From assembly GCA_000004985.1 (NCBI GenBank), contig GG738904.1: a DNA stretch of 64,000 nt. One strand, written 5' to 3'. Positions 1 to 64,000 of this stretch are shown here, in pieces. A model generated the notes under the pieces. That model saw only the letters and a program-made list of their open reading frames with translations. It did no database searches and was not told the DNA's origin. Position numbers and translations under genes: made by a program. Source of the DNA: Naegleria gruberi (lineage: Eukaryota). How positions within the stretch are numbered: the stretch's first letter is position 1; each line of letters begins with the position of its first letter.

Positions 1-205
1 TTCTCTTCCTCCAATATTGGTTGTGTTTTTTCATTATTATTGTCTTTATCCGATATTTGATCCTCTTCTTCTTTTTCCCTTCCTTCATCACAAGCAGCAA
101 CATTCAATGAAGAAGGTATGTCATTTACAGAAGAAGGTATTGTTTCCTCTGTTGCTGTTGTTGTTGTCGTTGCTTGTTGATGGAGTTCCTGATTCTCCTC
201 CGAAG
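1..205 (-). CDS. 5' end of a gene running off the window (partial); acidic/Thr-rich N-terminus
   Basis: The reverse strand has an ATG (complement of 203-205) followed by an open frame to position 1 (MSSEENQELHQQATTTTTATEETIPSSVNDIPSSLNVAACDEGREKEEEDQISDKDNNNEKTQPILEEE...). It is not in the ORF track because it is truncated at the window edge. It is divergent from the gene that starts at 1322. Confidence 0.35.
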
Positions 206-1321
206 ACATGCTGATAATAAATTAAAAAAGATGACGGAAGCAGAAATCAACAAGGCAATTTTTTCTGGTTTACTTTAACGAAGGTTCTCACTTCAAAATC
301 ATTTCTATTTAGTTATGCCAAGTCACAATTTATTTGCTTGTTTGCAATTTTGGATGACATTGCATACAGTTTTATAAAATTGTTTTCAAAGTGTTTGTAA
401 ACTCTTAGTAAATGTTTAAGATAAGTTAAACTAGATTCTTCCAAAAATAAAGTAATCCTAGAAAGTAAAATACTGACATGTTAACAGTTAGAGTTAATTC
501 AATGTTTCAGTATTTCTTTTAGCATTCGTAAAACTTTTCCTATATTAAGCTTGGCAGTAGCCTCAAAAAAGTAGTTTCCATTACAAAAAAGATTGGAAGA
601 TTTTGAACTACAGTACAAGCAAATAGAGGCACGAATCACCTTGAATATTCCATAACTCAAATTGCCACACTTCATAAATAAAGATGGTACAGTAAGGCTA
701 CTTCAAGTGAACCATTAACTATTTTACTAGATCTTACGAAATGGAAGGATGGTTTACTGAATTGTGACATTTCTCAATTCTATTTCACAAAATACAGATG
801 AGAAAGAGGCATTTCAAAATGAAGACTTTTTGAAGAATACTAGAAAATATTTAATTACACAAATTACAAATTCATTATTGTAAAATGATAATATTCATTA
901 TGAATTCATAATGACCAAAGTCTTTCCAACCGTTTATTTTCAGAGTTTGAGGGCCCAAGAGTGGTTGTTGTGAAACATATCAAGCACAATAGGGAAGATA
1001 TTGGCAAGCATCCATCAATCAGTTGTGATCAACGCTGCGACACTTGTCACATTTTCACACTTTAAAAAAAATTTCATTCTGCCACCAGCCCAGGTAATCA
1101 AAAATTAAGAGGGCTACTCAACAAACGATTCGTAACAACAACAAACAGAGGCAACGAATCAAAATTTCACTAATCACTGTTGACACTAATCATCAGCATC
1201 ATTGTAACAATATCAATCGTGTTCTCGTATAGTAAGTAAAGAAGAATACACAATTATTAGAAAGAGGACCAATAACAATAACTATCTGCTAATTCTTCTG
1301 CTTCTTCATTCTCTATAGAAA

Positions 1322-4300
1322 ATGGAACATTTACTCGTGTTGACTACTGTTGAAAGAATTGGTGATTCTCTTCCAAGTACACCTTCATCACAAAGAAGAA
1401 AGGGTTTCAATTTGAAGGGTTATATTAAAACACTCAATGAATTGATTGTTTTGCCAAATATTGACTTACACAAAGTGGTTCAACCTCTCGTTGATCTCTA
1501 CGATAATGTCTCTAAAGTAAGTAGTTTTTCAGAAGGCTGTAGTGGTTTATTAACGCTACATGGTTTTTTTGTTGCAAATTTCATTATCATCATGTTTGGC
1601 GCCACAATTTTGTATCTTCCAATGACACAATTTTTCAACAATAACAACAACAAAACAAAATGATGATCAACTAATAATATCATCATCATGCTGGTTATTA
1701 TGTTGATATTTATCTAACAAAAACAAATTATCATATATAGACCACAATCAATGCTACATTAAAACCTTCTGAGAAAAGAACAAAATTAGAGTTGATCAAC
1801 AAATCAAAACTCATCATTCTCAATCTATTATCGGATTATATAAATTTTGCCATCGAAAATAAGGAAGTAAGTATGAATTATTGTGAGGTTCATCAATATG
1901 AATTTGTTATTATTATTATTAATAATATATTTAATAGCTTGTTTTGCCAAATCATCACTTGAACAATTTGTTCTGTCAATTTGATAATGATGATCTCTTG
2001 TTGGAAGAGAGACGTCAAGAACAAGATGAAGAAGAAGATGAAGATTTAGTTGCACTTGTTAAGGAACAATCAAAGAATGCTCATCAACCATCACAATCAG
2101 CTTCAACAATTACAGAAAGTACAAATGAAGGTAACGAATCTCCAAGTATTAAAAATGGATCTCTCAATCAGATCAGTGATTTCGAATATGGGCATGAAAG
2201 AGGTAGATCACCAAGTGGCTTGGGAGCATCTCTTGATTATTTAAATGCTTACAAGCAAAGAAAACAAAAGAAATCTTCATCAAAATCACAAAGAAACTTT
2301 AATGTAAAGAGAAGTGCTGCCACTTTTACTCAACCAAAAGAATTGGACGAAGCAACAGCTCTCAACATTATTCAATTAGTTTCCACTAGATTATTATTAC
2401 AACATGATATGTTCTATGATGCCACACAAGAAGAAATCCAAAAAACAGCAGTTAATAATTATCTTGAACAACAAATTTCCTATAGATGTATGGAGATACT
2501 ATTCAAAATAAGTGTTTGTAAACCAGATACTGTTTTCAAGACTATTGTTGGTGATTCATTACCTACATCACTTAATAATAACTGTATGGATATCAGTTTT
2601 AATACTGATCTTCAATCTGACAAACTTCCTTTCTCTTCCTCTCTTTCACATTTCAAACTGATCGAATATGTAAATTGGACAGTTGGTAATTTAGAAAAAC
2701 TCTTAAAGGCAGTCAATGAAAACATGAAAGGTTTTACCAAATATTTGGAAGTCTTAACACCTCCTTTAAGATTAGCTATATGGAACTTTATTACAAACTA
2801 TAATAATGAATTTGTTGATATCATTAAGAATCCAAATGCTTCAATTGTTAATACAGCTAGAGAAACATTTGATAATATTTATAAACAAACAGGAAAGAAA
2901 CAAAAAAACAAGACATGGCCAGCACTTGCCACTTTATGCGTTTTGACTGCAGATGATCTTCTAAAGTGTGTAAAGGCAGGTAATGGTAAAAAGTTTGGTG
3001 GCAGTGAAAATATGACAACATTTATTCACAAAGATCTCTTAAAAGCAATGGAAGATAAGGATAAGTCTCTTATTTTACCTCCATTGATTGACATTTATAG
3101 AGCTGTATCATATGCACCATCAGATGTAGAAACAGCCTTTGCTGTTCTTTCTCTTTTGGTGGAAGAAAAATTCCTTTCCATTTTTGTACCAGAACCAACA
3201 ACAGGAAAAGTTTCTAAATGCTATAGTCCAGAAGAGTTGAATGAACTCGAAATGTGGACATTTTATGTAACAACACTTTATAGAAGAAGCCCAGAAAAAT
3301 GCAAAAAACAACTAATGATACCAATAATGGCAGATGGTACTTTAGAGCAAAAACAAACAGTTGCCAAAGTACTTCTTTTCCTTCTTACTGATAGATCTTC
3401 TCAATTTACCTACAATAGAAAGTTAGAAGTAGACTTTAAAGTACTTGCTTCATCTCTTCGTGAATTTTTCATTTCGACTACAGATCAATTCAAAGGTAAA
3501 GCAAGAGAAACTGGTGATGATAATACTCCAACATTAGCACCAAGTGCATCCTTTAGAACACCAAAGAAAGGCTTTGCAGCTCTTTTAAGAGAGAAAGTAG
3601 GTGGTAAGGACAGTAGTAATTCTCCTACTGGATTGGGATCATTCGCAGGTCAACCAAACTTTAAAATGTTTGATACTGTTAACACAATTCTTCACGTTTT
3701 TTGTGCTGATCCAAGGTTTTTCCTTACAAAGTCAAACGAATCCGATCAAAATATCAATAATTTTGCCTATTTGGCTGACTTCTTTGTGCTAAATTCTGAC
3801 CCAATTGTACAAGATCAAATAACTAGACTTTTCCAAAAGCTTTTCTTAGAACAATATATTAAGAACTGGGGAGATGATTTATTTGTTGGATTCAGTACTA
3901 TCTCAACAAGAGTTTTGTCAAGACTATCACCTGCTCTTTTCCTTCTTAATGAATTGGAACAATTGCAAGCAACAAAGACCTTACTTTTCCTTTTGAGAAA
4001 CATTACCTATTGTGCTAAGAAATTCTATATTGCTAACAGAGACACTTATTTACTTTTGGAACACATTAGAACTAACCCTGACAGAATTAATACTCTTGAA
4101 GTTTTATGTAGTAACTTATTGGTATGCCTTTGCTCAACTGATAAGGAGATTTGGCAGTCTACTACAAGATGTTTGAGAGATGTTTGTGACCAAATTGAAA
4201 TTTTGAATAATCACAACATTAAGAAGTTGAATTACAATTTTTACAGACAATTGGCAAGCATTGACTTGAATGGTAAATTTTACAATGAAAGAAAGTCACA

Positions 4301-7300
4301 AATCCAACTTTTCAAGAGAGTTGAAACTCAAACACCATCCATTTTGAAAGCCTTTGGTGAGGTTTATAACAGATGGAAGGAACTTCTTGATCAACTCAAG
4401 AGTGAAGATTCTGCTTCAAATATTACCTTGAGAGATTTGTTCCCTAATTACACCTCTTTGCTATGTGCTCTCGGTGGTGTATGCATTCAAGATACAAAGG
4501 ATGAAGATTCAAGCTTTGTTCTTGATTTCTTAAAGCCAGAGGCAACAAGTGCCAATAATGTTGACAGTTATATGGATGACTTGATGAAACAAGTTATTTC
4601 AGACGATGTCAATGTCAGACAAATGGTAACCATCTCTGTTTCTACTGATTTATCACCAAGTCTTTTCACTAAATTGTTCACTGCCATGAAGGCTTCAGTT
4701 CAAGAACAATTCGGACAAACATTTGTTATTAGTCAAAAGAATAACTTACTTGTTGATCAATATCTTCACATTCTCAAGACAATTGTTGAAAATCCAGATA
4801 CTAATACTGATCTTTCTCTTGCTCAAGAAATTGATTCCATTACTGATCTCTTTGCTAACTATTGTACACACAGCGAATTTGATAACAAGGATGTCCTTGA
4901 GTTGAAGAAGAAATTATGTCAATTCCTTGAAGTTTTGATGAGCAAAGTTGAATACTTGACTTTCAAGAACATTGAAGAACAAAAGTTGAGAAGAACAATC
5001 ATTGGTCACGTTATGGAATGGACAACTGATTCTGTCTTTAAAGAAAAGACATCAACCGGAGCAAGTGTATCAACTCCTCGTGTTGCTTCTGAGGCTCCTC
5101 TTCTAGAAAACAATTCCCAAGTTTCAACTGAAGTCAAGAAACTCTACACCGATCTTGATTTGTTGTGCATGAAGGCATGTACTTCCCTTATCAATGGTAT
5201 GGTTATTGCAAACGATGAAAAAGGAAGAGAAGAATATTCAAAATACTTTGCTTTCTTATTGAGATTCCTTGAAAAGGCTAAAGACAGTACTTTTACAGCT
5301 ACAATTTACAAGGCCTTCTCTAGATTATTGCAAACAAACGTCAGTTTTGGTCTTGAGTATTACATGTCAAAGGTCTACGATAATAATAACACTATTAGAT
5401 CAACATTCTTGGGATTGCTATCTGAATTGATCAAGAAGGGACTTTTGGTTGAAGAAGAAGAAAAAAATAAGCAAGACAGAGTTTCTATTTCTGAATACCA
5501 AGAAATTATCAACAAACTTGTCTTTACCAATAGAAAGAGAGCTCTTTTTGCACTTTTTGATAAGTGCAAGAATCCAGAAAAAGATGATTTGTGTGAAGCT
5601 GTTATTAGAGTTTATCAATCAAAGGGTGAAATTGATAAGAATTTATTAGATTTGTTCCGTCAAAGTGTTACCAGAGAAGTTGCAACCACACCAAAATCAC
5701 AACCTGAAACTCTTTTCAGAGCTAACTCAACCTCTACTAAACTCTTAAAGAAGTACTGTTTGAGAGTCAGTAACCCATACTTGACAACTGTTATTGGTGG
5801 GTTCATCGATACTATGTGTACTAAGCCAACCAAATTTGAAATCGATCCACTGAAGGCTCAACAAAGAGGAGAAAGCGTTGAAGAAAACGTTGAAAATATT
5901 CTTGAAGTATTACAAGAATTTATTGACTGCCTCTGTGATTCAGTCCAACAAACACCTTACACCTTCAGAATGTATTGCAGATATTTGTACGAAGAAGTTG
6001 GTAAGAAATTCACTAAACCAGATGATGACAATGATGAACAATTTGACTTTAAATATATTGCAGTTGGTGGTTTCTTAATTTTGAGATTGATTTGTCCAGC
6101 CATCACTTCTCCACATTTGTATGGTTTGTCAGGAAGTGATATTCCTGCTGACTCTAGACGTTATGCAATCATTCTTACAAAGTTGGTTCAAAACTTGGCA
6201 AACGGTATTGTTGACTCCAAGAAGGAAGAATTCATGAAGAATTTTGTTGATATTATTAGACTTAATCTTAACAAGATTCAAACCTATTTTGAAAAGATTG
6301 CTGCTCCAATAGTTGAAAATGAAGAAGTTTTGAGAATTGAAGAAACAGTCACTGAAGATGAATTGAAGGAAGCATATGAAGTTCTCTATAGATTCTTCTA
6401 TAACTATGCTGATACATTGAGAGAAGAATTAAGTTCACTCTATGATGATATTGAAGATGAGGAAAAGGAAGTATTGGAAGAAGTTGATATCAATGAAAAG
6501 CCATCCTCTAAACAAAACGGTAAATCTCTCAATGATCTCTTAGAAAAGGCTATTGAACAATTTGGTAAACCAGCTGAAGAAGAAAAAACAGGAAGAAGAC
6601 TTTCTGTAAAGCTTAGCAAGGATGATGAGTTCTCCAATCCATTACTTAAGGAATTGCTCAGAAAGAATGAAAAGAAAGATACCTCAAAGATTGCTGAAAT
6701 GAAATTCTTCTCTATCAGTGAACACAAGAATGCTAAGAATCAACGTATAGTTTATTTCATTCCTTACAATTTGGATTTGACTAGATTCTCTCTTGATTTA
6801 TACTTGTACTATGTTCTCAAGAGTATGGAAACCATTTGGAAGGAACCTTATATCATTGTTGTAGATTCTACCTTCTTGACAAAGAAATTTGATATTCGTT
6901 TGTCTGTATTTATTCAACTTTCCAAACACATTCCACAAGGTGCAAAGAAGAATCTTCAAGAAATTTACTTGGTTAACCCAAATACATTCTTCAACAAGAC
7001 CACTAAGAAGCTTGTCTCCATGTTAAGTCATAATCGTTGGAAGGTCATTACTACCAGCTCTTTGCCAGCTGTCACTGACCAAAAATCAAAGACTCCAACC
7101 TCAAAGGATCCATTAGAACTTGTCAAACCTGAACATTCTATGCTTCCATCTCTCACTCAACAATTGTATGAAAAGAGTGAAATAATATATAATACTGAAG
7201 TTGTTCTTGCTTCTCATACAACTGATTGTGAAATTAGACTCTTTGATCAATACATGTTTATTGTTATCAAGGGAGAAAAGTTTATTAATAACAAGGTACC

Positions 7301-10217
7301 AGCAGATTGTTTGGAACATGTCAATGTAACAAAGATTGCCAATATTGCTGTAAAGAAGTCATTGTTTGGTAAATCAAGCAAGGCCACTAAAGATTTTGTT
7401 GTCAAGTATATTGATGATGAAGATGCTGAAGCAGCCTACAACTTTAGAGCTCAAACCATTGAAGAAAGAGACCAAATTATGCAAGGTATTAGAAACTATG
7501 TTGAAAGAAAATCAAGAGGAACAAAGACTGGAAAATCTCTTGAACGTGAATTTAAGAGACTTAAACTTCAAGATGTACCAGGTCAACTCCTTGCTATTTC
7601 ATTCTTCAATCTCGATTCTAAACACACTCCAATTAGAGCTAGTGCTTATTCGTTACTTGCTTCTATCTTTGAACAAGTCAAGATTTCTTCTCATGGTTTG
7701 ATTTTAGAAAGTGATGCTGCTTATGTTCCAAGAAATACTGAAAATACTGTTTTGAGAATTAGTGAATACGTTGCCAGAAATAAGCCTGAACTCACTTTAG
7801 AATTCATTTGTGAAGCTCTCAATGCCTTCAAGACAATCCAAGGAAATAAGTCCAAGTTGAAGTTTGCATCCTTCATCCTCCCATGGCTCGATAACTTGTC
7901 AAGATTTGAAATTTCTACTAGTGTTGATGAAGTTGATGAAAAGACCGAAACAATTAAGAATTGGTTCGAAAACTTTACCAAACTCTGTATTGCCAATGAA
8001 GAAATCTATCCAAAATTACAAAATGTTTGGAAGCACGTCTGTAAACTCTCTTTGCCACTCATTAGAATTGCTATTGAGAGTGTTATCAAACAAGGTACAA
8101 CAAGTGAAATGCTCATGAATGGAGAACAATCTATTATTGGCGATATTTTAGGAACTATTTTGTTGCACTCACCTCTTCAATGGAATGTGGCTCAATTTAT
8201 CATTAACAAGATTGTTGAACCACTCATGACAGAGGAATTGAATATTGACCTTTTGAACAAAGCAACAGTTAAAGAGTTGGTGAAATCAAAAGATATTCTA
8301 GGCAAGATTCCAGTTTACATGTCTTATCTCCTTATGTTGTCTTTTAATAGTCAAATCAATTTGTTAGAGAATTTGCCATACGTACTCTTTATTATTTCTC
8401 TCTTCTTGGGTGTTGGTTCAGATACCTACTTGAGATCAATTGTTTATGGTATTTGTTGTAACTGTGTTCACTCCCTTGTTTTGGAATTGCCAGCATGTGA
8501 ACAATTTGAGCATGTAAGAGCCAAATTGCAAAAGCTTCATTTGAGAGTTCTTGAAAAGGACATCAAGTCAAGTTTCATGGGTGGTGAACATGAACCACAA
8601 CCTTTTGCCTCATACTCTGATTTTGTCAATAAGGTTTCACAAGGAAAGGTAACATTCGATGAAACTACCATGTACAAGTATGAAGATATCATGAGATACT
8701 TTAAGGAAATCATTGAATGCTTTGACTTTAGTTACGATAGCCTTATTCAAGCTAGGGGTAAGACTTTGAAATCTCAATTTGGTTCTACCATTATAACCTC
8801 ATCCAAGGCAACTCATAGTGTTATTGAAGAATCATCTGAAAATTCCAAGGATATGGATGAAGATGGTACAGAAAATGATATGACAGAAGGAGAAGTTGAT
8901 GATGAGCATAACGGTTCTAATCCAAGCACTAGCACCTCAGATATCGTTAAATCTGGCAGTGATACCATCAAGAGTGTTTGGTTGAAGATCTTTACCAACT
9001 TATGTAAGGATACCATGAAGACAGCCAATCTCTTATTGTTCCCTAAATCTTTAATCTCATTCAGTATTATTTCCACCTCAGAACAATCATATGATATGAT
9101 TCCATTTGTTCTTAACTTTATTGGTAAGCGTGGTGTTGAAACTCTCTCCGAAAATGAGCTAATGTTGTCTGTTCTATTGTCAATTAACCAATTCTGTATT
9201 AATATGGTTGTTGAAAAGGATAGAATTGAAACTTTGAGAAAGATTATTATCTTTGGATTCTTCTTGTTGACCATTGCCAACACAAAGATTTATTCTGCTG
9301 TAACCAAGTTGCTCAGTACAGTTTTTGCCATTCTTTTTGAAGCTAGAGATATTCATGACGGTTTCTTGTCTATTGGTGATTACTTTAATCAAGTTTTCAG
9401 ATCTGACTACTCCAAGTACCTATCCATCACTAAAGAATTTGAAGAAACTGTTGGACTTTCATTTGGCCAACACTTCTCATTCACCGTTTCTCTTCTTCTC
9501 ATGAAGGGACTTGCTATTGATGACTCCACCATTAGAAAGGCAACTATTTCTCTCCTCAAACAAATCCTCTCTATCAGTTACAAACTCAAGTTTGAACCAC
9601 AAAACCAACTAGGCTTTATTGCTGCTTTAATTCCATTCGATAAGCAGTACAACTCTGTATTATATAGTGAACAACTCTATTCTGAAAGCATGTTCACTAA
9701 GGAAACTGTTTTCCTCTTCCAAAAGTACCTCTTTAGCATTACTGCATCCAACATTGATCTTGATAGCTGTGCTTCTGTTTATAGATCACTTGCAAGAGGT
9801 TTTGAAGCCATTCCTGATACTTTTGCAGATGTTTTCCAAGATCACCACAGTATGTCTCAAGTCATTAAGGTATACACCTCCTCTCAAGATGATACTATCA
9901 TTGAACATAGTTTGAATCTTTTCAAGATTATGAGTAATAATGCCAAATCAAAGAAACTTCAAGTTAAGGAACCATTTGCTGATTATGGATTCAAAGGTTT
10001 CCGTGATCAAACTACATTCCAAACCACTAAGGATGACTTGAAGAAGAAATGTCAAAAGACTTTGATTACATTCTTAACTGAAAACTTTAATGAACAAGAA
10101 TATCCATCCATGGATTCTGTAATTATTTCCAAGACTGGTATGAAGAAATCATTCCTTAAAGCCGCCTCTTCAAGTCCAGTTGTAAGACAAGCATCAGGAA
10201 CAAACTTTAAGAAATAA
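1322..10217 (+). CDS. nfaA: Neurofibromin (NF1-type RasGAP) orthologue with a Sec14/CRAL-TRIO domain; three exons: 1322-1516, 1741-1866, 1938-10217 (about 2866 aa)
   Basis: The RasGAP signature YIAVGGFLILRLICPAITSP...KLVQNLANG is colinear with the human NF1 GRD (FEIDP, FLRxxxPAIxSP, KxxQxxAN). A Sec14-like segment (IVYFIPYNLDL...YIIVVDSTFL...EIYLVNPNTFF) follows. The two 5' introns have GTAAGT donors (1517, 1867) and AG acceptors (1740, 1937), and all junctions are phase 0. The long exon is one uninterrupted 2757-codon ORF. Confidence 0.85.
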
Positions 10218-10345
10218 AATTTTTATCATAATTCTTTGAATTCAAGAACAATATTTTTGCAATGTTATACATATCTCCTTACTAAATATTGATATATTAT
10301 CTTAAGCACAAATATTATTCATTAGAATATTATTTATTTAAAAAA

Positions 10346-10992
10346 ATGTCAAAACCAACTTTGAATATTTGCCTGTTGGGAAATGTTGATTGTGGAAAAT
10401 CAACACTGACAGGAAAATTATTAGAAGTTATCGGAGGTGATTCTTCCTATTCTGAAAAGATTAAAAAATCAACTAGTAAGAATTTTGTCGAGTCAAAAAA
10501 TCATTTCTTGAATTTAATGGATGTTTGGGGTATGTGGAATTAATTGTGATTAAAATTGAAAAGTATTGATTTAAAGTGGATCAATACCTCCTGCTGGAAG
10601 TAGCAAAGGTATTTGAGGAAGATTCGAACAAGGGTATTAGAAATATAGTGATAATTGTATTGGATGCCTCGTCAGGTGGATATGAGGCCGGCCTTAGTCA
10701 ACTAAAACATCTCTTGCTATTTTTGAAAACTCTGGAAGGTATTATGCATAACAAACAATTTATATTTTGTGTGAATAAGATGGATCACTCAAGTGTTAAT
10801 TATTCTGAATTGAGATTTAAAGAAATTGTCAATGAAGTATCTAGAATGGTCACTCGGCTTGGATTCTCACAACCACCACCACAATTCATTCCAATATCCT
10901 CACTGAAATGCGAAAATATTTTAGAAAATTGTGAAAACATGAGTTGGAATGCAAGTCAACCTTCACTACTGGATGTTATAAACTCATTGTAG
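10346..10992 (+). pseudogene. EF1-alpha/Hbs1-family translational GTPase-like G domain, degenerate (switch I/II motifs missing, domains II/III absent); either a two-exon gene (10346-10529 + 10577-10992 with a 47-nt intron) or a decayed pseudogene
   Basis: MSKPTLNICLLGNVDCGKSTLTG matches the G1/P-loop GHVDSGKST. IVIIVLDASSGGYEAGLSQ...FIFCVNKMD matches EF1A VLIVAAGVGEFEAG...VGVNKMD (G4 NKxD). IPISSLKCENI matches IPISGWNGDNM. No GITI/Thr (G2) or DAPGH (G3) is present. The ORF ends at the end of the G domain. Read in the exon-1 frame, the 47-nt gtatgt...aag segment resembles the missing switch-I region weakly (W..LK....I....WK) and includes in-frame TAA/TGA codons. Confidence 0.45.
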
Positions 10993-11196
10993 CAAAAATC
11001 TTTCATGTTCCTGCCAGGAATTGAACCCCGGACTTTCTAAAATGGTCCGTTGTAAAATTCTACAGTTTTCAAAATAAATCAAGAGTATACATTTTTCGCA
11101 AAGTTTAATCTCTTGATAGTTAGTAATCTGAAAGGGAATCTTCACCTATTTATCTCTCAGTTTTCATAAAGAAAAATATATAAAACAAAATGATAA

Positions 11197-11953
11197 TCAG
11201 CTGAGGATAGATTTGATCTTTTCAATGACATTTTTTCTATTGCCACATCAACTGTTGAAAATATTGATTCCTCTTTAATGTTTGAAATGCTTCTTGCTTT
11301 GAAGAATGATGACACTAGTATTTTGTGGGAAAATATGTATCAATCCATTCTCAAACTTCATCAATTGTTGGCCGCCGAAAGTGTTTCAAACTCATTCTCT
11401 AGAATGGTAAAAGATTTGGTTAAAAACAAGTATGAATCAATTGGATGGACCAATGTACCAGGAGCAGATGAAGATGAGGAAAATCTTGATGAATTACGTC
11501 CATCTCAATTTGGCCTGTCGTTTTGGTCTCACTGAATGTGTCACTGAAGCCTTTAAACGTTATCAAGAAAGAAACTCAACCATTATTCCTCCAATTCTTC
11601 GTAATGCTGTTTATAGAGCTGTTGTTTCTAATGGTGGAGAACGTGAATATTATCAAATTTTGAATCAATTCAAAGCTGAGCAAGATTCTGTGGAAAGAAC
11701 CAAGTTAGTGTATGCAAGATTCCACTCTTGCAAACGACCTTGGATTTGGCCCTTTCTCCACCATGTTAAGCCACAAGATAGTATCTTCCTTATTAGAGAA
11801 GTTGCAAGAAATGTACCAAGTGGACCAAACGTTGCTTTTGTCAGAACTAGATATGATGCCATTCTCTCAAAATGTGGACAAGATCAAGTCAGTAATAGAT
11901 TATCATATGGGGTTGGTTCTCTATTCACTAATATCTTTGAAAGGGATGAATAG
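11197..11953 (+). pseudogene. 3'-terminal fragment (about 250 codons) of an M1-family aminopeptidase (puromycin-sensitive aminopeptidase-like C-terminal ERAP1_C region), with an internal frameshift near 11490
   Basis: Frame 1 (AEDRFDLFNDIFSIATSTVENIDSSLMFEMLLALKNDD...ESIGWTNVPGADEDEENLDEL) then frame 2 (HLNLACRFGLTECVTEAFKRYQ...ILRNAVYRAVVSNGGEREYYQILNQFKAEQDSVERTKLVYA...HVKPQDSIFLIREVARN...) are colinear with the C-terminus of metazoan PSA (DRLGLQNDLFSLARAGIISTVE...LRSPVYLTVLKHGDG...EVRPQDTVSVIGGVAGG). Homology begins abruptly after in-frame TGA/TAA codons at about 11190. There is no room upstream for the roughly 650-aa catalytic (HEXXH) domain on this strand. Confidence 0.6.
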
Positions 11954-11989
11954 ATTCAATATTTTGCTCCAAATATTGAAAAATTGAGC

Positions 11990-12568
11990 ATGAAGCATTA
12001 TTATATTAGTGGAATGAAACAATTAACATTACTTAATATTGGGAACAATCAAATTGGTGTAGAAGGATCCAAATTCATACATGAAATGAAACAATTAACA
12101 TCACTTGATATATATTATAATGAAATTGGTGTAGAGGGATCCAAATTCATAAGTGATATGAAACAATTAACATCACTTAATATTAATTACAATCGAATTG
12201 GTGATGAAGGAGCCAAATTTATAAGTGAAATGAAACAATTAACATCACTTGATATTTATAACAATGAAATTGGTGTTGAAGGAGTCAAATCAATAAGTGA
12301 AATGAAACAATTAACATCACTTAATATCAGTGGAAATCAAAGTGGTGCCGAAGGAGTCAAATTAATAAGTGAAATGAAACAATTAACATCACTTAGTATT
12401 AATTACAATCGAATTGGTGATGAAGGAGTCAAATTAATAAGTAAAATGAAACAATTAGCATCACTTGATATTAGTGGAAATGGAATTGGTGATGAGGGAG
12501 CCAAATTAATAAGTGAAATGAAACAATTAAAATCGCTTAGTATTCATAACCAACAGATGTTTAAGTAA
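11990..12568 (+). CDS. Leucine-rich-repeat protein made only of about 8 tandem 24-aa RNI-like repeats (MKQLTSLDIxxNxIGxEGxKxISE); possibly a 3' exon or an orphan array
   Basis: The ORF-track protein is a near-perfect array of 24-aa repeats, which equals 72-bp tandem DNA repeats. The frame opens only 3 codons before the ATG (at 11981), immediately after the aminopeptidase fragment. No F-box or other N-terminal domain is found upstream. Confidence 0.45.
   Translation: MKHYYISGMKQLTLLNIGNNQIGVEGSKFIHEMKQLTSLDIYYNEIGVEGSKFISDMKQLTSLNINYNRIGDEGAKFISEMKQLTSLDIYNNEIGVEGVKSISEMKQLTSLNISGNQSGAEGVKLISEMKQLTSLSINYNRIGDEGVKLISKMKQLASLDISGNGIGDEGAKLISEMKQLKSLSIHNQQMFK
12000..12560. repeat. Tandem 72-bp coding repeats (LRR units); the same repeat family recurs at 29680-29990
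   Basis: An identical 33-mer, agtgaaatgaaacaattaacatcacttgatatt, occurs at about 12231 and about 29755. The period is 72 bp. Confidence 0.8.
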
Positions 12569-12673
12569 AATCCAAAAAAAAGGATTTGGCCAGACTCTGC
12601 CTCACACTCATTATAATAACTGTTAAGATTCTACTCTTTTTTTTTACTTAATGTATCTAAATCTCTGCCCATT

Positions 12674-14334
12674 CTATCCTAAGGTGTGAACTCCTTGTTG
12701 CGAATTAAATGGTGCTTCGGTTGATGTTGTTGGGTTATCATCTTGTGCAATAGGTGTGGTGGCTGTTGATTCAGTTGCATAATTTGTAGTTGCATTGGAT
12801 TGTGAACTGCTTGTGGCACTACTATCAACAGGTGTTGTAATGTTAGTGTTAGCAGCAGGTTGTGTCATGGTATTGATTATCCTTGGTTTGACATCTTCCA
12901 AAAGGGTTGGAATAGATTGAGAAAGTTCCTTCTCTGTTAACTCCCACAACTTTGGAAGAAAGTCTGAATACTTCAATATTATTCATTACAAGTATCATAT
13001 TCTTCAACAATTCTGGAAGAGCCTCCCTCAAATGATCACTCTTTGGTTTGACGAGTAAAAAGTTGTACATAACTTGAAGAATGGTGAGCCACAATGAAGA
13101 GAAACCATTATCTTGTTGACTTTCAGTATTATTCACAGGTAACATTCTTGGTAAAAAGTGCAGGAATATTCTAGCAAGTAAGTTGTTGGCTCTGACCCTA
13201 AGCTCTTCTAAAGAGGAAATATCCATTTCTGTATTGTGATTGGTTTGATATTCAGTTGTCTTTGGTTTGAGTGTGAGAAGAGTTTGGAAAAATGTCTTGA
13301 GCAATACACGATCCATACACATCATTAAGAGTTGATCATTGAGGAGATATTTTAGATTTTGTGAGTCTTCTTGGTTGGCAGTGAATGAATATCTGAAATC
13401 ACAACTATAAACAAGAGATCTTTGTAAGGTTGAAAGTGCTTGGGTTCTAATATCTCTTTGGAGGTGGCTCAACATTTGAATTTGACTATTATTCAATTGT
13501 GACATTAGTAAGTTCAGAACATTGACCGGTCCACTAGTGTTAATGCCACCAGTGCAACACAATACTGCTATACCTTCAAGAATTGAAAGCCAAGCATTGA
13601 TCCACTTGTTATCCAATTTGATGACGTTTTGGGATGAGTTAGCAGATGAATAGGCAATGGATACAATTCTCTTCAAAATTTCCATAACCAAATTTTCCAA
13701 AATGATTAAAATGTCCATTGTGAGAGCCATAAGCTTTTTAAGGGTGGATACAAATTGTTGGGAGCTATTGCTTCCATTGGAGGTGTTTTGAATATTTACA
13801 TTTGTTGTAATGGAAGAACTCAAAACGGACAAGATACTTTGGACAATGTTGGGAAATTATCAGGAACAACAAACCATAACCCGAAATGAGTAGTATCATC
13901 CTGTAATGTAGAGTATTGAAAACTGAGAGTAAGTACATCTAATGATCTGGTAATTAATTGTAATGGTTGTGAAGGTTTGATGGATGTGAAGAGTGAGCTA
14001 TTAGGATTATTATTTATCCATGAGGAGGAAACGTTGGAAATACTTCTCAAAATCTTGAAAACTAAATGATCCCACAAATCTACAATAAGTCTTGATGAGC
14101 TATCAGTAAATATTGTGGAAGGATTAAGATTGGTAGCATTTGTACGATCTTGAATTTGGTAGCCATTGGTGAGAGTAGAGTTTCACCTTGTCTCGACAAG
14201 AACATGTGAATCATAGGAAGTAAACTATTATGGAAAACACCCAACATGGTTTCACTCCATTGCTTACCAAGGTTATCAATAAGGACAGAGCATTTCTTTT
14301 TGACCAATCTCCCATTCTGCTTGATTTTCAACAC
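12674..14334 (-). pseudogene. GBF1-like (Golgi brefeldin-A-resistance factor / Sec7-family ARF-GEF) C-terminal HDS region only; split across at least 4 reading frames; no Sec7 domain or N-terminus present
   Basis: The 327-aa ORF contains WLSILEGIAVLCCTGG...DIRTQALSTLQRSL...LRVRANNLLARIFLHFLPRMLP...SSLWLTILQVMYNFLLVKPKSDHLREALPELLKNMILVMNNIEVF. This is colinear with the human GBF1 C-terminus ([71 protein letters not shown]). The next GBF1 block, LWEITWERIDCFLPHLRDELF, appears as LWELTEKELSQSIPTLLEDV in a different frame (ORF 12674-12976). Upstream pieces (13820-14077, 14080-14334, possibly 14617-14823) are in further frames. A reverse-strand GTAAGT at 14463-14468 does not give a frame-consistent splice. 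The upstream 3+ kb needed for DCB/HUS/Sec7 is occupied by a plus-strand gene. Confidence 0.5.
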
Positions 14335-14931
14335 TATTGAATTGGGTAATGTTGCTTGGTCATTCTTGTTCTGATTGGTTGATTATTTGTTACTGGGAGT
14401 GGGCTGTTTCTATCGCTACCAGAACTAGTACCGAAAGGATTGGATGAACCTACAGATGGTGGAGCATTATGTACTTACAAGGAAAAGTCAAAAGTTTCTT
14501 GACTACTTTGGGAAAGAATGAATCTTTTGGAAGATTGGAAGAATTTACAATTGGAATGTATGTCGAGGCAACAGAATTGCAAAAATTGAAGAAATCTCTC
14601 AAACGTTTGACTCGAGTTAAATCTGAAGAGAATGACTGTTAGGTCCGTTATTAACTTGGTAAATGGATTGAATGGTACTGATTGGTTGGTATAATTGCAA
14701 AATGGAAATCATTAATTTGTAAACGTGTATACTGTAAACATAATTCCAAATAAGTTTCAATCTTTCGCAACCAGTATTTCTATTCAAATTATTATTAATC
14801 AAAACATCACACAATAAATCCAAACAGAAGAGGGAAGTATCAAAGTCTCTTTCATAATAGTAATAGGTTGCATTTTGTTGTTGTTTTCAATGTGAACAAG
14901 TGAGGAGCAGAATGAATGTGCCAATTAAAAA

Positions 14932-17900
14932 ATGCAAGACGATAAATCATCAATTCCCGAAGGTGTCGTTGCTGATGAAGAAACAAATCCAACTATTCCA
15001 GGACATGAATCCACCATTGAACAAAATCCTTCTTCAACGGAGGAGAGCAAAATGACCTATCCAACACTCCACAAAAGTTTGAAGAAATCTTTCAGTCAAA
15101 TTGTGTCTTGTGGAGGAAGTTTTGTTTGTTCTGATAAGTTTGATGGTGTGACACTTCCTGGATTGGAATTACTTGTTTCTGCTGCTCAAGATTCTGATAA
15201 GAAATATAAAGCAATGCCCTTTCCGATTGTTTATAAAGAGCAAGCTGATGAAATTATTAGAATTGCAAAGAAATCACCTTATGGAAAGGGAGAGGAAACA
15301 ATTTATGATGACAATGTGAGAAATTCCTATGAATTGGAACCAAATCAATTTAGAATTACAAATACAATGTGGCAAAAAGAATTAAATCAATTATTGGAAA
15401 CAAAAATTAAAAGTGGACTGGGAATTGACAAGTACAAGAATGTGGAATGTAAATTGTACAAATTACTATTGTATGAAAAAGGAGGACATTTTGAATATCA
15501 CAAAGATTCTGAAAAAGAATGTAAACAAACATGCACATTGGTTATTATTTTACCATCCATCTTTGAAGGAGGAGAATTCAAAATCAAACACAATGATTAT
15601 GAAATGGAAATTGCCACAACAAATGATTATGCAACTGAGTGAGTATTATAGTATGAACAATTTATTGAAAATTAATTTCAAATCTCCCATTATTGAATTT
15701 AATCATGATGAATTCTTGGCAGTTGTCATTTCATTTCATTTTACTCTGATTGTGATCATGCTGTTATGCCACTCACAAGTGGATACAGAACTTGCCTTAT
15801 CTATAATATTATTGTAACAACTCATCAAGAAAATCAGCAATTATCCATTGCAGATAATCATGTACATTCTGAAAATGTAAGAGAACAATTATCAGAGTGG
15901 TTGAAAACTGATTTGTCCAAGAAACCATTAGTTTATTTGCTGGAACACGAATATACAACAGAAAGTTTAGTTTTTGGATGTGAAAATTTGAAAGGAAATG
16001 ATTACAAAATTTATTCTGCACTCAAAGCATCCAAATTGCCATTGCTCTTGTTTCCATCTTTCTTTACAAAACGTGTTAATGAAGGGTTTAGTGATGATGA
16101 TTTCTTTGAAGAGGGAGTGTTTTTAACCATCTCTAAAATGTACTTTGATGAAAAGGCAATACTTTCCGATGTCTCTGTTTCGCCATCTCAGGTTTTTTCA
16201 TTTCCAGGAAAAGATATGAAAGATATGAAACTAACAAAGTCAACTGAACATCAAACAGGTAAGTACGAGAGAATTATTTAGATAGTTAATCATTCTAACA
16301 GGAAATTATGGAACTCAATCATCTAAATGGTATCAAAAAACATGCTTGATCATTTCTTCTAATCAATTTAGTTCAATTGTGGAGCTAGGATTTAATTTTG
16401 GTATGAACTACTTTGAATTTCTTTCTAAAGCTGAAAGTGAGCAGATTAACGAATTTTATGAATCATTTACAAAGGAAGAATGGAAATTACCATACAGACA
16501 TACTATTAGCAAGCAAGAGATGTTCGTAATGACATTAATTAAAACTGGCAAGAAAGATTTGACCAAAAAATTCCTTGAGGAAGAGTGTAGCTCGGCCTCA
16601 ATCACAGCAAAAGCTTTAAAACAATGTTTGAATGTATTTGAAGACCAAGAGTTTAAACAGATTGTTTTTCAATATTGTATTGATAGTTTAACAAATCTTG
16701 AACACGGACATAAGCTTGATATTGATGAATACTTGGAAGCACTAGAGCCGTTCGTTACCCCTAAAATGGTAAACTATATTGAAACACAGCTGGTCAAATC
16801 AGTCGATTCAATCCGTAATCTAAACTCATTCTACTTATTTTGTGAAAAAAAGCGAGACAAATTTAGTTATACATTTAATAAGGGTTAGTTTTCTACATTT
16901 ATTTCAATGCTCACCCTATTTAGATTTATTTTTACCGATATTTAGATCTCTTTATAGCCAATTAAAACACTGCAAAGCTCAATATTTTCCTCTTTGTGAC
17001 ACTTATATGTGTGAGGAATTTGTAAAAGGTACAATAGAATTCTACTTTAACAATGATTATAATAGAGGTTTACAACTCATTCAAAAGTATGGATACAATA
17101 CATTTGATCCAAATAAGGTTTTTTCAGTTTTGAACCCATCCCATTATTTTGAAAATTACAAAAAAGATATTGAAGACAATGAGTTGAAATTGTTCTATTC
17201 TGGATTTAGAAAATACATGATTGAAAAACGATTACTTGATAACCGATCTGAGAGAGAAGTAGTTCTCAAACATTTACTCGAAAAAGAAGAGTATGAAACT
17301 CTCTTGCATACTTTGAAAACCTATAATAAGAATGTCATTAGTAATATTTATATTTTGGATAGATTTCTAAAGAATTTCAAACCAATAGTTGATAATACTA
17401 TATTGCAACAATGGATTAATATAACGCAAATGTGTATCTCCTCTATTAAGGGAGGCTTGTCTAGAAGCTATATTGAAATATTAACCTACAAACTTCCTCA
17501 CACTTTGCCATGCACTTGTGAGCTGTGTGCATCTGTACAAAAGTTTTTAAAGAGTTCTAAAGACTCCTTTTCCAAAATTGGAGTTTCTAAAACAAGCTAT
17601 GATCACGTGAAAAGTTATTTGGAAAAATTAGAACGTTTGAGTCAATATTGGTCAAATGAAAAATTAACGATTAACAAGAGTGGTTATTCTAGCAAATATA
17701 GTGAAAATATTATGAGATATGCTTTAGAAAACCTCAATGAATTATTACAATTTTTGATCCACCACCAAACTGATAAAGACTCTAGACCTCAATTTAGCTT
17801 TACAAGAATTACAGCATCTAGCCCAGCTGGAGAAGAGAGTGTAAAAAGAGAAGCAGAACGGGTAGAGAAAGAGAAGAAAGAAAGACTCGAAAGGGAAGAA

Positions 17901-18608
17901 GCCAAAAAAAGAGAAGCAGAAGAAAAGCTACTTCAAAAGAAAAAATTGGAAGAAGAAGCTCTGCTTAAAAAGAAAAAACGAGAGGAACAAAGATTACTCA
18001 AAAAGAAACAAAAAGAAGAAGAAAATAGACTCAAGAAAGAAAGAGAGGAAGAAGATAAAGAACTTCGTAAAGTTGAAAAAGAGTTAAAGAAGAGGAAGAA
18101 GGAAGAGATAAAAAAGGAGCAGCCAACACCAGCCAGCTCAAGTCAATCCAGCTCAACAATTAATACTCAATCACATACTGTACAAGGTACCAATTCAGCA
18201 ATTCAAACACAACCAATAGTTCCACAGCTTACATGTCAACTGGGAACAGTTTATTCTCAAATGCAGGGTATGCCACTTGTTCCAATCTCAGGTAATCTTA
18301 TCCCACCTAACTTGGTTAATTTAAATACTTTTTTTAAAATGAAGAATGACATCCAATTATCCCAATACTTTAGCACGGCTATGATTTGGACACCATTATC
18401 TACACCTCCAGAGCTGATCACTTTATCTGCTAATTGGGTTTCTCAATATTTATGCACTGCTGTACAAATTTCACCTAGTCTTTACTTTTTGTTGATGCCA
18501 ATTCAAAGATATTTTCAAACTTCCCCAACTGATTTGCGTTTCATTTCTATTGTCACAGATTTGAAAGGAATTCAAATGATACTTGCTCCAATAGTTAAAA
18601 AAGAATAG
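14932..18608 (+). CDS. 2-oxoglutarate/Fe(II)-dependent oxygenase-like N-terminal domain joined to a long C-terminal region with a K/E-rich coiled coil; proposed exons 14932-15638, 15723-16258, 16302-16883, 16924-18608
   Basis: An HxD...H...R arrangement is present: GGHFEYHKDSEK, then after the intron ...DCDHAVMPLTSGYRTCLIYNI. The donors are GTGAGT (15639) and GTAAGT (16259), with phase-consistent AG acceptors (15722, 16301). The last junction is either a 40-nt intron (donor gttagt at 16884, acceptor at 16923) or a 1-nt indel in the A7 run at 16845-16851. Both frames are open across 16842-16888, and the downstream frame has no ATG (the ORF-track M is GTG). The C-terminal part contains EREEAKKREAEEKLLQKKKLEEE.. 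(17.8-18.1 kb). Confidence 0.5.
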
Positions 18609-18626
18609 TTTTCAACACAGATGTTT

Positions 18627-18684
18627 ACATTTAATTAAGGATGATGACAGGTATAATAAAGGAATAGTCCAATAATTATCCCAA
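18627..18684. repeat. Copy 1 of an approximately 58-bp direct repeat (copy 2 at 19447-19506)
   Basis: acatttaattaaggatgatgacaggtataataaaggaatagtccaataattatcccaa versus acattttaattgaggatgatgaaaaggtataataaaggaatagtccaataattatcccaa. A 35-36-bp core is identical and the overall identity is about 90%. Confidence 0.85.
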
Positions 18685-19443
18685 GGAATGACATTGTAGG
18701 AATGCATGTTCAGAGTTTTTATTGCAAATTAATCTGTAGATTCTGTAATCGTCATTCCTATTACTATGATTTCCCATTATTTACGAAAATCTATTTGTGT
18801 AATAAATATAAATAAGGAGATTTTAAATTATTTAGGCTCTTTACCAATTTATTGAACACGTATCTAATGAAATCCATTTAAAACCTGAAGATGGACGCAA
18901 TAGCCAAACAATAATCAATTTAAAAATGATCAGTCTTGAACACTTTGGAGAACAATCAGACGTTTTCCTTGAACAGTATTGTAAACAAAAGGCAACCATA
19001 TTGAAGAGTTTCTTTGAAGAGGTTGATATGAAATTGTTTGGAAAAGTTAATCAGATTTCAAAAAATTGGGGGAAATTGAAGATTTTCTTTTAGCACTAAA
19101 GTTTTCTCTTCCAGATATTTTTGGAGATGGTAATGGAGGGGAAATTCCAGTCCAACAATTAAGTCGTTGAATTGGTTGAATAAAGTTCAAATCTATTGAG
19201 ACCTCACAACGTATTGTTATTATTAAGCTTTCTTCATCAATAAACTGAGTTTAAACAACTAAGCAAGTATGCAATTTCTTGTGTTTATCGATGTATCAAC
19301 ACTCTGATAAAAGAAATTGAAAATTGTAGAGTTTCATTATGGATGGTTGAAGTAGGGATCTCTAGAATGTAACAATAAACATGTTATTTCTGAATGAAAA
19401 GTTCATAATTAATAATACCTTTAAATTATGTGATTTACAATAT

Positions 19444-20400
19444 TTACATTTTAATTGAGGATGATGAAAAGGTATAATAAAGGAATAGTCCAATAATTAT
19501 CCCAACAGTAGTAAAAAATAATACAAAGTAAGCATTCTCTTGCTTTTGTGCAATGACACCAAACATTTCCTTATGTTGCTCCTTGCTCTTCTTTACCAAT
19601 TCCTCGTAACCAACATGTTTGATAAATATTTGTGCCTTCTTTTCAACCTCATTTTGGGTTCCATCCTTCTTCTTCTTTTTCAATAGGTTTTTAAGAGACA
19701 TTGCAATAGAGGATGATTTTTTGGAAGTATCCTTTGTTTCTTTCGATTCCTTTGATTCTTTAGATTTGAATAAAGAAAATCCCTTCTTTTCCTCCTTATT
19801 TGATTCTTCTACATTTGTTGGTTCAACATCCATACTATCGATAATACAAGGAATGACATCATAGGCCATTTCAATCCATTTGCAAAACAACTTGTTCTCA
19901 TTCTTGATCAATGCATTTTCTACAAAATCAGTAACAGTCCAAATAAGTTTTTTAAATTCTGCCTTCATATCAATGGTTAATTCTACACTTTGAAAATTGT
20001 CATCATTACTCTTTTGTGCAAAATCAAAAATTGCTGAAATTTCAAAAAATTCCTTCATTGGAGATTCTCCGACAAGACAAATATCACAAATAACTCTACA
20101 TTTATCCCTTGATTCCATCACTAATGATTCCGTAACTTGAAGATCAACTCTTTTAATTCCTAAAATTGCAGGCGCATTAATTTTATCCACAACCACTGAT
20201 GTTTCTCTCATAAAAGTCTCCTTTACTCTCGGATCATCTTTATCTAAATTACTATTCCATCCTTTAGAAATTGAAACTGTTGATACTTCTTTACGTTGTT
20301 GCAAAAATCGTATTTGAAAATCATCATTAAAGAATGTATGTTTTAAAACCTTGTCAATTGAAGTATCGGGAAAAACATGTCTGATCGCATCTTGTTTCAT
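19444..20400 (-). CDS. Tail-anchored membrane protein (318 aa): soluble N-terminal domain, K/E-rich linker, single C-terminal TM (VGIIIGLFLYYTF); function unknown
   Basis: A single 318-codon ORF with an ATG at 20400. A C-terminal hydrophobic helix is followed by only 6 residues. Its last about 20 codons lie inside repeat copy 2 (19447-19506). Confidence 0.6.
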   Translation of the reverse strand: MKQDAIRHVFPDTSIDKVLKHTFFNDDFQIRFLQQRKEVSTVSISKGWNSNLDKDDPRVKETFMRETSVVVDKINAPAILGIKRVDLQVTESLVMESRDKCRVICDICLVGESPMKEFFEISAIFDFAQKSNDDNFQSVELTIDMKAEFKKLIWTVTDFVENALIKNENKLFCKWIEMAYDVIPCIIDSMDVEPTNVEESNKEEKKGFSLFKSKESKESKETKDTSKKSSSIAMSLKNLLKKKKKDGTQNEVEKKAQIFIKHVGYEELVKKSKEQHKEMFGVIAQKQENAYFVLFFTTVGIIIGLFLYYTFSSSSIKM

Positions 20401-20930
20401 TTTTTATTTTATAATTAAATTAATTTTTAATATAGAATTAAAATTAGCAATCGAGTTCATTGTTGCTTTTTATTGAATAATCGAATAGGTGATGTAATTA
20501 AAGGAGTTTACAACAATTTAATATTAAATAGTATTTTTTTTAAATATATTATTATTTCAATCCATTCATTGTAAAAATAACAAAATCGAAACGAGATCAA
20601 AAGCTAAATATACATTAAGAATTGAATTAGAGTCAATGACCAGTGTCTACGATTATTTAGAACCCAAAATATTAAACAACAAGTAACTCCGGGATCCGAT
20701 AAACGGAGAAGAAATTGTAAAGTTTTATTCCGGTGGTATTTTTTTTAGAGCCTTGCTGAACAAGCAGGCTTCAACAACAGCGAGGCTTGCTTGACTTTTG
20801 GTTTTATTGCTGTGAAGAGCAAGACTACCAAATCGTTTCTCTTGAAAAAATAAAATAAATTTAAAAATTATTTAACAAATTTACGTAAAAAAAATAAGAC
20901 CATACACACTCTACCCATCATCCAATAAAA

Positions 20931-22751
20931 ATGAGAGAAGGAGAAAGTCAATACGGTGATATCTTGTCTGTTTCAGGACCAGTCGTCGTTGCTGAAAAGA
21001 TGGAAGGTGCTGCCATGTACGAACTTGTTCGTGTTGGTAATCAACAACTTGTGGGTGAAATTATTCGTTTGGAAGGTGATACTGCCACAATCCAAGTCTA
21101 CGAAGAAACATCAGGTTTGACTGTTGGTGATCCAGTATTGAGAACTGGACAACCATTGTCTGTTCACTTGGGTCCAGGTATCATGGGTAGTATTTTCGAC
21201 GGTATCCAACGTCCTTTGGAAGTCATTTATAAAAACTGCAATGAAGATATTTACATTCCTAGAGGTATTAACGTAAATTCATTGGATATGGATAAGAACT
21301 GGTTTTTCAACCCAACAAACTTCTCTATTGGTGATAAAATCACTGGAGGTGACATTTTCGGTGAAGTTGAAGAAAATGACTTTATTAATCACAAAATCCT
21401 CCTTCCACCAGGTGCTATGGGTGAAATTACTTATATTGCTAGCCCAGGTAACTATACTCTTAACGATGCTGTCATTGAAGTTGATTTCAATGGTATGAAG
21501 AGACAATTCGGTATGGCCCACTTCTGGCCTGTACGTCAACCTCGTCCAGTTATTGAAAAGTTAGCTGGTGATTATCCAATTTTGACTGGTCAACGTGTTT
21601 TGGATGCTGTCTTCCCTTCTGTCCAAGGTGGTACTTGTGCTATTCCAGGTGCCTTTGGTTGTGGTAAGACTGTCATTTCCCAAGCTATTTCTAAATATTC
21701 TAACTCTGAAGCTATTATCTACGTTGGTTGTGGTGAACGTGGTAACGAAATGGCTGAAGTATTGATGGAATTCCCTCACCTTACTGTTACTAATCAAAAG
21801 ACTGGTAAGGAAGTTTCTATCATGAACAGAACTTGTCTTGTTGCTAACACTTCAAACATGCCTGTTGCTGCCAGAGAAGCTTCTATTTATACTGGTATTA
21901 CATTGTCCGAATATTTCAGAGATATGGGTATGAACGTTGCTATGATGGCTGACTCTACTTCTCGTTGGGCTGAAGCTTTGAGAGAAATTTCTGGTCGTCT
22001 TGCTGAAATGCCTGCTGACTCTGGTTATCCAGCTTATTTGGGTGCTCGTTTGGCTTCTTTCTATGAACGTGCTGGTAAGGTTCGTTGTATTGGTAATCCA
22101 GGTCGTACTGGTTCAATTACTATTGTCGGTGCTGTTTCTCCACCTGGTGGTGACTTTGCCGATCCAGTTACTGCTTCAACTTTGGGTATTGTCCAAGTCT
22201 TTTGGGGTTTGGATAAGAAATTGGCTCAAAGAAAGCACTTCCCTTCAGTCAACTGGCTCATTTCCTACTCTAAATACATTAACTCTTTGGAACCTTTCTA
22301 TGAAAAGGTCGATCCTGAATTCGTTCGTTTGCGTACAATCATGAGAGAAATTCTCCAACAAGAAGAAGATTTGACAGAAATTGTCCAATTGGTCGGTAAG
22401 GACTCACTCCCAGAAAACGATAAGGTTACATTGGAAGTTGCTAAATTATTGAGAGAAGATTTCTTGCAACAAAACTCATTCACTGATTATGACAAGTATT
22501 GTCCATTCTTTAAGACTATTCTCATGTTGCGTAACTTTATTAAATTCTATGAAGATTCTCAAAAGGCTGTTCAAGAATCAGGTGCCAAGATTACATGGAA
22601 CACAATTAAGAATGCCATGACTGATTTGACTTACAAGTTGTCAAGCCAAAAGTTTATCAAGCCATCCCTTGGTGAAGCTGGTGTTAAACAACAACTTAAC
22701 GACCTTTATCAAGAAATTTCAAATGCTTTCAAGAATCTTGAAGAAGAGTAA
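20931..22751 (+). CDS. vatA: V-type proton ATPase catalytic subunit A (606 aa, single exon)
   Basis: Walker [13 protein letters not shown]. Strong family-wide identity (e.g. [62 protein letters not shown]). Codon usage is that of a highly expressed gene. Confidence 0.95.
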
Positions 22752-22836
22752 ATATATAAACCAATTTTGTAATAATATTGAAAATTTAAAAAACACGTGT
22801 TTAATTTTCTTCAATTTAACACAAACAAGGCAAAAA

Positions 22837-25392
22837 ATGTTTAAATTTAGTCATCATCAAAATATTAACAACAGTTCGGATCAACATTTACCTAACCATA
22901 AAGCCGAGAATTTACTGTTATTATCAACAACAACAATACGAGATAAGAAAATGTCATCATCACATTCTACCACCACAACTACTACGCAATATGTACATCA
23001 AAACAAGCCAAAATTTAAATCAAGAAGGCTATTATCGGAATTGTCAGACACTTCTTCACAACTTTCTCGGACAATCACAACTCCAATCATATCTTTCCTT
23101 GTATTTGTATTAATCATTCTTATTTATTTAGATAATTCATCCTCTTCAACATATAACCTCTTCGTCCATGCCTCTACCTCACCAACAGCAACAATAAACA
23201 ATACTCAACAACAGCCTAATACTAATACTAATACAAATACAAATAATAATAATATAGGATCTTCATCATCATCAGCAACAATTGAACAACAATCAACGAC
23301 ATCTAGTACTCCAACAGCAACAGCACCTCCTCCTCCTCGACAACCCAAGATTAATGTTGGATTTAATTTTGCATCGGAAGAAGCAGGAGCCAAGATATTA
23401 TCATCAAATCGAGAGGCAAAAGTATGTTCTTTAAAGATTCGAATATATTGAATTAATTGATTTAGAAAGTTTCAAGGATATTGAATGAAGATAGTGATAA
23501 ATATTGTCTCATTCCAAGATCAGTTCCTAAAAAGTGGATTGTTGTGGAATTATCTGAGGAAATATTAATGAAAAGTATTGCCATTGCCAATTATGAATAT
23601 TATTCATGCTCTTTTAAACATTTTAAGGTTTATGCATCTGTGAAATATCCATGTAAGGAAAAATCAAATTGTTGGGAATTGTTGGGGACTTTTCAAGCAG
23701 CAAATAGTCGAAAAGTTCAACATTTTACATTTAAAAAACCATCCATTACAAGATATGTTAAATTGGAATTTTTATCACATTATGGAGAGAATGAATATTA
23801 TTGTACTTTGAGTTTGTTAAGAGTTCATGGATCTACTTTATTGGAAGATTTGAAAAAATCTCTTCAAAAATCCAGTAAGAAAAATTCAGAATCAACTCAA
23901 ATTACAAATGAACAAACACAATCTAATAATCATGGAAGTATTGAATATGATATTAAGAAGGAAGAGGCAAATTTGAATGAATTAATCAAGGAAAATACTG
24001 AACAGATAGCATCTATTCATAATTCAGATAAGGAGAATTCTAAAAGATTGGATCAATTGGAAGAATCATTTGGAAAATTATTGAATGATGACATTTCAAA
24101 TTTAATTAAGGAAAAGATTACAAACAGTCGTATGAATTCAAAAACTGAATTTTGGGCAATGTTGGTAAAGAAGAAATTTCAAAGTTTTGGATTTTGCAAT
24201 ATTGGACGTTTGAATGATGGGAATGATAGGATATCATTTATCATTGAACAGGAAAGGGATGTCATTAATTGTACATGTTTTAAGGTTTTGAAAAAGGATT
24301 TTATTGAAAGAGTTGGATTTTTAAAGAATAGTGATAAGGGATTTTCACTTTACAATAGAACATTACATTCCAATAATACTATGAATAGTCAAGATATGAA
24401 TACCATTTCAAATAAGAATAGGGAAATTTGGGGAGTTTGTCAATACAGAGTTACTTACTTTAGTTTGAAATGTATCACTAATGGAACACTCAAGTTTGAG
24501 AATATTCAACCAACGAAAAAGCCATCTGCTAAGGATTCTAAGAAGAAGCAAAAAGTAGTTGTTGATGATGAAACAGATGGTTTAGATGAAAAGACTCCTA
24601 TGAAGAGTACTCTTTCTCACTTATTGAATGAAAAGCAAAATATCCTCAAATCCTTATTTAATGCTAGTAAGTATTTCATGATTGAATTAGTTGTTGAGTA
24701 ACGTTTGTAAAAGTTAAAATTCATGGAGAGAATGAAAATATTTTGAAAAATCAAATCAAAGCGCTTGAAATGAAGAATGCCAAGACATTCCAATATATTC
24801 ATCAAATTTTGGAAAAGAATGGAGAAGATCACAAGCTCATTGCCAACAGTTTTATATCACTGACACAGAAGAATAGAGAGCAAATAATTAATGATATGGT
24901 ATGTTTCTTTGTTTGATAGGATAATTAATAATTATTTAGAAAATTGAAATAGAAAACAAACTAAAACAAAAGATTGATCAATTCAGTTCAAGTATGGATC
25001 AAAAGATTTTAAAATTGTCACAAGAAAATATTGAAAGAATGGCTACAATGAGACGTGAAATTTTGAATTATGGATTTATTGCAGTTTTTATTTTGCTCTT
25101 ACTCATTATATCAACGAGAACAGTGCCATACGATGACTCAAAGAGAGCAAGTGAGAAGGATTCTAGCTCTACTTCCACTGCTAATATTAAGCCTCACATA
25201 GAAATTAAGAAGGATGTACCAAAGAAAGTTGGAAATTCATCCTTACTAGGAATTCTATACTCATTTTTCTTCCAAGGAATTAGAGAGCCAGTTAGTCCAG
25301 AGCCCTCCTCTCCACAAAATTATTCTTCCTCATCAGATTCTTTCAGGAATCAATCTAGAAGATCAAAGAGAAAATCTAAAAATCAGGAATAA
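22837..25392 (+). CDS. SUN-domain protein of the SUCO/Slp1 type (N-terminal TM, luminal SUN domain, coiled coil, C-terminal TM); exons 22837-23421, 23466-24666, 24714-24898, 24940-25392
   Basis: The SUN signature spans intron 1: INVGFNFASEEAGAKILSSNREAK|KVSRILNEDSDKYCLIP...WIVVELSEEI...IANYEYYS..FKHFKVYASVKYP...WELLGTF.A.N.R..Q.F...RYVKLEFLSHYGENEYYCTLSLLRVHG. The donors are GTATGT (23422), GTAAGT (24667) and GTATGT (24899). The introns are 44, 47 and 41 nt, and all junctions are phase-consistent with the ORF-track frames (23481, 24994). The first ATG outside vatA is at 22837. The TM segments are IISFLVFVLIILIYL and YGFIAVFILLLLIIS. Confidence 0.75.
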
Positions 25393-26936
25393 ATCTAGGT
25401 ACTTGGACCTCCTCCTCTGTCTTGTTTTGGAGAGAAGCATATTCTTCAATTAAACTTGCAGCATTTTCCAAAGCTTCATCAAAGAGAGCTTCAGGCATGT
25501 ATTCAGTATAGTGGTGAGTGTAAATTTTCTTCTTGTAGAGCTTCTTAAATCTTGTATGCATGTCAGAGAAAACATTTCCAATACAGCAATTATTAGCCAA
25601 GCAAAGAAGAGAGTAAGGTTGATTGTGTGGTGCTACGTGACAAAGACCTACTTTGAATCCTTCTTGGTTCCAATATATCATATCCATTTCACCCTTCATT
25701 TTAGCAATGTTTCTGTTAATATCAGAGATATTTGCTTGTTGGCCTCTTAAAATCAAACCACATGATAAATATTTGTGATGGATTGGATCACATTTCAATA
25801 ATTGATAATCTCTGGAAAGAACATCCTTAAACATTTGATCCATTCTTCTTGGAGGAAGATGCACATCCTTTGGCATCACAAAAGGAGATAAACTGCTGAG
25901 TAAAAATTTCAACCTTGGATAAGGAACCAAATTCATGGTTATTTCGTTAAGATCGACGTTGAGAGAGCCTTCAAATCTCATTGAGCTGGTTAAATTGGTA
26001 AGCAAGGTGGCGGCGATATCGTTCATTTGGTCAAATGGTTTTGAATCTTCTTCTTTTGACAGGGTGCTGGTCACATCCTTTTTCTTTTCGAGTGAATTTA
26101 CAAATTTACACATGTCATATAGTGCTTGATTTTCAATAGGTAAAACACAATCCGAGTTTTCTGATAATTCATTGAGTGATAGTAAGGAGTTATAAGGTGA
26201 GGTGATAACGTCATCGTCTTTGGAAGGGAAAACACAAGCAGAAAATGTATAAATATCAGGAAATTCATCATGGAGGACTTGTGTAATAAAAGATCCCAAA
26301 CCAGAACCTGTACCACCTCCTAAACTATGAAGTAAAAAGAAACTCTGAATCGAATCACATTCTTCAACTTCCCATCTAATTTTCTCCAATATTTCCTCAT
26401 GATATTTAGGTCCATACACTTCATGACCATGTGCCCAATTGTTTCCTGAACCACTCACATCAGAAATAACTTGTCTATCTCTATTAAACAATCCTCCAAT
26501 ATCACTTTTAAATATTTGATTCACAACTCCTTCTTCCATGTCCACTAGTAATGCTCTTGCTTTAATATCTGGCATGCCGGCCCTTCTCGATTTCTGCTCC
26601 ATATCCCATTTGAAAAAGGTTGATAACGGTTCATCATACAAAATATCGGGATTTTGATTTTTCTTATTTTGAAACACTGCAGCATGTTCCCTCAATACTA
26701 AATCCCACATTCTTCCTCCGATTTGATTACCACATTGTCCCACTTGAATTGTTCTTTTTATTATTGTTTGTTAAAATTAATATTAATATTATATAATATT
26801 GCCGATCGTTTTTGTTCATCATCAAAAGTTGTATTTTCCCAACATATAACAATAAGGCATGGTAATAAAATTTGATTTTGCGTGTTTAAAAATACAAAGC
26901 CTTGCAATAAAAAACATACACTATTTCTCGAGGCAT
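25376..26936 (-). CDS. tubE: Epsilon-tubulin; exons 26936-26920 (MPREIV) and 26753-25376; 166-nt intron
   Basis: MPREIV|TIQVGQCGNQIGGRMWDLVLREHAAV compares with human TUBE1 MTQSVVVQVGQCGNQIGCCFWDLALREHAAV. Further matches are ARALLVDMEEGVVNQIF, ISGSGNNWAHGH, LGGGTGSGLGSF, SPYNSLLSLNELSENSDCVLPIENQAL, LVPYPRLKFLLSSLSPF and ALANNCCI. The ORF-track start is GTG with an in-frame TAA 9 codons upstream. The upstream ATG (complement of 26934-26936) and GTATGT donor (complement of 26914-26919) restore the canonical tubulin N-terminus. Exon-1 coordinates are approximate. Confidence 0.85.
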
Positions 26937-27273
26937 TTTTTTCAAGTATTTAGTAATGGTATTTTTGTAATTTCAAGAATAATATAAATTATTGAATTAA
27001 ATAGTGTAATTGAGTTTACAAAATACTTTAAAGGTGTAACTAAGGTTAAGGAAAAAACAACTTGGAAAAAAATAACAGTCCAATGTTGATAGTAACAAAG
27101 AGTTTGGAATGGATGAAGCAAGATAACAAAGATACATTGTTTAATGGTTTCAGGAAAGAAACAACAGATTCACTCTGCTTACATGGAATGGAAATGCTTT
27201 TTCCTTTTTCAATAGAGATTCCGAATTTAGTAAGTTTAAATAGTTTAATAGTATTTACAAAATATTGAAAAGT

Positions 27274-28959
27274 TTAAAATCTGACAATATCATACTTTGC
27301 ACTACATTCCTTTTGTTTTTCTTTGGAAATGAGAGGACACTTTTCCAACCATAAAACTTGTAATTCAAGTTTGGAGTTTACAATTGTATCAATGGTCTTA
27401 TTTGTGAGGCGTGCATTTCCACTTAGGAATAGTCTGGTGAGTTGAGGTTGTTGTTCAATGAGTTTTTGAATGGCATCATCTGTAAAATCATTTCCAATAA
27501 CTCTGAATGCTTGTAAACATGGAATTTGTTCTTGAGATAATTTAGTTTCCAATATAAATTCATCAGTCAAGTTACATTTCTCAAGAGTGAGATAGGTAAT
27601 CTCACATGGATGAGCAATAATCCTTTTGGCTTCTTGATTTCCAATTGGGTTGGCACTCAAATTGAGGAAATCCAATTTTTTAGGTAAATGTTCTAATAAC
27701 CAATCAATGTTGGTAATTTTGTTATCTTCCAATTTGATTAATTTCAAGTTTTCATATCTACTTGGATCTATGGTAATATAATTATCATCTCCAACGTTTG
27801 GGAATGTTATGGCATTGGATACAAGTTGAAGTTTGTGAAGTTTAGAACAATTTTCTAAAATATAACTAAATCCATCAAAGGTTATTCCACACTGATTCAA
27901 TTTCAAAATCTTGACAGTTTTACATATTGATTTGACAAGTGTCTTGACACCAACATCTGAAAGGTTTGAACAATAATTGAAATCAACAGTTTCCAAATTA
28001 TCAAATTGGAAATTTTTTAAATTTTGTAAAGCAGTTCCAACCATCAAATTCTTGCTCATTTCCAAGTATTTAAGCTGATTCAACAATTGAGCATTGTTTG
28101 GATGGAATAGTGACTTTAGTCCTTGGCTTCTTATTGAACACGCTGACAATTTCAAAGTTTCCAAATTTGGGCAATTAGTTTTAGACAAGGCATTAGCTCC
28201 AACGTCAGTCAATTTGTAACACTTATCAAAACATAATTCTTTACAGTTCAGATAAGCAAATTTAAATGATTCTTTTGTAATATTTTGATTTTCCAGATAG
28301 AGAATAACCAATTTAGGAAACTTGAATAAATTACATAATTGATGTTCATCAGAAAATCCATAAATTGATGATAATACTATTTGTCTCAATTCTGAATCCT
28401 CATAAACAATTCCATCAAAATTAAAATCAACTAAATTTTGAGTTTGGAATCCAGTAGATACATATAAAAATCTTAATTTAGGTAAAGTATTAAATAAAAT
28501 CTTGAAGGAAGTGTCATAGACAGTGTTCAACTTTAAAAATCTCAAAGATTTACAATGAGATAATGATTCACACATATTAGAATTGAAGTGTTTTTGACTT
28601 CCTGTATAAACAAATCTCTTCAATTGTTGATTCTTCTCAAGGGCCAAACAATTTTCATCCCGAATCTGAAATTGTTCAATTTTAATTCCAGTCGCTAATT
28701 TAAATATCGAATTGATTAAATAATTATCAATTTCCAACTTGGATTTAATATGAAAATGTTTATACAAAAAATAAATTAATCTATTAGAATCCCAATTTTT
28801 ATATCCGAAAAGAATATGTAGTAAATTAGCATTTGATTGTAAAGTTTCGAATTGTTTCTTTTTTAATGTGAGAAAGGAATAAATTTCCAGAATGACATCC
28901 ATTGGAAGAATGGAATAATCGGCTTCCTCCGATTCACCGTGTTCTTGATGTGATTGCAT
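27274..28959 (-). CDS. F-box/LRR-repeat protein (FBXL-type, 561 aa)
   Basis: The N-terminal F-box-like segment is ILPMDVILEIYSFLTLKK. Multiple Cys-containing LRRs follow: CPNLETLKLSACSIRSQGLKSL; CSNLSDVGVKTLVKSICKTVKILKLNQCGITFDGFSYILENCSKLHKLQL; LTLEKCNLTDEFI. Confidence 0.7.
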   Translation of the reverse strand: MQSHQEHGESEEADYSILPMDVILEIYSFLTLKKKQFETLQSNANLLHILFGYKNWDSNRLIYFLYKHFHIKSKLEIDNYLINSIFKLATGIKIEQFQIRDENCLALEKNQQLKRFVYTGSQKHFNSNMCESLSHCKSLRFLKLNTVYDTSFKILFNTLPKLRFLYVSTGFQTQNLVDFNFDGIVYEDSELRQIVLSSIYGFSDEHQLCNLFKFPKLVILYLENQNITKESFKFAYLNCKELCFDKCYKLTDVGANALSKTNCPNLETLKLSACSIRSQGLKSLFHPNNAQLLNQLKYLEMSKNLMVGTALQNLKNFQFDNLETVDFNYCSNLSDVGVKTLVKSICKTVKILKLNQCGITFDGFSYILENCSKLHKLQLVSNAITFPNVGDDNYITIDPSRYENLKLIKLEDNKITNIDWLLEHLPKKLDFLNLSANPIGNQEAKRIIAHPCEITYLTLEKCNLTDEFILETKLSQEQIPCLQAFRVIGNDFTDDAIQKLIEQQPQLTRLFLSGNARLTNKTIDTIVNSKLELQVLWLEKCPLISKEKQKECSAKYDIVRF

Positions 28960-29321
28960 TTTTTTTGTTTTTTTTAAAAATTCAAAATTATTTTAAATTT
29001 TTATTGCATTTTAAACTTGAAAATCTCAATTTCAAGATTGTTAAAGTTATTTTTAGACAATTTTTAATACATGATTAGTACAAAACATCAAGATGGATTA
29101 GGTTTTGAAGAGTTTGAATTCAATATAAGTTTACAAAATCTGTGTCAACCTCCAATGTGAATCAATTCATACCCCTCATAGTATTTATGCAGAGGTTCAC
29201 ATATTTTCAAGATCCAACGAACAATCGTTAAAAAACTTGTTAATTTTCTGAGTCAGGAATGAGAAATAATTGTGACAAGTAATCACGTTTCTTGTGTTGT
29301 TGCATCGCACAAATTTAAAAA

Positions 29322-29995
29322 ATGAGCAAACGAAAAAGACAAGATTTTGAAAATCATCAATTAATTAATTCGGTGAAGGAAATATTCACTAACAATAGTT
29401 TGGAAGAGAAATCAAAAAAGAGTGGGAAATTCCAACAAGAAATATTTTCAGATGATGTTTGTTTTGAAATAATTTCCATGCTCGATGATTCGTGGTTTAT
29501 TTTGAATAATTGTTCCTTGATTTCAAAACAATTCTTTAATGTGATCAAGGAACGCAATTTAAAAAAAAAATTACAGAGAAACGAGTTGAATTATTCATGA
29601 AAAGTCAGTTTAGGAATAGAATTATTAATCTTAAAGTTTTTAGATATTTGCTTGACTCTTTTGAAAAACTCAAATTCATTAGTGATATGAAACGATTAAC
29701 GTCACTTGATATTTCTTTCAATCAAATTGGTGTACAAGGGGTCAAATTCATTAGTGAAATGAAACAATTAACATCACTTGATATTTCTTTCAATCAAGCT
29801 AGTGATGAAGGTGCTAAATACATAAGTGAAATGAAACAATTAACATCACTTAATATTACTAATAATGAAATTGGTGATGAAGGAGCTAAATACATTAGTG
29901 AAATGAAACAATTAATATCACTTATTATATCTAGGAATCAAATTGGTGATGAAGGTGCTAAGTACATTAGTGAAATGACACCACTAGGAAAATAA
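29322..29995 (+). CDS. Small F-box + RNI-like LRR protein; two ORF-track pieces (29322-29600, 29597-29995) are probably one CDS interrupted by a frameshift at an A10 tract (29561-29570)
   Basis: The F-box-like segment is DDVCFEIISMLDDSWFILNNCSLISKQFFNVI. Downstream there are four or more 24-aa repeats (MKQLTSLDISFNQ.SDEGAKYISE) from the same 72-bp repeat family as 12000-12560. Reading through the A10 run with a 1-nt shift gives a continuous ...ERNLKKK(K)ITEKRVELFMKSQFRN... It is head-to-head with the 27274-28959 F-box/LRR gene. Confidence 0.5.
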
Positions 29996-30279
29996 GCTGC
30001 GTTGGGTATTGGAAAACAAAAAAACACATTGATAAACCAAGTGGGTGGTAAATATCTGCTCCTATTCTTCATCCAAAAGGTGTGCACCATTTTCGTCGAT
30101 GTGAAATGGATGTTAAAGTCGTAAATGGTGACACAAGACCCAAAATTACAAATGGATATTACGAATGCTTGAAACGTTTGACGAATTCTTTCAGCATCAA
30201 GTATTCGAAAGGAAGTCAGTGTATTCAATATTAAATACAACATTCAAAAAGAAATTGCAATCCCAAACTACACTACAAT

Positions 30280-31601
30280 ATGAAAACAAGCTTTTTTGCT
30301 ATTGTATTGGCGATGATTTTGCTTTGTGTCATGGTTCTAACCACACATGCAACAACACTTACCACTCAACATGTTGAGATGGCAAACAACATTCAAAAAT
30401 TTGAATCTACAAAGAGAAAGATGGATGATACATGTACATGTGTTGATTGTAGGAGTCATGAATTTGTTAATGGTGTATTTGTGAAAGCTGTTTCTTGTTC
30501 AGATAGTAAATCCCCAGTAATTGGTTCCATCAAAATGGAAATAGATGGTTTTCTTTTTGATGAAACCTTTTCGTATTACATTATTGATAATGTTGATGAC
30601 TTGTTCATGTTCAAGGCAGGCAAACAGTTTGCCTATGACATTATCAAAAGTAGACCAATAGTCAAAACTGTTCTCAAGATACAACAATTTCAAGATATGA
30701 TAATACACACACTGTTTATGTTGTTGCAAAAGCTAACGACATGGACTTTGCTGTTTTGTTACATGAAATAGAGGGTTATTGCACATCAAGGGCCGCCAAT
30801 GATGTAGCCTATGATCTCTCTGAACCAAATCCTAAATATTACTATGGGACTAGTGTCAGAGTAGATATTACATTTGTTAATCTACAATATTCAACTGTAG
30901 ATTTCTACCTTCAAGGTACAATTAGTGTTCAAAATGCCAAAACACCACAACCAACAGCTGTTGTAAGGGATGGAGTTGGTAGACTTATTGTGAATCTCAA
31001 TGAAGAAGAATTTACTAATGGTAATGAACTTTTACTTGAATTCACACCACGTAGTTTCTTCAATGATCAAAAGATTAGAAACATTCGAATCAAAATTCCT
31101 GTTGTTAAAAAGGCATCTAAGGGAGAATTACTTATTCACAATAATCAATTGATTTATTCTGGCAAAGAATTCACATTGTATTTCAAATTATTTGATAGTG
31201 ATAACAAACCAACACCAGTTATTGATATTCCACTCCTTTCCATTTCATCTGCAAATCCTAACGACAAGTTATATTGTCAATTGACAAACTATATTAACGG
31301 TTATGGTTTTGCAACATGTGCTAATATTGATACAAGTGGTCAACATTCACTTGTTTTAAAGTATAATAATGTGGTATTGGACGAATATGAAATTACTGTA
31401 GAAGAGAATCCATATCAATTTGTCAATGAAGCCATTGTCTTGCTATTGGTCATTTTGGTTATTGTCTCATTGTTGATTCTCTGTGTTGGAATAGTTTCTT
31501 TCGTATTCTTCTATAAGAAACTTAATAAGCAAAATGGAATGAATACAAGACCTGGTCGTGTGAATAGAGAAGAAGATGCTGAAGAATTGGATAATTTGTA
31601 A
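30280..31601 (+). CDS. Type I membrane protein (signal peptide, large extracellular region, one C-terminal TM, short basic tail); two overlapping ORFs (30280-30771, 30741-31601) probably joined by a 1-nt frameshift near 30695-30705
   Basis: The signal peptide is MKTSFFAIVLAMILLCVMVLTTHA. The TM is AIVLLLVILVIVSLLILCVGIVSFVFFY, followed by KKLNKQNG... Both frames are open across 30654-30771. The upstream frame degenerates into hydrophobic nonsense (TLFMLLQKLTTWTLLFCYMK*), while the downstream frame reads as natural sequence (THTVYVVAKANDMDFAVLLHEIEGYC). No splice signals are present. Confidence 0.45.
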
Positions 31602-31630
31602 ACTCTATTCTCAAATGTGTTTTAATAAAT

Positions 31631-32293
31631 TTATTTTCTGTAAGCAGCACAAACACCACTTGTACACAAATTTTCACAATTTTGTGGCGCATCAATTAGT
31701 GATCTATCGAATGGTTTCGTATTATAAGTTTCAACCTTAAAATCCCATTGTTTCAAAATATGTTTAGGTCCCCACAATTCATTAAATCTTATTGGAATTC
31801 TAATCTTATCACTATTAGTACAATAATAATGATTCAAATATTGACCTTGTTTCGTCCAATGTTGAACTTGATATCCTAACAAATTTTCAACACCAACAAA
31901 TGTTGAATTCTTTTCCATCCAATTTCCCTTCACTGCTCCAAATTGATTTTCACATTTACAACAGAAATTAACTTTTGGAAATTGTAAATAAGACCAACCA
32001 TTAGTAGCAAATATAACATTACACTGTTGATCACTTCCATATGGTAATCCAGTACACATTTCATCATATTGTGGTGGAAAATGTTCATATCTTTCAGCAT
32101 TTAAATCGGAATCATGATAATAAGCAAATAACCAATTAGTAATTGGGTCAGGATTTGTTAAATTAACTAAAACTCGGAATGTTGAAACTCCTCCCCATAA
32201 TGGTGGTAATGGTATTGTTGCAGAAGCAAGAGAAACAATATTCAATGTAATGATGAAACTACACAATAATAGTAGGACTAGAGATTTCGACAT
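31631..32293 (-). CDS. Secreted cysteine-containing protein, 220 aa, unknown function (weak ependymin-related resemblance)
   Basis: N-terminal signal peptide MSKSLVLLLLCSFIITLNIVSLASA, then 10 cysteines and no TM. The W-G-G/...L.AYYHD pattern is only loosely EPDR-like. Confidence 0.5.
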   Translation of the reverse strand: MSKSLVLLLLCSFIITLNIVSLASATIPLPPLWGGVSTFRVLVNLTNPDPITNWLFAYYHDSDLNAERYEHFPPQYDEMCTGLPYGSDQQCNVIFATNGWSYLQFPKVNFCCKCENQFGAVKGNWMEKNSTFVGVENLLGYQVQHWTKQGQYLNHYYCTNSDKIRIPIRFNELWGPKHILKQWDFKVETYNTKPFDRSLIDAPQNCENLCTSGVCAAYRK

Positions 32294-32472
32294 TTTTTTA
32301 GGAGTTTAATTGAACTAACTCCGCGTTCAATCAATTTCGTAATCTCATTAATAACACAGTAGACCATAAATTATTTACACATTAACTTTGTTAATTTTTG
32401 TTCAATCTCTTAGAAACGCTGAAATATTTAACCTTTTACCTTCCAATTATTTGATTATCAACCAAATAAGAA

Positions 32473-32990
32473 TTAAGGTTTATTGAAAGTGTTAGAGTTG
32501 TTTGTCTGGGTTATAGTTGTGGTATTAAGTATATTCATAACATTATTAATGTTTGATTGATAAATTTTTGTAATGTTTGATAATAAACTTGGTGTGTTCC
32601 TATTTTGATAAATGATATATTTGAGCAATTGGATCAATCCAGGTAAGAAGTATGCTTTGTAGATTGGTTCAACATTTTCAGTATCATTAACTAATTTTTC
32701 AAAATATCTGATCACACTGTTGCCATATTCTTTGAAAGTTTGAGATGAATTAATAATTCTTGAAATTCTTGAAAATCTTCAACTATGATTCTTCTAACAA
32801 GTTTTGCAATAAAAATAGCCATTGCATAATTATCTTGCACTATGCCAAGTGTATGGAAATTTAAATGCATCAGGACGTGTTATGGTTTTTCTTTCTTCAT
32901 TGTCTGAAGAGCCCTGTAATTGAAATGCTGTATTAAATCGGATATTACTAAATCACAAACCAACCCATCAGCCATGTTACATTCTTTGAG
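32473..32990 (-). CDS. Hypothetical protein, fragmented across two frames (ORF 32473-32715 plus an upstream open frame MHLNFHTLGIVQDNYAMAIFIAKLVRRIIVEDFQEFQELLIHLKLSKNMATV ending at about 32716)
   Basis: Two adjacent open frames on the reverse strand abut at 32715/32716. There are no recognisable domains. This is either a frameshifted gene or non-coding. Confidence 0.2.
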
Positions 32991-33174
32991 AATGAATTGA
33001 CCAATTATGTCACCACCATTGCTTTTTCTTGTTAGAATATTGTCAATTTAATTATCGAAATGTAATATATTCAATTTTAAATGTAATTGTTGTAAAATTG
33101 TTAAACATTGACCTATCCATCTAATAGTGATGAGTAATTTAATCTTTGGTGTGTTTGGGGTCAATATTTTAATA

Positions 33175-34238
33175 TTATTTAGTTCTCGTTGACAGATTCT
33201 TAGATTCAAGAGGTTCACCTGCGTTAAATTGTATGTTATTGACATGATCGAATGTATGTTGTAAAATCATCAAAGACTTTGATAAACCTTGAACTGTGGT
33301 CAAGTCATAAATATCAGAAACTTTCAAAGCATATGTAAAAGGGGGAAGAGACTGACCATTTACAAGATCAAATTCGTTGTGGAATTTCAATCTCATTTCT
33401 AACCACACTATTGTAGTACCTGCAACTAAAGAACCAAACACACGAATCTTCTCCATATTATCACATGTTAGCAATTGATTGGTGGATAATCTTTCAATCC
33501 AGTTTTTAAATATACATCTCATGTATAGTACTAGATTACACACATCCTTGTGGAGAAAAACATCTTCGTTTTCTAATTCATATCTCTGAACCTCACATAG
33601 AAGGAATGTTTCAAAAGTACAACCATCACCAAAAACATTCTTGTGGGAAAGGAAAAAGTCAGGGAATAAATCTTGGTTGTTCTCAAGTTTGGTATGCTTC
33701 GTCAACCATGCAGCTCTTTTTGTCAAAGATTCAGATAGGTAGTATTCGTTGGAAACGAAAAGGGAGATAGTTTGTTATTGTATTGATTGGACTTGGTGAA
33801 AGACCTTAAAAAAGAAACTTCACTTTTTTGATTTTGCTCAGCCTCAAATATACTTTCAAGTAGTTCACCTTCTTTTAACTTTTCTTCTGTTTTTTGAAAT
33901 TCAAACACATCCTGAAAGTGAGTTTTAAATAATAGTAAATAACAGGATCTGTGCATGTAACTTACTTGATCCAGTTCCACCAAAAGTTGTGAAAAGAAGA
34001 GTTGTTGAATTTCGTCCAAGTCCCAACGATTGAAACTTGCATTTAAAACTTTCACCTTATGTTGTAAAGTTGAAAGTTCACCAAATGTTTCCTCTGTTTT
34101 CATATCAATATCAAGTGGTGTGAGTTCAGAATAATAATCTACATATTTCTTAGCCTTTCTAGGATTCTCCACTTGTTCATCACCTCTTTTCCTCTTTTTG
34201 AAGTTAATGAAACGAATGATTGCTAATTCTTCTGACAA
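33175..34238 (-). CDS. Hypothetical nuclear protein (about 354 aa) with a basic NLS-like N-terminus (FKKRKRGDEQVENPRKAKK); two ORFs (33723-34238, 33175-33726) joined by an apparent 1-nt frameshift at about 33725-33760
   Basis: Both frames are open across the junction (…PFSFPTNTTYLNL* versus LFVSNEYYLSESLTKRAAWLTKH…). The ATG is at 34238. No confident domain assignment. Confidence 0.45.
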
Positions 34239-34955
34239 GCAGATTGTTATTTATTCACCTAACAAATATACTTCATATATTACTCTTTTGCTTACCAATG
34301 TTAAATTCCTGTGATTGATACAAACTTCTTAACTAGTTACACACAGAATAATACACATTATTTGATTATCAAGCTGCCATTGAGTAAGTTATTTTTGTTT
34401 ACTCTCCAAGTTCAACTATATGATACATGATGAATGAGCCACCATTCTTCAATATCAAATTTTCCACTTGTTTTTTCTCCGATCCTCTAAGAGTTTGAAA
34501 GTAGTAAGTAGCCTTGAAACATTTTTTTTGAAAATTGGCGGTTTCGTTCTTAGTAGTTAATAAGGCACAAATTTTGAATTACAACTTTTAATAACAGTGA
34601 ATAATAATAGCCAATTCAAATAATACAAGAAACCAATTCTTTAATTCTAAAATGTAGTTGATCTTCTATAAATAGAAGAGACAAGTTATTTTCTGAGGTG
34701 CCTACTTTCATTGATGCATTCTTGATTCTCATTGAGATTCAGGCTATTTTTTAAAAGTTCCATAAATCAAACTACAACGACAATAAAAAAAAAGCCTCAA
34801 AACTGACATCTCTCAACAGCTCATTTGAAATTTCCCTTTTTTGCGCACAATTTGTGATTCAAAGAATCAAAACTGAACCTGCAATTATGATACAAAGAAA
34901 CAAACCTCCATAAAATATTTGTAGTTTTGTATTTTTGAAGATAGTATAAGAAGAA

Positions 34956-36860
34956 ATGTCATTCTCAGTAGTTTCGAATAGTTGTTCTTCAGCTGTTACT
35001 ACTAATGGACCACCATTAGAAAGTGTAAATATTGAAATGAGGTTGGATAGTGAGGTGTCAATGTATTCTGTTTCATTAGATGGTATTTATGGAAATGTGT
35101 TATCTGAAGCAAATGTTGTCTCATCACCTGCTTTGAATAGTTGTGTTTCGTCCTTTTCATTGAAGAAACCTTCTCCATTGGATCAACGCTTGGATTTGTT
35201 GAAGTTTGTGAAACAATTTGTCAGAGTAGAGAAGAATGAAAGTAAGGAAGTAATTGAAGAGGAATTGAGAATTGTTTCAACTTGGAGTCAACAAGATATG
35301 ATGAACACTCCATCAGTGGCAAGCATGTCAAGTTTAAACTCTGAAATGAGTTTAATGTCAATGACCTCTGACAGATCATTAGCAAATATGATCAAAGATG
35401 ATTATTTCAAAGTTCCAGAAAAGAAGGAAAAGAAGAATGGTAAAAGAAAGAGATCTCTAATTTATGATAAGAAGACAGGCATATTCTTGTCAGTATTCAA
35501 TTTGATTAATGATGTTTTGAGTCCAGGTACTTTGAGTATGTCTCAAATGACAGCTCAATCAGGTATTTTCTCAAGTTTGATTCTTACCGTGTTCTTTGGA
35601 TTGGTAACTTTATTTACTTTAATGATTTTATATGAATTGAGAAGAAAGTATTTGAAAACTAGTTTATTGGAATTGTCAGAATTGGCATTTGGTAAACCAG
35701 GTGTTGTCATTGCAAGTATTCCAATTCTATTATTCAACTTTGGTGGGGCATTAGGCATGTTTATCATGTTTGGGCATTTAGTTCCAGATTTACTTTTACT
35801 AGTTGAAAAGAATTTCAGTTCTATTCTTAGTGGATATTCTTTCCTTTTTAGTAGAGAATCTGTATTGATAATTTTGACAATTATTATGATTCCATTTGCT
35901 TTGAGAAAGAATTTGGGAAGTTACGCAATTACTTCATTCATTTCAGTTAGCTCCGTATTGCTGGTTGGAATTTGGTTGGCAATTGAAAAGATGACAGGTC
36001 AAAGAGCTCTCATTCCATCTTCTAATGCATTTGATTTTGCAAAGAGTGAAATTTTATCTGCTTTTGGAGCTTTGGCATTTATCTATGTTTGCCACGATAT
36101 AGTATTTCACATATTTTCCAATTTAAGAAGACCTACCAGATTTAGATTCTTTCTAGTGGCACTATTTGTAGTGATTATTACAATCCTAACTATTACATGT
36201 GTTGGAATGAGTGGATATTTAATATTTTATGATAAGTGTCTAGATGACGCCAATGTATTGAACTTGTTTCCTTTCAATGATCCAATGGCAATCATTGCAA
36301 GAATAATCATTTCCCTCAATATTATCATGTCTATTCCTTATGCATTATTCATGCCAAGGGATTGTTTGCATACATTGTTAAAGACAATTTTACCAAAAGT
36401 TTACAAGCGAATTCAAAAGACAAAAGTGAGAAGAAACATTCTTCATGTAATTTTGACAATGACAGTTTTATTGACATCTTTTGGAGTGGCTATTGGTGTT
36501 ACTGATTTAGGCATTGTAGCAGATTTATTTGGAGCAGTAGCTGCTAGTTCATTAGCATATATTATTCCACCAAGTCTTTATTTAAAATTGGAATTTTCAT
36601 TTGGATGTTCATTAAAGAGATCAAATGATGAAAATATTGAACTTTCCAACACAAAATCAGTAACCGAAACCAATAACACTATTATTGAACATCCATTGGA
36701 AGAGTATTACGCAAAGAAGAGCAATGATGCACATTCAAATTCTCTCAGACAACAATTATTTAGAATTCTAATTGGAGTTACTTGTATGATGGTTTTGCTA
36801 TTGGGTATTTTCATTCTAGTTGGAACCATTACAAGTGTAATTATTCATAAATTTGTCTAA
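34956..36860 (+). CDS. Amino-acid transporter of the Aa_trans (SLC32/36/38, AVT-like) family with an approximately 170-aa Ser-rich N-terminal extension
   Basis: The hallmark N-terminal segment of the transporter domain is FNLINDVLSPGTLSMSQMTAQSGIFSSLILTVFFGLVTLFTLMILYEL. About 10-11 predicted TM helices follow. It is a single 634-codon ORF. Confidence 0.8.
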   Translation: MSFSVVSNSCSSAVTTNGPPLESVNIEMRLDSEVSMYSVSLDGIYGNVLSEANVVSSPALNSCVSSFSLKKPSPLDQRLDLLKFVKQFVRVEKNESKEVIEEELRIVSTWSQQDMMNTPSVASMSSLNSEMSLMSMTSDRSLANMIKDDYFKVPEKKEKKNGKRKRSLIYDKKTGIFLSVFNLINDVLSPGTLSMSQMTAQSGIFSSLILTVFFGLVTLFTLMILYELRRKYLKTSLLELSELAFGKPGVVIASIPILLFNFGGALGMFIMFGHLVPDLLLLVEKNFSSILSGYSFLFSRESVLIILTIIMIPFALRKNLGSYAITSFISVSSVLLVGIWLAIEKMTGQRALIPSSNAFDFAKSEILSAFGALAFIYVCHDIVFHIFSNLRRPTRFRFFLVALFVVIITILTITCVGMSGYLIFYDKCLDDANVLNLFPFNDPMAIIARIIISLNIIMSIPYALFMPRDCLHTLLKTILPKVYKRIQKTKVRRNILHVILTMTVLLTSFGVAIGVTDLGIVADLFGAVAASSLAYIIPPSLYLKLEFSFGCSLKRSNDENIELSNTKSVTETNNTIIEHPLEEYYAKKSNDAHSNSLRQQLFRILIGVTCMMVLLLGIFILVGTITSVIIHKFV

Positions 36861-37457
36861 TTGACTAGTCTTTTCTAACTTTCTTGAACATTTGTTCTCT
36901 TTATGGACATGCACTATAGTTAACAAGTTTCCAATCATGAGAGAGTTTCATTCATTGAAATTCAACAAGAAATTCAAAGGAGGGATTGAGTAAGAAATTC
37001 GAAACAGTTGAAACATTTATTGAGGATTTGGTAGAATTAGTGGTGAGAAAACCAATCATTGATGCTTTCTATTGTGCTCCTGTGGAACATATGAGAGTTT
37101 ATTTTCATTCTTGAAAGGAAAAGTTGAATAATTAGCTCCTCATTATAAAATTGATGCTTTCTTCATCATTAAAATTAATTAATATTTTTATTTTTAATAA
37201 GAACTATTTAAATTGTCCTCATCGGAAATGATAAGAATGGACTAATTAACTTCAACTCTGATATTTATTCAAACAACTTCCGATATCCTATCTATAATAA
37301 ACATATTGTTATTCAACCAACTCTTCAAGTTTTCAAAGCCTTCGATTATTAATTGTGTTGCTGATGATTCTACTCTTTTGTTGAACTTAAAAAAAATCAA
37401 CAACGTTGGTTAGAAGAACAAATACATAAACAACAAACAATAATTAATATATAACAA

Positions 37458-38831
37458 ATGGCATTAGGAAGTGAAAAATCGGATACACCAATGGAAAATG
37501 GAGAAAATTATGATTTGAGTGAGGATTATATAACTGATGATGAAGGTGATGAAGCCTTTATTAATGAAGAAGATATTGAAGAAGTAGCAGGAGAATATGG
37601 TGAAGATGATGCACCACCAAGTGATGAAGAAGATAATGAAGGAGAAGAATGGGTAGATGATGATGGAATGGAAGATGAAAGACCACTCCGAAATGTACCA
37701 GATCATTCTAATGCTTCATTCAATGAACATACAGATGCAATTTATTCAATTAGTGTTATTAATGATGGAAATGATAAATTTATTTGTGCTACTTCATCAG
37801 GAGATGATTCTGCATATTTGTGGACTTTTGATACAACAACAATGACAACAAGTCCAATTGCAAAACTTGCTGGACATACTGATACAGTTTTACAATCAAA
37901 ATTCAATTTTGATAAGACAATTTTAGCAACTGCTGCTATGGATGGAACTGTTAAACTTTGGAATGCCAAGTCAGGTGCTTTTATTTCTTCATTAGAAGGT
38001 CCAGGTGATAGTATTGAATGGATTGATTGGCATCCAAGAGGTAATATTATCATTGGTGGTTCACAAGATGCTACTACATGGATGTGGAATACTCAAAAAG
38101 AAGTTTGTTTGAATGTATTTTCTGGTCACTCTGAAAGTGTTACAAATGGTTGTTTCACAACTGATGGAAAATTAATGGTAACTGCTTCTGATGATGCTAC
38201 TGTTAAAATTTGGAATCCAAAAACTGCTGAATGTATTGTCAATTACTCTGCTCATGAAAAGAATATCAAATCATTCTGTGAAGAACCAATTACATCTTTG
38301 AAATGTAGTACTCTTAATCCTTCAGTATTTTTATGTGGTTCTTTGGATGGTTCTATTGCACTTTGTCAATTGGAACAACAAAGAGTTATTAGCCATCTTA
38401 AAAACAAACATGCTCATACAAATTCAGTTGAAGAAGTTTTATTCCATCCAGAAAATCAAAGTTTACTTGTTTCTTGTGGTATGGATGGTCAAATTGTTGT
38501 ATGGGATACTAATGCTGGATCAGCTCGTCTAGTTTTAAAGAATTATCCAATAATAGAAAATCCAGAACTCGGATCAAGCAGTAGCAGTGATTTGAACTTT
38601 GATACAAATGGTACTCTTACTGGTGTTACACGTGCCTTCTTTGATTCTACTCAATCATACATTATTTATTCAGGTGATATTTTAGGTAATATTCTCAGTT
38701 GGGATATCAGAACTGGAAAAGTTTTGAAATTATATCAAGGACATGCTGATGTTGTTTCTGATTTATCTCAATCATCAAAGTATATCTTTTCAACTTCAGA
38801 AGACAAGAGAGCACTCATTTTCAATAAATAA
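37458..38831 (+). CDS. WD40-repeat protein with an acidic N-terminus; AAMP/Sqt1-like
   Basis: The N-terminus is D/E-rich (DDEGDEAFINEEDIEEVAGEYGEDDAPPSDEEDNEGEEWVDDDGMEDE). At least 6 WD repeats follow (LAGHTDTVLQSKFN...DGTVKLWN; FSGHSESVTNGCFT...DATVKIWN; ...GQIVVWD). An acidic N-terminal segment followed by WD40 repeats is the AAMP/Sqt1 architecture. Confidence 0.8.
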   Translation: MALGSEKSDTPMENGENYDLSEDYITDDEGDEAFINEEDIEEVAGEYGEDDAPPSDEEDNEGEEWVDDDGMEDERPLRNVPDHSNASFNEHTDAIYSISVINDGNDKFICATSSGDDSAYLWTFDTTTMTTSPIAKLAGHTDTVLQSKFNFDKTILATAAMDGTVKLWNAKSGAFISSLEGPGDSIEWIDWHPRGNIIIGGSQDATTWMWNTQKEVCLNVFSGHSESVTNGCFTTDGKLMVTASDDATVKIWNPKTAECIVNYSAHEKNIKSFCEEPITSLKCSTLNPSVFLCGSLDGSIALCQLEQQRVISHLKNKHAHTNSVEEVLFHPENQSLLVSCGMDGQIVVWDTNAGSARLVLKNYPIIENPELGSSSSSDLNFDTNGTLTGVTRAFFDSTQSYIIYSGDILGNILSWDIRTGKVLKLYQGHADVVSDLSQSSKYIFSTSEDKRALIFNK

Positions 38832-38879
38832 ACATTTTCTTTTACAATTAAAGATATTACTATTTACAATCTCAAAGTG

Positions 38880-39793
38880 TTAACAACCATCAAATGGATC
38901 ACCACCAAACTCACGAAGAAGTTTGAAATCTTGTACATGTTTCCTTACTCCATCCAAAATGTCTTCAACATCCTGAGGTGAGAATTTGCTAAGCATTGCT
39001 GAAAATTGGTTATAGATTTCCAAATCTCTTTTATCCTCGAAAAATCGTTCCCTAGGTGTATTGATAATGAATTGGTCATACTGAGATCTTCTCTCAGTAG
39101 CTGTATCTTTATCCATTTGATGTGAGATTTGATTGCTTAATTCTTCAATTTCTTGTATTTCTTGAAAACTTAATGGTGTTACATTCCTTATTTCTTCCGA
39201 CATTGATGATATACAACGTTGTCTCAAACTCATTGCTGATTGAGAACGATTTCCAGCAGCACTGCTAGAATTAACAGATTTTGGACTCTTGGATCTAACA
39301 CTGGGACAACTATTAGAATGTCAATCATTCGAAATTAAGAGGTAAGGTGATGTAGTTTAAAACATAATAGAGTTTCAATTAATGATGATGTTTGATGATT
39401 GAAGTTACGGAATGAAATACTTACCGACTTGGAGAAGCAGCACTTCTTGGCGAATTTAAAAATCCGGACAATGAAGGTGATCCAAAGTTATAGGATTTAT
39501 CTTCTTTTACCGAGTGGCTAATATCACCATTCAAGTGTTGGTCCTCTTCTTTATCAAATAGTAAGGACATTATTGTCAAAGCGCAACAGCCAATAAGATT
39601 TAAAAATTGATGAAGACTACTTACTCTTCTTTTTAGGTCTCGCATGCATTGTCCTTGGTGTTTTATTATCTATACAAGACCTAGAATTGTCCAATCGAGA
39701 TCTATGCAAAAAATAGTGAATAGACAGGGCATCTCTCCCTCCTCTATTCTTGAATGAATAAGCAAAGTAAGGTGATCTCTCCGATGAAGACAT
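38880..39793 (-). CDS. Ser/Pro-rich hypothetical protein (about 240 aa), three exons: 39793-39625, 39548-39425, 39309-38880
   Basis: The ATG (complement of 39791-39793) gives MSSSERSPYFAYSFKNRGG...HARPKKK. The GTAAGT donors are at the complements of 39619-39624 and 39419-39424. The AG acceptors are at the complements of 39549-39550 and 39310-39311. The exon lengths of 169/124/430 nt are phase-consistent. The joined product reads ...RPKKKKEDQHLNGDISHSVKEDKSYNFGSPSLSGFLNSPRSAASPSRCPSVRSKSPKSVNSSSAAGNRSQSAMSLRQRCISSMSEE...GDPFDGC. The TM-like stretch in ORF-track 39421-39645 (LNLIGCCALTIMSLLF) is then intronic. Confidence 0.5.
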
Positions 39794-40034
39794 TTTTTTT
39801 AAATTTTTAAAGCTGTATTTTTACGCGCCCTCAATAACAGTTACAGATGTTTGCTGTTTATTGTTCGTTTTTTTTAATTGTCAGCTGAAGAACAGTGAAT
39901 GGAAATTTACAGCCCTTTTCTTTGCTGTCATCTATGAGTGGTCAATTTTTGAATCTAGTAAAATGATTCAAAAGAATTCTTTAGATATAAAAGTATTGAG
40001 CATTTAAAAGAGATACTAGCAGTAGTAGTTTTTA

Positions 40035-42032
40035 CTAATTTTTGTAATGTTGTTGCATTTGTTTTTGTAATTTCAATTTGTGAGCATTTTGTAAAACATC
40101 TCCTTTATCCACAGTCATTGATTTTGATTGAAAATATGGTTGATTCATTGTTTGTTTACAATAATCTTCTGGATTAAAATCAAATACACAACTTCCAACT
40201 GTTAAATGATGAATTTCATCATGTTCATAATTATTTGGAATGGACAAATAAATAACCTTTTCATAGGGACATACTTTCTTAACTAATCCAATACATTTCA
40301 ATTGAGTTTTTAATTCTTGATTTGTTTTAATGGTCATGAGTGGATATTCACTTGATTGATTGGAAATTAACTTGTTATGATATTCATTTGTAATTATTCC
40401 ATTATTATTTTTAGGAGGTTTAAATGAATAAACTCCAACAAATGATCCATTTAAATAATATAATCCTTTTGATAATTCACTTGAATCTGTATTTAGTAAT
40501 GTAATTATTACTTGATTCCATTTTAATTTAATTGTAGGAAGTTCTGCAAAGAATTCATAAATACTTTTAGAATTTCCCATTGTTGTTGCAATTGTTGTTG
40601 TTGAGTTATTATTACTACTACTATTACTACTATTACTAATATTACTATTTTTAGAAATATTGAATGCAATTGTTTGCTGTAATGATTTTGTAAAAACCAA
40701 ATCAAAAATTCTTTTAAATTCCTCAATTTCATAACAATATGAAAAATAAAACAAGTGTTGTAAATTAATTTTAGAAAAATAATGATTTCTATAACCTTGT
40801 TTCGATCCAATAATAAATAAAGTTTCTAAATTTCTCAAATCAACAATTGAAGTATTTTCACCTGTAATTTCCCTATTATTAATATTATTAAAGAATATAG
40901 TATTATTTTTAATATTATTGTAATCTATTAATCCAGAAGGTGATGGATTCAAATTAATATTTTTATAATTACTTAATACTATTAAATCTGTCATACCATT
41001 TTTGGTATTTTGATTTAAAATTTGAAGTAATTCCAAAATAATTTGATATCCACTTGAAGGTAATAAAGATTGACTATTAATAATTAATGGAATATTTGAA
41101 TATTTTTTACAATAAATTTGATATAATTCAAGTGATTGTTTTAAATAAGTTTCAATTTGAATATCAGTTGTTGAATGACCATGATATATTTGGTAAATTA
41201 ATTCATTTTTAGTATTTTGAAAAAGTGGTCCAAATGTTGGATTTGAATGAATTGAAAGTGATAATGTACCTCTAATTCCAAATGTAGGAACATTAATATT
41301 TAAATTTAAAAATGCTACTTTTGGATAATAATTTAATAATTCATTCATTAAATAATTACTAAATAAGGATTTACCTGATAAGGCATGTCCACATATTACA
41401 TATTTTCTTAATTCTTTTCTTGTACATCTATTTATAACTCTTTTCATAAAATCATTTGCAAAATCAAATTTAATTAAATGTGTTGGAATATTAGAATTTC
41501 CATAAATGTAAAGTGATTCAAGTTTACGTTTTGATTTTTCTAATTTTAAATTATTAAATATTTGTAAATTTTTATGTAAATAATAACATCTTGTATATAA
41601 ATCATATTCTTCACTTTCCTTATTTGGTATATAAAATTTAATTAAACTTTCTTGATTTGTATTTTCAATTGCAATCATTCCATACATGCAATTACTATTT
41701 AATAAATAACTATTTGATGAATTTTTAATATTCTTTCCCAATATTTTAATACTTCCTTGTAAAACTTGAAAATAACAAACTCCAATTAAGTAAATTGTTG
41801 AATTTAAATTCTTTAATTTAATTTCAATAGAATTTTTCATTTCCGAATTTAAAGATGATTCTTTTTCATCATCATTCATTTCATCAATATCTTCTTCTTG
41901 TTGATTCATTAATTCATTTGCATCATCATTATCTTCTTCTTGTTGATCATCGGAATTTTCTTGATTAATTTCCTCTTCATTGATTTCATCATCGGAATCA
42001 ACAATTTCTTCATTTTCTTTAAATTGTTTCAT
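40035..42032 (-). CDS. Grc3/Nol9-like polynucleotide 5'-kinase (Clp1 family) with an acidic N-terminal extension
   Basis: The P-loop is VICGHALSGKSLFSNYLMNELL. The overall layout (acidic N-terminus, central kinase, C-terminal domain) and the size (665 aa) fit Grc3/NOL9 rather than Clp1. Confidence 0.55.
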   Translation of the reverse strand: MKQFKENEEIVDSDDEINEEEINQENSDDQQEEDNDDANELMNQQEEDIDEMNDDEKESSLNSEMKNSIEIKLKNLNSTIYLIGVCYFQVLQGSIKILGKNIKNSSNSYLLNSNCMYGMIAIENTNQESLIKFYIPNKESEEYDLYTRCYYLHKNLQIFNNLKLEKSKRKLESLYIYGNSNIPTHLIKFDFANDFMKRVINRCTRKELRKYVICGHALSGKSLFSNYLMNELLNYYPKVAFLNLNINVPTFGIRGTLSLSIHSNPTFGPLFQNTKNELIYQIYHGHSTTDIQIETYLKQSLELYQIYCKKYSNIPLIINSQSLLPSSGYQIILELLQILNQNTKNGMTDLIVLSNYKNINLNPSPSGLIDYNNIKNNTIFFNNINNREITGENTSIVDLRNLETLFIIGSKQGYRNHYFSKINLQHLFYFSYCYEIEEFKRIFDLVFTKSLQQTIAFNISKNSNISNSSNSSSNNNSTTTIATTMGNSKSIYEFFAELPTIKLKWNQVIITLLNTDSSELSKGLYYLNGSFVGVYSFKPPKNNNGIITNEYHNKLISNQSSEYPLMTIKTNQELKTQLKCIGLVKKVCPYEKVIYLSIPNNYEHDEIHHLTVGSCVFDFNPEDYCKQTMNQPYFQSKSMTVDKGDVLQNAHKLKLQKQMQQHYKN

Positions 42033-42214
42033 TTTTTTTGTTGAATTTTGTTAAAAAGTAAGATTGCATTTAAGACCAAATATTATTGTTTTAACTAAAT
42101 TCAACTTAAAATTTTGTATTATATTTCACAATAGTTGAAATTATTATCATTAAAATATGGATTTGTAAAGTTTATTTTTTTGTAATATTTACAAGTGAGA
42201 GAGTTCAGTCGCGA

Positions 42215-42264
42215 NNNNNNNNNNNNNNNNNNNNNNNNNNNNNNNNNNNNNNNNNNNNNNNNNN
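42215..42264. other. Assembly gap (50 N)
   Basis: A run of n characters. It lies about 130 bp 3' of the stop of the reverse-strand gene at 42393-43595. Confidence 0.99.
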
Positions 42265-42392
42265 GGTTTTTTAAACTTCATTCACCTTCTTTAAATTATT
42301 AGCATGTGAATGACCATTAGTGGTGGCGGTGGTGGTATTATTATTATTGAGTGGAGGAGAAGGAGTGGTTGTTGTGGTTGGTTGTGGAATAG

Positions 42393-43595
42393 TCATGATG
42401 GTGGTTGGTTGTGGTGGTGGAGTTGTGGTGGTGGAGGATGTGGCATTGATGATGATGGTGGACTCAAGTATTCCTGTTGGTGATCTTGGTGATGATGTGA
42501 AATTTGATCCTGATGCTCACTTTTAACACTCTTTGAACTTCTTGTACTTGTTGTGCTATTTGTACTTAGTGATGAATTAGCTCTCTTTCTACCACTTGAA
42601 GAGGTGCTGGAAGTATTCTTTCGTTTAGTTGTGCTTGTTGAAGTAGCACTTGAAGTATTTGAATCTGTTTGTTGATTCAACTTTTTCCATTGATATAAAT
42701 CATGGAAATAACAATAATTACAAATATTATTCCAGAACTTGGCAATATAATCTGGCTTGAACTCTGTTTCACATCTGAGAGAAAATCTTAAACGATTTGA
42801 AACATCCTTTGTACAATTTTGAATACAACACGTGGTTTGATGTACAAAAGCATTGAGCTCCTGAGTATTTGATGAACTAGAAGCAACTGTTTGATCATTT
42901 GAATGATTTGATTGATTGGAATGACTTCTTCGTCTTGTATTTGATGTTCTTCTCGTTGATTTTCTCTTCTTTGATTCTGGACTACTTGTATTATTTGAAT
43001 GACTACTACTGCTACCAGTACTACTACTGTTGGTAGATTGATTGACTAATGGTTCAGCAATATTGAGTTGTTCAGTCATTTCTTCATCTTCATCAGAAGG
43101 ACTTGACAGTGATGATAATCTATTATTAGATTCATAAACGTGTTGATGAGTCATGGTTGATGAACTAGTTGGATGAGATGCAGTTGTTTGTGTGCCTTGT
43201 AGGAGTGGAGGTGGAAATACAATGCTCTGATTTGTAATTACTGGTACAGATGCAGTAGTGCTAATATTATTATATGGAATGACATGAATGGATGATTGTA
43301 TCATGTGTTGTTGTTGTTGTGGTGGTGATTGTTGCTGCTGATGATGATGAACATTACCTATTAATTGTGATGGCAATGTGAATGGATTGACAATGGTGTT
43401 AATAGCAGTATTGTTAGCATTGGTATTAGGAGAAGTGTTATTAGACCCAGTTGAATGTCCACCACTAGCATATGGTTTAGATTGTAAAGTGTTAAATTCA
43501 GGATGAGTATGTGAAAAATCTTCACGGACCTTATCGAGTAGAATTTTTCTCATCCTTTTCTCTCTTTTTAATATTGAAGTAAGTGTGTAATACAA
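42393..43595 (-). CDS. Low-complexity (S/T/N/Q/H/P-rich) protein with a Cys-rich putative zinc-binding module; probable transcription regulator
   Basis: A 400-codon ORF. The Cys cluster is CCIQNCTKDVSNRLRFSLRCETEFKPDYIAKFWNNICNYCYFHDLYQWKK. The long homopolymeric tracts (QQQQ, SSSS, HHH, PPPP) are typical for regulators in this genome type. Confidence 0.5.
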   Translation of the reverse strand: MYYTLTSILKREKRMRKILLDKVREDFSHTHPEFNTLQSKPYASGGHSTGSNNTSPNTNANNTAINTIVNPFTLPSQLIGNVHHHQQQQSPPQQQQHMIQSSIHVIPYNNISTTASVPVITNQSIVFPPPLLQGTQTTASHPTSSSTMTHQHVYESNNRLSSLSSPSDEDEEMTEQLNIAEPLVNQSTNSSSTGSSSSHSNNTSSPESKKRKSTRRTSNTRRRSHSNQSNHSNDQTVASSSSNTQELNAFVHQTTCCIQNCTKDVSNRLRFSLRCETEFKPDYIAKFWNNICNYCYFHDLYQWKKLNQQTDSNTSSATSTSTTKRKNTSSTSSSGRKRANSSLSTNSTTSTRSSKSVKSEHQDQISHHHQDHQQEYLSPPSSSMPHPPPPQLHHHNQPPS

Positions 43596-43819
43596 TAGTG
43601 TTGCAATATAATAGTATTAGTAATATAATACAAAGTAATATTAATAATGATTAAACAAGTTGTCGCAATATATGTTACAAAATATAAGGAGTTATACAAA
43701 ATATACAAATTCACTCCTATAACAGCAAGAACAATTTGACTATTTTCACAAATTGCGTTCTAGTCGAGTTAAGAAAAAAACAAAGCCTTTGATCGGATTG
43801 TTATTATATTAACAACAGC

Positions 43820-44095
43820 AACTACTGTGTGTGTGCACTCGAGATTCACTGTGTGTGTTAAGAAAAAGGCTCAAGAGAGTGAATAAGAGAGTTTACAAGT
43901 TTTTTTTAAATGAAAGTTATTTTTATTTTGGTGTTTGAAGTTCTAAAATTGATTCCCCTGATAAAATCGTCGAAGGCTTCTCATGGTTGTGTGTGTGAAT
44001 GTAATGTGGAAGGCTACTTGAAGAGGCTTCGTAGAATAGGATTAATATTCAATCAGTCAGTTATTCTCAGCGATGTATCGTGTGTGAGTGTGGAT
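43820..44095. repeat. Cluster of short (TG)n / GTGTGTG microsatellite-like runs in a 1.75-kb gene-free interval
   Basis: ctgtgtgtgtgcactcgagattcactgtgtgtgtt (about 43826-43860), ggttgtgtgtgtgaatg (about 43986-43998), cgtgtgtgagtgtgg (about 44079-44093). Confidence 0.6.
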
Positions 44096-45362
44096 TAATA
44101 AGAATACTTCTGAGATGGTTGATGATGATTGAAATAGTTGTTGGTTGACTTGAGAGATGAATTAATTTTAGAAATTGAATAATAAACGGTAAGATTGACC
44201 TTTAATGTTTAGTGATGGATAGATGTGAATCTCTTGTAAAGAATCTTAAAAGTAACTTGATCATGACAAGTAGTGTTGTTGATGACTTTTACAACACTTT
44301 TATAGATTTTACATGAAACATGGTCAATGTTTCCACTATTTCAGATTCTATATATTGAGTTTCGAATAGTTTTGGTGTTGTATATTTATTGAAGAATGGT
44401 AAAATTGTAAAGAAAGGAATTATGCAAACATGTTCAATGTTCTATTGTTGGTGAATTAACATGAAATGCAATTTTAACATGAATCTATTTGCAACTTTAC
44501 AATGTCGGTTATATTGGTTGAAAATGTTCCTTATTACCAAAAAATGCTCATTTAGGAAAGTAAGTTGTTAAAATATTGAAACAATTCCTTTTTGTCCATT
44601 TGTAAATATTTGATCAATATTTGTAAAGTGTGAAAACCTTCCTTACTGAGCTTTCACACAAAATTATTCTATTATGAATAAAACTACAGAGATCACGCAA
44701 GGATTTGTACAGCAAGCACCTTCCATGATCCTTCCCTGCAGCTTTGGTTCACAACTTTTTAATTGCAGTATGATTGCTACATTATCTAACAAATATCTAC
44801 ATCTCTATGAATTGTTTTATTTTCAATGTATTTTTAACTTTTGGTTCCTAAATATCAAAAATAGTTGAAATGTATTTTGTTTCATTAATAAAATCTATTA
44901 TTATTTTGTGTTTTCAAAAGTAAAACAGAAACCTGTTGTTGGGTTGGGGGTGTTGTTTGTTTTTTTTTGAGGGTTTTTCAAGTTGTTTTTTTTTGTTGTA
45001 CAAGAATCGTGTGCTGCAAGGTTTCTTATTAGTAGTTGATCCAATTTGATTATTTAGATCTCCTTTTCTTGAATTCAATTAACAACTTGTGGTGTGAGAG
45101 TATAACAATATTAATTAATCACAAAAGAAACTGAATGTAAATTGTGAATTTGATTCTTCATAAAATTTATTACTTCTCGCACAATAAATTTACTGAGAAA
45201 TTCTATCATAATTGAACCTTGTTCCACAATATTGAAGAATATTGATATTCAAGTTTGTTCAATGATTGTTTTGGGCAGAACTTTGTGATATCTTGACACC
45301 TTCTTAATATGGATTATAAATCCACGAATGAAAACATTTTTTAAAACATCACACACAAAAAA

Positions 45363-46457
45363 ATGAGAAAAGAAGACCTTGTGAGTGTCATTACATTGAT
45401 TATTACTGCAGCACTTTTAAATTTCTATCCAATTCTCTTCAATAACCAACAAACACTTGAAGAAATTGAACAACATCATAAAATTAATATGGAAACTCCT
45501 CTTAATACAGAAAGTAGAATAAACTCCATCCTATTGAAAGGAGCTTCAGGATATTCATGTATCCTTCCACCATCAGAAACCAATAAGAAATACTTTAATT
45601 TAGGTGAGACAATTTACACTGGTAGTTCAGATATGTTACAATTTATTTGTGAATATTTAAAGAGACGAAACTTGGTGAATGAAATTATTCCAAATTCAAG
45701 AAAATTGATGAAGAGATTAATATACGAAGCTCACTTGTTGGAAATGTTCGATTTGAGGGATAAAGTGATTAGAAAATATGTGAGCCCCTTTGTCGCAATT
45801 GATATGGTTGGATATCCTCAAAAAAAGAAAGAATTTATTATTCGAAACATACTTATTCGAAAGGCAATCACCAATTTTTATAATACTAAGGGACCCTCCT
45901 TCACAAACACTCTTCCTACAAAGATTAGAGCTGCCCTATTTGATATTAGGAAGGAATTGAGCAATACTGCTTTTTTCATATTCATCAATATTAGTAATGA
46001 ACGAACTTTGAGAGGAATTTCAAAAGAAATTGTTGACTTGTTACCAAAATACTTATTTGAAATTGCAAATAGCTGTGAATTGGAAAATATTATGAAAGAG
46101 CAATTTACAGAGCTACTTTTTTATTTGTTACAAAATATTGGAAATCGAGAATTGGTCCAAAGTGGAATGGCATTAACATCTCTACCAAAAATAGCTTTAT
46201 TTATTCAACATAGACGAAATCTGTTTAATAATTATGAAAATTGTTTTACCAATTTTAGTGTTAGACCCATGATTGGATGTATTGGATTTATAAAGAATAT
46301 GTCAGGATCGTTATCTGCTTCGATTATTAGACAACTATATTCAGATAGTGAGTTGGCAGCATTCACTGAATTGCAGTATGATAATTTAGGTGAACTGAAG
46401 GATCATTTTGATAAAATACTTTTGAGAACTCTCCATCATATCCTCAATTCATTTTAG
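45363..46457 (+). CDS. Hypothetical protein (364 aa) with an N-terminal signal-anchor/TM (LVSVITLIITAALLNFYPILF)
   Basis: A single ORF starting at an ATG in a good A-rich context (aaaaaaaATG). No recognisable domain. Confidence 0.5.
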   Translation: MRKEDLVSVITLIITAALLNFYPILFNNQQTLEEIEQHHKINMETPLNTESRINSILLKGASGYSCILPPSETNKKYFNLGETIYTGSSDMLQFICEYLKRRNLVNEIIPNSRKLMKRLIYEAHLLEMFDLRDKVIRKYVSPFVAIDMVGYPQKKKEFIIRNILIRKAITNFYNTKGPSFTNTLPTKIRAALFDIRKELSNTAFFIFINISNERTLRGISKEIVDLLPKYLFEIANSCELENIMKEQFTELLFYLLQNIGNRELVQSGMALTSLPKIALFIQHRRNLFNNYENCFTNFSVRPMIGCIGFIKNMSGSLSASIIRQLYSDSELAAFTELQYDNLGELKDHFDKILLRTLHHILNSF

Positions 46458-46769
46458 TACTCTACTTCCACCATTAAACAATTTTCTAATAAATAAAAAA
46501 TTGAAGAAGCATCTAAAGATATCACTTGATTCACCTTAGTGTTCATTCGGTTGATTCAATCACTAAGGTGAATTAGCTAAAGAGTTTGAATACATTGAGG
46601 TTGAACCATGTAGATTGTTCAAAACATAACACACTTTGTAATGTTTATTTTTTTGCAGTTTGGACTCTGAAGTGCAAACTCATCATTTTGAAAATGTGTT
46701 GTACTTTCTGAATTACTACTTATTGAACTGTATTATGTGCTCACCATGACACGTTCATCATCTTGTCGC

Positions 46770-48476
46770 TCATCTCTTTTTTTCTCTAAGAGTTTGATAA
46801 AATCTTGCCTTCTCGAAATCATATTCCTCAATTCCTGCAACAGGTTGATCATAACCTTCATGGTAGAAGGGGCATTTCGTACCATTTTTACATTGACCTT
46901 TAACAAAATAAAGACATTTAATTGGTTTGAATAATCTAGGTTCACCTTGATGTTGGGCAGGAGGTTGTTTGCTGTTACTATACTGATTTGTAGGTGGTTT
47001 GTTTTTTTGAGCTCCAGAAGAATTATTTTGATAGGAATGTTGGGAATGATAATTCATATTATGTTGTTGAGGAGGCATGTGACCACTCGATCTATTTTGA
47101 TAGTAAGATCCTTGATTCGCTGGGGGTTGAGATCTTTGATAAGGTGAAGGTTGATGTTGATAAGGAGATTGGTGATGAGAATGTGGGTAAGAATTGTTTG
47201 AATAATTATTTGCTGGAGGTAAAGGTTGTTGTTGATAAGGACTATGATTTGAAAGTGGAGGATTAGTAATTGGAGTTGGTGTGGTTGTTGGAAATCTATT
47301 GCTTGTAGTATTCAAAGAAGTAGGACTATTAGATATTATTCCAATGGTATTAAGTAAATTGTTGACAGAACTCTCAGTTGGTGAAGGAACTGGAGATGAA
47401 GGTGATTCTGTCACAATAATGGAAGGAGATGATCTAACCATTTCCTCAATAATTTTAGCTTCATTGCTGACAACTTCAACTGGTGGCATCTTGTCATTTG
47501 GTTGTAAAATTCTTAATGGAGTAACATAATTCACTGTATTTCTCATATTGGAAAGAATCATAATCTTCACTTGTTTTTGTTGATTCATTAAAACTCTCTC
47601 ATTTGATTTTTCCTCATTCATTAATTCTTGAACAGATCTATGATTAACTTCTTCCACATAGGCTTGTCTTGGTTCAATAAGTCTAACTTTTTCCAATTCT
47701 GTTGACCAACTAACTCTCTTTTTTTTCTTTGATGATTCTTCAGATTTAACTATTTCAAAATATTAAAGATGAATTATAATAGAATGCATACCTTTCTTTG
47801 TAACACTTTCCACTGAATCACTTCGATTCAAATTTGAAGTTTGTGTTTCTTCTTGAGGTGAAGTTTGATCATCAGCTCTTTTTCTTTTTTCTCCACCTGT
47901 TGTAGTTGGTGTGGCTGGTTTTTTCTTTGGTATAGTTGGAGAGGAGGTTTCAGTTGGTGTGGTAGGAGTTGTTGGACCCTCCTTCACGAATTTTTGTTTC
48001 CAGTCTTGAATCAACTCATCAACACTTGTCTTTATTGTTTTGGAAAAGTTAGTTGACTTTGAAATAGAAGAAAGTATTTTACCAATTTTTGCCTTTTTGA
48101 TAATAGCCACATCTAATCCTCCACATTCATTCAACTTGTTGACAATGGAAATTAATTCCTTCAACATACTAATAAGATATTAGGAAAATAATCCAATAAA
48201 TAATACATACGTTTCATCTACGTGATCAGAACAATTAGTAATCCACTCGGACAGAATTGATAATCCATCCATAGTAAGAAAGTCTCTTAATATATTCTTC
48301 TTGACCGTAGAGTTTAGAACTTTGGTACATTCCATCCTCATTAACCTGATAGAGTCGGCTTGGGAAGATGTATATTTTAGCTGTTTGCATATTTCAACAA
48401 ACGCAGGCAAATTTTCCTTCTTTGTTATTTTGTAGTTGTTGGTCAGGCTTTTAATTCTTTCCGTTACATCGATCAT
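46770..48476 (-). CDS. PNUTS/PPP1R10-like PP1 regulatory subunit: TFIIS N-terminal domain + RVxF PP1-docking motif + C-terminal CCCH zinc finger; exons 48476-48211, 48168-47792, 47749-46770
   Basis: The TFIIS-N-like helices are DGLSILSEWITNCSDHVDET|MLKELISIVNKLNECGGLDVAIIKKAKIGKILSSISKST.FSKTIKTSVDELIQDWKQKF. Exon 3 begins ...SSKKKKRVSWSTELE, where KRVSW is a canonical [KR][KR]VxF/W motif. The C-terminus is KCLYFVKGQCKNGTKCPFYHEG (C-x7-C-x5-C-x3-H). The donors are GTATGT (complement of 48205-48210) and GTATGC (complement of 47786-47791). The introns are 42 nt each. The phases match the ORF-track frames of all three pieces. Confidence 0.7.
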
Positions 48477-49400
48477 TGTTGTATTTACTCCAAATAAATA
48501 ATATTCAAAATTGATGATGAGGTAAAACCTCTGATGTTATTTAGTAAACAATAAATATTACTACGGAGAAATAATATAAATTGTCTACAATATAGAAGGA
48601 ATTATTCTAAAATTTTGTTGAACACAGGTTGATACTTTCTAGCTTTTGCCAAAACCTCGCCGTTTTGTGGTGATGCAAGTAATTGCAATTTAATATTTTT
48701 TTTTTCAATTCAAATTTTTTTTCTCTCACCAAAACTTTCTAGACAAAACTCGACGTTGAAGGCTTTTTGTTGTTTTTGCTTCAGTCTTGAGACTTTACAA
48801 TGTCAAAGGTGTAGAAAGCATTGAGAGGTTGATAATAAATGATATTGAAAAATACAATGAGAAAACATACATCTCTTTGAATTTTTTTCAAATATAGTGA
48901 ATAATTGAAAATAATAGAATCAAAAAAAGTAAATTTCTAAACACAGTCAACATTGAACAAGTGAGGGTGATGAATTGTTTCGAACAATTCAAGGGGAGAG
49001 TCCTACATGAACATTCGAATATTAAGGTTTGTTGGTAATTCATCTCAAAAAAACATTGTACGGTATCATAAAAGTAAAGAATAATTTCCAATTTGATATT
49101 AAATCCTTATTAAAAAAAGCAGAATTTATAGGCAACGCCATAATTTCCTCAAGGTCCAGAGCAATTTGAAGTTTACAAACATGTTGAGGTCGCATTTATC
49201 ACCAAATTTATTGTCCAACAGATTCATATAACTGCAATGATCCAAGCCTTATTTAGTGGATTATAACATTTGCCGCTGTTTTTCTCTGCGTCCCTTCACA
49301 AGCCTTCATGCTGCTTTACTATATCGCCACCATCATCAAAGCATTGCGTTTGTTGTTGATGTTTGTCTACAGCTTCTTAATAAATACATAATTAAAAAAA

Positions 49401-50363
49401 ATGTATAAACAGCCTAAAGTGAATATTTATTCCTTAAAATTGGAAGAGCTTACAGAGGTGTTTTCTTTCTGTTCCCTATTTGATTTTTATTCAATATCAT
49501 TGACTTGTAGAGATTGGTGTGAGGTTGTTAGTGCATCAATGTCTGATAATAAATTTGCAAAGAGATATTATGGTTTAACGAGAGACAATATGATTCCTCT
49601 CCTCGGACCAGAAGTAATTTATCAAGAAGATGATAAAGCTTGTCGTCAAGAAAAGATTTCCAAGTTTTTATTCAATTGGGTTGATATTGTGGAAGAAAAG
49701 TATGAAAATGAACTTTGGATGAAAGGGTTTAAAGAATTAAGGAAGGATTTTCAAATTTCTACTGAAGAGCAAGTTGATATGGAAATAGTATATAGAAGAG
49801 TTGTTAGATTAACAGGAGAGCACAAGTATAGAAATTGGACAGCTTTCAGTTTAATTTTAAATGGTGTTAGAATTCCATTGTTTGCAACTCTTGGAAAAGT
49901 ACATGGTGAGATTAGATATTTATTTGTTATGGCTTTCTTTGATGAAGATGATAACATTACTTATGATATTGAAAATGCAGTTAGAACTGAAGAGGCTTCT
50001 TTTTATCATGAATTTAGTGGAGTTGATGCATCAAAATATGCTAGAAACTTTAAATGGATTCTAAACAGTTTTCCAAATTATATTTCTCAGAAAAGATTTG
50101 GTTTTGAATTATTCCTATCAGTGTTAGAGGGTTATTTGAGACAAATGGATATTAATCCATTGTCGAAACGTCATTATCAAGGAAAACCACATACATCTCA
50201 CAAAACTGACTTTTATATTATTAAGAAAATGGATACTTTTGTTTCCTTTTGGCCTTTACAAGAAGATCAATACGATGTAATATCAATGCATGGAAGAGTT
50301 GTGGCTTCAATTTATCACATTAAGAAATTCTATGATAAAGGAAAGACTTTTGGATATACTTAA
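49401..50363 (+). CDS. F-box protein (320 aa)
   Basis: The N-terminal F-box motif is LEELTEVFSFCSLFDFYSISLTCRDWCEVV. The remainder has no recognisable repeats. Confidence 0.55.
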   Translation: MYKQPKVNIYSLKLEELTEVFSFCSLFDFYSISLTCRDWCEVVSASMSDNKFAKRYYGLTRDNMIPLLGPEVIYQEDDKACRQEKISKFLFNWVDIVEEKYENELWMKGFKELRKDFQISTEEQVDMEIVYRRVVRLTGEHKYRNWTAFSLILNGVRIPLFATLGKVHGEIRYLFVMAFFDEDDNITYDIENAVRTEEASFYHEFSGVDASKYARNFKWILNSFPNYISQKRFGFELFLSVLEGYLRQMDINPLSKRHYQGKPHTSHKTDFYIIKKMDTFVSFWPLQEDQYDVISMHGRVVASIYHIKKFYDKGKTFGYT

Positions 50364-50462
50364 TAAAGTATTACCATCATGAAAGAATGGAACATGTTTA
50401 AAATCAAATTAACTACAAAATTCTCTTGTATAAAGACATGGAATCTTTAACTTAATAAAATT

Positions 50463-50535
50463 TGCCGACACCAGGGATCGAACCAGGGACCTTAAGATCT
50501 TCAGTCTTACGCTCTCCCAACTGAGCTATGTCGGC
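50463..50535 (-). tRNA. tRNA-Phe (anticodon GAA), 73 nt, no intron, CCA not encoded
   Basis: The reverse complement reads GCCGACATAGCTCAGTTGGGAGAGCGTAAGACTGAAGATCTTAAGGTCCCTGGTTCGATCCCTGGTGTCGGCA. It has a canonical cloverleaf with A/B boxes (TAGCTCAGTTGG, GGTTCGATCC), and the GAA anticodon sits in CTGAAGA. It is near-identical to the animal tRNA-Phe-GAA. Confidence 0.92.
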
Positions 50536-51055
50536 TTCTGTTGTAAAGAAATCCTTAATAAATTGGGTAATGTAAGGGTATTGGTAATTGAGAGAAACCA
50601 TTCACAATTAGAAAGAATTACTTTTGTAATTGCCAATTGTCAAACCACAAATAGTAACAAATGAAGAAAAGATGTTTCTCTCATGTCAATACTAACAAGA
50701 TTCCTTCCAAATTTTAACTTGTAGAGTCAACAACATTTTTAAAGCTTGTTCTAATGAACTAATTTTCATTGATTCTCAACAGGATACATTGTTAGTAATG
50801 CACTCTTATCTGTTTGTATTGTAAATAGTCGGATGCCAACAAAGCAAATCCTTTCCAACGTTCTTCTAATCTAATTTTAAAAACCCGAGTTGTTTTCTAT
50901 TTTTATGCTACTGTGGTTGATGTCTTTTGTCTAAATTTTTTCAATTCTTCATAACGGACAAAGCTACATGGAAGTAGCGATAAAGCCTTTAAATTTTAAA
51001 AAAAAATTATTGTAAAAAATATCTAAACATCTCCCGTTCTCTTTCTTTTAAAACA

Positions 51056-51808
<753 letters not shown>

Positions 51809-51872
51809 ATTTTTCTGTACATTTATATTAAATACTTTAAAATCGTTTATGAAAAACACATAAACATTAATT

Positions 51873-53794
51873 TCACTTTTTATTGAAATTATTTTCTATA
51901 TATGGATCTGCAAATCTTAGTGAGTCTTTTAAATATTTAGACAATAGAGAATCAATAAATTCTTTCAATTGTTCTTTTTTAAGGAATGGACTGTTAGTAT
52001 TAAGATGTTTGAGAATTTCAGCATTACTAAAATCGGTCAATAGTGGAGATACAGTTGGTAGTTGTGTTATTTCAGTTCCATCGAGTTGAGATTGTTTATC
52101 AGTTACAGTGGTGAATTCATTATTTTCAATTACATAATAAATAAATAATTCTTCAAGAGTATGATTTGATTGTAGATAATTTAAACATTCTTTACAATTC
52201 TTTACTAGTAACTTGCTTAATTTCTTAAACATGTTCAAAAGTATTTCATCTAAATTCAGATAATTATGTTTACAATCAATAATTAATTTCATTAAATAAA
52301 ATGATAAATTATATTGGCATTGCATCTTGTTAATTCTTGATCGTTTTTTAAATAATATTTGTATAAATTTAATTGTATTATTTTCAAATAAATTTAAATA
52401 GTGTTTAATTTTGGTTTCAACATGTTGTTGAATTGATAAAATATACTTGTTAATATCTTTTAATTTATCATTATTATAATTAATTGTTTGTTGTTTATAT
52501 TTTACAAGAGTTTTTTCAAGTAAATCTTTTTGTAAATTATTTTCCTTCACTTGTTCTTTTATAATATTAATATTATTATTATTGGAACTTTTTTGTTTTT
52601 CTAATTTAATATTCATATTATAAATTAAATTTTGAATTTTTAAAATATTTTCATTTCTACTTGTTAATAAATAATTTCTTTGATTATAAAGAGTATTTCT
52701 ATTTTTAGATAAAATAATATCATTTTCTGTTTTTATCATTTTTCTTTGAAATTTGGCAACTAGTAATTTTAAATATTCATTTTTAATAAAATAATTACTA
52801 ATAAAATATTCCCAAAATGATTCATTACTATATATATTATAAAATGATTCATTAATTTCAAAATTTTCATTTGGATTTTGAATATAAAAGGAACTAAGTG
52901 CTTTTTGTAAAATTAATAAATTTCTTTCATCTCTTAAAATGTAACTTGTTAAATATTTTATAAATTCATTTCTATATTTGGATGGAATGTTAGAAAAATT
53001 AAAATTTGGATTAAATTCTTCTAAATTTGTTTCATTATTTAATAAATTATTTGATAAGTTAGATGTATTATTATTATTATTATTATTATTATTTGATGGA
53101 TTGGAAGATGTTGAATTATTTAATTTTTGTGGAATTTTTCTTTCCAAATTAATTTTATCAGTTCTAATATATTTTTAATAAAATCAAGTAAAAATAATAA
53201 AAATTACCTTTCTTGTATTAATCTTCTAATTCTATTTATATAAATTTTAAATTTTTCAATTTCATTATTTAAAATTTTCATTAAAATTGAATTTTGTTTA
53301 ATATCATTTCTAATATTTCCATAATTAATTTTATCATTTATATTCCAATTTAATTGTTGATTTTGAATTGATTGAAGATTTCTATAAATTTTTTGTGCAT
53401 TTGATAAATTTAATTTTAAATTTTTAATTTGTTTTTTTAAATTTAATTGTTTTCTATTTGAAATTTCTAAAATTTCCATTAATTCATCAATTCCACCATT
53501 ATTTAAATATTCTTTAAATGTAATATTTAATAAATTATTATTATTATTAACATTTTCAATTGTTGTTTGATTATTTTCATTAAAATTTAAATTAAATTTA
53601 TAATCATCAGAAATTTTTAATAAATTTTCATCTCGTTGACTTTTTAATTGTTCTAATAGTAAATTTTCTCTTCCATCAAATTCTCTATTTAAAATTATTT
53701 CCGATAGGATCGTATTATCATCTATTAGATTATTTATTTGTGCTATGGATGGTGATGATTGATGACTTGGTGATGATAGAGGTGATGACATCAT
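51873..53794 (-). CDS. Asn/Lys-rich coiled-coil protein (about 620 aa), two exons: 53794-53208 and 53163-51873; function unknown
   Basis: The donor is GTAATT (complement of 53202-53207) and the acceptor is at the complement of 53164-53165, with a 44-nt intron. The phase joins ...RLIQE-R-TDKINLERKIPQKL to ORF-track 51873-53147. The composition is dominated by N, K, I, L and Q heptad-like runs. Confidence 0.5.
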
Positions 53795-53915
53795 TCTCTT
53801 GTGTTGTCATTTTTTTTAAAGTAAATTTGATAAAAATATTTACTTGAAATTGTTCCCGCCAAAATCAACTACAATTTTTGCGCCAAAGGCTAAATTAAAA
53901 ATCCTCATAAAAAAA

Positions 53916-54963
53916 ATGTCTTCAATTCCACCTTCAATTTCTGCTACACCTGCTCTCGATGATTCAAAGAATTCAAACTTTCCAAAGGTCAACTTTTCAG
54001 AGAAACAATTGAGAGAATACAGGGAAGCTTTTGATATGTTCGTCAAGATGGATATTGATAAGAATAATAATAGTTTCGTTGGTGGATTGAATACATCATT
54101 CACTAGAAGTGCTTCTTTTGTTAGTAATACATCATTTACTGCTAAGAATATAAAACCAAGTTCTTCTCCTAAACCACCTTCACCAAGACGATCAGAATCA
54201 AGATCTTCAAAATCATCAACAAGATATGTAGAATCGGAAGATGAAGACTCTGAATATGAAGGAATTAATTCGGAAGACTCATCAGATGGAGAAGAAGATG
54301 AACCAAGTATTAACTTGGATAAATTGGGTGGTATTATGAGAAGTTTGTTTCAGAACCCAACTGAAACTGAATTAAAAGATATGATTAAGGAAGTTGATGC
54401 TGATGGTAATGGTGAAATTGAATTTGATGTAAGTTTGACATCAATTGATTGCTAATTTCATTGATCTTTTATAAACTGAATAGGAATTTTTATTATTGAT
54501 GGCTAGTAAATCTCAAGAATTGGATTCTTATGAAGAAATGAAAGAAGCTTTCCATTTATTTGATAAAGATAACGATGGTTTAATAACAGTTGGTGAATTA
54601 CAAAAATTATTTGTACATATTGGATGTGATTTAACATTGGATGAATGTGATTTAATGATTAAGGAAGTTGATGAAACAGGTAGAGGAATTGGAATTGAAT
54701 TTGAAGATTTTGTTAAATTAATGAAATTGAGTAAGGAAGAATTAGCAGAAGGATTTAATTATATTCATGAATATGATTTCGTTAGGGCAACATTAGAAGA
54801 TTTGAAAAAAGAATTTCATTTGGCAAATAGTGAAGAACAGAAAGAACTTCAACAAAAGATTCAAGACTGTCAACATGAACTCTTCTTGAAGAAACAATTA
54901 AGAGATAAGCAAGTTTACAAGGGAAAACATACAAGAAAAATGTTAGCAAGTTGTTTATTTTAA
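53916..54963 (+). CDS. Calmodulin/centrin-like 4-EF-hand protein with an N-terminal extension and a roughly 70-aa Ser/Glu-rich insertion inside EF-hand 1; exons 53916-54428, 54484-54963
   Basis: ...[19 protein letters not shown][insertion]...[38 protein letters not shown]|[76 protein letters not shown] aligns with calmodulin ([62 protein letters not shown]...[23 protein letters not shown]...). The donor is GTAAGT at 54429 and the acceptor AG at 54482-54483. The real ATG is at 53916. Confidence 0.7.
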
Positions 54964-56525
54964 AGGAATGCACTTTTTTGAGATTTACGATTTCTCCATG
55001 CATTCTTACATTGTTGATATGAAATTTTACATTCATCAGCAAAACGTTGATCATCCATTGCAACATAATTTCTTGGTTCAGAGAAGGTTTTGTTTTCTTC
55101 ATCTTCTTCCCAGAATGCTTTGTAACCTCCCTCAAGGACATAGATATCTGGGAATGATAAAATTGGATATTCATGTAAATGAAGTTTACGATCATGTTCT
55201 CTCATATATCTGTACATTTTAGGTGCTCTAGCTTGAGAATATTCACAATGGAATACAATAATTTGATTTGATAAATTCATTCCTTCTGAAAAGAATTGCT
55301 CGAGTAAAACATCAGGTGTCCAAATATTCAATGCACCTCTAATATGACCACCTTGGTATTCATGTGGAAATCTACAATCAATAATTCTAATTTGATTTTT
55401 CAAATTATCATCTCTCAATGCTTGTAAAAGAGTTTTTGAAGTAATAGAGTTGCAACCACTAATCTTTGGATGTACAATAGTTTCTAACCTAAGTTGAATA
55501 TTAGTATTAATTGATGATGGACTAGCATCTTCATCACCACTATTAGAACAAGTGGCATCATTTAAATCTCTTGCTAAACGTCTAGATGGTTCTGAGAAAT
55601 CTCTATAAGATTCTTCATCCTTTCTAGTTGCTTCCATTCCAAAAACATCATCCAATGATGTTAATAAGAGTGGTGATATAAGTGGTGTATCAATATCGTC
55701 ATTGTTATCTTCATCTTGTTTCAAAGGTGAAACTTTAGGAAGTTGAATATTGGTAGGTCTATTCTTTTTCATTGAACTTTTTGGTGAAGTAATTGAGAAT
55801 TGAGAAATGAATGGAGAGAGTAGAGTATGTTGTCTTGGATCATCCATAAATGATGAATCCAAATTGGAAGGACCTGATGCTAATGATGATGAACATAAGG
55901 TAAAATCTAAATTTCTTCTAATAGAATCAGAACCACTTGATAATCTACCTGTACTTGGTGGTGTTAAACTAATTCTTCTACTCGATGCTCTACTCAATGT
56001 TGAGGAAGGTGGTGTCAAAATAAAACCATGATCACTTTGATTATCTTCACTAAATTGTTGTTGTTTTGGAGTTGAAGAATGACCACAATCATCATCCAAT
56101 GAAAATTGATGATCATCACTAAAATCTAAAACTCTAGTTGGTGTTACATTAGTCTTTATAATAGATTTAAATCTATCACCTGCATTACTTGGTGGAGAAC
56201 ATAGCAGAATTGAATGACATGTTTTAGTCTTCTTTTCTAATGGTGAAAATGATGTACAATTCTCTTTATCATATTCCGAATATTCAGAGTATTGATGTTG
56301 GTCTTGTTGGAATTGTACTGAATTTCTTTTATACTTGTGTTGTTGTCTATTATGTAGGCTAGTTGTTGTTGTAGAAGTAGTATTATATTTAATAGTTTTA
56401 CAATTGGTTGTAGTATTACAAGTTAGAATTTCTTCATCATTACCATTATCATCATTATCACCTCCAAATAGTATTCTTGGCTTGATTTTTGAAGTAACAT
56501 TGGCTTCGGCTCTTCCTCTTTTCAT
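54960..56525 (-). CDS. Cdc25-type dual-specificity phosphatase (M-phase inducer), 521 aa
   Basis: The C-terminal rhodanese/Cdc25 catalytic domain is IIDCRFPHEYQGGHIRGALNIW...IIVFHCEYSQARAPKMYRYMREHDRKL...YPILSFPDIYVLEGGYKAFW, with the CX5R active site CEYSQAR. The N-terminal regulatory region is long and S/T-rich. Confidence 0.85.
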   Translation of the reverse strand: MKRGRAEANVTSKIKPRILFGGDNDDNGNDEEILTCNTTTNCKTIKYNTTSTTTTSLHNRQQHKYKRNSVQFQQDQHQYSEYSEYDKENCTSFSPLEKKTKTCHSILLCSPPSNAGDRFKSIIKTNVTPTRVLDFSDDHQFSLDDDCGHSSTPKQQQFSEDNQSDHGFILTPPSSTLSRASSRRISLTPPSTGRLSSGSDSIRRNLDFTLCSSSLASGPSNLDSSFMDDPRQHTLLSPFISQFSITSPKSSMKKNRPTNIQLPKVSPLKQDEDNNDDIDTPLISPLLLTSLDDVFGMEATRKDEESYRDFSEPSRRLARDLNDATCSNSGDEDASPSSINTNIQLRLETIVHPKISGCNSITSKTLLQALRDDNLKNQIRIIDCRFPHEYQGGHIRGALNIWTPDVLLEQFFSEGMNLSNQIIVFHCEYSQARAPKMYRYMREHDRKLHLHEYPILSFPDIYVLEGGYKAFWEEDEENKTFSEPRNYVAMDDQRFADECKISYQQCKNAWRNRKSQKSAFL

Positions 56526-56820
56526 CTCAGGTCGTTATAGAGAAGATTTAATGTTGTTGGTTTGTTTTTTTTACGTGATGTGATGATAGAAATGCTGCTT
56601 TGAGTATTGAACCAAGCCTTTGTGAAAATATTATTTTTTAACCGCCAAATTTGATTTTTAAAAAACTAACCGTTAGACGTTTCAACTCTGAACAGGCAGT
56701 TACGTGCATCTCTCAATTTCCAGAGATTAATGGACAAACGTGCATGTTCTCGCACCATACAACGACTATTAAGAGATGAGAAGAGAGAACCCATTAAAGA
56801 ATACAATTATTATCGCATAT

Positions 56821-59004
56821 TTAATATTTTAAATCTCCAACAGGTATATATGATGTTAATGTTGTAATGGTTGTATATTCTGAATCTGGTGTTTTTGTTA
56901 AACGTTGTGGTATTGTACTTTGAATTTCTTGTTTTGCTAATTCTTCTCTCTTCTTTTGAATATCTTTCAATTCCTTCTTAAATTCTGAACTATCCAATTC
57001 AATCTTATAGGTTGGTTTCTTTGGTCGACGTGGTTTATCTGATGGCAATGTTGTTGCTAATAATTGCCAATCCTCAACATATTTATAATAATCCAAATCA
57101 TCACACCATTTCAATAAATCATCCATTTCATCCTCAACTACTGCAACATCTCCAAATAATTCAATTTCTTCTAATTCTGCTAATAAATCCTTTTCCTTAA
57201 TGGTCAAAGCAAGTGCTCTCAAATCACTATTCACTGTTCTAACCATTGGTACTGGTGGTGATTTCTCTTCTTCATTTTCACTATCTGAACCCTTTTTACT
57301 TTTCAATCCACGATCTGTTGTTGTACCTGTTGTTGTAGTTGATACATTATCTTCATCTTCCATCACTTTAGGATATGGCTTATTTAATAATTCAGCCTTT
57401 TTCATTTTAATAAGCCATTCCAATCTCTTTTTTCTCTTCTTTCTTTGATTATTTTCCTTTCTCTTCCATGGTAAATAATGATATGGTAGTAATGAATCAA
57501 TTACTTCTTTATCATCTCTGGCAACTTGTAGTACTTTTGAAGTGGTTCCAGAAGTGAAATGAAGATTTGGATTTCTCTTCCTCAAATGCTTTGCCTCCTT
57601 CTTAGCTCTATCTAGAATAAATTTAAAACAATTATTACTAAATACAGGATCATCTAGAATATCTTCATGAACGAGTAAATTAGTTGAAACTGGTCTCCAT
57701 GAATTTCTCTCTTCTCTTTGATACCAATCTTGAAATTCCCAATTTGTTGCCAAAACATCTCTATGGTTTGAAAATGTCATTGTTTTTACAATATTTCCAT
57801 TATTATTTAAATTAATATTATTATTATTTAAATTATTTGAGGTTAAAGTTGAAATTAAATCCAATTGTTTTCTTTCACCTGAATAATTTCTTGGAGCGAA
57901 TGAATTAATATCAATGATTGGTTTTTTTAAGAAAACCTTATAAAAAACAATTGGTGGAAATGATTTACCACCCAATCTAAATCTAATAAAAGCACCAATA
58001 CTTGGATCAATTAATTGAGATTCAGATGGATTTATAGCTCTTAATATATCATATGGATGTGTTCTTTCTTTAAATATAATTAATTGTTTGTAAAATTGAA
58101 ATATTTGTTTGTTAATAGTATTTCTCCACCATTTTTGAATAATAAAAGCAGCATGACATTTCTTATCATAGAAATACATCTTGTACTTTTTAAAAAAGAT
58201 ATCCTTAGATCCTGTTTTATCATATAATCTTCTTCTATATAATTTATATCTTGATTGAATAACAGATGATGCAATATGTGCTAATCTATTTCTTAAATAT
58301 TCATCATTTCCATATCTCCAAACTGTTAATAATTGATGAAATTTAGCTTGAATTACTCCCATATATGAATTTAAAAATGTTGATAAATTTTCTTCATTCT
58401 TTTTAGCAATGGGTGTTATTAAAGCCTTTGTTGCAACTTCATATAAAGTTGAATATTGTCTGAATTTTTCATCTTCTTTTACTTTCTTTAAGGCTTTTAA
58501 TTCATTAATTCTTCTTATATAAAATCCTCTCCTCGTTAAATATCCTTTTATACATCTTTGAATTTCAATGGCTGCACTAATAAAAGCCATCAGTGGATGA
58601 AATTCAATATTTCTAATAAAGTATCTTCTACGTTGTTTTGATGATCTGATTCCATGTCTAATATGATAGGGTGTTCTTCTTATTAATTTTACATGTTTAT
58701 CAGATAAATCATTATTAATTAATGTTGATATTATTGATGTATTATTATTTTGAAATGATACTGAATTATTATGTGTTGGTGATCTTCCTTTGAATGGTGA
58801 TTCAGGTAATCTTCTATCGGAATAATTAAGTGATGCTTCATTATGACTACTATTATCTACAGCCTCAATTGATAGTTTTTTATAGCCTCCTACTAATTTT
58901 TTATTTACATTTTGTTGTTGTTTTGGTTGTGGTGGTGGTTTATCAAAATCTTCCTCATGGAGTACCACTGGTTGGTCATTAATGTCTTGCATCATCATCA
59001 TCAA
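56821..59004 (-). CDS. IQ-motif-containing protein (727 aa), function unknown
   Basis: Several IQ-like calmodulin-binding motifs are present (ISAAIEIQRCIKGYLTRRGFYIRRI; AAFIIQKWWRNTINKQIFQFYK). A conserved-looking central block is HPYDILRAINPSESQLIDPSIGAFIRFRLGGKSFPPIVFYKVF. It starts with the Met run MMMMMQ. Confidence 0.5.
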   Translation of the reverse strand: MMMMMQDINDQPVVLHEEDFDKPPPQPKQQQNVNKKLVGGYKKLSIEAVDNSSHNEASLNYSDRRLPESPFKGRSPTHNNSVSFQNNNTSIISTLINNDLSDKHVKLIRRTPYHIRHGIRSSKQRRRYFIRNIEFHPLMAFISAAIEIQRCIKGYLTRRGFYIRRINELKALKKVKEDEKFRQYSTLYEVATKALITPIAKKNEENLSTFLNSYMGVIQAKFHQLLTVWRYGNDEYLRNRLAHIASSVIQSRYKLYRRRLYDKTGSKDIFFKKYKMYFYDKKCHAAFIIQKWWRNTINKQIFQFYKQLIIFKERTHPYDILRAINPSESQLIDPSIGAFIRFRLGGKSFPPIVFYKVFLKKPIIDINSFAPRNYSGERKQLDLISTLTSNNLNNNNINLNNNGNIVKTMTFSNHRDVLATNWEFQDWYQREERNSWRPVSTNLLVHEDILDDPVFSNNCFKFILDRAKKEAKHLRKRNPNLHFTSGTTSKVLQVARDDKEVIDSLLPYHYLPWKRKENNQRKKRKKRLEWLIKMKKAELLNKPYPKVMEDEDNVSTTTTGTTTDRGLKSKKGSDSENEEEKSPPVPMVRTVNSDLRALALTIKEKDLLAELEEIELFGDVAVVEDEMDDLLKWCDDLDYYKYVEDWQLLATTLPSDKPRRPKKPTYKIELDSSEFKKELKDIQKKREELAKQEIQSTIPQRLTKTPDSEYTTITTLTSYIPVGDLKY

Positions 59005-59643
59005 GGTTAAGATAGGGATGATGGAATTTTTTTAAATTGTATATTTTGTTATTATATATTTGATATTCCCTCAATAAACATCACATTGATATGTTGTGCA
59101 GTTAGTAGTACAATACATAAAACTGTTGTAGTGAATTTGTGAGGGAATAAGCATAGAGGTTGGAATGATTATTCAGAGATTTTTAAACATTTGTGATGTT
59201 TTATGAAGTGATTTAATTATAATAATAACAATATTAAAAGTTACCATGTGTTGTTGTTCAAATCAATTTAAATTATTTGTTTCTGAAATCTTGAAACAGT
59301 GCCTCCAAAGTGAACCTGAACACACCACCTCACTCACTGTTTTCACAAATTACAAAAGATATTTCAAACTCCGTCGACCACCGGCACACAACAATAAAAA
59401 CTCCTTTAAAAAAAATATCTGTGTGTGTGGAATCATATTGTTGTTGTTCAGAGTGTGATCGCATCATATTTTCACTATTTTTTTCACAATCTCTCCCACA
59501 CCTTCATTATTATTTTCTTCTACATCTTTAATATTTTGTTAACAACATTATCATATCAACAATAACAATAATAACAATAATAACAATTAAAATCATCACA
59601 TCATATTAAAATCATCATCAAATCATCATAGAGATAGAAAAAA

Positions 59644-62600
59644 ATGTCATCAAATATAAATTTTCTATCTGAAACTAATCATTGTGGACAAACATTACTT
59701 CAACTTGTAGCACATGGTAATGCTATTATAGCAGAATTATTAAGATTAAGTAATTATATACCACCTGTATTCTTTTTAGAAGATAAAAAATATCAATATA
59801 TTATATTTGATTTTAAATATTTAAAAAATCAAGATGCATTTGATAATAGAATAACATCAAGTGCAGATTTATTAGATTTGGATGAAAATTTTAAAGATAG
59901 TCATATGCCATTATTAGAAAGATTTTATACACTATTTAAATCAATCTATAATTATTATAAAGATTTTATTAAATTTATGAATGATTTAGATCAAGGATAT
60001 TATATTCAACAAACATTAGAATCTATTCTTGTTAATCAAGATGGTAAACAATTACTTGCTGAATCATTATATTTATATGGTTGTATGTTATTATTATTAG
60101 ATTTAAAAATACCTGGACCTGTTAGAGAACGTATGTTAATGTCCTATTTTAGATATAAAGGTGCAGGTGAAATTCCTAACATTGATGATGTTTGTAAATT
60201 GTGTAGATCGACAGGCTTTGATTCTACCTATTATTTACATTTAAAATATTTTGCACAACAACACGCTCATCACAATACTGGTAATAATGGCGCCATTTTT
60301 TACGATCATTCTAATAATAGTAGTAGTAATAATACTCATGATCATCATTCATCTACCCATCATTCACCTTCATCCAATTCAAGTGGAGGAGGTAATGGCA
60401 GTGGAGGCAGTGGAGGAATAACACCACCACAATATCCAGAATCTTATCCATGTGATTATTTTAATAGATTTGCATTACCAGATCAATTAGTGAGTATGAT
60501 AATTGGTAGATTGAGATCTGATGATATTTATTTACAAACAAGTTATTATCCATTACCTGAACATCGTAGTGTTGCATTAAGTACACAAGCAGCCATGTTA
60601 TTTATTATTTTATATTTTAAACCAAATATGTTAAATTCAGAACAAGCAGTAATGAGAGAAATTGTTGATAAACATTTTCCAGATAATTGGGTATTATCAT
60701 ATTATATGGGATTTACAGTTGATTTAACAATGGTATGGAAAGATTTTAAAGCAGCAAATTTAGCCATACAAAATATAGTAACATTGAATCATGTTAAAAA
60801 TTTAACAGATAATTTTTATAATCAATTATTACCTAAATTAATAGAACAATTAAATCAATATTTAATAGAAGGAGTATTAGTAGAAGAATATGTATTAGAT
60901 AATATTAATAGATTATTATCATGTTTAAGAGAATGTAATGTAACATTACGTTGGTTATTATTACATCGTACTTCTAAAAATAGAAAAGTATATGAATTAA
61001 TTGATCAAATGACAAATTCAGAAGATATTTTATTATTATTATTAAATACAGCACAATTTGAATTTTTATTAAAACAAATGTTTCAAGAAATGTTAGATTC
61101 AAAAGAAATTAAATGGAGTGAATGTAAAAATCAAGCACATTTAAGAATGATTGAATTATCACAATATTTTAGTGGTGAAAAAGCATTAACTCCAATTAAA
61201 GATGAACAATTACAAGAATGGTTCTCTGAAATGTCTAATCGTATAATTGAATTAGATTATCATGATTCAACATTGGCAGGACGTCGCATCCAACAAGTTA
61301 TTTCAGCATTGGAAGATGTTGAACAATTTCATCAAATTGAACAATCACTTCAAGTTAAACAATATTTATCAGATACAAGATTATTATTGAAAAAAATGAT
61401 ACGTTATGTTAATATACGTGAAAGTGTTCTAGTTGGTATTGCAATTGTTAGTGATATTTCATATGCATGGGAAATTGTAGGTGATTATGTTAAATCAATG
61501 CAGAGAAGAATTAAAAAAGATCCATCATTGATTATTAAAATGAGATCTACATTTTTAAAATTATCAACAATGTTAGAATTACCACTTGTTAGAATTTCAC
61601 AAGCTAAATCACAAGATATTGTCAGTGTTTCACAATATTATTCAAGTGAATTAGTTAAATTTGTTAGATTTACTTTAGAAATTATACCAATGAGCATGTT
61701 TTCTATTTTAAATAAGATTATTGAAGTACAAACAAATAGATTAGAAGAATTACCAACTAAATTACCAAGAAATGAATTGAAAAGATTTTCACAATTAGAT
61801 GAACGTTATGATTTATCAAGATCAACTTATGAAGTTTCAAAATATACTGAAGGTATTTTAGCAATGGAACGTACTTTAATGGGTATTGTTGAAATTGATC
61901 CAAAACAATTATTAGAAGATGGTATTAGAAAGGAATTAGTTAGACAAATTGCAATGGCATTACATTCTAATTTAATATTCAATTCTTCACAATATGGTTT
62001 TGATTTATTAAGATTATCACCTCAACAACAACAACAAGATGATATTACATCTACTAATTCTCATTCTAATAATTCATCTAACAATTCATCATCATCATCA
62101 TATCGTAATAGTATTGATCAATTTATAGATCAATTAGTTTCAAATAATACTTTAAATAACAAAAAGATGGAATCAATACCATTAATTGAATATACACGTT
62201 TATTTGAAGATAAATTAGGTAAATTACATTCACAATTAGATGGAATGTTAAGATCATTTGAATATATTCAAGATTATGTTCATGTTTATGGATTAAAATT
62301 ATGGCAAGAAGAATTTTCACGTATAATAATGTACAATGTTGAACAAGAATGTAATACCTATTTAAAAAGAAAAGTATTTGATTTTCAATCACTTTATCAA
62401 TCAGAAGTAATACCAATACCAAGATTTAAATCAATTCAATCACAACAAATGATTGATAAACAATCTATTACTATATTAAATTTTATGGGTAGATTAATGG
62501 TTGAATTATTAGTACAAACTGATAGTAGACGTACTATATATATTGAACAATTAAGTGGATGGTATGATTATGATTCTAATTTTTTAAATTCAAGTTCAAA

Positions 62601-63870
62601 TTCAAATTCAAATAATTCTAATTCTAATTCTTCTAATTCTTCTTCTAATAATAGTAATATAAAAAAAGAAGAAATTATTGGATTAACATGTTTTACATTA
62701 TTACAACAAACAGTATCATCATTTGGATTAGTTGGATTAGATTTATTATTAAGTTATAGAATTGTAACATTATTAAATCAATTTGTTAAACAATATTTAA
62801 AACATTTAAATATAGATTCAATTAAAAAACATTTAAAATTCTTTAAAGATTTTATAACACCACCAAATACATTACCTGAACAATTAGGTAAAATTTATGA
62901 ACAAGTTTTAAATTTATTACCATCACAAATATTTACACATGTATTTTTATATTATGTAATGCAAGTTGGAACATGTCAATTATTGAGAAAACATATTGCT
63001 TCTCAATTATTATTTACATGTAAATTAAATGCAAATCCTTTATTTAATACTTTAACTAATTTAAATCATGCTATTTTAAAAGATGTTGAACATTATTTTG
63101 ATATTCATTATAAAAATCAAGCAAATCAAAAATTATCACAACAACGTTTATCAAAACATTCAATTTTACCTTCATCTAATCAATCAAATCAATCAAATAA
63201 TATGAATAATAATCAATCAAATCAATCTAATCAATCAAATAATATGAATAACATTTCAATTAAATCAACAAGACAATTAGATGGAGTTGGTTATCCATCT
63301 GAAAATAATCCAATCTTTTCAGAATTGACACAATATTTACAAACAAGTGGTATGCATCAACCATTTGAAAAGATTTATATTACACCAAATTTAATTATTC
63401 AAAATAGTGGTATTGGTATTTCAACAAGTAGTAAAACTAGTAAAAATTTTAATAGTAATATTAATATTAATAATAATAATAGTAATGGAAATATTGGAGA
63501 TTACATTTCAGTGACAATGTTTTTATTTGTATTAAATTGTATTGAAAGATTTATCTATGTACCATCAATTGATTGTCTAGTTTCTAAAAAGAAGGGAGAT
63601 ATTTTAGATGGTACACCATTTATTGTTGGTATTTATACAGTATTGAAACAATTCCACTCTTCACAAACACATTTATTCTTATCTTTTATTGGTCAATATA
63701 TTAGAGCTAATACTGATCAAATTAATATTGAAAAGAAGGGTGCTAATATTCCTGATAATGTCATTTTCATGTTGAGATTTATTCAAAGATTTTGTAAATA
63801 TGGTAATATTAGTCAAAAGGTTTTAGAAGGTCACGTTCCTTCTTTTTTATTTACAAAACTTGTTGATTAA
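59644..63870 (+). CDS. Strumpellin (WASH complex subunit 5), 1408 aa, single exon, with N/S/Q-rich low-complexity insertions
   Basis: It is colinear with human strumpellin along its length: NHCGQTLLQLVAHGNAIIAELLRLS, YIQQTLESILVNQDGKQLL, VRERMLMSYFRYKG, YPESYPCDYFNRF, MIIGRLRSDDIYLQTSYYPLPEHRS, MREIVDKHFPDNWVLSYYMG, SFEYIQDYVHVYGLKLWQEEFSRIIMYNVEQECN. Confidence 0.92.
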   Translation: MSSNINFLSETNHCGQTLLQLVAHGNAIIAELLRLSNYIPPVFFLEDKKYQYIIFDFKYLKNQDAFDNRITSSADLLDLDENFKDSHMPLLERFYTLFKSIYNYYKDFIKFMNDLDQGYYIQQTLESILVNQDGKQLLAESLYLYGCMLLLLDLKIPGPVRERMLMSYFRYKGAGEIPNIDDVCKLCRSTGFDSTYYLHLKYFAQQHAHHNTGNNGAIFYDHSNNSSSNNTHDHHSSTHHSPSSNSSGGGNGSGGSGGITPPQYPESYPCDYFNRFALPDQLVSMIIGRLRSDDIYLQTSYYPLPEHRSVALSTQAAMLFIILYFKPNMLNSEQAVMREIVDKHFPDNWVLSYYMGFTVDLTMVWKDFKAANLAIQNIVTLNHVKNLTDNFYNQLLPKLIEQLNQYLIEGVLVEEYVLDNINRLLSCLRECNVTLRWLLLHRTSKNRKVYELIDQMTNSEDILLLLLNTAQFEFLLKQMFQEMLDSKEIKWSECKNQAHLRMIELSQYFSGEKALTPIKDEQLQEWFSEMSNRIIELDYHDSTLAGRRIQQVISALEDVEQFHQIEQSLQVKQYLSDTRLLLKKMIRYVNIRESVLVGIAIVSDISYAWEIVGDYVKSMQRRIKKDPSLIIKMRSTFLKLSTMLELPLVRISQAKSQDIVSVSQYYSSELVKFVRFTLEIIPMSMFSILNKIIEVQTNRLEELPTKLPRNELKRFSQLDERYDLSRSTYEVSKYTEGILAMERTLMGIVEIDPKQLLEDGIRKELVRQIAMALHSNLIFNSSQYGFDLLRLSPQQQQQDDITSTNSHSNNSSNNSSSSSYRNSIDQFIDQLVSNNTLNNKKMESIPLIEYTRLFEDKLGKLHSQLDGMLRSFEYIQDYVHVYGLKLWQEEFSRIIMYNVEQECNTYLKRKVFDFQSLYQSEVIPIPRFKSIQSQQMIDKQSITILNFMGRLMVELLVQTDSRRTIYIEQLSGWYDYDSNFLNSSSNSNSNNSNSNSSNSSSNNSNIKKEEIIGLTCFTLLQQTVSSFGLVGLDLLLSYRIVTLLNQFVKQYLKHLNIDSIKKHLKFFKDFITPPNTLPEQLGKIYEQVLNLLPSQIFTHVFLYYVMQVGTCQLLRKHIASQLLFTCKLNANPLFNTLTNLNHAILKDVEHYFDIHYKNQANQKLSQQRLSKHSILPSSNQSNQSNNMNNNQSNQSNQSNNMNNISIKSTRQLDGVGYPSENNPIFSELTQYLQTSGMHQPFEKIYITPNLIIQNSGIGISTSSKTSKNFNSNININNNNSNGNIGDYISVTMFLFVLNCIERFIYVPSIDCLVSKKKGDILDGTPFIVGIYTVLKQFHSSQTHLFLSFIGQYIRANTDQINIEKKGANIPDNVIFMLRFIQRFCKYGNISQKVLEGHVPSFLFTKLVD

Positions 63871-64000
63871 TTATTATTATATTATATTTATATTATATAT
63901 ATTAATAAGAGTATTATTATTACATTGTGTGCATATGAATGGATGTTTAAATTTGTTATAAAATGATGGAATAATTAAAAGTTTATTTTATCATTTTGTT

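What the first reader, a model, noticed from the sequence alone, without database searches (positions are those of the whole stretch)
10346..14823. Contiguous cluster of truncated/degenerate gene pieces between two intact genes
Four unrelated partial gene pieces and one tRNA-like remnant lie back-to-back within about 4.5 kb. They are a switch-less EF1A-like G domain (10346-10992), a tRNA-like remnant (11008-11075), the last roughly 250 codons of an M1 aminopeptidase with a frameshift (11197-11953), a bare 8-unit LRR array (11990-12568) and, on the other strand, the C-terminal third of a GBF1-type ARF-GEF split over at least 4 frames (12674-14334+). None of the protein-homologous pieces has room for its missing N-terminal portion. 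They are bounded by apparently intact genes (NF1 orthologue and a 2OG oxygenase). This looks like a pseudogene 'graveyard' or a scar of segmental duplication or rearrangement, which is unusual in an otherwise compact, intact-gene landscape. A chimeric mis-assembly is the alternative.
Basis: partly seen in the sequence, partly recalled or inferred. Interest (0 to 1): 0.6.

Follow-up and report, generated by a model that had tools for sequence, protein, structure and literature searches.

The report
Cluster of decayed gene remnants, Naegleria
A 4.6-kb stretch of the Naegleria gruberi genome, lying between two intact genes, is filled with broken leftovers of at least three or four unrelated genes, which is ordinary genome decay and mostly matters for correcting the annotation.

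Summary
The window is Naegleria gruberi. Four window ORFs are exact matches to EFC38850, 38853, 38858 and 38863.

The observation mostly holds, with three corrections.

1. The GBF1 piece is longer than reported. It runs 12674-14908 on the minus strand, right up to the start codon of the 2OG-oxygenase gene. It matches only the last ~700 of 2100 residues of N. fowleri GBF1, at 74% identity in the best segment. It is split into 8 frame segments and carries a 169-nt insertion and a ~30-codon deletion. No Sec7 or N-terminal part exists anywhere in the 64 kb.
2. The M1 piece is only an ERAP1_C domain (Pfam positions 34-300 of 318). It has one definite frameshift and a read-through stop. The annotated protein XP_002671594 is just the longest ORF of this relic.
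3. No tRNA tool detects the "tRNA remnant".

The G domain keeps an open frame through a 47-nt intron. It lacks switch I, the DxxG glycine and domains II and III. The LRR array is an intact ORF, but it lacks the F-box-like head found on a paralogue 17 kb away.

Best reading: a patch of non-functional gene relics. The GBF1 relic looks like a young, DNA-level partial duplicate. This is ordinary and of low interest.

The parts
10346..10992 (+). Degenerate EF-Tu/EF1A-superfamily G domain. Exon 1 is 10346-10529, the putative 47-nt GTATGT..AAG intron is 10530-10576, and exon 2 is 10577-10992. The P-loop (GNVDCGKS) and NKMD motif are kept. Switch I is missing, DxxG reads DVWV, and there are no domains II/III.
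   Evidence: Pfam GTP_EFTU, E 2.7e-14. Alignment with P0005 and P0006. Best database relative is only 31% identical, and there is no self-hit, so the piece is unannotated. Coding-potential score is 0.0-0.2 against a mean of 0.36 for real genes. The start codon has the native-like AAAAAATG context.
11006..11075 (-). tRNA-like T-arm and acceptor motif (GGTTCAATTCC). This is an unverified tRNA remnant.
   Evidence: No tRNA found by ARAGORN or Rfam. The B-box pattern occurs once in the window, with 0.09 expected. It aligns partly with the window's tRNA-Phe.
11197..11953 (+). Relic of the C-terminal ERAP1_C domain of an M1-type aminopeptidase. A stop lies directly upstream (TAA 11194-11196). There is a 1-nt frameshift at about 11488-11503, a possible paired frameshift at about 11712-11770, and a read-through TAG at 11951.
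   Evidence: Pfam ERAP1_C positions 34-300 of 318, at 128.8 bits after frame correction against 75.5 bits for the best single frame; the alignment runs through the TAG. The only database hit is itself (P0001 = XP_002671594). Codon usage is strongly native (0.37-0.51). No catalytic motifs are in the window.
11990..12568 (+). Bare array of 8 RNI-type leucine-rich repeats with a 72-nt period. The ORF is open, has no N-terminal module, and ends mid-unit.
   Evidence: LRR_6 E 9.5e-33. Repeat family D1/D2. A paralogue at 29322-29995 carries an F-box-like head that is missing here. Its ATG lacks the A-rich start context. dN/dS against the paralogue is 0.34.
12569..12673 (.). Shared 3' flank of the convergent LRR and GBF1 pieces. 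It contains an A-run on each strand (A8 at 12574-12581 on the plus strand; T9 at 12637-12645, which is A9 on the minus strand).
   Evidence: Sequence read directly. The native N. fowleri GBF1 locus has the same kind of A9 run about 35 nt after its stop. The run is therefore a genomic 3' feature and not a retrocopy poly(A) tail.
12674..14908 (-). Relic of the C-terminal ~37% of a GBF1-type ARF-GEF, equivalent to N. fowleri GBF1 residues ~1393-2100. It is read in 8 frame segments: 14908-14876, 14868-14653, ~14465-14340, ~14345-14315, 14310-14152, 14155-13847, 13853-12948 and 12955-12674. A ~30-codon deletion follows the ...TKQHYPIQ motif.
   Evidence: Full HMMER search gives P0007 at 78% identity, E 1e-128. 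P0007 equals N. fowleri XP_044567451. tblastn and tblastx segment maps. Pfam TPR_28. Relative-rate test: 37 unique changes in the relic against 26 in N. fowleri.
14466..14634 (-). 169-nt insertion inside the GBF1 relic, between ...QSIYQVNNGPNS and APPSVGSS.... It is absent from N. fowleri GBF1.
   Evidence: Comparison of three-frame translations with P0007. No second copy in the window. No clean GT..AG ends were seen on inspection.
1944..10217 (+). Intact upstream flank: an NF1-like RasGAP gene with a 2757-codon open frame.
   Evidence: RasGAP E 7e-30 and CRAL_TRIO_2 E 9e-23. ORF list.
14932..16259 (+). Intact downstream flank: the first exons of a 2OG-Fe(II) oxygenase gene. Introns lie at 15640-15722 and 16260-16302, and the gene continues downstream. 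Its ATG lies about 24 nt from the last recognisable GBF1 residue.
   Evidence: The spliced product hits 2OG-FeII_Oxy_3 positions 2-95 of 98 at 28.9 bits, above the cut-off. The sequence was read directly.

Best explanation
The block 10346-14931 is a patch of non-functional gene relics in the Naegleria gruberi nuclear genome. It is not a set of working genes, and it is not an assembly artefact.

**Largest piece.** This is a partial copy of the 3' third of a GBF1-type ARF-GEF gene, made at the DNA level. The copy includes the stop codon and a native-looking 3' flank. It ends abruptly about 24 nt from the start codon of the neighbouring 2OG-oxygenase gene. It has since picked up 7 frame changes, a 169-nt insertion and a ~30-codon deletion. 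Its amino-acid sequence has hardly drifted beyond that of a functional orthologue. It is therefore a young pseudogene, or the recently disabled stump of the gene.

**Other pieces.**
- The ERAP1_C piece is the frameshifted tail of a divergent M1-like gene whose catalytic 5' two-thirds have been deleted.
- The G domain is the 5' part of a translational-GTPase-like gene. It has lost switch I, the DxxG glycine and domains II/III.
- The LRR array is a member of a local F-box-like/LRR family without its head.

**What is shown and what is inferred.** Shown: homologies, frame breaks, truncations, and absence of the missing parts from the 64 kb. Inferred: the order of events. That order would be partial duplication and/or rearrangement, then deletion-biased decay, with at least two deletions (about 10993-11196 and at 14909-14931). 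Also inferred is that a functional GBF1 exists elsewhere in the genome.
For: **Source.** The window is the N. gruberi scaffold of 297,120 bp. Four ORFs match GenBank proteins exactly.

**GBF1 relic.**
- Hits are E 1e-128 at 78% identity to N. fowleri GBF1 and 62% to Willaertia.
- Only residues ~1167-1867 of the 1874-aa P0007 are found, in 8 frame segments.
- N. fowleri encodes residues 237-2100 in one exon, so no intron can explain the breaks.
- The residues GETLLSPMATKF, which a hypothetical 38-nt intron would remove, are homologous to GENLLSPMGKKF. That junction is therefore a frameshift.
- Relative-rate test over 506 columns: 37 unique changes in the relic against 26 in N. fowleri, which is not significant.

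**M1 relic.**
- The Pfam score rises from 75.5 bits (best single frame) to 128.8 bits when the frames are joined.
- The alignment runs through the TAG.
- No GAMEN or HEXXH-X18-E motif is in the window.

**G domain.** Its coding score is weak.

**LRR array.** A paralogue has an F-box-like head. The LRR start codon lacks the AAAAAATG context.

**Against artefact.** There is no assembly gap within 27 kb. The adjacent 8.3-kb NF1-like ORF and the spliced 2OG gene are unbroken.

**Precedent.** Pseudogenes have already been flagged in Naegleria gene families (PMC8296547, supplementary table S8).
Against: - No reads, ESTs or RNA-seq could be inspected. The frameshifts are therefore taken from a single assembly.
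- No full-length N. gruberi GBF1 could be retrieved. The relic could be a duplicate or the only copy.
- The G domain (199 codons with an in-phase intron) and the LRR array (192 codons) have open frames. They could encode small proteins.
- The GBF1 relic shows many indels but few extra substitutions, and no in-frame stops in its well-aligned segments. That is a somewhat indel-heavy pattern for neutral decay.
- The M1 and G-domain relics have no close relative (>=45% identity) in the protein database. Their parent genes are unknown.
Confidence: 0.75

Rival explanations
1. Sequencing or assembly artefact. The frameshifts would be base-calling errors and the juxtapositions a chimeric join of unrelated reads, so the real genome would hold intact genes.
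For: The GBF1 relic is nearly as well conserved as a functional orthologue (74% identity over 308 residues, with no stop in 302 codons). Its damage is mostly indels, which is what errors would produce. A second LRR gene in the window breaks frame at an A10 homopolymer.
Against: - The block lies in gap-free sequence.
- It sits beside an unbroken 8.3-kb ORF and a cleanly spliced gene.
- The two frameshifts inspected base by base are not in long homopolymers (sequence with the alignment).
- A 169-nt insertion, a ~30-codon deletion and five separate truncation boundaries are not base-calling errors.
- Four other ORFs in the window match the deposited proteins exactly.
Confidence: 0.06
2. Mobile-element-mediated patchwork. 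The fragments would have been brought together by a gene-fragment-capturing transposon (Pack-MULE or Helitron type), or by reverse-transcriptase template switching (5'-truncated chimeric retrocopies, sometimes including tRNA pieces). They would then have decayed.
For: - Several unrelated fragments lie back to back.
- Two of them (M1, GBF1) are 3'-terminal parts, as expected of 5'-truncated retrocopies.
- A tRNA-like motif lies between fragments.
- An A9 run follows the GBF1 stop.
- LINE-like genes (Exo_endo_phos + RVT_1) exist in Naegleria, as seen in L003.
Against: - No terminal inverted repeats or target-site duplications were found at any block or fragment boundary.
- The A9 run is also present in the native N. 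fowleri GBF1 3' flank, so it is not a poly(A) tail.
- The fragments are in mixed orientation.
- The G-domain piece is a 5' part with an intron, which is not retrocopy-like.
- No other copy of any spacer or of the insertion is in the window.
- No tRNA is detected.
Confidence: 0.1
3. In-situ loss of native genes (unitary pseudogenes). The ancestral locus would have carried complete GTPase, tRNA, M1 aminopeptidase, LRR and GBF1 genes, whittled down by successive deletions without any duplication.
For: - The M1 and G-domain relics have no close relative in N. gruberi, N. fowleri or Willaertia proteins, as expected if a lineage-specific gene died in place.
- The G domain keeps a native start context.
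- The LRR and GBF1 pieces keep native-looking convergent 3' flanks.
- M1 codon usage is native.
Against: - GBF1 is normally essential, and N. gruberi Golgi traffic is brefeldin-sensitive (PMC5963838). A functional copy is therefore expected elsewhere, which makes this one a duplicate.
- The N. fowleri GBF1 locus shares no neighbour with this block.
- For the M1 and G-domain pieces, this rival is compatible with the best explanation and cannot be separated from it here.
Confidence: 0.3
4. Some pieces are still working small genes: a pseudo-GTPase (10346-10992), a stand-alone LRR protein (11990-12568), or an ERAP1_C-only protein (XP_002671594).
For: - The open frames are 199 codons (with an in-phase GT..AG intron) and 192 codons, in a 31% GC genome where random ORFs are short.
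- P-loop and NKxD are retained.
- LRR dN/dS against its paralogue is 0.34.
- XP_002671594 is an annotated protein.
Against: - The first 24 residues of XP_002671594 are read out of the homologous frame, so the model is an ORF-finder artefact.
- The G domain has weak codon bias, no switch I or DxxG glycine, and no annotated model or close homologue.
- The LRR array lacks the family's N-terminal module and the usual start context.
- Within-array pN/pS is about 1.
Confidence: 0.15

Closest known systems
Duplicated (non-processed) pseudogene / partial gene duplicate
   Same: The GBF1 relic is a truncated copy. It has multiple disabling frameshifts and indels, retains the stop codon and a native-type 3' flank, and has no poly(A) tail or target-site duplication.
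   Different: The parent locus in N. gruberi could not be retrieved, so duplication is inferred and not shown. The copy is as close to the N. fowleri orthologue as a functional gene would be.
GBF1/Gea-type ARF-GEF (N. fowleri XP_044567451, 2100 aa; Willaertia magna KAL9656602)
   Same: The C-terminal region, including the Pfam TPR_28 'GBF1-like TPR' domain, is 62-78% identical in its best-conserved segments. Identity is about 71% to N. fowleri and 47% to Willaertia over the 506 alignable columns.
   Different: The DCB, HUS, Sec7 and HDS1 regions are absent (about 1390 residues). The reading frame is broken 7 times. It cannot act as an exchange factor.
M1 aminopeptidase (ERAP1/APN family)
   Same: A clear ERAP1_C C-terminal domain is present (128.8 bits after frame correction).
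   Different: There is no N-terminal or catalytic domain and no GAMEN or HEXXH-E motif. The piece is frameshifted. No relative above about 45% identity is in the database.
EF1A/EF-Tu-family translational GTPases
   Same: The G-domain fold signature is present, with the G1 P-loop, G4 NKMD and the characteristic GxYEAG segment. It is 31% identical to EF1A-like proteins.
   Different: Switch I is missing (a 29-residue gap). G3 reads DVWV in the spliced product. Domains II and III are absent.
Gene-fragment mosaics made by Pack-MULEs/Helitrons or by L1 template switching
   Same: Several unrelated gene fragments are juxtaposed within a few kb, some of them 3'-terminal.
   Different: No TIRs, TSDs, poly(A) tail, hairpin ends or additional copies were found. 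Orientations are mixed.

Membership tests
GBF1/Gea ARF-GEF | Catalytic Sec7 domain with upstream DCB/HUS regions | tested here: not met
   tblastn of N. fowleri GBF1 (P0007/P0126) against the whole 64-kb window finds no significant match to residues 1-1166. There is no Sec7 Pfam hit in the minus-strand frames.
GBF1/Gea ARF-GEF | GBF1-specific C-terminal HDS/TPR_28 region | tested here: met
   Pfam TPR_28, E 1.5e-11, above the cut-off. Identity to N. fowleri GBF1 residues 1513-1807 is 74-78%.
GBF1/Gea ARF-GEF | Continuous open reading frame | tested here: not met
   8 frame segments, a 169-nt insertion and a ~30-codon deletion.
M1 aminopeptidase | Catalytic domain with GAMEN and HEXXH-X18-E motifs | tested here: not met
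   The regular-expression scan of all six frames of the window finds none. A stop codon lies directly upstream of the relic, and only 200 nt separate it from the preceding ORF.
M1 aminopeptidase | ERAP1_C C-terminal domain | tested here: met
   PF11838 positions 34-300 of 318, at 128.8 bits after frame correction.
Translational GTPase (EF1A/EF-Tu superfamily) | G1 P-loop and G4 NKxD | tested here: met
   GNVDCGKS and NKMD align with EF1A-like proteins. GTP_EFTU E 2.7e-14.
Translational GTPase (EF1A/EF-Tu superfamily) | Switch I (G2 threonine), G3 DxxG, and domains II/III | tested here: not met
   There is a 29-residue gap over switch I. G3 reads DVWV after splicing. The ORF stops at the G-domain boundary.
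tRNA gene or tRNA pseudogene | Cloverleaf recognised by tRNA models | tested here: not met
   ARAGORN at default and relaxed thresholds, with and without introns, finds nothing. Rfam finds no tRNA at E<=10. Only a T-arm and B-box-like segment remains.
Processed (retroposed) pseudogene | 3' poly(A) tail and flanking target-site duplications | tested here: not met
   The A9 run 30 nt after the stop is matched by an A9 run in the native N. fowleri locus. Only one chance-level 8-mer is shared between the flanks, and it is not adjacent to the A-run.
Processed (retroposed) pseudogene | Loss of parental introns | not testable with these tools
   N. fowleri GBF1 has no intron in the corresponding part. 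The N. gruberi parent gene was not retrievable.
Duplicated (non-processed) pseudogene | Disabling mutations in a recognisable gene copy | tested here: met
Duplicated (non-processed) pseudogene | Intact parent gene elsewhere in the same genome | not testable with these tools
   The rest of the N. gruberi genome is not searchable here.
Transposon-captured gene fragments (Pack-MULE/Helitron) | Terminal inverted repeats or Helitron ends, target-site duplication, multiple genomic copies | tested here: not met
   No boundary TIRs or TSDs. No second copy of the spacers in the window. Genome-wide copy number is not testable.

The most novel reading that the evidence does not exclude
The block could be the decayed cargo of a so-far undescribed mechanism in Heterolobosea that captures gene fragments or stitches them together by template switching. 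It would have landed next to a tRNA gene. Alternatively, the G-domain-only and LRR-only ORFs could be newly born small genes made from gene debris.
Probability: 0.07. Interest if true: 0.55.

Novelty: new member of a known kind. Interest (0 to 1): 0.2.

Why it matters
The main value is for annotation and for comparative cell biology of Naegleria.

- XP_002671594 (NAEGRDRAFT_73400) should be treated as a pseudogene fragment, not as a protein.
- A GBF1-like C-terminal relic exists in N. gruberi. It could be miscounted as an ARF-GEF paralogue in surveys of membrane-trafficking genes.
- The block shows that this compact protist genome holds local pockets of young, indel-riddled gene debris. Such a pocket could serve as a small natural sample of the neutral mutation spectrum (indel against substitution rates) in Naegleria.
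- It opens no new mechanism.

Tried and rejected
1. **Word-indexed protein search with the 555-aa conceptual GBF1 translation**. It returned nothing. I therefore treat the word-indexed negatives cautiously. Searches scored all their candidates (387 and 180) and are more reliable.
2. **PDB sequence search for Gea2/GBF1 structures**. Only noise came back.
3. **Introns instead of frameshifts.** A 38-nt GT..AG candidate at about 14160-14200 was rejected, because the 'intronic' residues are homologous to N. fowleri GBF1. A 22-nt candidate at about 12960 is too short. No GT..AG pair fits the M1 break, where 17 nt span 4-5 profile positions.
4. **Retrocopy idea from the A9 run.** Rejected after the same run was seen in the native N. 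fowleri locus.
5. **The block as an insertion flanked by a TTAAAAAATG duplication.** Rejected, because AAAAAATG is the general start-codon context (9 of 17 genes).
6. **Giant-virus origin.** The best G-domain hit, P0005, sits in a virus-like contig. Scans of the viral collection found no relative of the G domain or the M1 piece, and identity is only 31%.
7. **Exact-sequence look-ups of window proteins in the contig index**. N. gruberi is not indexed, so there was no independent assembly to compare.
8. **Synteny.** The N. fowleri GBF1 locus shares nothing with the window outside the gene itself.
9. **Literature.** No paper describes this locus or N. gruberi GBF1 accessions.

Full report
**Source**

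The window is nuclear DNA of Naegleria gruberi.
- The 173-aa ORF at 11432-11953 is an exact match to EFC38850.1 / XP_002671594 (NAEGRDRAFT_73400).
- Three other ORFs match EFC38853, EFC38858 and EFC38863.
- All four lie on one 297,120-bp scaffold.
- GC content is about 31% throughout, including the block.
- The only assembly gap is at 42215-42264.

**Flanks**

Upstream is a continuous 2757-codon ORF (1944-10217) with RasGAP and CRAL_TRIO_2 domains, which makes it NF1-like.

Downstream, the gene starting at 14932 is intact once GT..AG introns are removed. The introns are 15640-15722 (83 nt) and 16260-16302 (43 nt). Splicing the first one raises the 2OG-FeII_Oxy_3 match from 18.8 bits (profile 2-55) to 28.9 bits (profile 2-95 of 98).

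Local introns are therefore short and canonical. That sets the standard for judging the breaks inside the block.

**GBF1 relic**

*Homology.* Pfam finds only the GBF1-like TPR_28 domain in the 327-codon ORF 12849-13832 (-). A word-indexed search with a 555-aa conceptual translation found nothing. The exhaustive HMMER search with the 327-aa ORF found three hits:
- P0007, 1874 aa, E 1e-128, 78% identity. It is 100% identical to N. fowleri XP_044567451, a 2100-aa Sec7 + TPR_28 protein.
- A Willaertia magna protein at 62%.
- 115 weaker hits (118 in all at E<=0.001), many of them full-length, GBF1-sized proteins.

*Extent.* tblastn and tblastx place P0007 residues ~1167-1867 on the minus strand from 14908 down to 12740. 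The stop is at 12674. The relic therefore fills the whole stretch up to the 2OG gene.

*Frame breaks.* The match falls into 8 segments. Coordinates and frames (start mod 3) are:

| Segment | Frame |
|---|---|
| 14908-14876 | 1 |
| 14868-14653 | 0 |
| ~14465-14340 | 2 |
| ~14345-14315 | 1 |
| 14310-14152 | 0 |
| 14155-13847 | 1 |
| 13853-12948 | 2 |
| 12955-12674 | 1 |

That makes 7 frame changes.

*Other lesions.* A 169-nt insertion (14466-14634) and a deletion of about 30 codons after ...TKQHYPIQ are also present.

*Not introns.* N. fowleri encodes residues 237-2100 in one exon. The residues a candidate 38-nt intron would remove are homologous to the orthologue.

*Missing part.* No match to the N-terminal 1166 residues, including Sec7, exists anywhere in the 64 kb.

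*Age.* Over 506 columns shared by the relic, N. fowleri and Willaertia, the relic has 37 unique changes, N. fowleri 26 and Willaertia 147. The relic's branch is not significantly longer, so the disabling is recent.

*Origin.*
- An A9 run lies 30 nt after the stop. It is one of only 7 A/T runs of 9 or more in the window, which first suggested a retrocopy.
- The native N. fowleri locus has the same A9 about 35 nt after its stop. No target-site duplication was found.
- The copy therefore carries a genomic 3' flank, which indicates a DNA-level origin.
- The N. fowleri GBF1 locus shares no neighbouring gene with the window.
- Whether an intact GBF1 exists elsewhere in N. gruberi could not be tested. 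It is expected, because N. gruberi Golgi traffic is brefeldin-sensitive (PMC5963838).

**M1 relic**

- ERAP1_C is matched in two frames. Profile positions 34-129 end at nt ~11487 and positions 134-288 begin at nt ~11504. Seventeen nucleotides span 4-5 profile positions, so this is a 1-nt frameshift with no room for an intron.
- Joining the frames gives 123.9 bits. Adding a second, paired shift around 11712-11770 gives 128.8 bits. That is weak support for two more frameshifts.
- In both versions the alignment runs through the TAG at 11951 to profile position 300 of 318.
- A TAA lies directly upstream of the first matched residue.
- The catalytic GAMEN and HEXXH-X18-E motifs are absent from every frame of the window.
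- Codon usage is strongly native: 0.37-0.51 bits per codon, against a mean of 0.36 for real genes.
- The database search found only the relic's own ORF (all 387 candidates scored).
- The annotated protein XP_002671594 starts 24 codons out of the homologous frame, so it is an ORF-caller artefact.

**G domain**

- The ATG at 10346 has the A-rich context typical of this genome.
- A 47-nt GTATGT..AAG intron (10530-10576) keeps the frame, giving 199 codons.
- The product hits GTP_EFTU (E 2.7e-14). It aligns with EF1A-like proteins at 31% identity.
- G1 (GNVDCGKS) and G4 (NKMD) are present.
- A 29-residue gap removes switch I. G3 reads DVWV after splicing and DVWG unspliced. The ORF stops exactly where domain II would begin.
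- Coding potential is weak (0.0-0.2).
- There was no self-hit in the protein database, so no model is annotated here.
- I read it as a decayed 5' stump. A small pseudo-GTPase cannot be excluded.

**tRNA-like remnant**

ARAGORN (default, relaxed, with introns) and Rfam (E<=1 over 8 kb; E<=10 over 131 nt) find no tRNA. What exists is GGTTCAATTCC with a 4-of-5 T-stem and a possible acceptor strand. The 11-mer pattern occurs once in the window against 0.09 expected, and 9 of 100 shuffles reach this. Identity to the window's tRNA-Phe is high only over the variable loop and T arm. The result is inconclusive.

**LRR array**

- Eight 72-nt units sit in an open 192-codon frame.
- A paralogous array at 29597-29995 is about 80% identical in nucleotides.
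- That paralogue is preceded by a 92-codon F-box-like ORF with a proper TTAAAAAATG start. The family architecture is therefore head plus LRRs.
- The block copy lacks the head. Its ATG lacks the start context, and it ends mid-unit.
- dN/dS against the paralogue is 0.34. Within-array pN/pS is about 1.
- It is probably a headless fragment, but it is the least certain pseudogene of the set.

**Tests of origin**

- No inverted or direct repeats mark the block or fragment boundaries.
- The apparent 10-nt repeat at both ends (TTAAAAAATG) is only the common start-codon context.
- No spacer or insertion has a second copy in the window.
- No relatives were found in viral contigs.

**Conclusion**

The most economical account is a small region where a partial GBF1 duplicate, a headless LRR copy and the stumps of two divergent genes have been left by rearrangement and deletions and are decaying. 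The two stumps are a translational-GTPase-like gene and an M1-like gene.

Artefact is unlikely because the damage is confined to the block, while the adjacent 8.3-kb ORF is perfect.

Pseudogenes have already been noted in Naegleria gene families (PMC8296547, supplementary table S8). No paper describes this locus.

**Verdict**

The pseudogene or rearrangement-scar interpretation is supported. The finding is ordinary, and I score its interest at 0.2.

Noticed in passing
window 29322-29995 (+): This is a second small F-box-like + LRR gene. A 92-codon head ORF and a 132-codon ORF with 4.5 LRR units lie in different frames, overlapping by 4 nt. The break sits at an A10 homopolymer (29561-29570). 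It could be another decaying family member or a homopolymer sequencing error.
   Followed up: partly
window 11432-11953 (+): GenBank protein XP_002671594 / EFC38850 (NAEGRDRAFT_73400, 'predicted protein', 173 aa) is the longest ORF of a frameshifted ERAP1_C relic. Its first 24 residues are read out of the homologous frame.
   Followed up: yes
L003 (N. fowleri VFQX01000007.1, 16022-42592): Exo_endo_phos and RVT_1 genes lie about 8 kb upstream of N. fowleri GBF1 and look like a LINE-type retroelement. The same assembly also holds a second GBF1 copy, split into two models (FDP41_011174 and FDP41_011175), on a 47-kb contig.
   Followed up: no
L001 (JGI metagenome 3300045024, Ga0492681_0000974): The closest database relative of the G domain (P0005, 31% identity) sits on a densely packed contig. 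The contig carries two GTP_EFTU genes, PP2C, TTL, a kinase, the ribonucleotide reductase small subunit and ubiquitin. This gene set looks like a giant-virus genome fragment.
   Followed up: partly
window 40001-42000, 52001-54000, 62001-64000: These stretches are markedly more AT-rich (GC 0.18-0.23 against about 0.31 elsewhere). The only assembly gap (42215-42264) is next to the first of them. Long ORFs still cover two of these stretches.
   Followed up: no
window 10576-11535 and 11432-12568: G-domain exon 2 and the first M1 frame share one reading frame. The second M1 frame and the LRR ORF share another, separated by a single TAG. This is probably coincidence (about 1 in 9), but it is the pattern a former fusion ORF would leave.
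   Followed up: no
Negatives from that tool need this caveat.
   Followed up: yes

What the first reader, a model, noticed from the sequence alone, without database searches (positions are those of the whole stretch)
10346..10992. G-domain-only EF1-alpha paralogue lacking both switch motifs
The P-loop (GNVDCGKST), NKMD and the C-terminal G-domain elements are well conserved relative to EF1A/Hbs1. The segment carrying the G2 threonine (RGITI) and G3 DAPGH is absent, and domains II/III are missing. Two readings are possible. One is a 2-exon gene with a 47-nt GTATGT...AAG intron, which would encode a likely GTPase-dead pseudo-GTPase of about 200 aa. The other is a decayed pseudogene. The 'intron' read in the exon-1 frame aligns weakly with the missing switch-I region (W..LK....I....WK) and contains TAA/TGA codons.
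Basis: seen in the sequence. Interest (0 to 1): 0.5.

Follow-up and report, generated by a model that had tools for sequence, protein, structure and literature searches.

The report
Truncated EF1A-like G-domain gene, Naegleria
This is an unannotated two-exon reading frame in the amoeba Naegleria gruberi that encodes only the nucleotide-binding domain of a divergent translation-elongation-factor copy; it is one more, truncated, member of a gene family already known to be expanded in this species, and whether it is still a working gene or a very young relic cannot be settled without expression data.

Summary
The window is Naegleria gruberi NEG-M. The described sequence is there at the stated coordinates: ATG at 10346, exon 1 to 10529, a 47-nt GT..AG phase-1 intron (10530-10576), and exon 2 to the TAG at 10990-10992. 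The spliced product is 199 aa and matches EF1A G domains.

Its nearest relatives are three full-length, divergent N. gruberi eEF1A-like paralogues: NAEGRDRAFT_60891, NAEGRDRAFT_60950 and XP_002672389. All three already lack the Gly-His of G3. Two of them have an intron at exactly the same codon and phase, so the intron is inherited. It is not a decayed switch-I segment.

Relative to these paralogues the locus:
- lacks 31 codons inside exon 1 (switch I with the G2 threonine);
- has about 7 extra residues in the switch-II helix;
- stops at a TAG replacing a conserved Lys codon at the end of the G domain.

G1, G4 and G5 are intact, and G3 is degenerate (DVWV) rather than absent. No domain II/III remnant exists in the window.

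The frame is open despite saturated synonymous divergence, so it was under selection until now or very recently. It is unannotated, has no detected orthologue, and sits beside a frameshifted aminopeptidase relic. My verdict is a truncated member of a known expanded family, of modest interest.

The parts
10346..10529 (+). Exon 1 (61 codons plus 1 nt). It encodes the homologous start (MSKPTLN vs MIEKPTLN in the paralogues), beta1, the P-loop, helix 1, a shortened linker, beta2/beta3 and the first three residues of G3.
   Evidence: tblastn with the paralogues matches 10346-10519.
10379..10405 (+). G1 / P-loop GNVDCGKST (residues 12-20), with the GxxxxGKS/T pattern intact.
10439..10483 (+). 15-residue linker DSSYSEKIKKSTSKN. 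It stands where the paralogues have about 45 residues (switch-I helices, the G2 'GR[TS]I' and the start of beta2). This is the site of the net in-frame deficit of 31 codons.
   Evidence: Exon 1 is 184 nt against 277 nt in L003.
10520..10578 (+). Degenerate G3 DVWV (residues 59-62). The Val codon is G(10529)+TG(10577-78) across the intron. The paralogues read DAPV or DAPA. The canonical motif is DAPGH.
10530..10576 (+). 47-nt phase-1 spliceosomal intron, GTATGT...TATTGATTTAAAG. Read through, it has three stop codons.
   Evidence: The position and phase match the annotated 43-nt intron of XP_002672389 (L003 738-780) and the acceptor in L002. Removing it restores a colinear alignment.
10577..10992 (+). 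Exon 2: a lengthened switch-II helix, the rest of the G domain and the stop codon.
   Evidence: tblastn matches 10642-10989, E 3e-23 to P0163.
10774..10785 (+). G4 NKMD (residues 128-131), inside the clade signature FIFCVNKMD.
10897..10905 (+). G5 SSL (residues 169-171). It corresponds to SAW/SAL in the paralogues and SG[WF] in canonical eEF1A.
10990..10992 (+). Stop codon TAG at the codon homologous to the conserved Lys (AAG/AAA) that ends the G domain in the paralogues ('LLDAINSLK'). Homology ends here.

Best explanation
The locus is an unannotated, structurally intact two-exon gene of Naegleria gruberi. It is a truncated offshoot of that species' divergent eEF1A-like paralogue group.

Shown:
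- It has the same start, the same intron position and phase, and the same clade-specific indel and motifs as the full-length paralogues 60891, 60950 and XP_002672389.
- All of these lack the Gly and the catalytic His of G3.
- This copy has also lost 31 codons covering switch I and G2.
- It has gained about 7 residues in the switch-II helix.
- It ends at a TAG that replaces the Lys codon at the G-domain boundary, and no domain II/III DNA is left.

Inferred:
- The frame has been kept open by purifying selection up to the present or nearly so.
- If translated, the product is a 199-aa stand-alone G domain that can still bind guanine nucleotide through intact G1 (GKST), G4 (NKMD) and G5 (SSL).
- It cannot carry out ribosome-triggered GTP hydrolysis, switch conformation in the canonical way, or bind aminoacyl-tRNA. 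That makes it a pseudo-GTPase module.
- From my own knowledge, its properties should resemble the engineered isolated G domain of EF-Tu and trypsin-nicked EF-Tu lacking the effector loop, both of which fold and bind GDP.
- Its cellular role, for example binding or titrating partners of the divergent eEF1A-like proteins, is speculation.
For: - Organism: exact look-ups of nine neighbouring proteins identify N. gruberi.
- Homology: Pfam and PDB matches to EF1A.
- Nearest relative: the closest single-domain hit in an exhaustive HMMER search is the N. gruberi 60891 cluster, and no hit falls below 1e-30.
- Colinearity: BLASTP to 60891 gives 3e-37 and runs colinear through the splice junction.
- Shared derived characters: no Gly/His in G3, the 3-residue deletion in 'ISKNGQTREH', LIFCVNKM, VLDA and the N-terminal KPTL.
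- Conserved intron.
- Open frame: 199 codons are open while the other frames of the same DNA carry 2-12 stops.
- Indels: all indels relative to the paralogues are in frame.
- Selection pattern: codon-position identity runs 2>1>3. dN is 0.48-0.53 against saturated dS of at least 1.75.
- Neutral decay: a simulation breaks the frame with 95% probability after only 0.10 substitutions per site.
- Rate: amino-acid distance to canonical EF1A is 0.65, no larger than that of the annotated paralogue 60950 at 0.66.
- Conserved sites: 67% of family-invariant residues are retained, against about 40% overall identity.
Against: - No gene model exists here in the public N. gruberi proteome, although the flanking 173-aa relic ORF was called.
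- No orthologue or close relative appears in 1.8 billion cluster representatives, JGI metagenomes or IMG/VR.
- No expression data could be consulted.
- The architecture (no domains II/III, no switch I) is what a partial, disabled copy would look like.
- Retention of family-invariant residues is lower than in the full-length paralogues (67% vs 77-89%).
- The codon-usage score is at or below the low end of neighbouring genes (0.08-0.22 vs 0.16-0.57).
- The immediate downstream neighbour is a frameshifted ERAP1_C fragment, so this interval does hold gene debris.
Confidence: 0.55

Rival explanations
1. Very young gene relic. A member of the divergent eEF1A-like family was disabled recently and is now decaying without being expressed. 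The disabling events would be the nonsense change at the Lys codon, loss of the domain II/III DNA and the 31-codon deletion. The open frame simply reflects the short time since death.
For: - The truncated architecture, with the TAG one substitution away from the AAG/AAA Lys codon of the paralogues.
- The locus is unannotated and has no detected orthologues.
- An adjacent ERAP1_C fragment carries a 1-nt frameshift and lacks its catalytic domains.
- The family is a large birth-and-death expansion, with 12-13 eEF1A-class proteins in N. gruberi (PMC4342817).
- Conservation at invariant sites is weaker and codon usage is poorer than in neighbouring genes.
Against: - No stop, frameshift or splice-site lesion exists within the 199 codons.
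- Neutral time is bounded to about 0.1 substitutions per site or less, against dS of at least 1.75 to the nearest paralogue. Death would have to fall in the last few percent of the lineage's history.
- Downstream domain II/III sequence has vanished completely while the upstream frame stayed perfect. This fits selection on the truncated frame somewhat better, although a single deletion could also explain it.
Confidence: 0.35
2. The G-domain exons are the 5' part of a larger spliced gene that continues into the downstream ERAP1_C-like and/or LRR reading frames (11197-12568, same strand).
For: - All three ORFs lie on the + strand with short gaps.
- On paper, a GT at 10976 and an AG ending at 11205 would join the frames in phase 0. 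This is read directly from the sequence and is not supported by any data.
Against: - Homology to the paralogues runs to the very last codon before the TAG.
- The required donor (GTTATA) and acceptor are weak.
- The ERAP1_C frame is itself broken by a frameshift near 11500.
- The public annotation treats 11432-11953 as a separate 173-aa model.
Confidence: 0.05
3. One reading: a decayed pseudogene in which the 47 nt between the two ORFs is the rotted remnant of switch-I coding sequence.
For: The 47 nt contain stop codons in the exon-1 frame.
Against: - Two paralogues have a genuine intron at the identical codon and phase. One of these is used in the annotated 429-aa model.
- Switch I lies upstream of this point in the paralogues' exon 1.
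- The 47 nt start with GTATGT, end with AG, and contain a YTRAY-type TTGAT near the 3' end.
Confidence: 0.02
4. Foreign origin: a short EF1A-like gene acquired from a giant virus or another organism. The only word-index hit was an AT-rich 320-aa metagenomic EF1A-like protein.
For: P0001 is 31% identical over 97% of the query.
Against: - N. gruberi paralogues are closer (41-43%) and share the intron position and clade-specific indels.
- P0001 keeps RGIT and DVPGH.
- There is no relative in IMG/VR.
- Composition is like the rest of the window.
Confidence: 0.03

Closest known systems
Divergent eEF1A-like paralogues of Naegleria gruberi: NAEGRDRAFT_60891 (XP_002671928, 432 aa), NAEGRDRAFT_60950 (XP_002670889, 445 aa) and XP_002672389 ('elongation factor 1 alpha', 429 aa). 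They are part of the species-specific trGTPase expansion noted by Atkinson 2015 (PMC4342817).
   Same: - 41-43% identity over the G domain.
- Same start.
- Same phase-1 intron in the G3 codon.
- G3 without Gly and His (DAPV / DAPA / DVWV).
- Same 3-residue deletion after 'EAG'.
- LIFCVNKM[DE] and VLDA signatures.

   Different: - Those proteins keep switch I (GR[TS]I) and domains II and III and are annotated.
- This copy lacks 31 codons of switch I and has about 7 extra residues in the switch-II helix.
- It stops at the end of the G domain and is unannotated.
Canonical eEF1A / archaeal aEF1A (PDB 1jny, 1f60, 4c0s)
   Same: - G-domain homology: E 7e-19 to 1e-14, with G1, G4 and G5 conserved.
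- The best NCBIfam family is EF-1 alpha.
   Different: - 34-35% identity.
- No G2, no DxxGH, no domains II/III.
- It scores 74-80 bits against family cut-offs of 502-540.
Ski7 and other eEF1A-family members with impaired GTPase centres; pseudo-GTPases in general (from my own knowledge, not tested here)
   Same: An EF1A-type G domain that keeps nucleotide-binding motifs but lacks the catalytic His.
   Different: - Ski7, Hbs1 and eRF3 keep domains II/III and have N-terminal extensions.
- PDB matches to Hbs1 and eRF3 are weaker than to EF1A.
- No orthology is implied.
Engineered isolated G domain of EF-Tu, and trypsin-nicked EF-Tu lacking the effector loop (classical biochemistry, from my own knowledge)
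   Same: Same parts list: a G domain alone, or a G domain without switch I. These constructs fold and bind GDP/GTP but are uncoupled from tRNA and the ribosome.
   Different: Those are laboratory constructs with an intact DxxGH. This is a natural locus with a degenerate G3, and its protein has not been observed.
Divergent EF-1alpha genes that co-occur with EFL in some eukaryotes (Kamikawa et al. 2013, PMC3699394)
   Same: Extra, fast-evolving EF1A copies with presumed remodelled function.
   Different: Those are full-length three-domain proteins. The paper was only seen in a search listing, not read.

Membership tests
EF-Tu/EF1A translational GTPase (Pfam GTP_EFTU G domain) | Significant match to the G-domain profile above the curated cut-off | tested here: met
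   PF00009 at 53.6 bits against a cut-off of 26.5, E 2.7e-14, in two stretches. PDB EF1A chains match at up to 6.8e-19.
EF-Tu/EF1A translational GTPase | G1 GxxxxGK[ST], G4 NKxD and G5 S[AG]x present | tested here: met
   GNVDCGKST, NKMD and SSL align with the family motifs.
EF-Tu/EF1A translational GTPase | G2 threonine in switch I (RGITI) | tested here: not met
   There is a 31-codon deficit in exon 1 covering the switch-I helices and 'GR[TS]I'. A Thr/Ser in the linker KKSTSKN cannot be equated with G2.
EF-Tu/EF1A translational GTPase | G3 DxxG followed by the catalytic His | tested here: not met
   The motif is DVWV, with Asp kept and Gly and His absent. The closest paralogues also lack them (DAPV, DAPA).
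EF-Tu/EF1A translational GTPase | [quoted passage not shown] | tested here: not met
   The product ends at the G-domain boundary. tblastn with three paralogues finds no domain II/III match in 64 kb. Pfam finds D2, D3 and the eEF1A C-terminal domain in P0163 and P0090, but the scan of this product listed none of them.
N. gruberi divergent eEF1A-like clade (60891 / 60950 / XP_002672389) | Closest relatives, shared derived indel and motifs, and a shared intron position and phase | tested here: met
N. gruberi divergent eEF1A-like clade | Full three-domain architecture of about 430-445 aa | tested here: not met
   199 aa, G domain only.
Processed (retro-copied) pseudogene | No introns, and a poly(A) remnant | tested here: not met
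   The parental intron is retained at the homologous position. No A-run follows the stop.
Duplicated (unprocessed) pseudogene | Disabling lesions such as premature stops, frameshifts or lost splice sites | tested here: inconclusive
   There are no frameshifts, internal stops or splice-site loss in the 199 codons. The terminal TAG at a conserved Lys codon and the loss of two domains could be counted as disabling.
Expressed protein-coding gene | Transcript with the 10529/10577 junction; detectable protein | not testable with these tools
   No RNA-seq or EST resource was available. The spliced product is absent from the 15-billion-protein collection, but no Logan source is listed for any of the nine N. 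gruberi neighbours looked up either, so its absence is uninformative.
Pseudo-GTPase (nucleotide-binding, catalytically dead G domain) | Folded G domain that binds but does not hydrolyse GTP | not testable with these tools
   This is inferred from the motifs only.

The most novel reading that the evidence does not exclude
The locus is a translated gene kept by selection. It would be a natural stand-alone eEF1A-derived G domain that has shed switch I, the catalytic His and both tRNA-binding domains. It would work as a guanine-nucleotide-binding pseudo-GTPase outside translation elongation, within a Naegleria-specific radiation of catalytically degenerate eEF1A-like proteins.
Probability: 0.4. 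Interest if true: 0.45.

Novelty: new variant of a known kind. Interest (0 to 1): 0.3.

Why it matters
If it is expressed, it would be a natural example of an elongation-factor G domain surviving alone. That would show how a core translation GTPase family can spin off minimal, hydrolysis-dead nucleotide-binding modules. It would also add to the poorly understood expansion of divergent eEF1A and eEF2 copies in Naegleria.

If it is a relic, it only documents birth-and-death turnover in that family and a small gap in the N. gruberi annotation.

Either way, the practical yield is modest:
- a corrected anatomy, in which the intron is real, G3 is degenerate rather than absent, and the deletion lies inside exon 1;
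- the identification of the parent clade, whose full-length members themselves lack the catalytic His and deserve study more than this fragment does.

Tried and rejected
- **Word-index homology search with the spliced product.** It returned only a 31%-identical metagenomic protein, P0001. It missed the true paralogues, which the exhaustive HMMER search then found.
- **Top two HMMER hits.** P0013 and P0014 score high only because they are tandem double-EF1A proteins, so I set them aside.
- **Handing in the spliced 199-aa product.** ORF2 alone was used for the search, and no structure was obtained.
- **Fetching the N. gruberi scaffold annotation through neighbouring proteins.** This failed. Only short ENA contigs of a 98.8%-identical strain were available, and none covers this locus.
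- **Scans of JGI metagenome contigs and IMG/VR for close relatives.** Nothing was found.
- **Inferring general N. gruberi intron rules from adjacent ORF pairs in the window.** The result was too ambiguous, and the literature look-ups gave no intron statistics. The paralogue introns were used instead.
- **A tRNA-like T-arm just after the stop (11007-11033, minus strand).** ARAGORN and Rfam do not call it. It is single-copy in the window and has no unusual fold.
- **Flanking repeats suggesting a mobile element.** Only a 17-nt near-repeat turned up, probably by chance.
- **An 'NLKG' resemblance to domain II, 45 codons past the stop.** It is not colinear and tblastn does not report it, so I treated it as chance.
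- **dN/dS against the paralogues.** It cannot decide present-day function because dS is saturated.

Full report
**Source and setting**

Nine single-exon ORFs of the window are exact matches to Naegleria gruberi NEG-M proteins on one 297,120-bp scaffold. One example is V-ATPase subunit A, XP_002671597, at 20931-22751. The window is AT-rich (about 31% G+C) and gene-dense.

The finding lies 128 nt downstream of a 2757-codon neurofibromin-like ORF with RasGAP and CRAL_TRIO_2 domains, which ends at 10217. About 200 nt downstream of the finding is an ERAP1_C-like fragment (11197-11953), followed by an LRR ORF (11984-12568), all on the + strand.

**The observation**

The sequence is as described:
- ATG at 10346;
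- a 184-nt first exon;
- a 47-nt GTATGT...TTTAAAG interval (10530-10576) that carries three stops when read through;
- a 416-nt second exon ending in TAG at 10990-10992.

Splicing joins G(10529) to TG(10577-78) and gives a 199-aa product. The two coding frames have no stops, while the five other frames of the same DNA have 2-12. From base composition, a 138-codon open frame has a chance probability of about 1e-5.

The product matches Pfam GTP_EFTU (53.6 bits, cut-off 26.5). It also matches solved EF1A structures, best to archaeal EF1A at 6.8e-19, then eukaryotic eEF1A, with eRF3 and Hbs1 weaker. NCBIfam likewise ranks EF-1 alpha first but far below its cut-off. The basic observation, an EF1A-type G domain and nothing else, is therefore confirmed.

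**Closest relatives**

The spliced product, ORF1 and ORF2 are not in the 15-billion-protein collection. An exhaustive HMMER scan of 1.84 billion cluster representatives with ORF2 gave no hit below 1e-30. No public gene model therefore covers this locus, and no close orthologue is on record.

The two top hits of that scan are tandem double-EF1A proteins that score twice. The best single-domain hit (45% identity over 116 residues) belongs to the cluster of N. gruberi NAEGRDRAFT_60891, XP_002671928, 432 aa.

A search with that protein found two more N. gruberi paralogues:
- NAEGRDRAFT_60950 (XP_002670889, 445 aa);
- XP_002672389 (429 aa, named 'elongation factor 1 alpha').

All three sit on other scaffolds and all have domains II and III. 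Over the G domain the three are 55-60% identical to each other. They are 41-43% identical to the window product and 34-45% identical to canonical EF1A. The window product is 34-35% identical to canonical EF1A.

The four share derived characters:
- no Gly and no His in G3 (DAPV, DAPA, DAPA, DVWV, against the canonical DAPGH);
- a three-residue deletion after 'FEAGI';
- the LIFCVNKM[DE] and VLDA motifs;
- an N-terminal EKPTL/SKPTL.

Atkinson (2015) already recorded that N. gruberi has 'several versions of eEF1A and eEF2', often highly divergent. That paper's Additional file 2 lists twelve eEF1A-class and one aEF1A-class protein for the species (PMC4342817). The locus is thus an unannotated extra member of a known expansion.

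**The intron**

DNA for two paralogues came from short ENA contigs of a strain 98.8% identical to the window.

In L003, exon 1 ends '...GAT GCT CCA G'. It is followed by a 43-nt GTAATT...GAAAG interval, and exon 2 starts 'CT GCT CCG TTT'. The spliced translation is 429 aa. It gives the same 'IIDAPAAPF' junction as the annotated XP_002672389 and differs from that model at four residues elsewhere.

L002 begins inside an intron that ends '...ATAAATAG' before 'TT GGA TCT TTT', which encodes V-G-S-F of 60891.

In both paralogues the intron sits after the first base of the codon that follows D-x-x. This is the same codon and the same phase as in the window. Removing the 47 nt gives an alignment to 60891 that is colinear through the junction.

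The intron is therefore inherited and its splice signals are intact.

**What is actually missing**

The paralogue alignment shows that 'ESKNHFLNLMDVW|V' corresponds to 'ETKHYYLNIIDAPV', that is, beta3 plus G3. G3 is therefore present but degenerate.

The real deficit is inside exon 1. That exon is 184 nt against 277 nt in L003, exactly 31 codons shorter. Fifteen residues (DSSYSEKIKKSTSKN) stand in for about 45 residues that hold the two switch-I helices, the G2 'GR[TS]I' and the start of beta2.

Exon 2 carries a net insertion of about 7 residues in the switch-II helix.

The stop TAG occupies the codon of the conserved Lys in 'LLDAINSLK' (AAG in L003, AAA in L002). That Lys closes the G domain, and similarity ends at that codon. 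tblastn with all three paralogues finds no trace of domains II/III in the 205 nt before the next feature or anywhere else in the window.

**Gene or pseudogene**

For a live, or only just dead, gene:
- Synonymous divergence from the nearest paralogues is saturated (NG86 dS 1.75 or undefined) with dN of 0.48-0.53. Identity by codon position runs 2>1>3.
- Every indel relative to the paralogues is in frame.
- The start codon, splice sites, G1, G4 and G5 are intact.
- In a simulation of neutral substitution on this CDS, the frame is broken with 50% probability after 0.02 substitutions per site and with 95% probability after 0.10, before counting indels. At most a few percent of this lineage's independent history can have been neutral.
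- Its amino-acid distance to canonical EF1A (0.65) equals that of the annotated paralogue 60950 (0.66).
- It keeps 29 of 43 residues (67%) that are invariant in five reference sequences, well above its overall identity of about 40%.

Against:
- That 67% retention is lower than the 77-89% of the full-length paralogues.
- Codon usage is at or below the bottom of the range of neighbouring genes.
- No model was called here, although the adjacent 173-aa ORF was (NAEGRDRAFT_73400).
- No orthologue is detectable.
- The neighbouring ERAP1_C domain is split between two frames by a one-base shift near 11500 and lacks the peptidase domains, so gene debris does exist at this spot.
- A caveat I could not remove is that the rest of the N. 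gruberi genome could not be searched at the DNA level. A closer, unannotated or lost parent copy cannot be excluded.

I put about 0.55 on a gene maintained by selection and about 0.35 on a very young relic. The remainder goes to a larger spliced gene, a foreign origin or the rejected decayed-intron reading.

**Likely mechanism if translated**

This part is inference from motifs and from established knowledge of EF-Tu and EF1A, not a test.
- Lys18 and Ser19 of the P-loop, NKMD and SSL should allow guanine-nucleotide binding.
- Without the G2 Thr, the G3 Gly and the catalytic His, the canonical Mg/gamma-phosphate sensing, the switch-II flip and ribosome-activated hydrolysis cannot operate.
- Without domains II/III there is no aminoacyl-tRNA pocket.
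- From my own knowledge, isolated EF-Tu G domain and trypsin-nicked EF-Tu lacking the effector loop are stable and bind GDP. The architecture is therefore physically plausible.
- Structure prediction of the spliced product could not be run.

**Comparison and novelty**

The locus works like, and derives from, eEF1A. However, it fails three defining features of a translational GTPase: G2, G3 with the catalytic His, and the adjacent beta-barrel domain.

It belongs by descent to the N. gruberi divergent eEF1A-like clade but not to its three-domain architecture. It is not a processed pseudogene, because the intron is retained.

I rate it a new variant of a known kind, with modest interest. The parent clade of His-less full-length eEF1A-like proteins is arguably the more interesting subject.

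Noticed in passing
window 11197-11953 (+): An ERAP1_C (M1 aminopeptidase C-terminal) domain is split over two frames by a 1-nt shift near 11500 ('CGT C CAT CTC'). Frame A covers profile positions 34-129 and frame B covers 134-288. No peptidase N-terminal or catalytic domain lies upstream. The second frame is annotated as a 173-aa protein, NAEGRDRAFT_73400 / XP_002671594. Only two word-sharing candidates exist in the protein collection, so this too is an orphan, divergent fragment.
   Followed up: partly
window 11933-12622 (+): An LRR ORF (11984-12568, LRR_6-type) is built from seven tandem 72-nt (24-aa) units that are 66-84% identical. The ATG-started version is not in the protein collection, so it may also be unannotated.
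   Followed up: partly
window 11007-11033 (-): Just after the stop codon is a G+C-rich stretch, GTCCGGGGTTCAATTCCTGGCAGGAAC, that resembles a tRNA T-arm plus the 3' acceptor strand. ARAGORN and Rfam do not call it. It is single-copy in the window and its fold is not unusual (z = -0.76). It may be a tRNA-derived remnant.
   Followed up: partly
L002, L003 and proteins P0163, P0090, P0297 (other N. gruberi scaffolds): Three full-length, annotated N. gruberi eEF1A-like proteins lack the G3 glycine and the catalytic histidine (DAPV/DAPA). One also has NKME instead of NKMD and a GQANSGKT P-loop. All score far below the EF-1 alpha equivalog cut-off (224-361 vs 540 bits). Pairwise dN/dS between two of them is about 0.27-0.37. 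This looks like a clade of hydrolysis-impaired eEF1A-like proteins of unknown role.
   Followed up: partly
L001-L003 (ENA assembly ERZ929261, run ERR1078381, labelled 'metagenome'): This public 'metagenome' assembly contains genomic contigs 98.8% identical to N. gruberi NEG-M, with a few amino-acid differences per protein. It is apparently a second N. gruberi-group strain and could be used for polymorphism analysis.
   Followed up: no
window 10311-10327 and 12975-12991: A 17-nt direct near-repeat (AATATTATTCATTA[G/C]AA) brackets the block that holds the EF1A-like ORF, the ERAP1_C fragment and the LRR ORF. It is probably chance in AT-rich DNA.
   Followed up: no
window 1944-10217 (+): A single uninterrupted 2757-codon ORF carries RasGAP and divergent CRAL/TRIO domains (neurofibromin-like). 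Its true start lies upstream of, or at, an undetermined ATG.
   Followed up: no
window 40001-42000, 52001-54000, 62001-64000; tRNA at 50463-50535 (-): Three 2-kb bins have markedly lower G+C (0.19-0.22 against about 0.31). A tRNA-Phe(GAA) gene lies at 50463-50535.
   Followed up: no

What the first reader, a model, noticed from the sequence alone, without database searches (positions are those of the whole stretch)
12674..14823. GBF1-type ARF-GEF represented only by its C-terminal HDS region, in multiple frames
There is clear colinear similarity to the GBF1 C-terminus over more than 330 aa. The homology continues in a different frame at the 3' end (LWELTEKEL...IPTLLEDV vs GBF1 LWEITWERIDCFLPHLRDEL). 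Further upstream pieces are in two more frames. The reverse-strand GTAAGT at 14463-14468 cannot be paired with any phase-compatible acceptor. The Sec7 catalytic domain and N-terminal DCB/HUS regions are absent, and the space is taken by a plus-strand gene from 14932. This is either a truncated GBF1 paralogue undergoing decay or a gene with several sequencing frameshifts whose 5' half was lost by rearrangement.
Basis: partly seen in the sequence, partly recalled or inferred. Interest (0 to 1): 0.5.

Follow-up and report, generated by a model that had tools for sequence, protein, structure and literature searches.

The report
Broken GBF1 gene remnant in Naegleria
This is a dead, front-truncated and frameshifted leftover of a Golgi ARF-GEF (GBF1/Gea-type) gene in the amoeba Naegleria gruberi, an ordinary young pseudogene, part of which the public annotation wrongly presents as a 344-residue protein.

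Summary
Minus strand ~14926-12674 is colinear with the last ~700 residues of heterolobosean GBF1/Gea-type ARF-GEFs (74-79% identity to a 1874-aa intact relative; Pfam TPR_28 'GBF1-like', E 1e-10). It is spread over all three frames. No Sec7, HUS or DCB sequence exists anywhere in the 64 kb.

The window is Naegleria gruberi NEG-M. Every frame change coincides with an indel relative to two intact, uninterrupted homologous ORFs:
- about -37 nt near 14878
- +187 nt at 14636-14450
- an ~70-80-nt deletion near 14340
- -2 nt near 14288
- -13 nt near 14151
- -1 nt at 13846
- +1 nt near 12950

None can be repaired with introns like the real ones next door (84, 43 and 40 nt). The 12950 frameshift is identical in an independent Illumina assembly, so it is not a sequencing error there.

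Amino-acid change on this lineage is not accelerated, so the decay is recent. The flanks are not syntenic with the intact loci, and neighbouring DNA holds other truncated gene pieces.

Verdict: a young 5'-truncated pseudogene, probably a dispersed partial duplicate. Whether an intact GBF1 exists elsewhere in N. gruberi could not be tested. JGI model NAEGRDRAFT_73402 bridges one frameshift with a spurious 22-nt intron. Low interest.

The parts
12674..14926 (-). Whole GBF1/Gea-type remnant. It corresponds to about residues 1163-1874 of the intact 1874-aa homologue P0001, that is, the region well downstream of Sec7 (HDS2/HDS3 and tail) through the native stop codon.
   Evidence: tblastn chain; three-way nucleotide alignment with L001 and L002; frameshift-aware alignment. 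The Sec7 domain of P0001 lies at residues 429-706.
14876..14926 (-). Block A, the 5'-most homologous piece (WHIHSAPHLFTLKTTT). Homology ends within about 10 nt of the ATG (14932) of the divergent plus-strand gene. No in-frame start codon is present.
14637..14868 (-). Block B (YYYYERD...LDLLCDVL...SIYQVNNGPNS), 77% identical to P0001 residues 1191-1267, in a different frame from block A. The frameshift lies in the low-complexity linker near 14875-14881 (net about -37 nt). This frame then runs into a TAA at 14619-14617.
14450..14636 (-). A 187-nt stretch absent from both intact homologues and unique within the window. It is bounded by GTCATT...TGTAG (length 1 mod 3, poor donor).
14340..14449 (-). 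Block C (SSNPFGTSSGSDRNSPLPVTNNQPIRTRMTKQHYPIQ), in a third frame. It is followed by an ~70-80-nt deletion that removes the conserved helix LQRCITCIWRLC(M/I)EL.
14152..14338 (-). Blocks D and E (VENQAEWEIGQKEML, then VLIDNLGKQW...LSPMATKF), separated by a 2-nt deletion near 14288. Block E is 76% identical to P0001 residues 1352-1401.
13847..14155 (-). Block F (LWDHLVFKILRS...WFVVPDNFPT), 62% identical to P0001 residues 1402-1506. It is entered through a 13-nt deletion near 14151 and left through a 1-nt deletion at 13846. The HSPs abut or overlap, which leaves no room for introns.
12957..13853 (-). Block G, the long open stretch (within the 327-codon ORF 12849-13832), 74% identical to P0001 residues 1505-1807. 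It holds the Pfam TPR_28 match (best stretch 12981-13226).
12674..12955 (-). Block H, the C-terminal tail (LWELTEKELSQSIPTLLEDVKPR...HTLG plus stop), reached only through a 1-nt insertion near 12950-12956.
   Evidence: The frameshift is identical in the independent contig L007.
12637..12645 (-). An A9 run about 30 nt after the stop codon. This is a native 3'-UTR feature shared with the intact genes (A10 in L001, A7 in L002), not a retrocopy tail.
12929..12950 (-). A spurious 22-nt GT..AG 'intron'. The public model NAEGRDRAFT_73402 (XP_002671648.1, 344 aa, ATG at 13730) uses it to bridge the frameshift. It removes homologous coding sequence (LWELTEK).
   Evidence: P0229 reads ...NNIEVFRLSSK|ELSQSIP...; candidate listed

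Best explanation
This is a non-functional remnant (pseudogene) of a GBF1/Gea-type ARF-GEF gene in Naegleria gruberi.

Only the last ~38% of the gene is present. It has no promoter-proximal part, no start codon, and no DCB, HUS, Sec7 or HDS1 region, so it cannot exchange nucleotide on Arf. What is left is broken by seven frame-disrupting indels.

The decay is recent. The sequence still carries the imprint of strong purifying selection and shows no excess amino-acid change on its own lineage.

It most likely arose as a partial DNA copy of the 3' 2.2 kb of the gene plus at least ~40 nt of 3' UTR. The copy landed between two intact genes, in a stretch that also holds other truncated gene pieces, while an intact GBF1 gene persists elsewhere in the genome. 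This last step is inferred, not shown.

Since then it has accumulated small and medium indels, which is the dominant kind of neutral change seen between N. gruberi strains.
For: **Organism.** The window's V-ATPase A ORF and nine other ORFs are 100% identical to annotated N. gruberi proteins.

**Homology and truncation.**. The closest full-length relative with a name, Willaertia magna P0002, hits yeast Gea2 best in the PDB (E 1.8e-34, against 6e-17 for Sec7/BIG).

**Lesions.** The homologous genes in L001 and L002 are single uninterrupted ORFs. Each frame change in the window sits at an indel relative to both of them. Three junctions have abutting or overlapping HSPs.

**Introns excluded.** The neighbouring gene uses GTGAGT, GTAAGT and GTTAGT introns of 84, 43 and 40 nt and splices into a clean 1169-aa ORF. 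No path with such donors rescues the remnant. Arbitrary GT..AG pairs need at least three 'introns' of 324-367 nt, which would delete half of the conserved sequence.

**Not a sequencing artefact.** Contig L007, from Illumina run ERR1078381 of an N. gruberi-like strain, matches 13425-12501 with the same frameshift at 12950.

**Youth.** pS is ~0.75 (saturated) and pN 0.15-0.22. In the long block, branch dN is 0.077 for the window against 0.085 for L001 and 0.132 for L002. Tajima-type counts of unique changes are 12 vs 15 and 12 vs 7, not significant.

**Indel-rich neutral spectrum.** Comparing L004 with the window gives 10 indels and ~4 substitutions in ~720 nt of non-coding DNA, and 1 substitution in the 1821-nt CDS.

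**Non-ancestral context.** L001 and L002 share a downstream ~700-aa gene that is absent from the window. No flank synteny is seen with L001, L002 or L003.

**Neighbouring fragments.** An ERAP1_C-only, frameshifted piece and a GTP_EFTU G-domain-only piece lie nearby.
Against: - No intact N. gruberi GBF1 was seen, so 'duplicate' is an inference. A search with full-length P0001 returned no N. gruberi protein. That search demonstrably also missed the annotated 344-aa model, because its cluster is represented by a 64-aa peptide, so the negative is uninformative.
- There are no in-register nonsense substitutions, and an 890-nt stretch (13846-12957) has no lesion at all. That is what a still-used ORF would look like, although (0.604)^7 = 0.03 before correction for choosing the window is weak.
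- Between the two strains, 749 nt of the remnant differ by 1 substitution and 0 indels. That is fewer than the non-coding rate predicts (~4.6 substitutions expected, P ~0.06).
- Only one of the seven lesions was verified in independent data.
Confidence: 0.7

Rival explanations
1. Unitary relic. This is what is left of N. gruberi's own, only copy of this GBF1 gene. It was destroyed recently by a rearrangement that removed the 5' 3.5 kb and changed both flanks. The species now manages with other ARF-GEFs.
For: - No N. gruberi, N. fowleri or N. lovaniensis close homologue appeared when the intact P0001 was used as the query.
- No excess divergence is seen on the window lineage, as expected if the gene was functional until very recently.
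- Contig L007 runs unbranched from the remnant across its 3' boundary into the LRR ORF. That argues against a near-identical second copy in that strain.
Against: - One search is unreliable for this purpose, because representative sequences hide cluster members.
- GBF1 is reported as rarely lost, and only in reduced parasites (PMC6727740).
- N. gruberi COPI localisation is brefeldin-sensitive (PMC5963838).
- Both flanks are non-syntenic with the intact loci, and the remnant lies among other gene fragments. That pattern suits an inserted copy better than an in-place decay.
Confidence: 0.15
2. The 3' open stretch is a real small gene (NAEGRDRAFT_73402, or the 293-codon ATG-to-stop ORF 13730-12849). 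It would encode a stand-alone HDS3/TPR_28-like helical protein, co-opted from the fragment, for example as a binder or competitor of GBF1 partners.
For: - It is annotated as a predicted protein.
- A 327-codon ORF without lesions lies amid a heavily damaged 5' half.
- Change between the two strains is low.
- dN is not accelerated.
Against: - The clearly dead upstream blocks show the same lack of acceleration, so low dN only says 'young'.
- The annotated model needs a 22-nt non-consensus intron that deletes conserved residues. Real introns nearby are 40-84 nt with GTRAGT-type donors.
- The start would be an internal Met of the parent protein, with no evident promoter.
- Without the pseudo-intron, the frameshift at 12950 replaces the conserved C-terminus with 33 unrelated residues.
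- The AlphaFold model is all-helical but of low confidence (pLDDT 50.6).
Confidence: 0.08
3. It is an intact C-terminal part of a functional gene whose frame changes are sequencing or assembly errors, or are bridged by very short introns.
For: - All lesions are indels, with no nonsense codons.
- Two of the lesions are single-base changes.
- GT..AG pairs of 22 and 29 nt exist at two sites.
Against: - The same +1 nt occurs in an independent Illumina contig.
- Lesions of 13, ~37, ~75 and 187 nt are not base-calling errors.
- The 8.3-kb and 3.7-kb neighbouring genes are flawless.
- Homologous coding sequence continues straight through the putative introns.
- No consensus-donor splice path exists.
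- The Sec7 half is absent from the 64 kb.
Confidence: 0.03

Closest known systems
GBF1 / Gea1-Gea2 / GNOM-type large ARF-GEFs (Golgi Arf1 exchange factors; solved example S. cerevisiae Gea2, PDB 7URO)
   Same: The remnant is colinear with the post-Sec7 helical region and C-terminal tail of this family. It has a Pfam TPR_28 'GBF1-like' match above threshold. It is 74-79% identical to an intact heterolobosean member. The named relative from Willaertia magna hits Gea2 best in the PDB.
   Different: It lacks DCB, HUS, the Sec7 catalytic domain, HDS1 and a start codon, and it carries seven frame-breaking indels. It cannot be a working member of the family.
Duplicated (non-processed) pseudogenes or gene fragments, 'dead on arrival' partial duplicates
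   Same: It has a sharp truncation inside the coding sequence and foreign flanks on both sides. It carries disabling indels, and the selective imprint is inherited from a functional parent.
   Different: The parent copy in the same genome was not demonstrated. The lesions are all indels, with no stop-creating substitutions.
Processed (retro)pseudogenes
   Same: It is 5'-truncated, its 3' end is complete through the stop codon and a short UTR, and it has an A-run after the stop.
   Different: The A-run is also present at the intact genomic loci (A10 in L001, A7 in L002), so it is not an added tail. No target-site duplications or flanking repeats were found. Intron loss cannot be scored because the parent gene is intronless in this part.
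Public gene model NAEGRDRAFT_73402 / XP_002671648.1 / UniProt D2VWJ5 ('predicted protein', 344 aa)
   Same: It covers window 13730-12674 of the remnant.
   Different: The model treats the region as a two-exon gene with a 22-nt intron. The comparison with intact homologues shows a 1-nt insertion in a dead gene fragment instead.

Membership tests
GBF1/Gea-type ARF-GEF (functional member) | Sec7 catalytic domain with the glutamate-finger motif | tested here: not met
   tblastn with three full-length homologues finds no Sec7 match in 64 kb. No FRLPGE-type motif occurs in six frames. The Sec7 domain of P0001 is at residues 429-706, but homology starts at ~1163.
GBF1/Gea-type ARF-GEF (functional member) | N-terminal DCB and HUS domains | tested here: not met
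   No match to residues 1-1166 of P0001, or to the HUS-bearing N-termini of P0002 and P0094. No HUS-box motif was found.
GBF1/Gea-type ARF-GEF (functional member) | C-terminal HDS helical region of GBF1 type (Pfam TPR_28) | tested here: met
   PF23325 hit at E 1.2e-10, 41.9 bits against a cut-off of 27. The remnant is colinear at 74-79% identity with Sec7+TPR_28 proteins. The W. magna relative's best PDB hit is Gea2.
GBF1/Gea-type ARF-GEF (functional member) | One continuous reading frame (after splicing) with a start codon | tested here: not met
   Seven frame changes are seen relative to two intact ORFs. No consensus-intron path exists. The first homologous block has no in-frame ATG.
Pseudogene | Disabling lesions relative to functional homologues, real in the genome | tested here: met
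   Lesions are catalogued. The lesion at ~12950 is confirmed in the independent contig L007. The other six were not independently verified.
Pseudogene | Relaxed selection (elevated dN on its own branch) | tested here: not met
   Window branch dN is 0.077, against 0.085 (L001) and 0.132 (L002). Relative-rate counts are not significant. I read this as recent inactivation, not as proof of function, because the clearly dead blocks behave the same way.
Pseudogene | No functional transcript or protein | not testable with these tools
   No expression data are accessible.
Duplicated pseudogene | Intact parent gene elsewhere in the same genome | not testable with these tools
   The rest of the N. gruberi assembly cannot be searched here. 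The negative is uninformative, because cluster representatives hide members. Both metagenome scans found nothing close.
Processed (retro)pseudogene | Added poly(A) tail and target-site duplications | tested here: not met
   The A9 run corresponds to a native A-run at the intact loci. No flanking direct repeats were found.
Processed (retro)pseudogene | Loss of parental introns | tested here: inconclusive
   The homologous genes are intronless in this region, so the criterion carries no information.

The most novel reading that the evidence does not exclude
The remnant is not a spare copy but the last trace of N. gruberi's only gene of this GBF1 lineage. The gene was lost so recently that no excess divergence is detectable. 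That would make a free-living amoeba with a brefeldin-sensitive Golgi a natural GBF1-loss case. A weaker variant is that the surviving 3' ORF has been co-opted as a stand-alone HDS3-like protein.
Probability: 0.13. Interest if true: 0.55.

Novelty: new member of a known kind. Interest (0 to 1): 0.15.

Why it matters
**Annotation hygiene.** NAEGRDRAFT_73402 (XP_002671648.1, D2VWJ5) and the neighbouring NAEGRDRAFT_73400 are ORFs salvaged from dead gene fragments. They should not be counted as N. gruberi proteins, or as stand-alone GBF1-HDS or ERAP1_C domain proteins, in comparative surveys of trafficking machinery.

**Mutation spectrum.** The locus is a small, datable example of how N. gruberi DNA decays once selection is lifted. 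Change is dominated by indels, with few substitutions.

**Possible larger significance.** Only if no intact GBF1 exists elsewhere in the genome would it bear on a larger question, namely whether GBF1 is dispensable in a free-living eukaryote.

Tried and rejected
1. **Introns as the cause of the frame changes.** I enumerated all phase-compatible GT..AG pairs and searched for any spliced path. None exists with the donor types used by verified neighbouring introns. Paths with arbitrary GT..AG pairs delete half of the conserved sequence.

2. **Tiny introns.** The 22-nt (12971-12950 or 12950-12929) and 29-nt (14478-14450) candidates are rejected. Homologous coding sequence runs through them, and they are shorter than any verified intron here.

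3. **Retrocopy.** The A9 run after the stop looked like a poly(A) remnant, but the intact loci carry the same A-run. No target-site duplications were found.

4. **Sequencing error.** Rejected for the 12950 site by the independent contig L007, and made unlikely overall by the sizes of the lesions.

5. **Database searches for a closer or intact N. gruberi copy.**
   - The word-index search with the 285-aa piece found nothing.
   - The search with P0001 found only P0094, W. magna and Geosiphon. Both negatives are uninformative.
   - Two metagenome scans found nothing close.
   - Exact look-ups of ten small ORFs of the remnant found nothing.

6. **Literature.** No statement on the N. gruberi GBF1 complement was found.

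7. **PDB profile search** with the 4-sequence C-terminal alignment gave no hit.

8. **AlphaFold model** of the 285-aa piece is all-helical, but pLDDT is 50.6. That is too poor for a fold search, so none was run.

9. **A tRNA-like motif** near 11010-11060 is not supported by ARAGORN or Rfam.
Full report
**What the window is.** It is AT-rich eukaryotic DNA (31-33% GC) with long standard-code ORFs. The V-ATPase A ORF (20931-22748) is 100% identical to 'predicted protein [Naegleria gruberi]' on a 297-kb NCBI contig. Nine further ORFs of the window are exact N. gruberi RefSeq proteins, with NAEGRDRAFT_734xx tags in order along the scaffold. The window is therefore the N. gruberi NEG-M nuclear genome.

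**Check of the observation.**
- The minus strand between ~14926 and 12674 carries ORF pieces in all three frames.
- The longest piece (12978-13832) matches Pfam PF23325 TPR_28, 'GBF1-like tetratricopeptide repeats', at E 1.2e-10 and 41.9 bits against a cut-off of 27.
- An exhaustive HMMER scan of 1.84 billion representatives found P0001 (1874 aa, E 7e-125, 79% identity, matched at its residues 1513-1797) and P0002 (1596 aa, Willaertia magna, 63%).
- P0094 (1937 aa, JGI metagenome) was added.
- All three carry Sec7 and TPR_28 domains. In P0001 the Sec7 domain is at residues 429-706.
- P0002 hits yeast Gea2 (7URO) best among solved structures (E 1.8e-34, against 6e-17 for a Sec7/BIG-type chain). 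The family is therefore GBF1/Gea-type.
- tblastn of P0001 against the window gives one colinear chain, residues 1167-1867 over window 14908->12740, in frames -1,-2,-3,-2,-1,-3,-1. Identities are 77%, 76%, 62%, 74% and 55% in the well-aligned blocks.
- Nothing of residues 1-1166 matches anywhere in the 64 kb, and no Sec7 or HUS motif exists in any frame.

Two details are wrong. The GTAAGT lies at 14478-14473, and it can be paired in phase with the TAG at 14452-14450 (29 nt), although this repairs nothing.

**Why the frame changes are lesions, not introns.** The homologous genes on contigs L001 (P0001, 1408-7032) and L002 (P0094, 1472-7285) are single uninterrupted ORFs. A three-way nucleotide alignment and a frameshift-aware protein-DNA alignment place every frame change of the window at an indel relative to both intact genes:
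- a net ~37-nt deletion in a low-complexity linker (~14875-14881)
- 187 nt of extra, unique DNA (14636-14450), with the upstream frame ending in a TAA at 14619-14617
- an ~70-80-nt deletion near 14340 that removes the conserved helix LQRCITCIWRLC(M/I)EL
- a 2-nt deletion (~14288)
- a 13-nt deletion (~14151)
- a 1-nt deletion (13846)
- a 1-nt insertion (~12950)

At three junctions the HSPs abut or overlap in both query and subject, which leaves no room for an intron.

Real introns in this genome look different. The plus-strand neighbour (14932-18608) splices through GTGAGT, GTAAGT and GTTAGT introns of 84, 43 and 40 nt into a clean 1169-aa ORF. An exhaustive path search finds no way to thread the remnant with such donors. 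With arbitrary GT..AG pairs it needs at least three 'introns' of 324-367 nt, which would discard half of the conserved sequence.

**Why the lesions are not sequencing errors.**
- The lesions include events of 13, ~37, ~75 and 187 nt.
- The flanking 2757-aa and 1169-aa genes are flawless.
- A 905-nt contig (L007) assembled from an independent Illumina run (ERR1078381, an N. gruberi-like strain) matches window 13425-12501. It carries the identical sequence at the 12950 frameshift. It shows one substitution (13140 A>C, Leu>Phe, the Phe being the state in P0001). It has two indels, both confined to the 105-nt spacer before the LRR ORF.
- The other six lesions could not be checked independently.

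**Age.**
- Synonymous sites are saturated between all three sequences (pS ~0.75), while pN is 0.15-0.22.
- Partitioned onto branches, dN on the window lineage is not higher than on the lineages of the intact genes. In the long block it is 0.077 against 0.085 and 0.132. It is also not higher in two of the three clearly dead upstream blocks and in the tail block (0.046, 0.053 and 0.117). The 14150-13850 block is higher than L001 (0.163 against 0.095) but level with L002 (0.170).
- Tajima-type counts of unique replacements are 12 vs 15 and 12 vs 7, not significant.

The copy was therefore under normal constraint for nearly all of its history and was disabled recently.

Seven indels with no stop-creating substitution fit the local mutation spectrum. 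Between NEG-M and the ERR1078381 strain, ~720 nt of non-coding DNA around the V-ATPase gene differ by 10 small indels and ~4 substitutions. The 1821-nt CDS differs by one substitution.

**Context and origin.**
- At the 5' end, homology stops within ~10 nt of the ATG (14932) of the divergent neighbour.
- At the 3' end, the remnant keeps the native stop and a native-type A-run ~30 nt downstream. L001 has A10 and L002 has A7 at the same place. The A9 run is therefore not a retrocopy tail.
- L001 and L002 share a ~700-aa downstream gene (E 3e-43) that is absent from the whole window. No flank synteny exists with L001, L002 or the W. magna locus L003.
- The 4.7 kb between the RasGAP/CRAL-TRIO giant gene (1944-10217) and the 14932 gene is filled with truncated pieces:
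  - a GTP_EFTU G-domain-only ORF (10346-10992)
  - an ERAP1_C-only aminopeptidase remnant with at least three frameshifts (11200-11990)
  - a small LRR ORF
  - the GBF1 remnant
- No terminal repeats delimit the stretch.

The simplest reading is a dispersed partial DNA copy that was dead on arrival. The alternative is in-place destruction of the only copy. I cannot exclude that, because the rest of the genome is not searchable with these tools.

The absence of N. gruberi hits is not evidence either way. The annotated 344-aa model of this very locus was also missed, because its 90% cluster is represented by a 64-aa peptide.

The literature held here says that GBF1 is rarely lost (PMC6727740). 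It also says that N. gruberi COPI is brefeldin-sensitive (PMC5963838). Both favour an intact copy elsewhere without proving it.

**Annotation.** Part of the remnant is in RefSeq and UniProt as NAEGRDRAFT_73402 / XP_002671648.1 / D2VWJ5, 'predicted protein', 344 aa (P0229). The model starts at the internal ATG 13730 and reads ...NNIEVFRLSSK|ELSQSIP.... In other words, it jumps the frameshift with a 22-nt GT..AG pseudo-intron (12950-12929) that deletes the conserved LWELTEK. The adjacent ERAP1_C ORF is NAEGRDRAFT_73400.

**Could the surviving ORF be functional?**
- In favour: 890 nt without a lesion, low inter-strain change, and no acceleration of dN.
- Against: the dead blocks mostly show the same lack of acceleration. 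The model needs an implausible intron. The start would be an internal Met without an evident promoter. The AlphaFold model is only generically helical (pLDDT 50.6).

I give this reading ~8%.

**Verdict.** This is an ordinary, young, 5'-truncated and frameshifted GBF1/Gea-type pseudogene fragment in N. gruberi. It is a new instance of a known kind of object. Its main practical consequence is that two public 'predicted proteins' are artefacts of annotating dead fragments.

Noticed in passing
window 11200-11990 (+): An ERAP1_C-only remnant of an M1 aminopeptidase with no catalytic domain upstream. Consecutive parts of the Pfam profile (60-129, 134-288) lie in two overlapping ORFs of different frames. 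By eye there are at least three frameshifts. The 173-aa ORF is annotated as NAEGRDRAFT_73400 / XP_002671594.1.
   Followed up: partly
window 10346-10992 (+): A GTP_EFTU G-domain-only ORF (199 aa after removing a 47-nt GTATGT..AAAG intron at 10530-10576). The switch region (profile positions 41-93) and domains II/III are missing. It may be another truncated gene piece. This spliced sequence is not in the protein collection.
   Followed up: partly
window 10218-14931: The whole 4.7-kb interval between two intact genes consists of truncated gene pieces from unrelated families (GTPase, aminopeptidase, LRR, GBF1). No flanking repeats were found. The origin of this 'fragment yard' is unexplained.
   Followed up: partly
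window 11984-12568 (+): An LRR_6 ORF built of eight 72-nt (24-aa) tandem units of the MKQLTSL type. It is convergent with the GBF1 remnant, with only 105 nt between the two stop codons.
   Followed up: no
L004 vs window 20632-23189; L007 vs window 13425-12501: An N. gruberi-like strain in run ERR1078381 / assembly ERZ929261 differs from NEG-M in non-coding DNA mainly by small indels (10 indels against ~4 substitutions in ~720 nt). Coding sequence is almost unchanged.
   Followed up: partly
window 14450-14636: A 187-nt stretch inside the remnant is absent from both intact homologues and unique in the window. It is T-rich on the minus strand and carries a 57-codon plus-strand ORF (14469-14642). 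Its source is unknown.
   Followed up: partly
protein P0003: A 1756-aa database protein matches the TPR_28-like segment of the query in 14 separate stretches, which suggests a protein made of repeated copies of this module.
   Followed up: no
window 11010-11060: A GGTTCAATTCC T-arm-like motif on the minus strand. Neither ARAGORN nor Rfam supports a tRNA there.
   Followed up: yes
protein database behaviour: The 90% cluster holding the 344-aa N. gruberi model is represented by a 64-aa peptide. Word-index searches therefore missed an exact self-match. Negative results from those searches should not be read as absence.
   Followed up: yes

What the first reader, a model, noticed from the sequence alone, without database searches (positions are those of the whole stretch)
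25376..26936. Epsilon-tubulin gene with a micro first exon restoring the MPREI N-terminus
The ORF-track product starts at a GTG with an in-frame stop 9 codons upstream. A 17-nt first exon (ATG CCT CGA GAA ATA GT, with a GTATGT donor) located 166 nt upstream splices in phase. The result is MPREIVTIQVGQCGNQIG, the canonical tubulin N-terminus. Epsilon-tubulin is normally associated with centriole/basal-body triplet microtubules. If this genome is from an acentriolar dictyostelid, as its other properties suggest, retention of epsilon-tubulin is notable. If it is from a flagellated relative, it is a useful lineage marker.
Basis: partly seen in the sequence, partly recalled or inferred. Interest (0 to 1): 0.5.

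Follow-up and report, generated by a model that had tools for sequence, protein, structure and literature searches.

The report
Naegleria gruberi epsilon-tubulin gene, already annotated
This is the epsilon-tubulin gene of the amoeboflagellate Naegleria gruberi; its 17-base first exon is real, but the spliced product matches the public protein record exactly and the gene is expected in an organism that builds basal bodies, so the finding is correct but ordinary.

Summary
On the minus strand there is a 17-nt exon (26936..26920, ATGCCTCGAGAAATAGT). It is followed by a 166-nt GT..AG intron (26919..26754) and a 1378-nt second exon (26753..25376). Spliced, they give a 464-aa protein starting MPREIVTIQVGQCGNQIG.

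That protein is identical over all 464 residues to XP_002671650.1 / EFC38906.1 (NAEGRDRAFT_44774, UniProt D2VWK0 "Epsilon tubulin") of Naegleria gruberi. Ten of ten neighbouring ORFs are also exact N. gruberi proteins from one 297-kb scaffold. The genome is therefore a heterolobosean amoeboflagellate, not a dictyostelid.

The same 17-nt exon and phase-2 intron occur in N. fowleri, in an environmental Naegleria-like contig and in Willaertia magna. Intron lengths there are 124, 40 and 62 nt, and exon 1 differs only by changes that keep MPREI.

In a 130-sequence tree the protein falls in the epsilon clade with 100% bootstrap. That clade excludes delta, alpha, beta and gamma. Zeta was not sampled.

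Published work already states that the Naegleria genome encodes gamma-, delta- and epsilon-tubulin and SAS-6, and that delta and epsilon were predicted as basal-body proteins from gene induction during differentiation. Verdict: real, correctly read, already known, low interest.

The parts
26920..26936 (-). Exon 1, a 17-nt micro-exon (ATG CCT CGA GAA ATA GT). It encodes M-P-R-E-I and the first two bases of codon 6 (Val).
   Evidence: The same 17-nt exon, with changes that keep MPREI (CCT/CCA/CCG, CGA/AGA, GAA/GAG, ATA/ATT/ATC), is present in N. fowleri, environmental contig L004 and Willaertia magna. It is the only match to the degenerate pattern in the window, with 0 expected by chance.
26937..26945 (-). 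A-rich context just upstream of the start codon (TTGAAAAAA|ATG).
   Evidence: A-rich runs also precede the ATG in the three other heterolobosean loci (…TTAAAAAAA, …GACAAAAA, …AAATAAAA). A role in translation initiation is inferred, not tested.
26754..26919 (-). Spliceosomal intron of 166 nt in phase 2. The donor is GTATGT and the 3' end is ...AATAAAAAG. GC content is 23%, against 36% in the CDS.
   Evidence: The intron is at the same position in N. fowleri (124 nt), L004 (40 nt) and W. magna (62 nt), but its length differs in each. Three of 19 SNPs against a 98.9%-identical metagenome contig fall in its last 31 nt.
25376..26753 (-). Exon 2, covering codons 6 to 464 plus the TAG stop (25378..25376). 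It holds the T1 loop GQCGNQ (aa 11-16), GNNWA (aa 109-113), the tubulin signature GGGTGSG (aa 151-157) and the Tubulin_C domain.
   Evidence: Pfam Tubulin 2.1e-55 (aa 4-222) and Tubulin_C 1.1e-23 (aa 285-405). The spliced product is identical to XP_002671650.1.

Best explanation
The region is the two-exon epsilon-tubulin gene of Naegleria gruberi (NAEGRDRAFT_44774; XP_002671650.1; UniProt D2VWK0).

A 17-nt first exon supplies the start codon and the residues MPREI(V). These are inferred to form the start of the first beta-strand, which leads into the GTP-binding T1 loop (GQCGNQ). A 166-nt phase-2 GT-AG intron is removed, and the rest of the protein comes from one long exon.

Shown here: the gene structure, its identity with the public model, conservation of the micro-exon in four heterolobosean lineages, and placement in the epsilon clade.

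Inferred from the literature on orthologues: the protein acts with delta-tubulin in building or stabilising the triplet microtubules of the two basal bodies. Naegleria assembles these de novo when the amoeba turns into a flagellate. Reviews of the published expression profiling list epsilon-tubulin among the basal-body proteins predicted from that induction.
For: (1) Gene structure. The splice is exact and in phase. Only one GT..AG pair reproduces the public protein.

(2) Identity. The 464-aa spliced product is identical to P0121 = XP_002671650.1 / EFC38906.1 'Epsilon tubulin' of N. gruberi. Ten of ten neighbouring ORFs are exact N. gruberi proteins on the same 297,120-bp scaffold, with adjacent accessions EFC38905 and EFC38907.

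(3) Comparative support for the micro-exon. The same 17-nt exon and phase-2 intron are present in N. fowleri, environmental contig L004 and Willaertia magna. Intron lengths are 124, 40 and 62 nt, and exon 1 differs only by changes that keep MPREI. Klebsormidium epsilon-tubulin shares the first 18 residues, MPREIVTIQVGQCGNQIG. The Gonium and Paramecium proteins begin MPRELV.

(4) Selection. All 13 SNPs in exon 2 against a 98.9%-identical metagenome contig are synonymous.

(5) Family.
- All top hits that carry a tubulin-class name are epsilon-tubulins, at 500-600 bits and 50-56% identity.
- Beta, alpha and gamma give 201-218 bits at about 30% identity; delta gives 153-157 bits.
- In an NJ tree of 130 sequences, 415 columns and 200 bootstraps, the query sits in the 22-member epsilon clade with 100% support. 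That clade excludes a 105-member delta clade (also 100%) and alpha, beta and gamma.
- Reference sequences were verified against PDB or source names.

(6) Biology.
- Loss of epsilon or delta gives singlet-only or unstable centrioles in human cells, Chlamydomonas, Paramecium and Tetrahymena (PMC12704290; PMC11896610).
Against: No transcript data could be examined, so the splice junction rests on comparative and protein-homology evidence and on the existing JGI/NCBI gene model. No zeta-tubulin reference could be obtained, so zeta is excluded only indirectly: the query groups with orthologues named TUBE1, TUE1 or epsilon in their source records. The tree is neighbour-joining with a simple Kimura distance, not maximum likelihood. 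The function in Naegleria is inferred from orthologues and published expression profiling; there is no gene knock-out in this organism.
Confidence: 0.97

Rival explanations
1. There is no micro-exon. The protein is the 455-aa ORF product starting at the GTG at 26743, or it starts at the first internal ATG (Met22 of the spliced protein).
For: A prokaryote-style gene caller produced exactly this 455-aa product from an ENA metagenome contig (P0001). Similar read-through N-termini were called for P0002 and P0003.
Against: - GTG is not a normal eukaryotic start codon.
- A GTG-start product would lack residues 1-9, and a Met22 start would remove the GQCGNQ GTP-binding loop.
- The read-through N-termini of P0002 and P0003 (MLNSTLQ..., MTSSERT...) are unrelated to each other and are translated intron.
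- The MPREI exon is conserved upstream in all four lineages.
- The curated NCBI models for N. gruberi, N. fowleri and W. magna all begin MPREI.
Confidence: 0.02
2. The gene is a tubulin of another class (delta, zeta or a lineage-specific divergent tubulin) that has been mislabelled epsilon.
For: Zeta-tubulin references were not sampled. Automatic names in databases can be wrong; for example, one Gryllus delta-cluster member is named 'gamma-1'.
Against: There is 100% bootstrap support for a clade with 17 source-named epsilon-tubulins from animals, green algae and plants, ciliates and oomycetes. That clade is separate from a 100%-supported delta clade and from alpha, beta and gamma. BLASTP gives 462-499 bits to named epsilons, against 153-218 bits to the other classes. 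A published six-family classification places delta and zeta together as the sister of epsilon (PMC4202323).
Confidence: 0.01
3. The locus is from an acentriolar dictyostelid that has unexpectedly kept epsilon-tubulin.
For: Only the superficial resemblance of an AT-rich (30.6% GC), gene-dense, intron-poor genome.
Against: Eleven proteins encoded in the window are residue-for-residue identical to N. gruberi NEG-M records on one scaffold. The nearest relatives are N. fowleri (80%) and Willaertia magna (76%). N. gruberi is in Discoba/Heterolobosea.
Confidence: 0

Closest known systems
Naegleria gruberi epsilon tubulin, NAEGRDRAFT_44774 (XP_002671650.1 / EFC38906.1 / UniProt D2VWK0)
   Same: It is identical over all 464 residues, so it has the same two-exon model. 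The flanking genes are the adjacent accessions on the same scaffold.
   Different: Nothing differs. This is the same gene.
Naegleria fowleri FDP41_009049 (XP_044557514.1) and Willaertia magna ABK040_010870 orthologues
   Same: They are 80% and 76% identical. Both have the same 17-nt first exon and phase-2 intron position. In N. fowleri the neighbours also match: V-ATPase A, a Sad1/UNC gene and an LRR gene.
   Different: Intron length (124 and 62 nt, against 166 nt). The donor is GTAAGT rather than GTATGT. The W. magna gene needs more than one intron, because no single-intron model reproduced its protein, and its neighbours differ.
Epsilon-tubulins studied experimentally (human TUBE1, Chlamydomonas BLD2/TUE1, Paramecium and Tetrahymena epsilon-tubulin)
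   Same: It lies in the same orthologous clade as proteins named epsilon-tubulin, TUBE1 or TUE1 from other animals, green algae and ciliates, at about 50-56% identity and with the same domain pair and GTP-binding motifs. The expected role is in triplet-microtubule formation or stability in centrioles and basal bodies (PMC12704290).
   Different: Naegleria builds its basal bodies de novo in a cell that has none, and it does not use them in mitosis (PMC4819266). The intron position is not shared. The first introns in Gonium, Nematostella and Klebsormidium lie at about nt 35, 25 and 48, and Paramecium has none near the 5' end.

Membership tests
Epsilon-tubulin (tubulin superfamily) | Tubulin/FtsZ GTPase domain followed by the tubulin C-terminal domain | tested here: met
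   PF00091 at 2.1e-55 (aa 4-222, full-length profile) and PF03953 at 1.1e-23 (aa 285-405).
Epsilon-tubulin (tubulin superfamily) | Intact nucleotide-binding motifs (T1 GQCGNQ, tubulin signature GGGTGSG) | tested here: met
   GQCGNQ at aa 11-16, GNNWA at aa 109-113 and GGGTGSG at aa 151-157.
Epsilon-tubulin (tubulin superfamily) | Groups with recognised epsilon-tubulins to the exclusion of alpha, beta, gamma and delta | tested here: met
   NJ tree of 130 sequences and 415 columns. The epsilon clade (22 sequences, 17 of them source-named epsilon) has bootstrap 1.00. The delta clade (105 sequences) also has 1.00. Alpha, beta and gamma lie outside both. BLASTP gives 462-499 bits to epsilons and 153-218 bits to the other classes.
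Epsilon-tubulin (tubulin superfamily) | Distinct from zeta-tubulin | not tested
   No zeta reference could be obtained. The 150 representatives nearest to human delta formed one clade with no well-supported deep split. All sampled members that carry a tubulin-class name are called delta, apart from one cluster member mislabelled gamma-1. Zeta is excluded only indirectly, through published topology (delta plus zeta as sister to epsilon; PMC4202323).
Epsilon-tubulin (tubulin superfamily) | Found in organisms with centrioles or basal bodies, usually together with delta-tubulin | tested here: met
   The organism is identified as N. gruberi. The literature reports triplet-microtubule basal bodies and gamma-, delta- and epsilon-tubulin plus SAS-6 in its genome (PMC4819266). 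The delta gene itself is outside this window and was not seen here.
Epsilon-tubulin (tubulin superfamily) | Centriolar localisation and a requirement for triplet microtubules | not testable with these tools
   Known only for orthologues (PMC12704290; PMC11896610).
Spliceosomal GT-AG intron with a micro first exon | GT donor, AG acceptor, a restored reading frame, and a position conserved in relatives while the intron sequence and length vary | tested here: met
   Donor GTATGT, acceptor AG, phase 2. The position is the same in four heterolobosean loci, with intron lengths of 166, 124, 40 and 62 nt.
Spliceosomal GT-AG intron with a micro first exon | Transcript (junction-read) evidence | not testable with these tools
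   No RNA-seq or EST data were accessible. The public gene model uses this junction.
   Eleven exact matches to Naegleria gruberi proteins. The lineage is Discoba; Heterolobosea.

The most novel reading that the evidence does not exclude
The start-proximal 17-nt exon and its phase-2 intron have been kept at exactly this position across Naegleria and Willaertia, although these genomes are intron-poor. The position is not shared with the green-algal, cnidarian or ciliate epsilon-tubulin genes checked. The intron could therefore have a regulatory role, for example in intron-dependent expression during the rapid induction of basal-body genes. In Naegleria, the conserved 17-nt tail-to-tail CDS overlap with the neighbouring SUN-domain gene might likewise couple the two genes. 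Nothing here tests either idea.
Probability: 0.07. Interest if true: 0.25.

Novelty: already known. Interest (0 to 1): 0.06.

Why it matters
It matters little beyond quality control. The gene, its splice model and its epsilon-tubulin identity are already in GenBank and UniProt. The presence of epsilon-tubulin in Naegleria is published and expected for an organism with triplet-microtubule basal bodies. It opens no question about centriole loss, because the organism is not acentriolar in its flagellate stage.

Tried and rejected
- **Ciliate code.** Under translation table 6 the ORF would run 14 codons further to a TGA. I rejected this because the CDS has 20 CAA/CAG codons and no internal TAA or TAG, and because the public protein ends at ...RFIPDF.
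- **Exact look-up of the spliced protein's encoding contig.** Nothing is on record for P0121. Identity was established through the cluster look-up instead.
- **Zeta-tubulin references.** A scan of the 50%-identity representatives with human delta as query returned 150 sequences. They formed one delta clade with no separable zeta group, so zeta remains unsampled. The third homology search was not spent, because I had no zeta bait sequence.
- **Fritz-Laylin & Cande 2010 (PMC2987438).** The paper is not held. A full-text search for the locus tag and accessions found nothing. The 2016 review PMC4819266 was used instead.
- **An ancestral intron position.** The first-intron positions in the Gonium, Nematostella, Klebsormidium and Paramecium epsilon genes all differ from the heterolobosean one, so I dropped the idea.
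- **PDB.** No solved epsilon or delta structure appeared among the 60 matches listed. The best match is beta-tubulin at about 252 bits.
- **RNA genes.** Rfam and tRNA scans of the window found only one tRNA-Phe, far from the gene.
Full report
**Observation**

I read the region on the minus strand and assembled the proposed exons by script.
- Exon 1 is 26936..26920 (ATGCCTCGAGAAATAGT, 17 nt).
- The intron is 26919..26754. It is 166 nt long, has the donor GTATGT, ends ...AATAAAAAG, and is 23% GC.
- Exon 2 is 26753..25376 and ends in a TAG stop.

The joined CDS is 1395 nt, in frame, and encodes 464 aa beginning MPREIVTIQVGQCGNQIG.

The ORF-only product is 455 aa and starts at the GTG at 26743. 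An in-frame TAA lies upstream, with nine sense codons between it and the GTG.

A degenerate pattern for MPREI plus a part-codon plus a GTRWGT donor occurs once in the window, at this site. It occurred in none of 100 shuffles. Only one GT..AG pair reproduces the public protein.

**What it is**

Pfam finds a full-length Tubulin GTPase domain (2.1e-55) and Tubulin_C (1.1e-23).

The homology search returned 120 listed hits. Every hit that carries a tubulin-class name is an epsilon-tubulin. They come from animals, green algae and land plants, ciliates and oomycetes, at 500-600 bits and about 50-56% identity. The nearest named relative is Willaertia magna at 76%.

The cluster look-up showed that the 100%-identical cluster contains XP_002671650.1 / EFC38906.1. 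This is NAEGRDRAFT_44774, UniProt D2VWK0 "Epsilon tubulin", from Naegleria gruberi, and is 464 aa long. Its sequence is identical to my spliced product. The public gene model therefore already contains the micro-exon.

**Organism**

Ten long ORFs elsewhere in the window are all exact matches to N. gruberi proteins on the same 297,120-bp scaffold. They include the accessions flanking the tubulin gene, EFC38905 and EFC38907. N. gruberi is in Discoba, Heterolobosea, so the window is not from a dictyostelid.

**Comparative support for the splice**

I fetched four related loci: N. fowleri (L001), an essentially identical Logan contig (L005), a JGI metagenome contig from a third Naegleria-like lineage (L004, protein 81% identical) and Willaertia magna (L002).

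All four have a 17-nt first exon encoding MPREI plus two bases. A GTAAGT donor follows it, and the acceptor restores ...I/V-T-I/V/L-Q-V/I-GQCGNQ. Intron lengths are 124, 124, 40 and 62 nt. Exon 1 differs only by changes that keep MPREI (CCT/CCA/CCG, CGA/AGA, GAA/GAG, ATA/ATT/ATC). An A-rich run precedes each ATG.

The prokaryote-style protein calls for these contigs (P0002, P0003) have unrelated N-termini, which are translated intron.

The ENA metagenome contig L003 is 98.9% identical to the window. Thirteen of its 19 differences lie in exon 2, and all 13 are synonymous.

Klebsormidium epsilon-tubulin shares the first 18 residues of the predicted protein. The Gonium and Paramecium proteins begin MPRELV.

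**Tubulin class**

I needed references from the other tubulin classes.
- The delta bait matched "tubulin delta chain [Homo sapiens]" at 100%.
- The gamma and alpha baits were 100% identical to PDB chains 7qj0_U and 11yj_A0.
- The beta bait had one error, which I corrected to match 4i4t_B.

A scan of the 50%-identity representative library with human delta as query gave 150 diverse relatives. Ten of these were looked up. All that carry a tubulin-class name are called delta, and they come from insects, lamprey and Klebsormidium. The one exception is a Gryllus cluster member labelled gamma-1.

I aligned 130 sequences with MAFFT and kept the 415 columns with at least 70% occupancy. I then built a neighbour-joining tree on Kimura distances with 200 bootstraps.
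- The three heterolobosean proteins group together at 100%.
- All 22 epsilon sequences form a clade at 100%.
- The 105 delta sequences form a separate clade at 100%.
- Epsilon plus delta group together at 86.5%.
- Alpha, beta and gamma lie outside.

Pairwise BLASTP agrees with the tree. The query gives 462-499 bits to most named epsilons, 201-218 bits to alpha, beta and gamma, and 153-157 bits to delta. The best PDB match is beta-tubulin at about 252 bits.

Zeta-tubulin was not sampled. It is excluded only indirectly, because published trees place delta plus zeta as the sister of epsilon (PMC4202323).

**Mechanism**

Shown here:
- A two-exon gene whose first exon provides the initiator Met and residues 1-5.
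- An intact GQCGNQ loop (aa 11-16) and GGGTGSG signature (aa 151-157).
- Purifying selection on the coding sequence.

That exon 1 encodes the start of strand S1 is inferred from general tubulin structure and was not modelled here.

Inferred from the literature:
- The Naegleria genome encodes gamma-, delta- and epsilon-tubulin and SAS-6.
- Its two basal bodies have canonical triplets and a cartwheel, and are assembled de novo during differentiation.
[quoted passage not shown] 2010 and Fritz-Laylin & Cande 2010).
- In human cells, loss of TUBE1, TUBD1, TEDC1 or TEDC2 gives singlet-only centrioles that fall apart in mitosis. Loss of epsilon or delta in Chlamydomonas, Paramecium and Tetrahymena damages basal-body triplets (PMC12704290; PMC11896610).
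- Delta, epsilon and zeta tubulins occur only in eukaryotes with cilia or basal bodies (PMC4202323; PMC3160578).

The most likely function is therefore a role, together with delta-tubulin, in forming or stabilising basal-body triplet microtubules in the flagellate stage.

**Comparison and novelty**

This is not a relative of a known gene. It is the known gene, with the known model.

The intron position is heterolobosean-specific among the taxa checked. First introns lie at about nt 35 in Gonium, nt 25 in Nematostella and nt 48 in Klebsormidium, and Paramecium has none near the 5' end.

**Verdict**

The feature is real and was read correctly. It is already annotated and published, and its presence is biologically expected. 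Interest is low.

Noticed in passing
window 24994..25392 (+), overlapping the tubulin CDS end at 25376..25392: A convergent 132-aa ORF overlaps the 3' end of the epsilon-tubulin CDS by 17 nt, tail to tail. It has a coiled-coil-like start, a hydrophobic stretch (ILNYGFIAVFILLLLIIS) and a basic tail ending KNQE. It lies downstream of, and on the same strand as, the Sad1/UNC (SUN) domain ORF at 23481..24701 (Pfam 1.1e-27), so it looks like the last exon of a mid-SUN-type gene. The ORF, a conserved LL.ILYSFF motif and the same 17-nt overlap recur in contigs L003, L004 and L005. Willaertia has a different downstream gene.
   Followed up: partly
window about 20931..38831, compared with L001 (N. fowleri): Gene content around the tubulin gene is largely conserved between N. 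gruberi and N. fowleri: V-ATPase subunit A, the SUN-domain gene, epsilon-tubulin, an LRR protein and a WD40 protein. N. fowleri has an extra RCC1-like gene between the tubulin and the LRR gene.
   Followed up: partly
L003 (ENA metagenome ERZ929261, contig k127_410808) = window 25023..26784: An environmental metagenome holds a contig 98.9% identical to this N. gruberi locus, which suggests a close strain in the sample. Its bacterial-style gene call produced the truncated GTG-start 455-aa 'protein' now stored in the protein collection as P0001. This is a concrete example of how the ORF-track artefact arises.
   Followed up: yes
window 12000..12544 and 29672..29978: Two arrays of 72-nt tandem repeats (7.6 and 4.3 copies, 83-85% matches) have nearly the same unit. 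On inspection, the unit appears to code for 24-residue leucine-rich repeats (...ISEMKQLTSLNI..NQIGDEGAK...). This suggests two members of an LRR protein family in the window.
   Followed up: no
window 50463..50535 (-): A single tRNA-Phe (GAA), found by ARAGORN and by Rfam (67.9 bits). It is the only RNA-family match in the window.
   Followed up: no
window 40001..42000, 52001..54000, 58001..64000: These stretches have much lower GC (19-26%) than the window mean of 30.6%. The first coincides largely with a 665-aa ORF (40035..42032, -) that is an exact match to an N. gruberi 'predicted protein'. I did not examine why the composition drops.
   Followed up: no
window 1944..10217 (+): A very long uninterrupted ORF of 2757 aa. 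I did not characterise it.
   Followed up: no
L006 (Gonium), L007 (Nematostella), L009 (Klebsormidium), L008 (Paramecium): Epsilon-tubulin genes in three distant lineages also have an intron within the first 50 nt of the CDS. The positions differ (about nt 35, 25 and 48), and none matches the heterolobosean nt-17 position. Paramecium has no early intron.
   Followed up: partly
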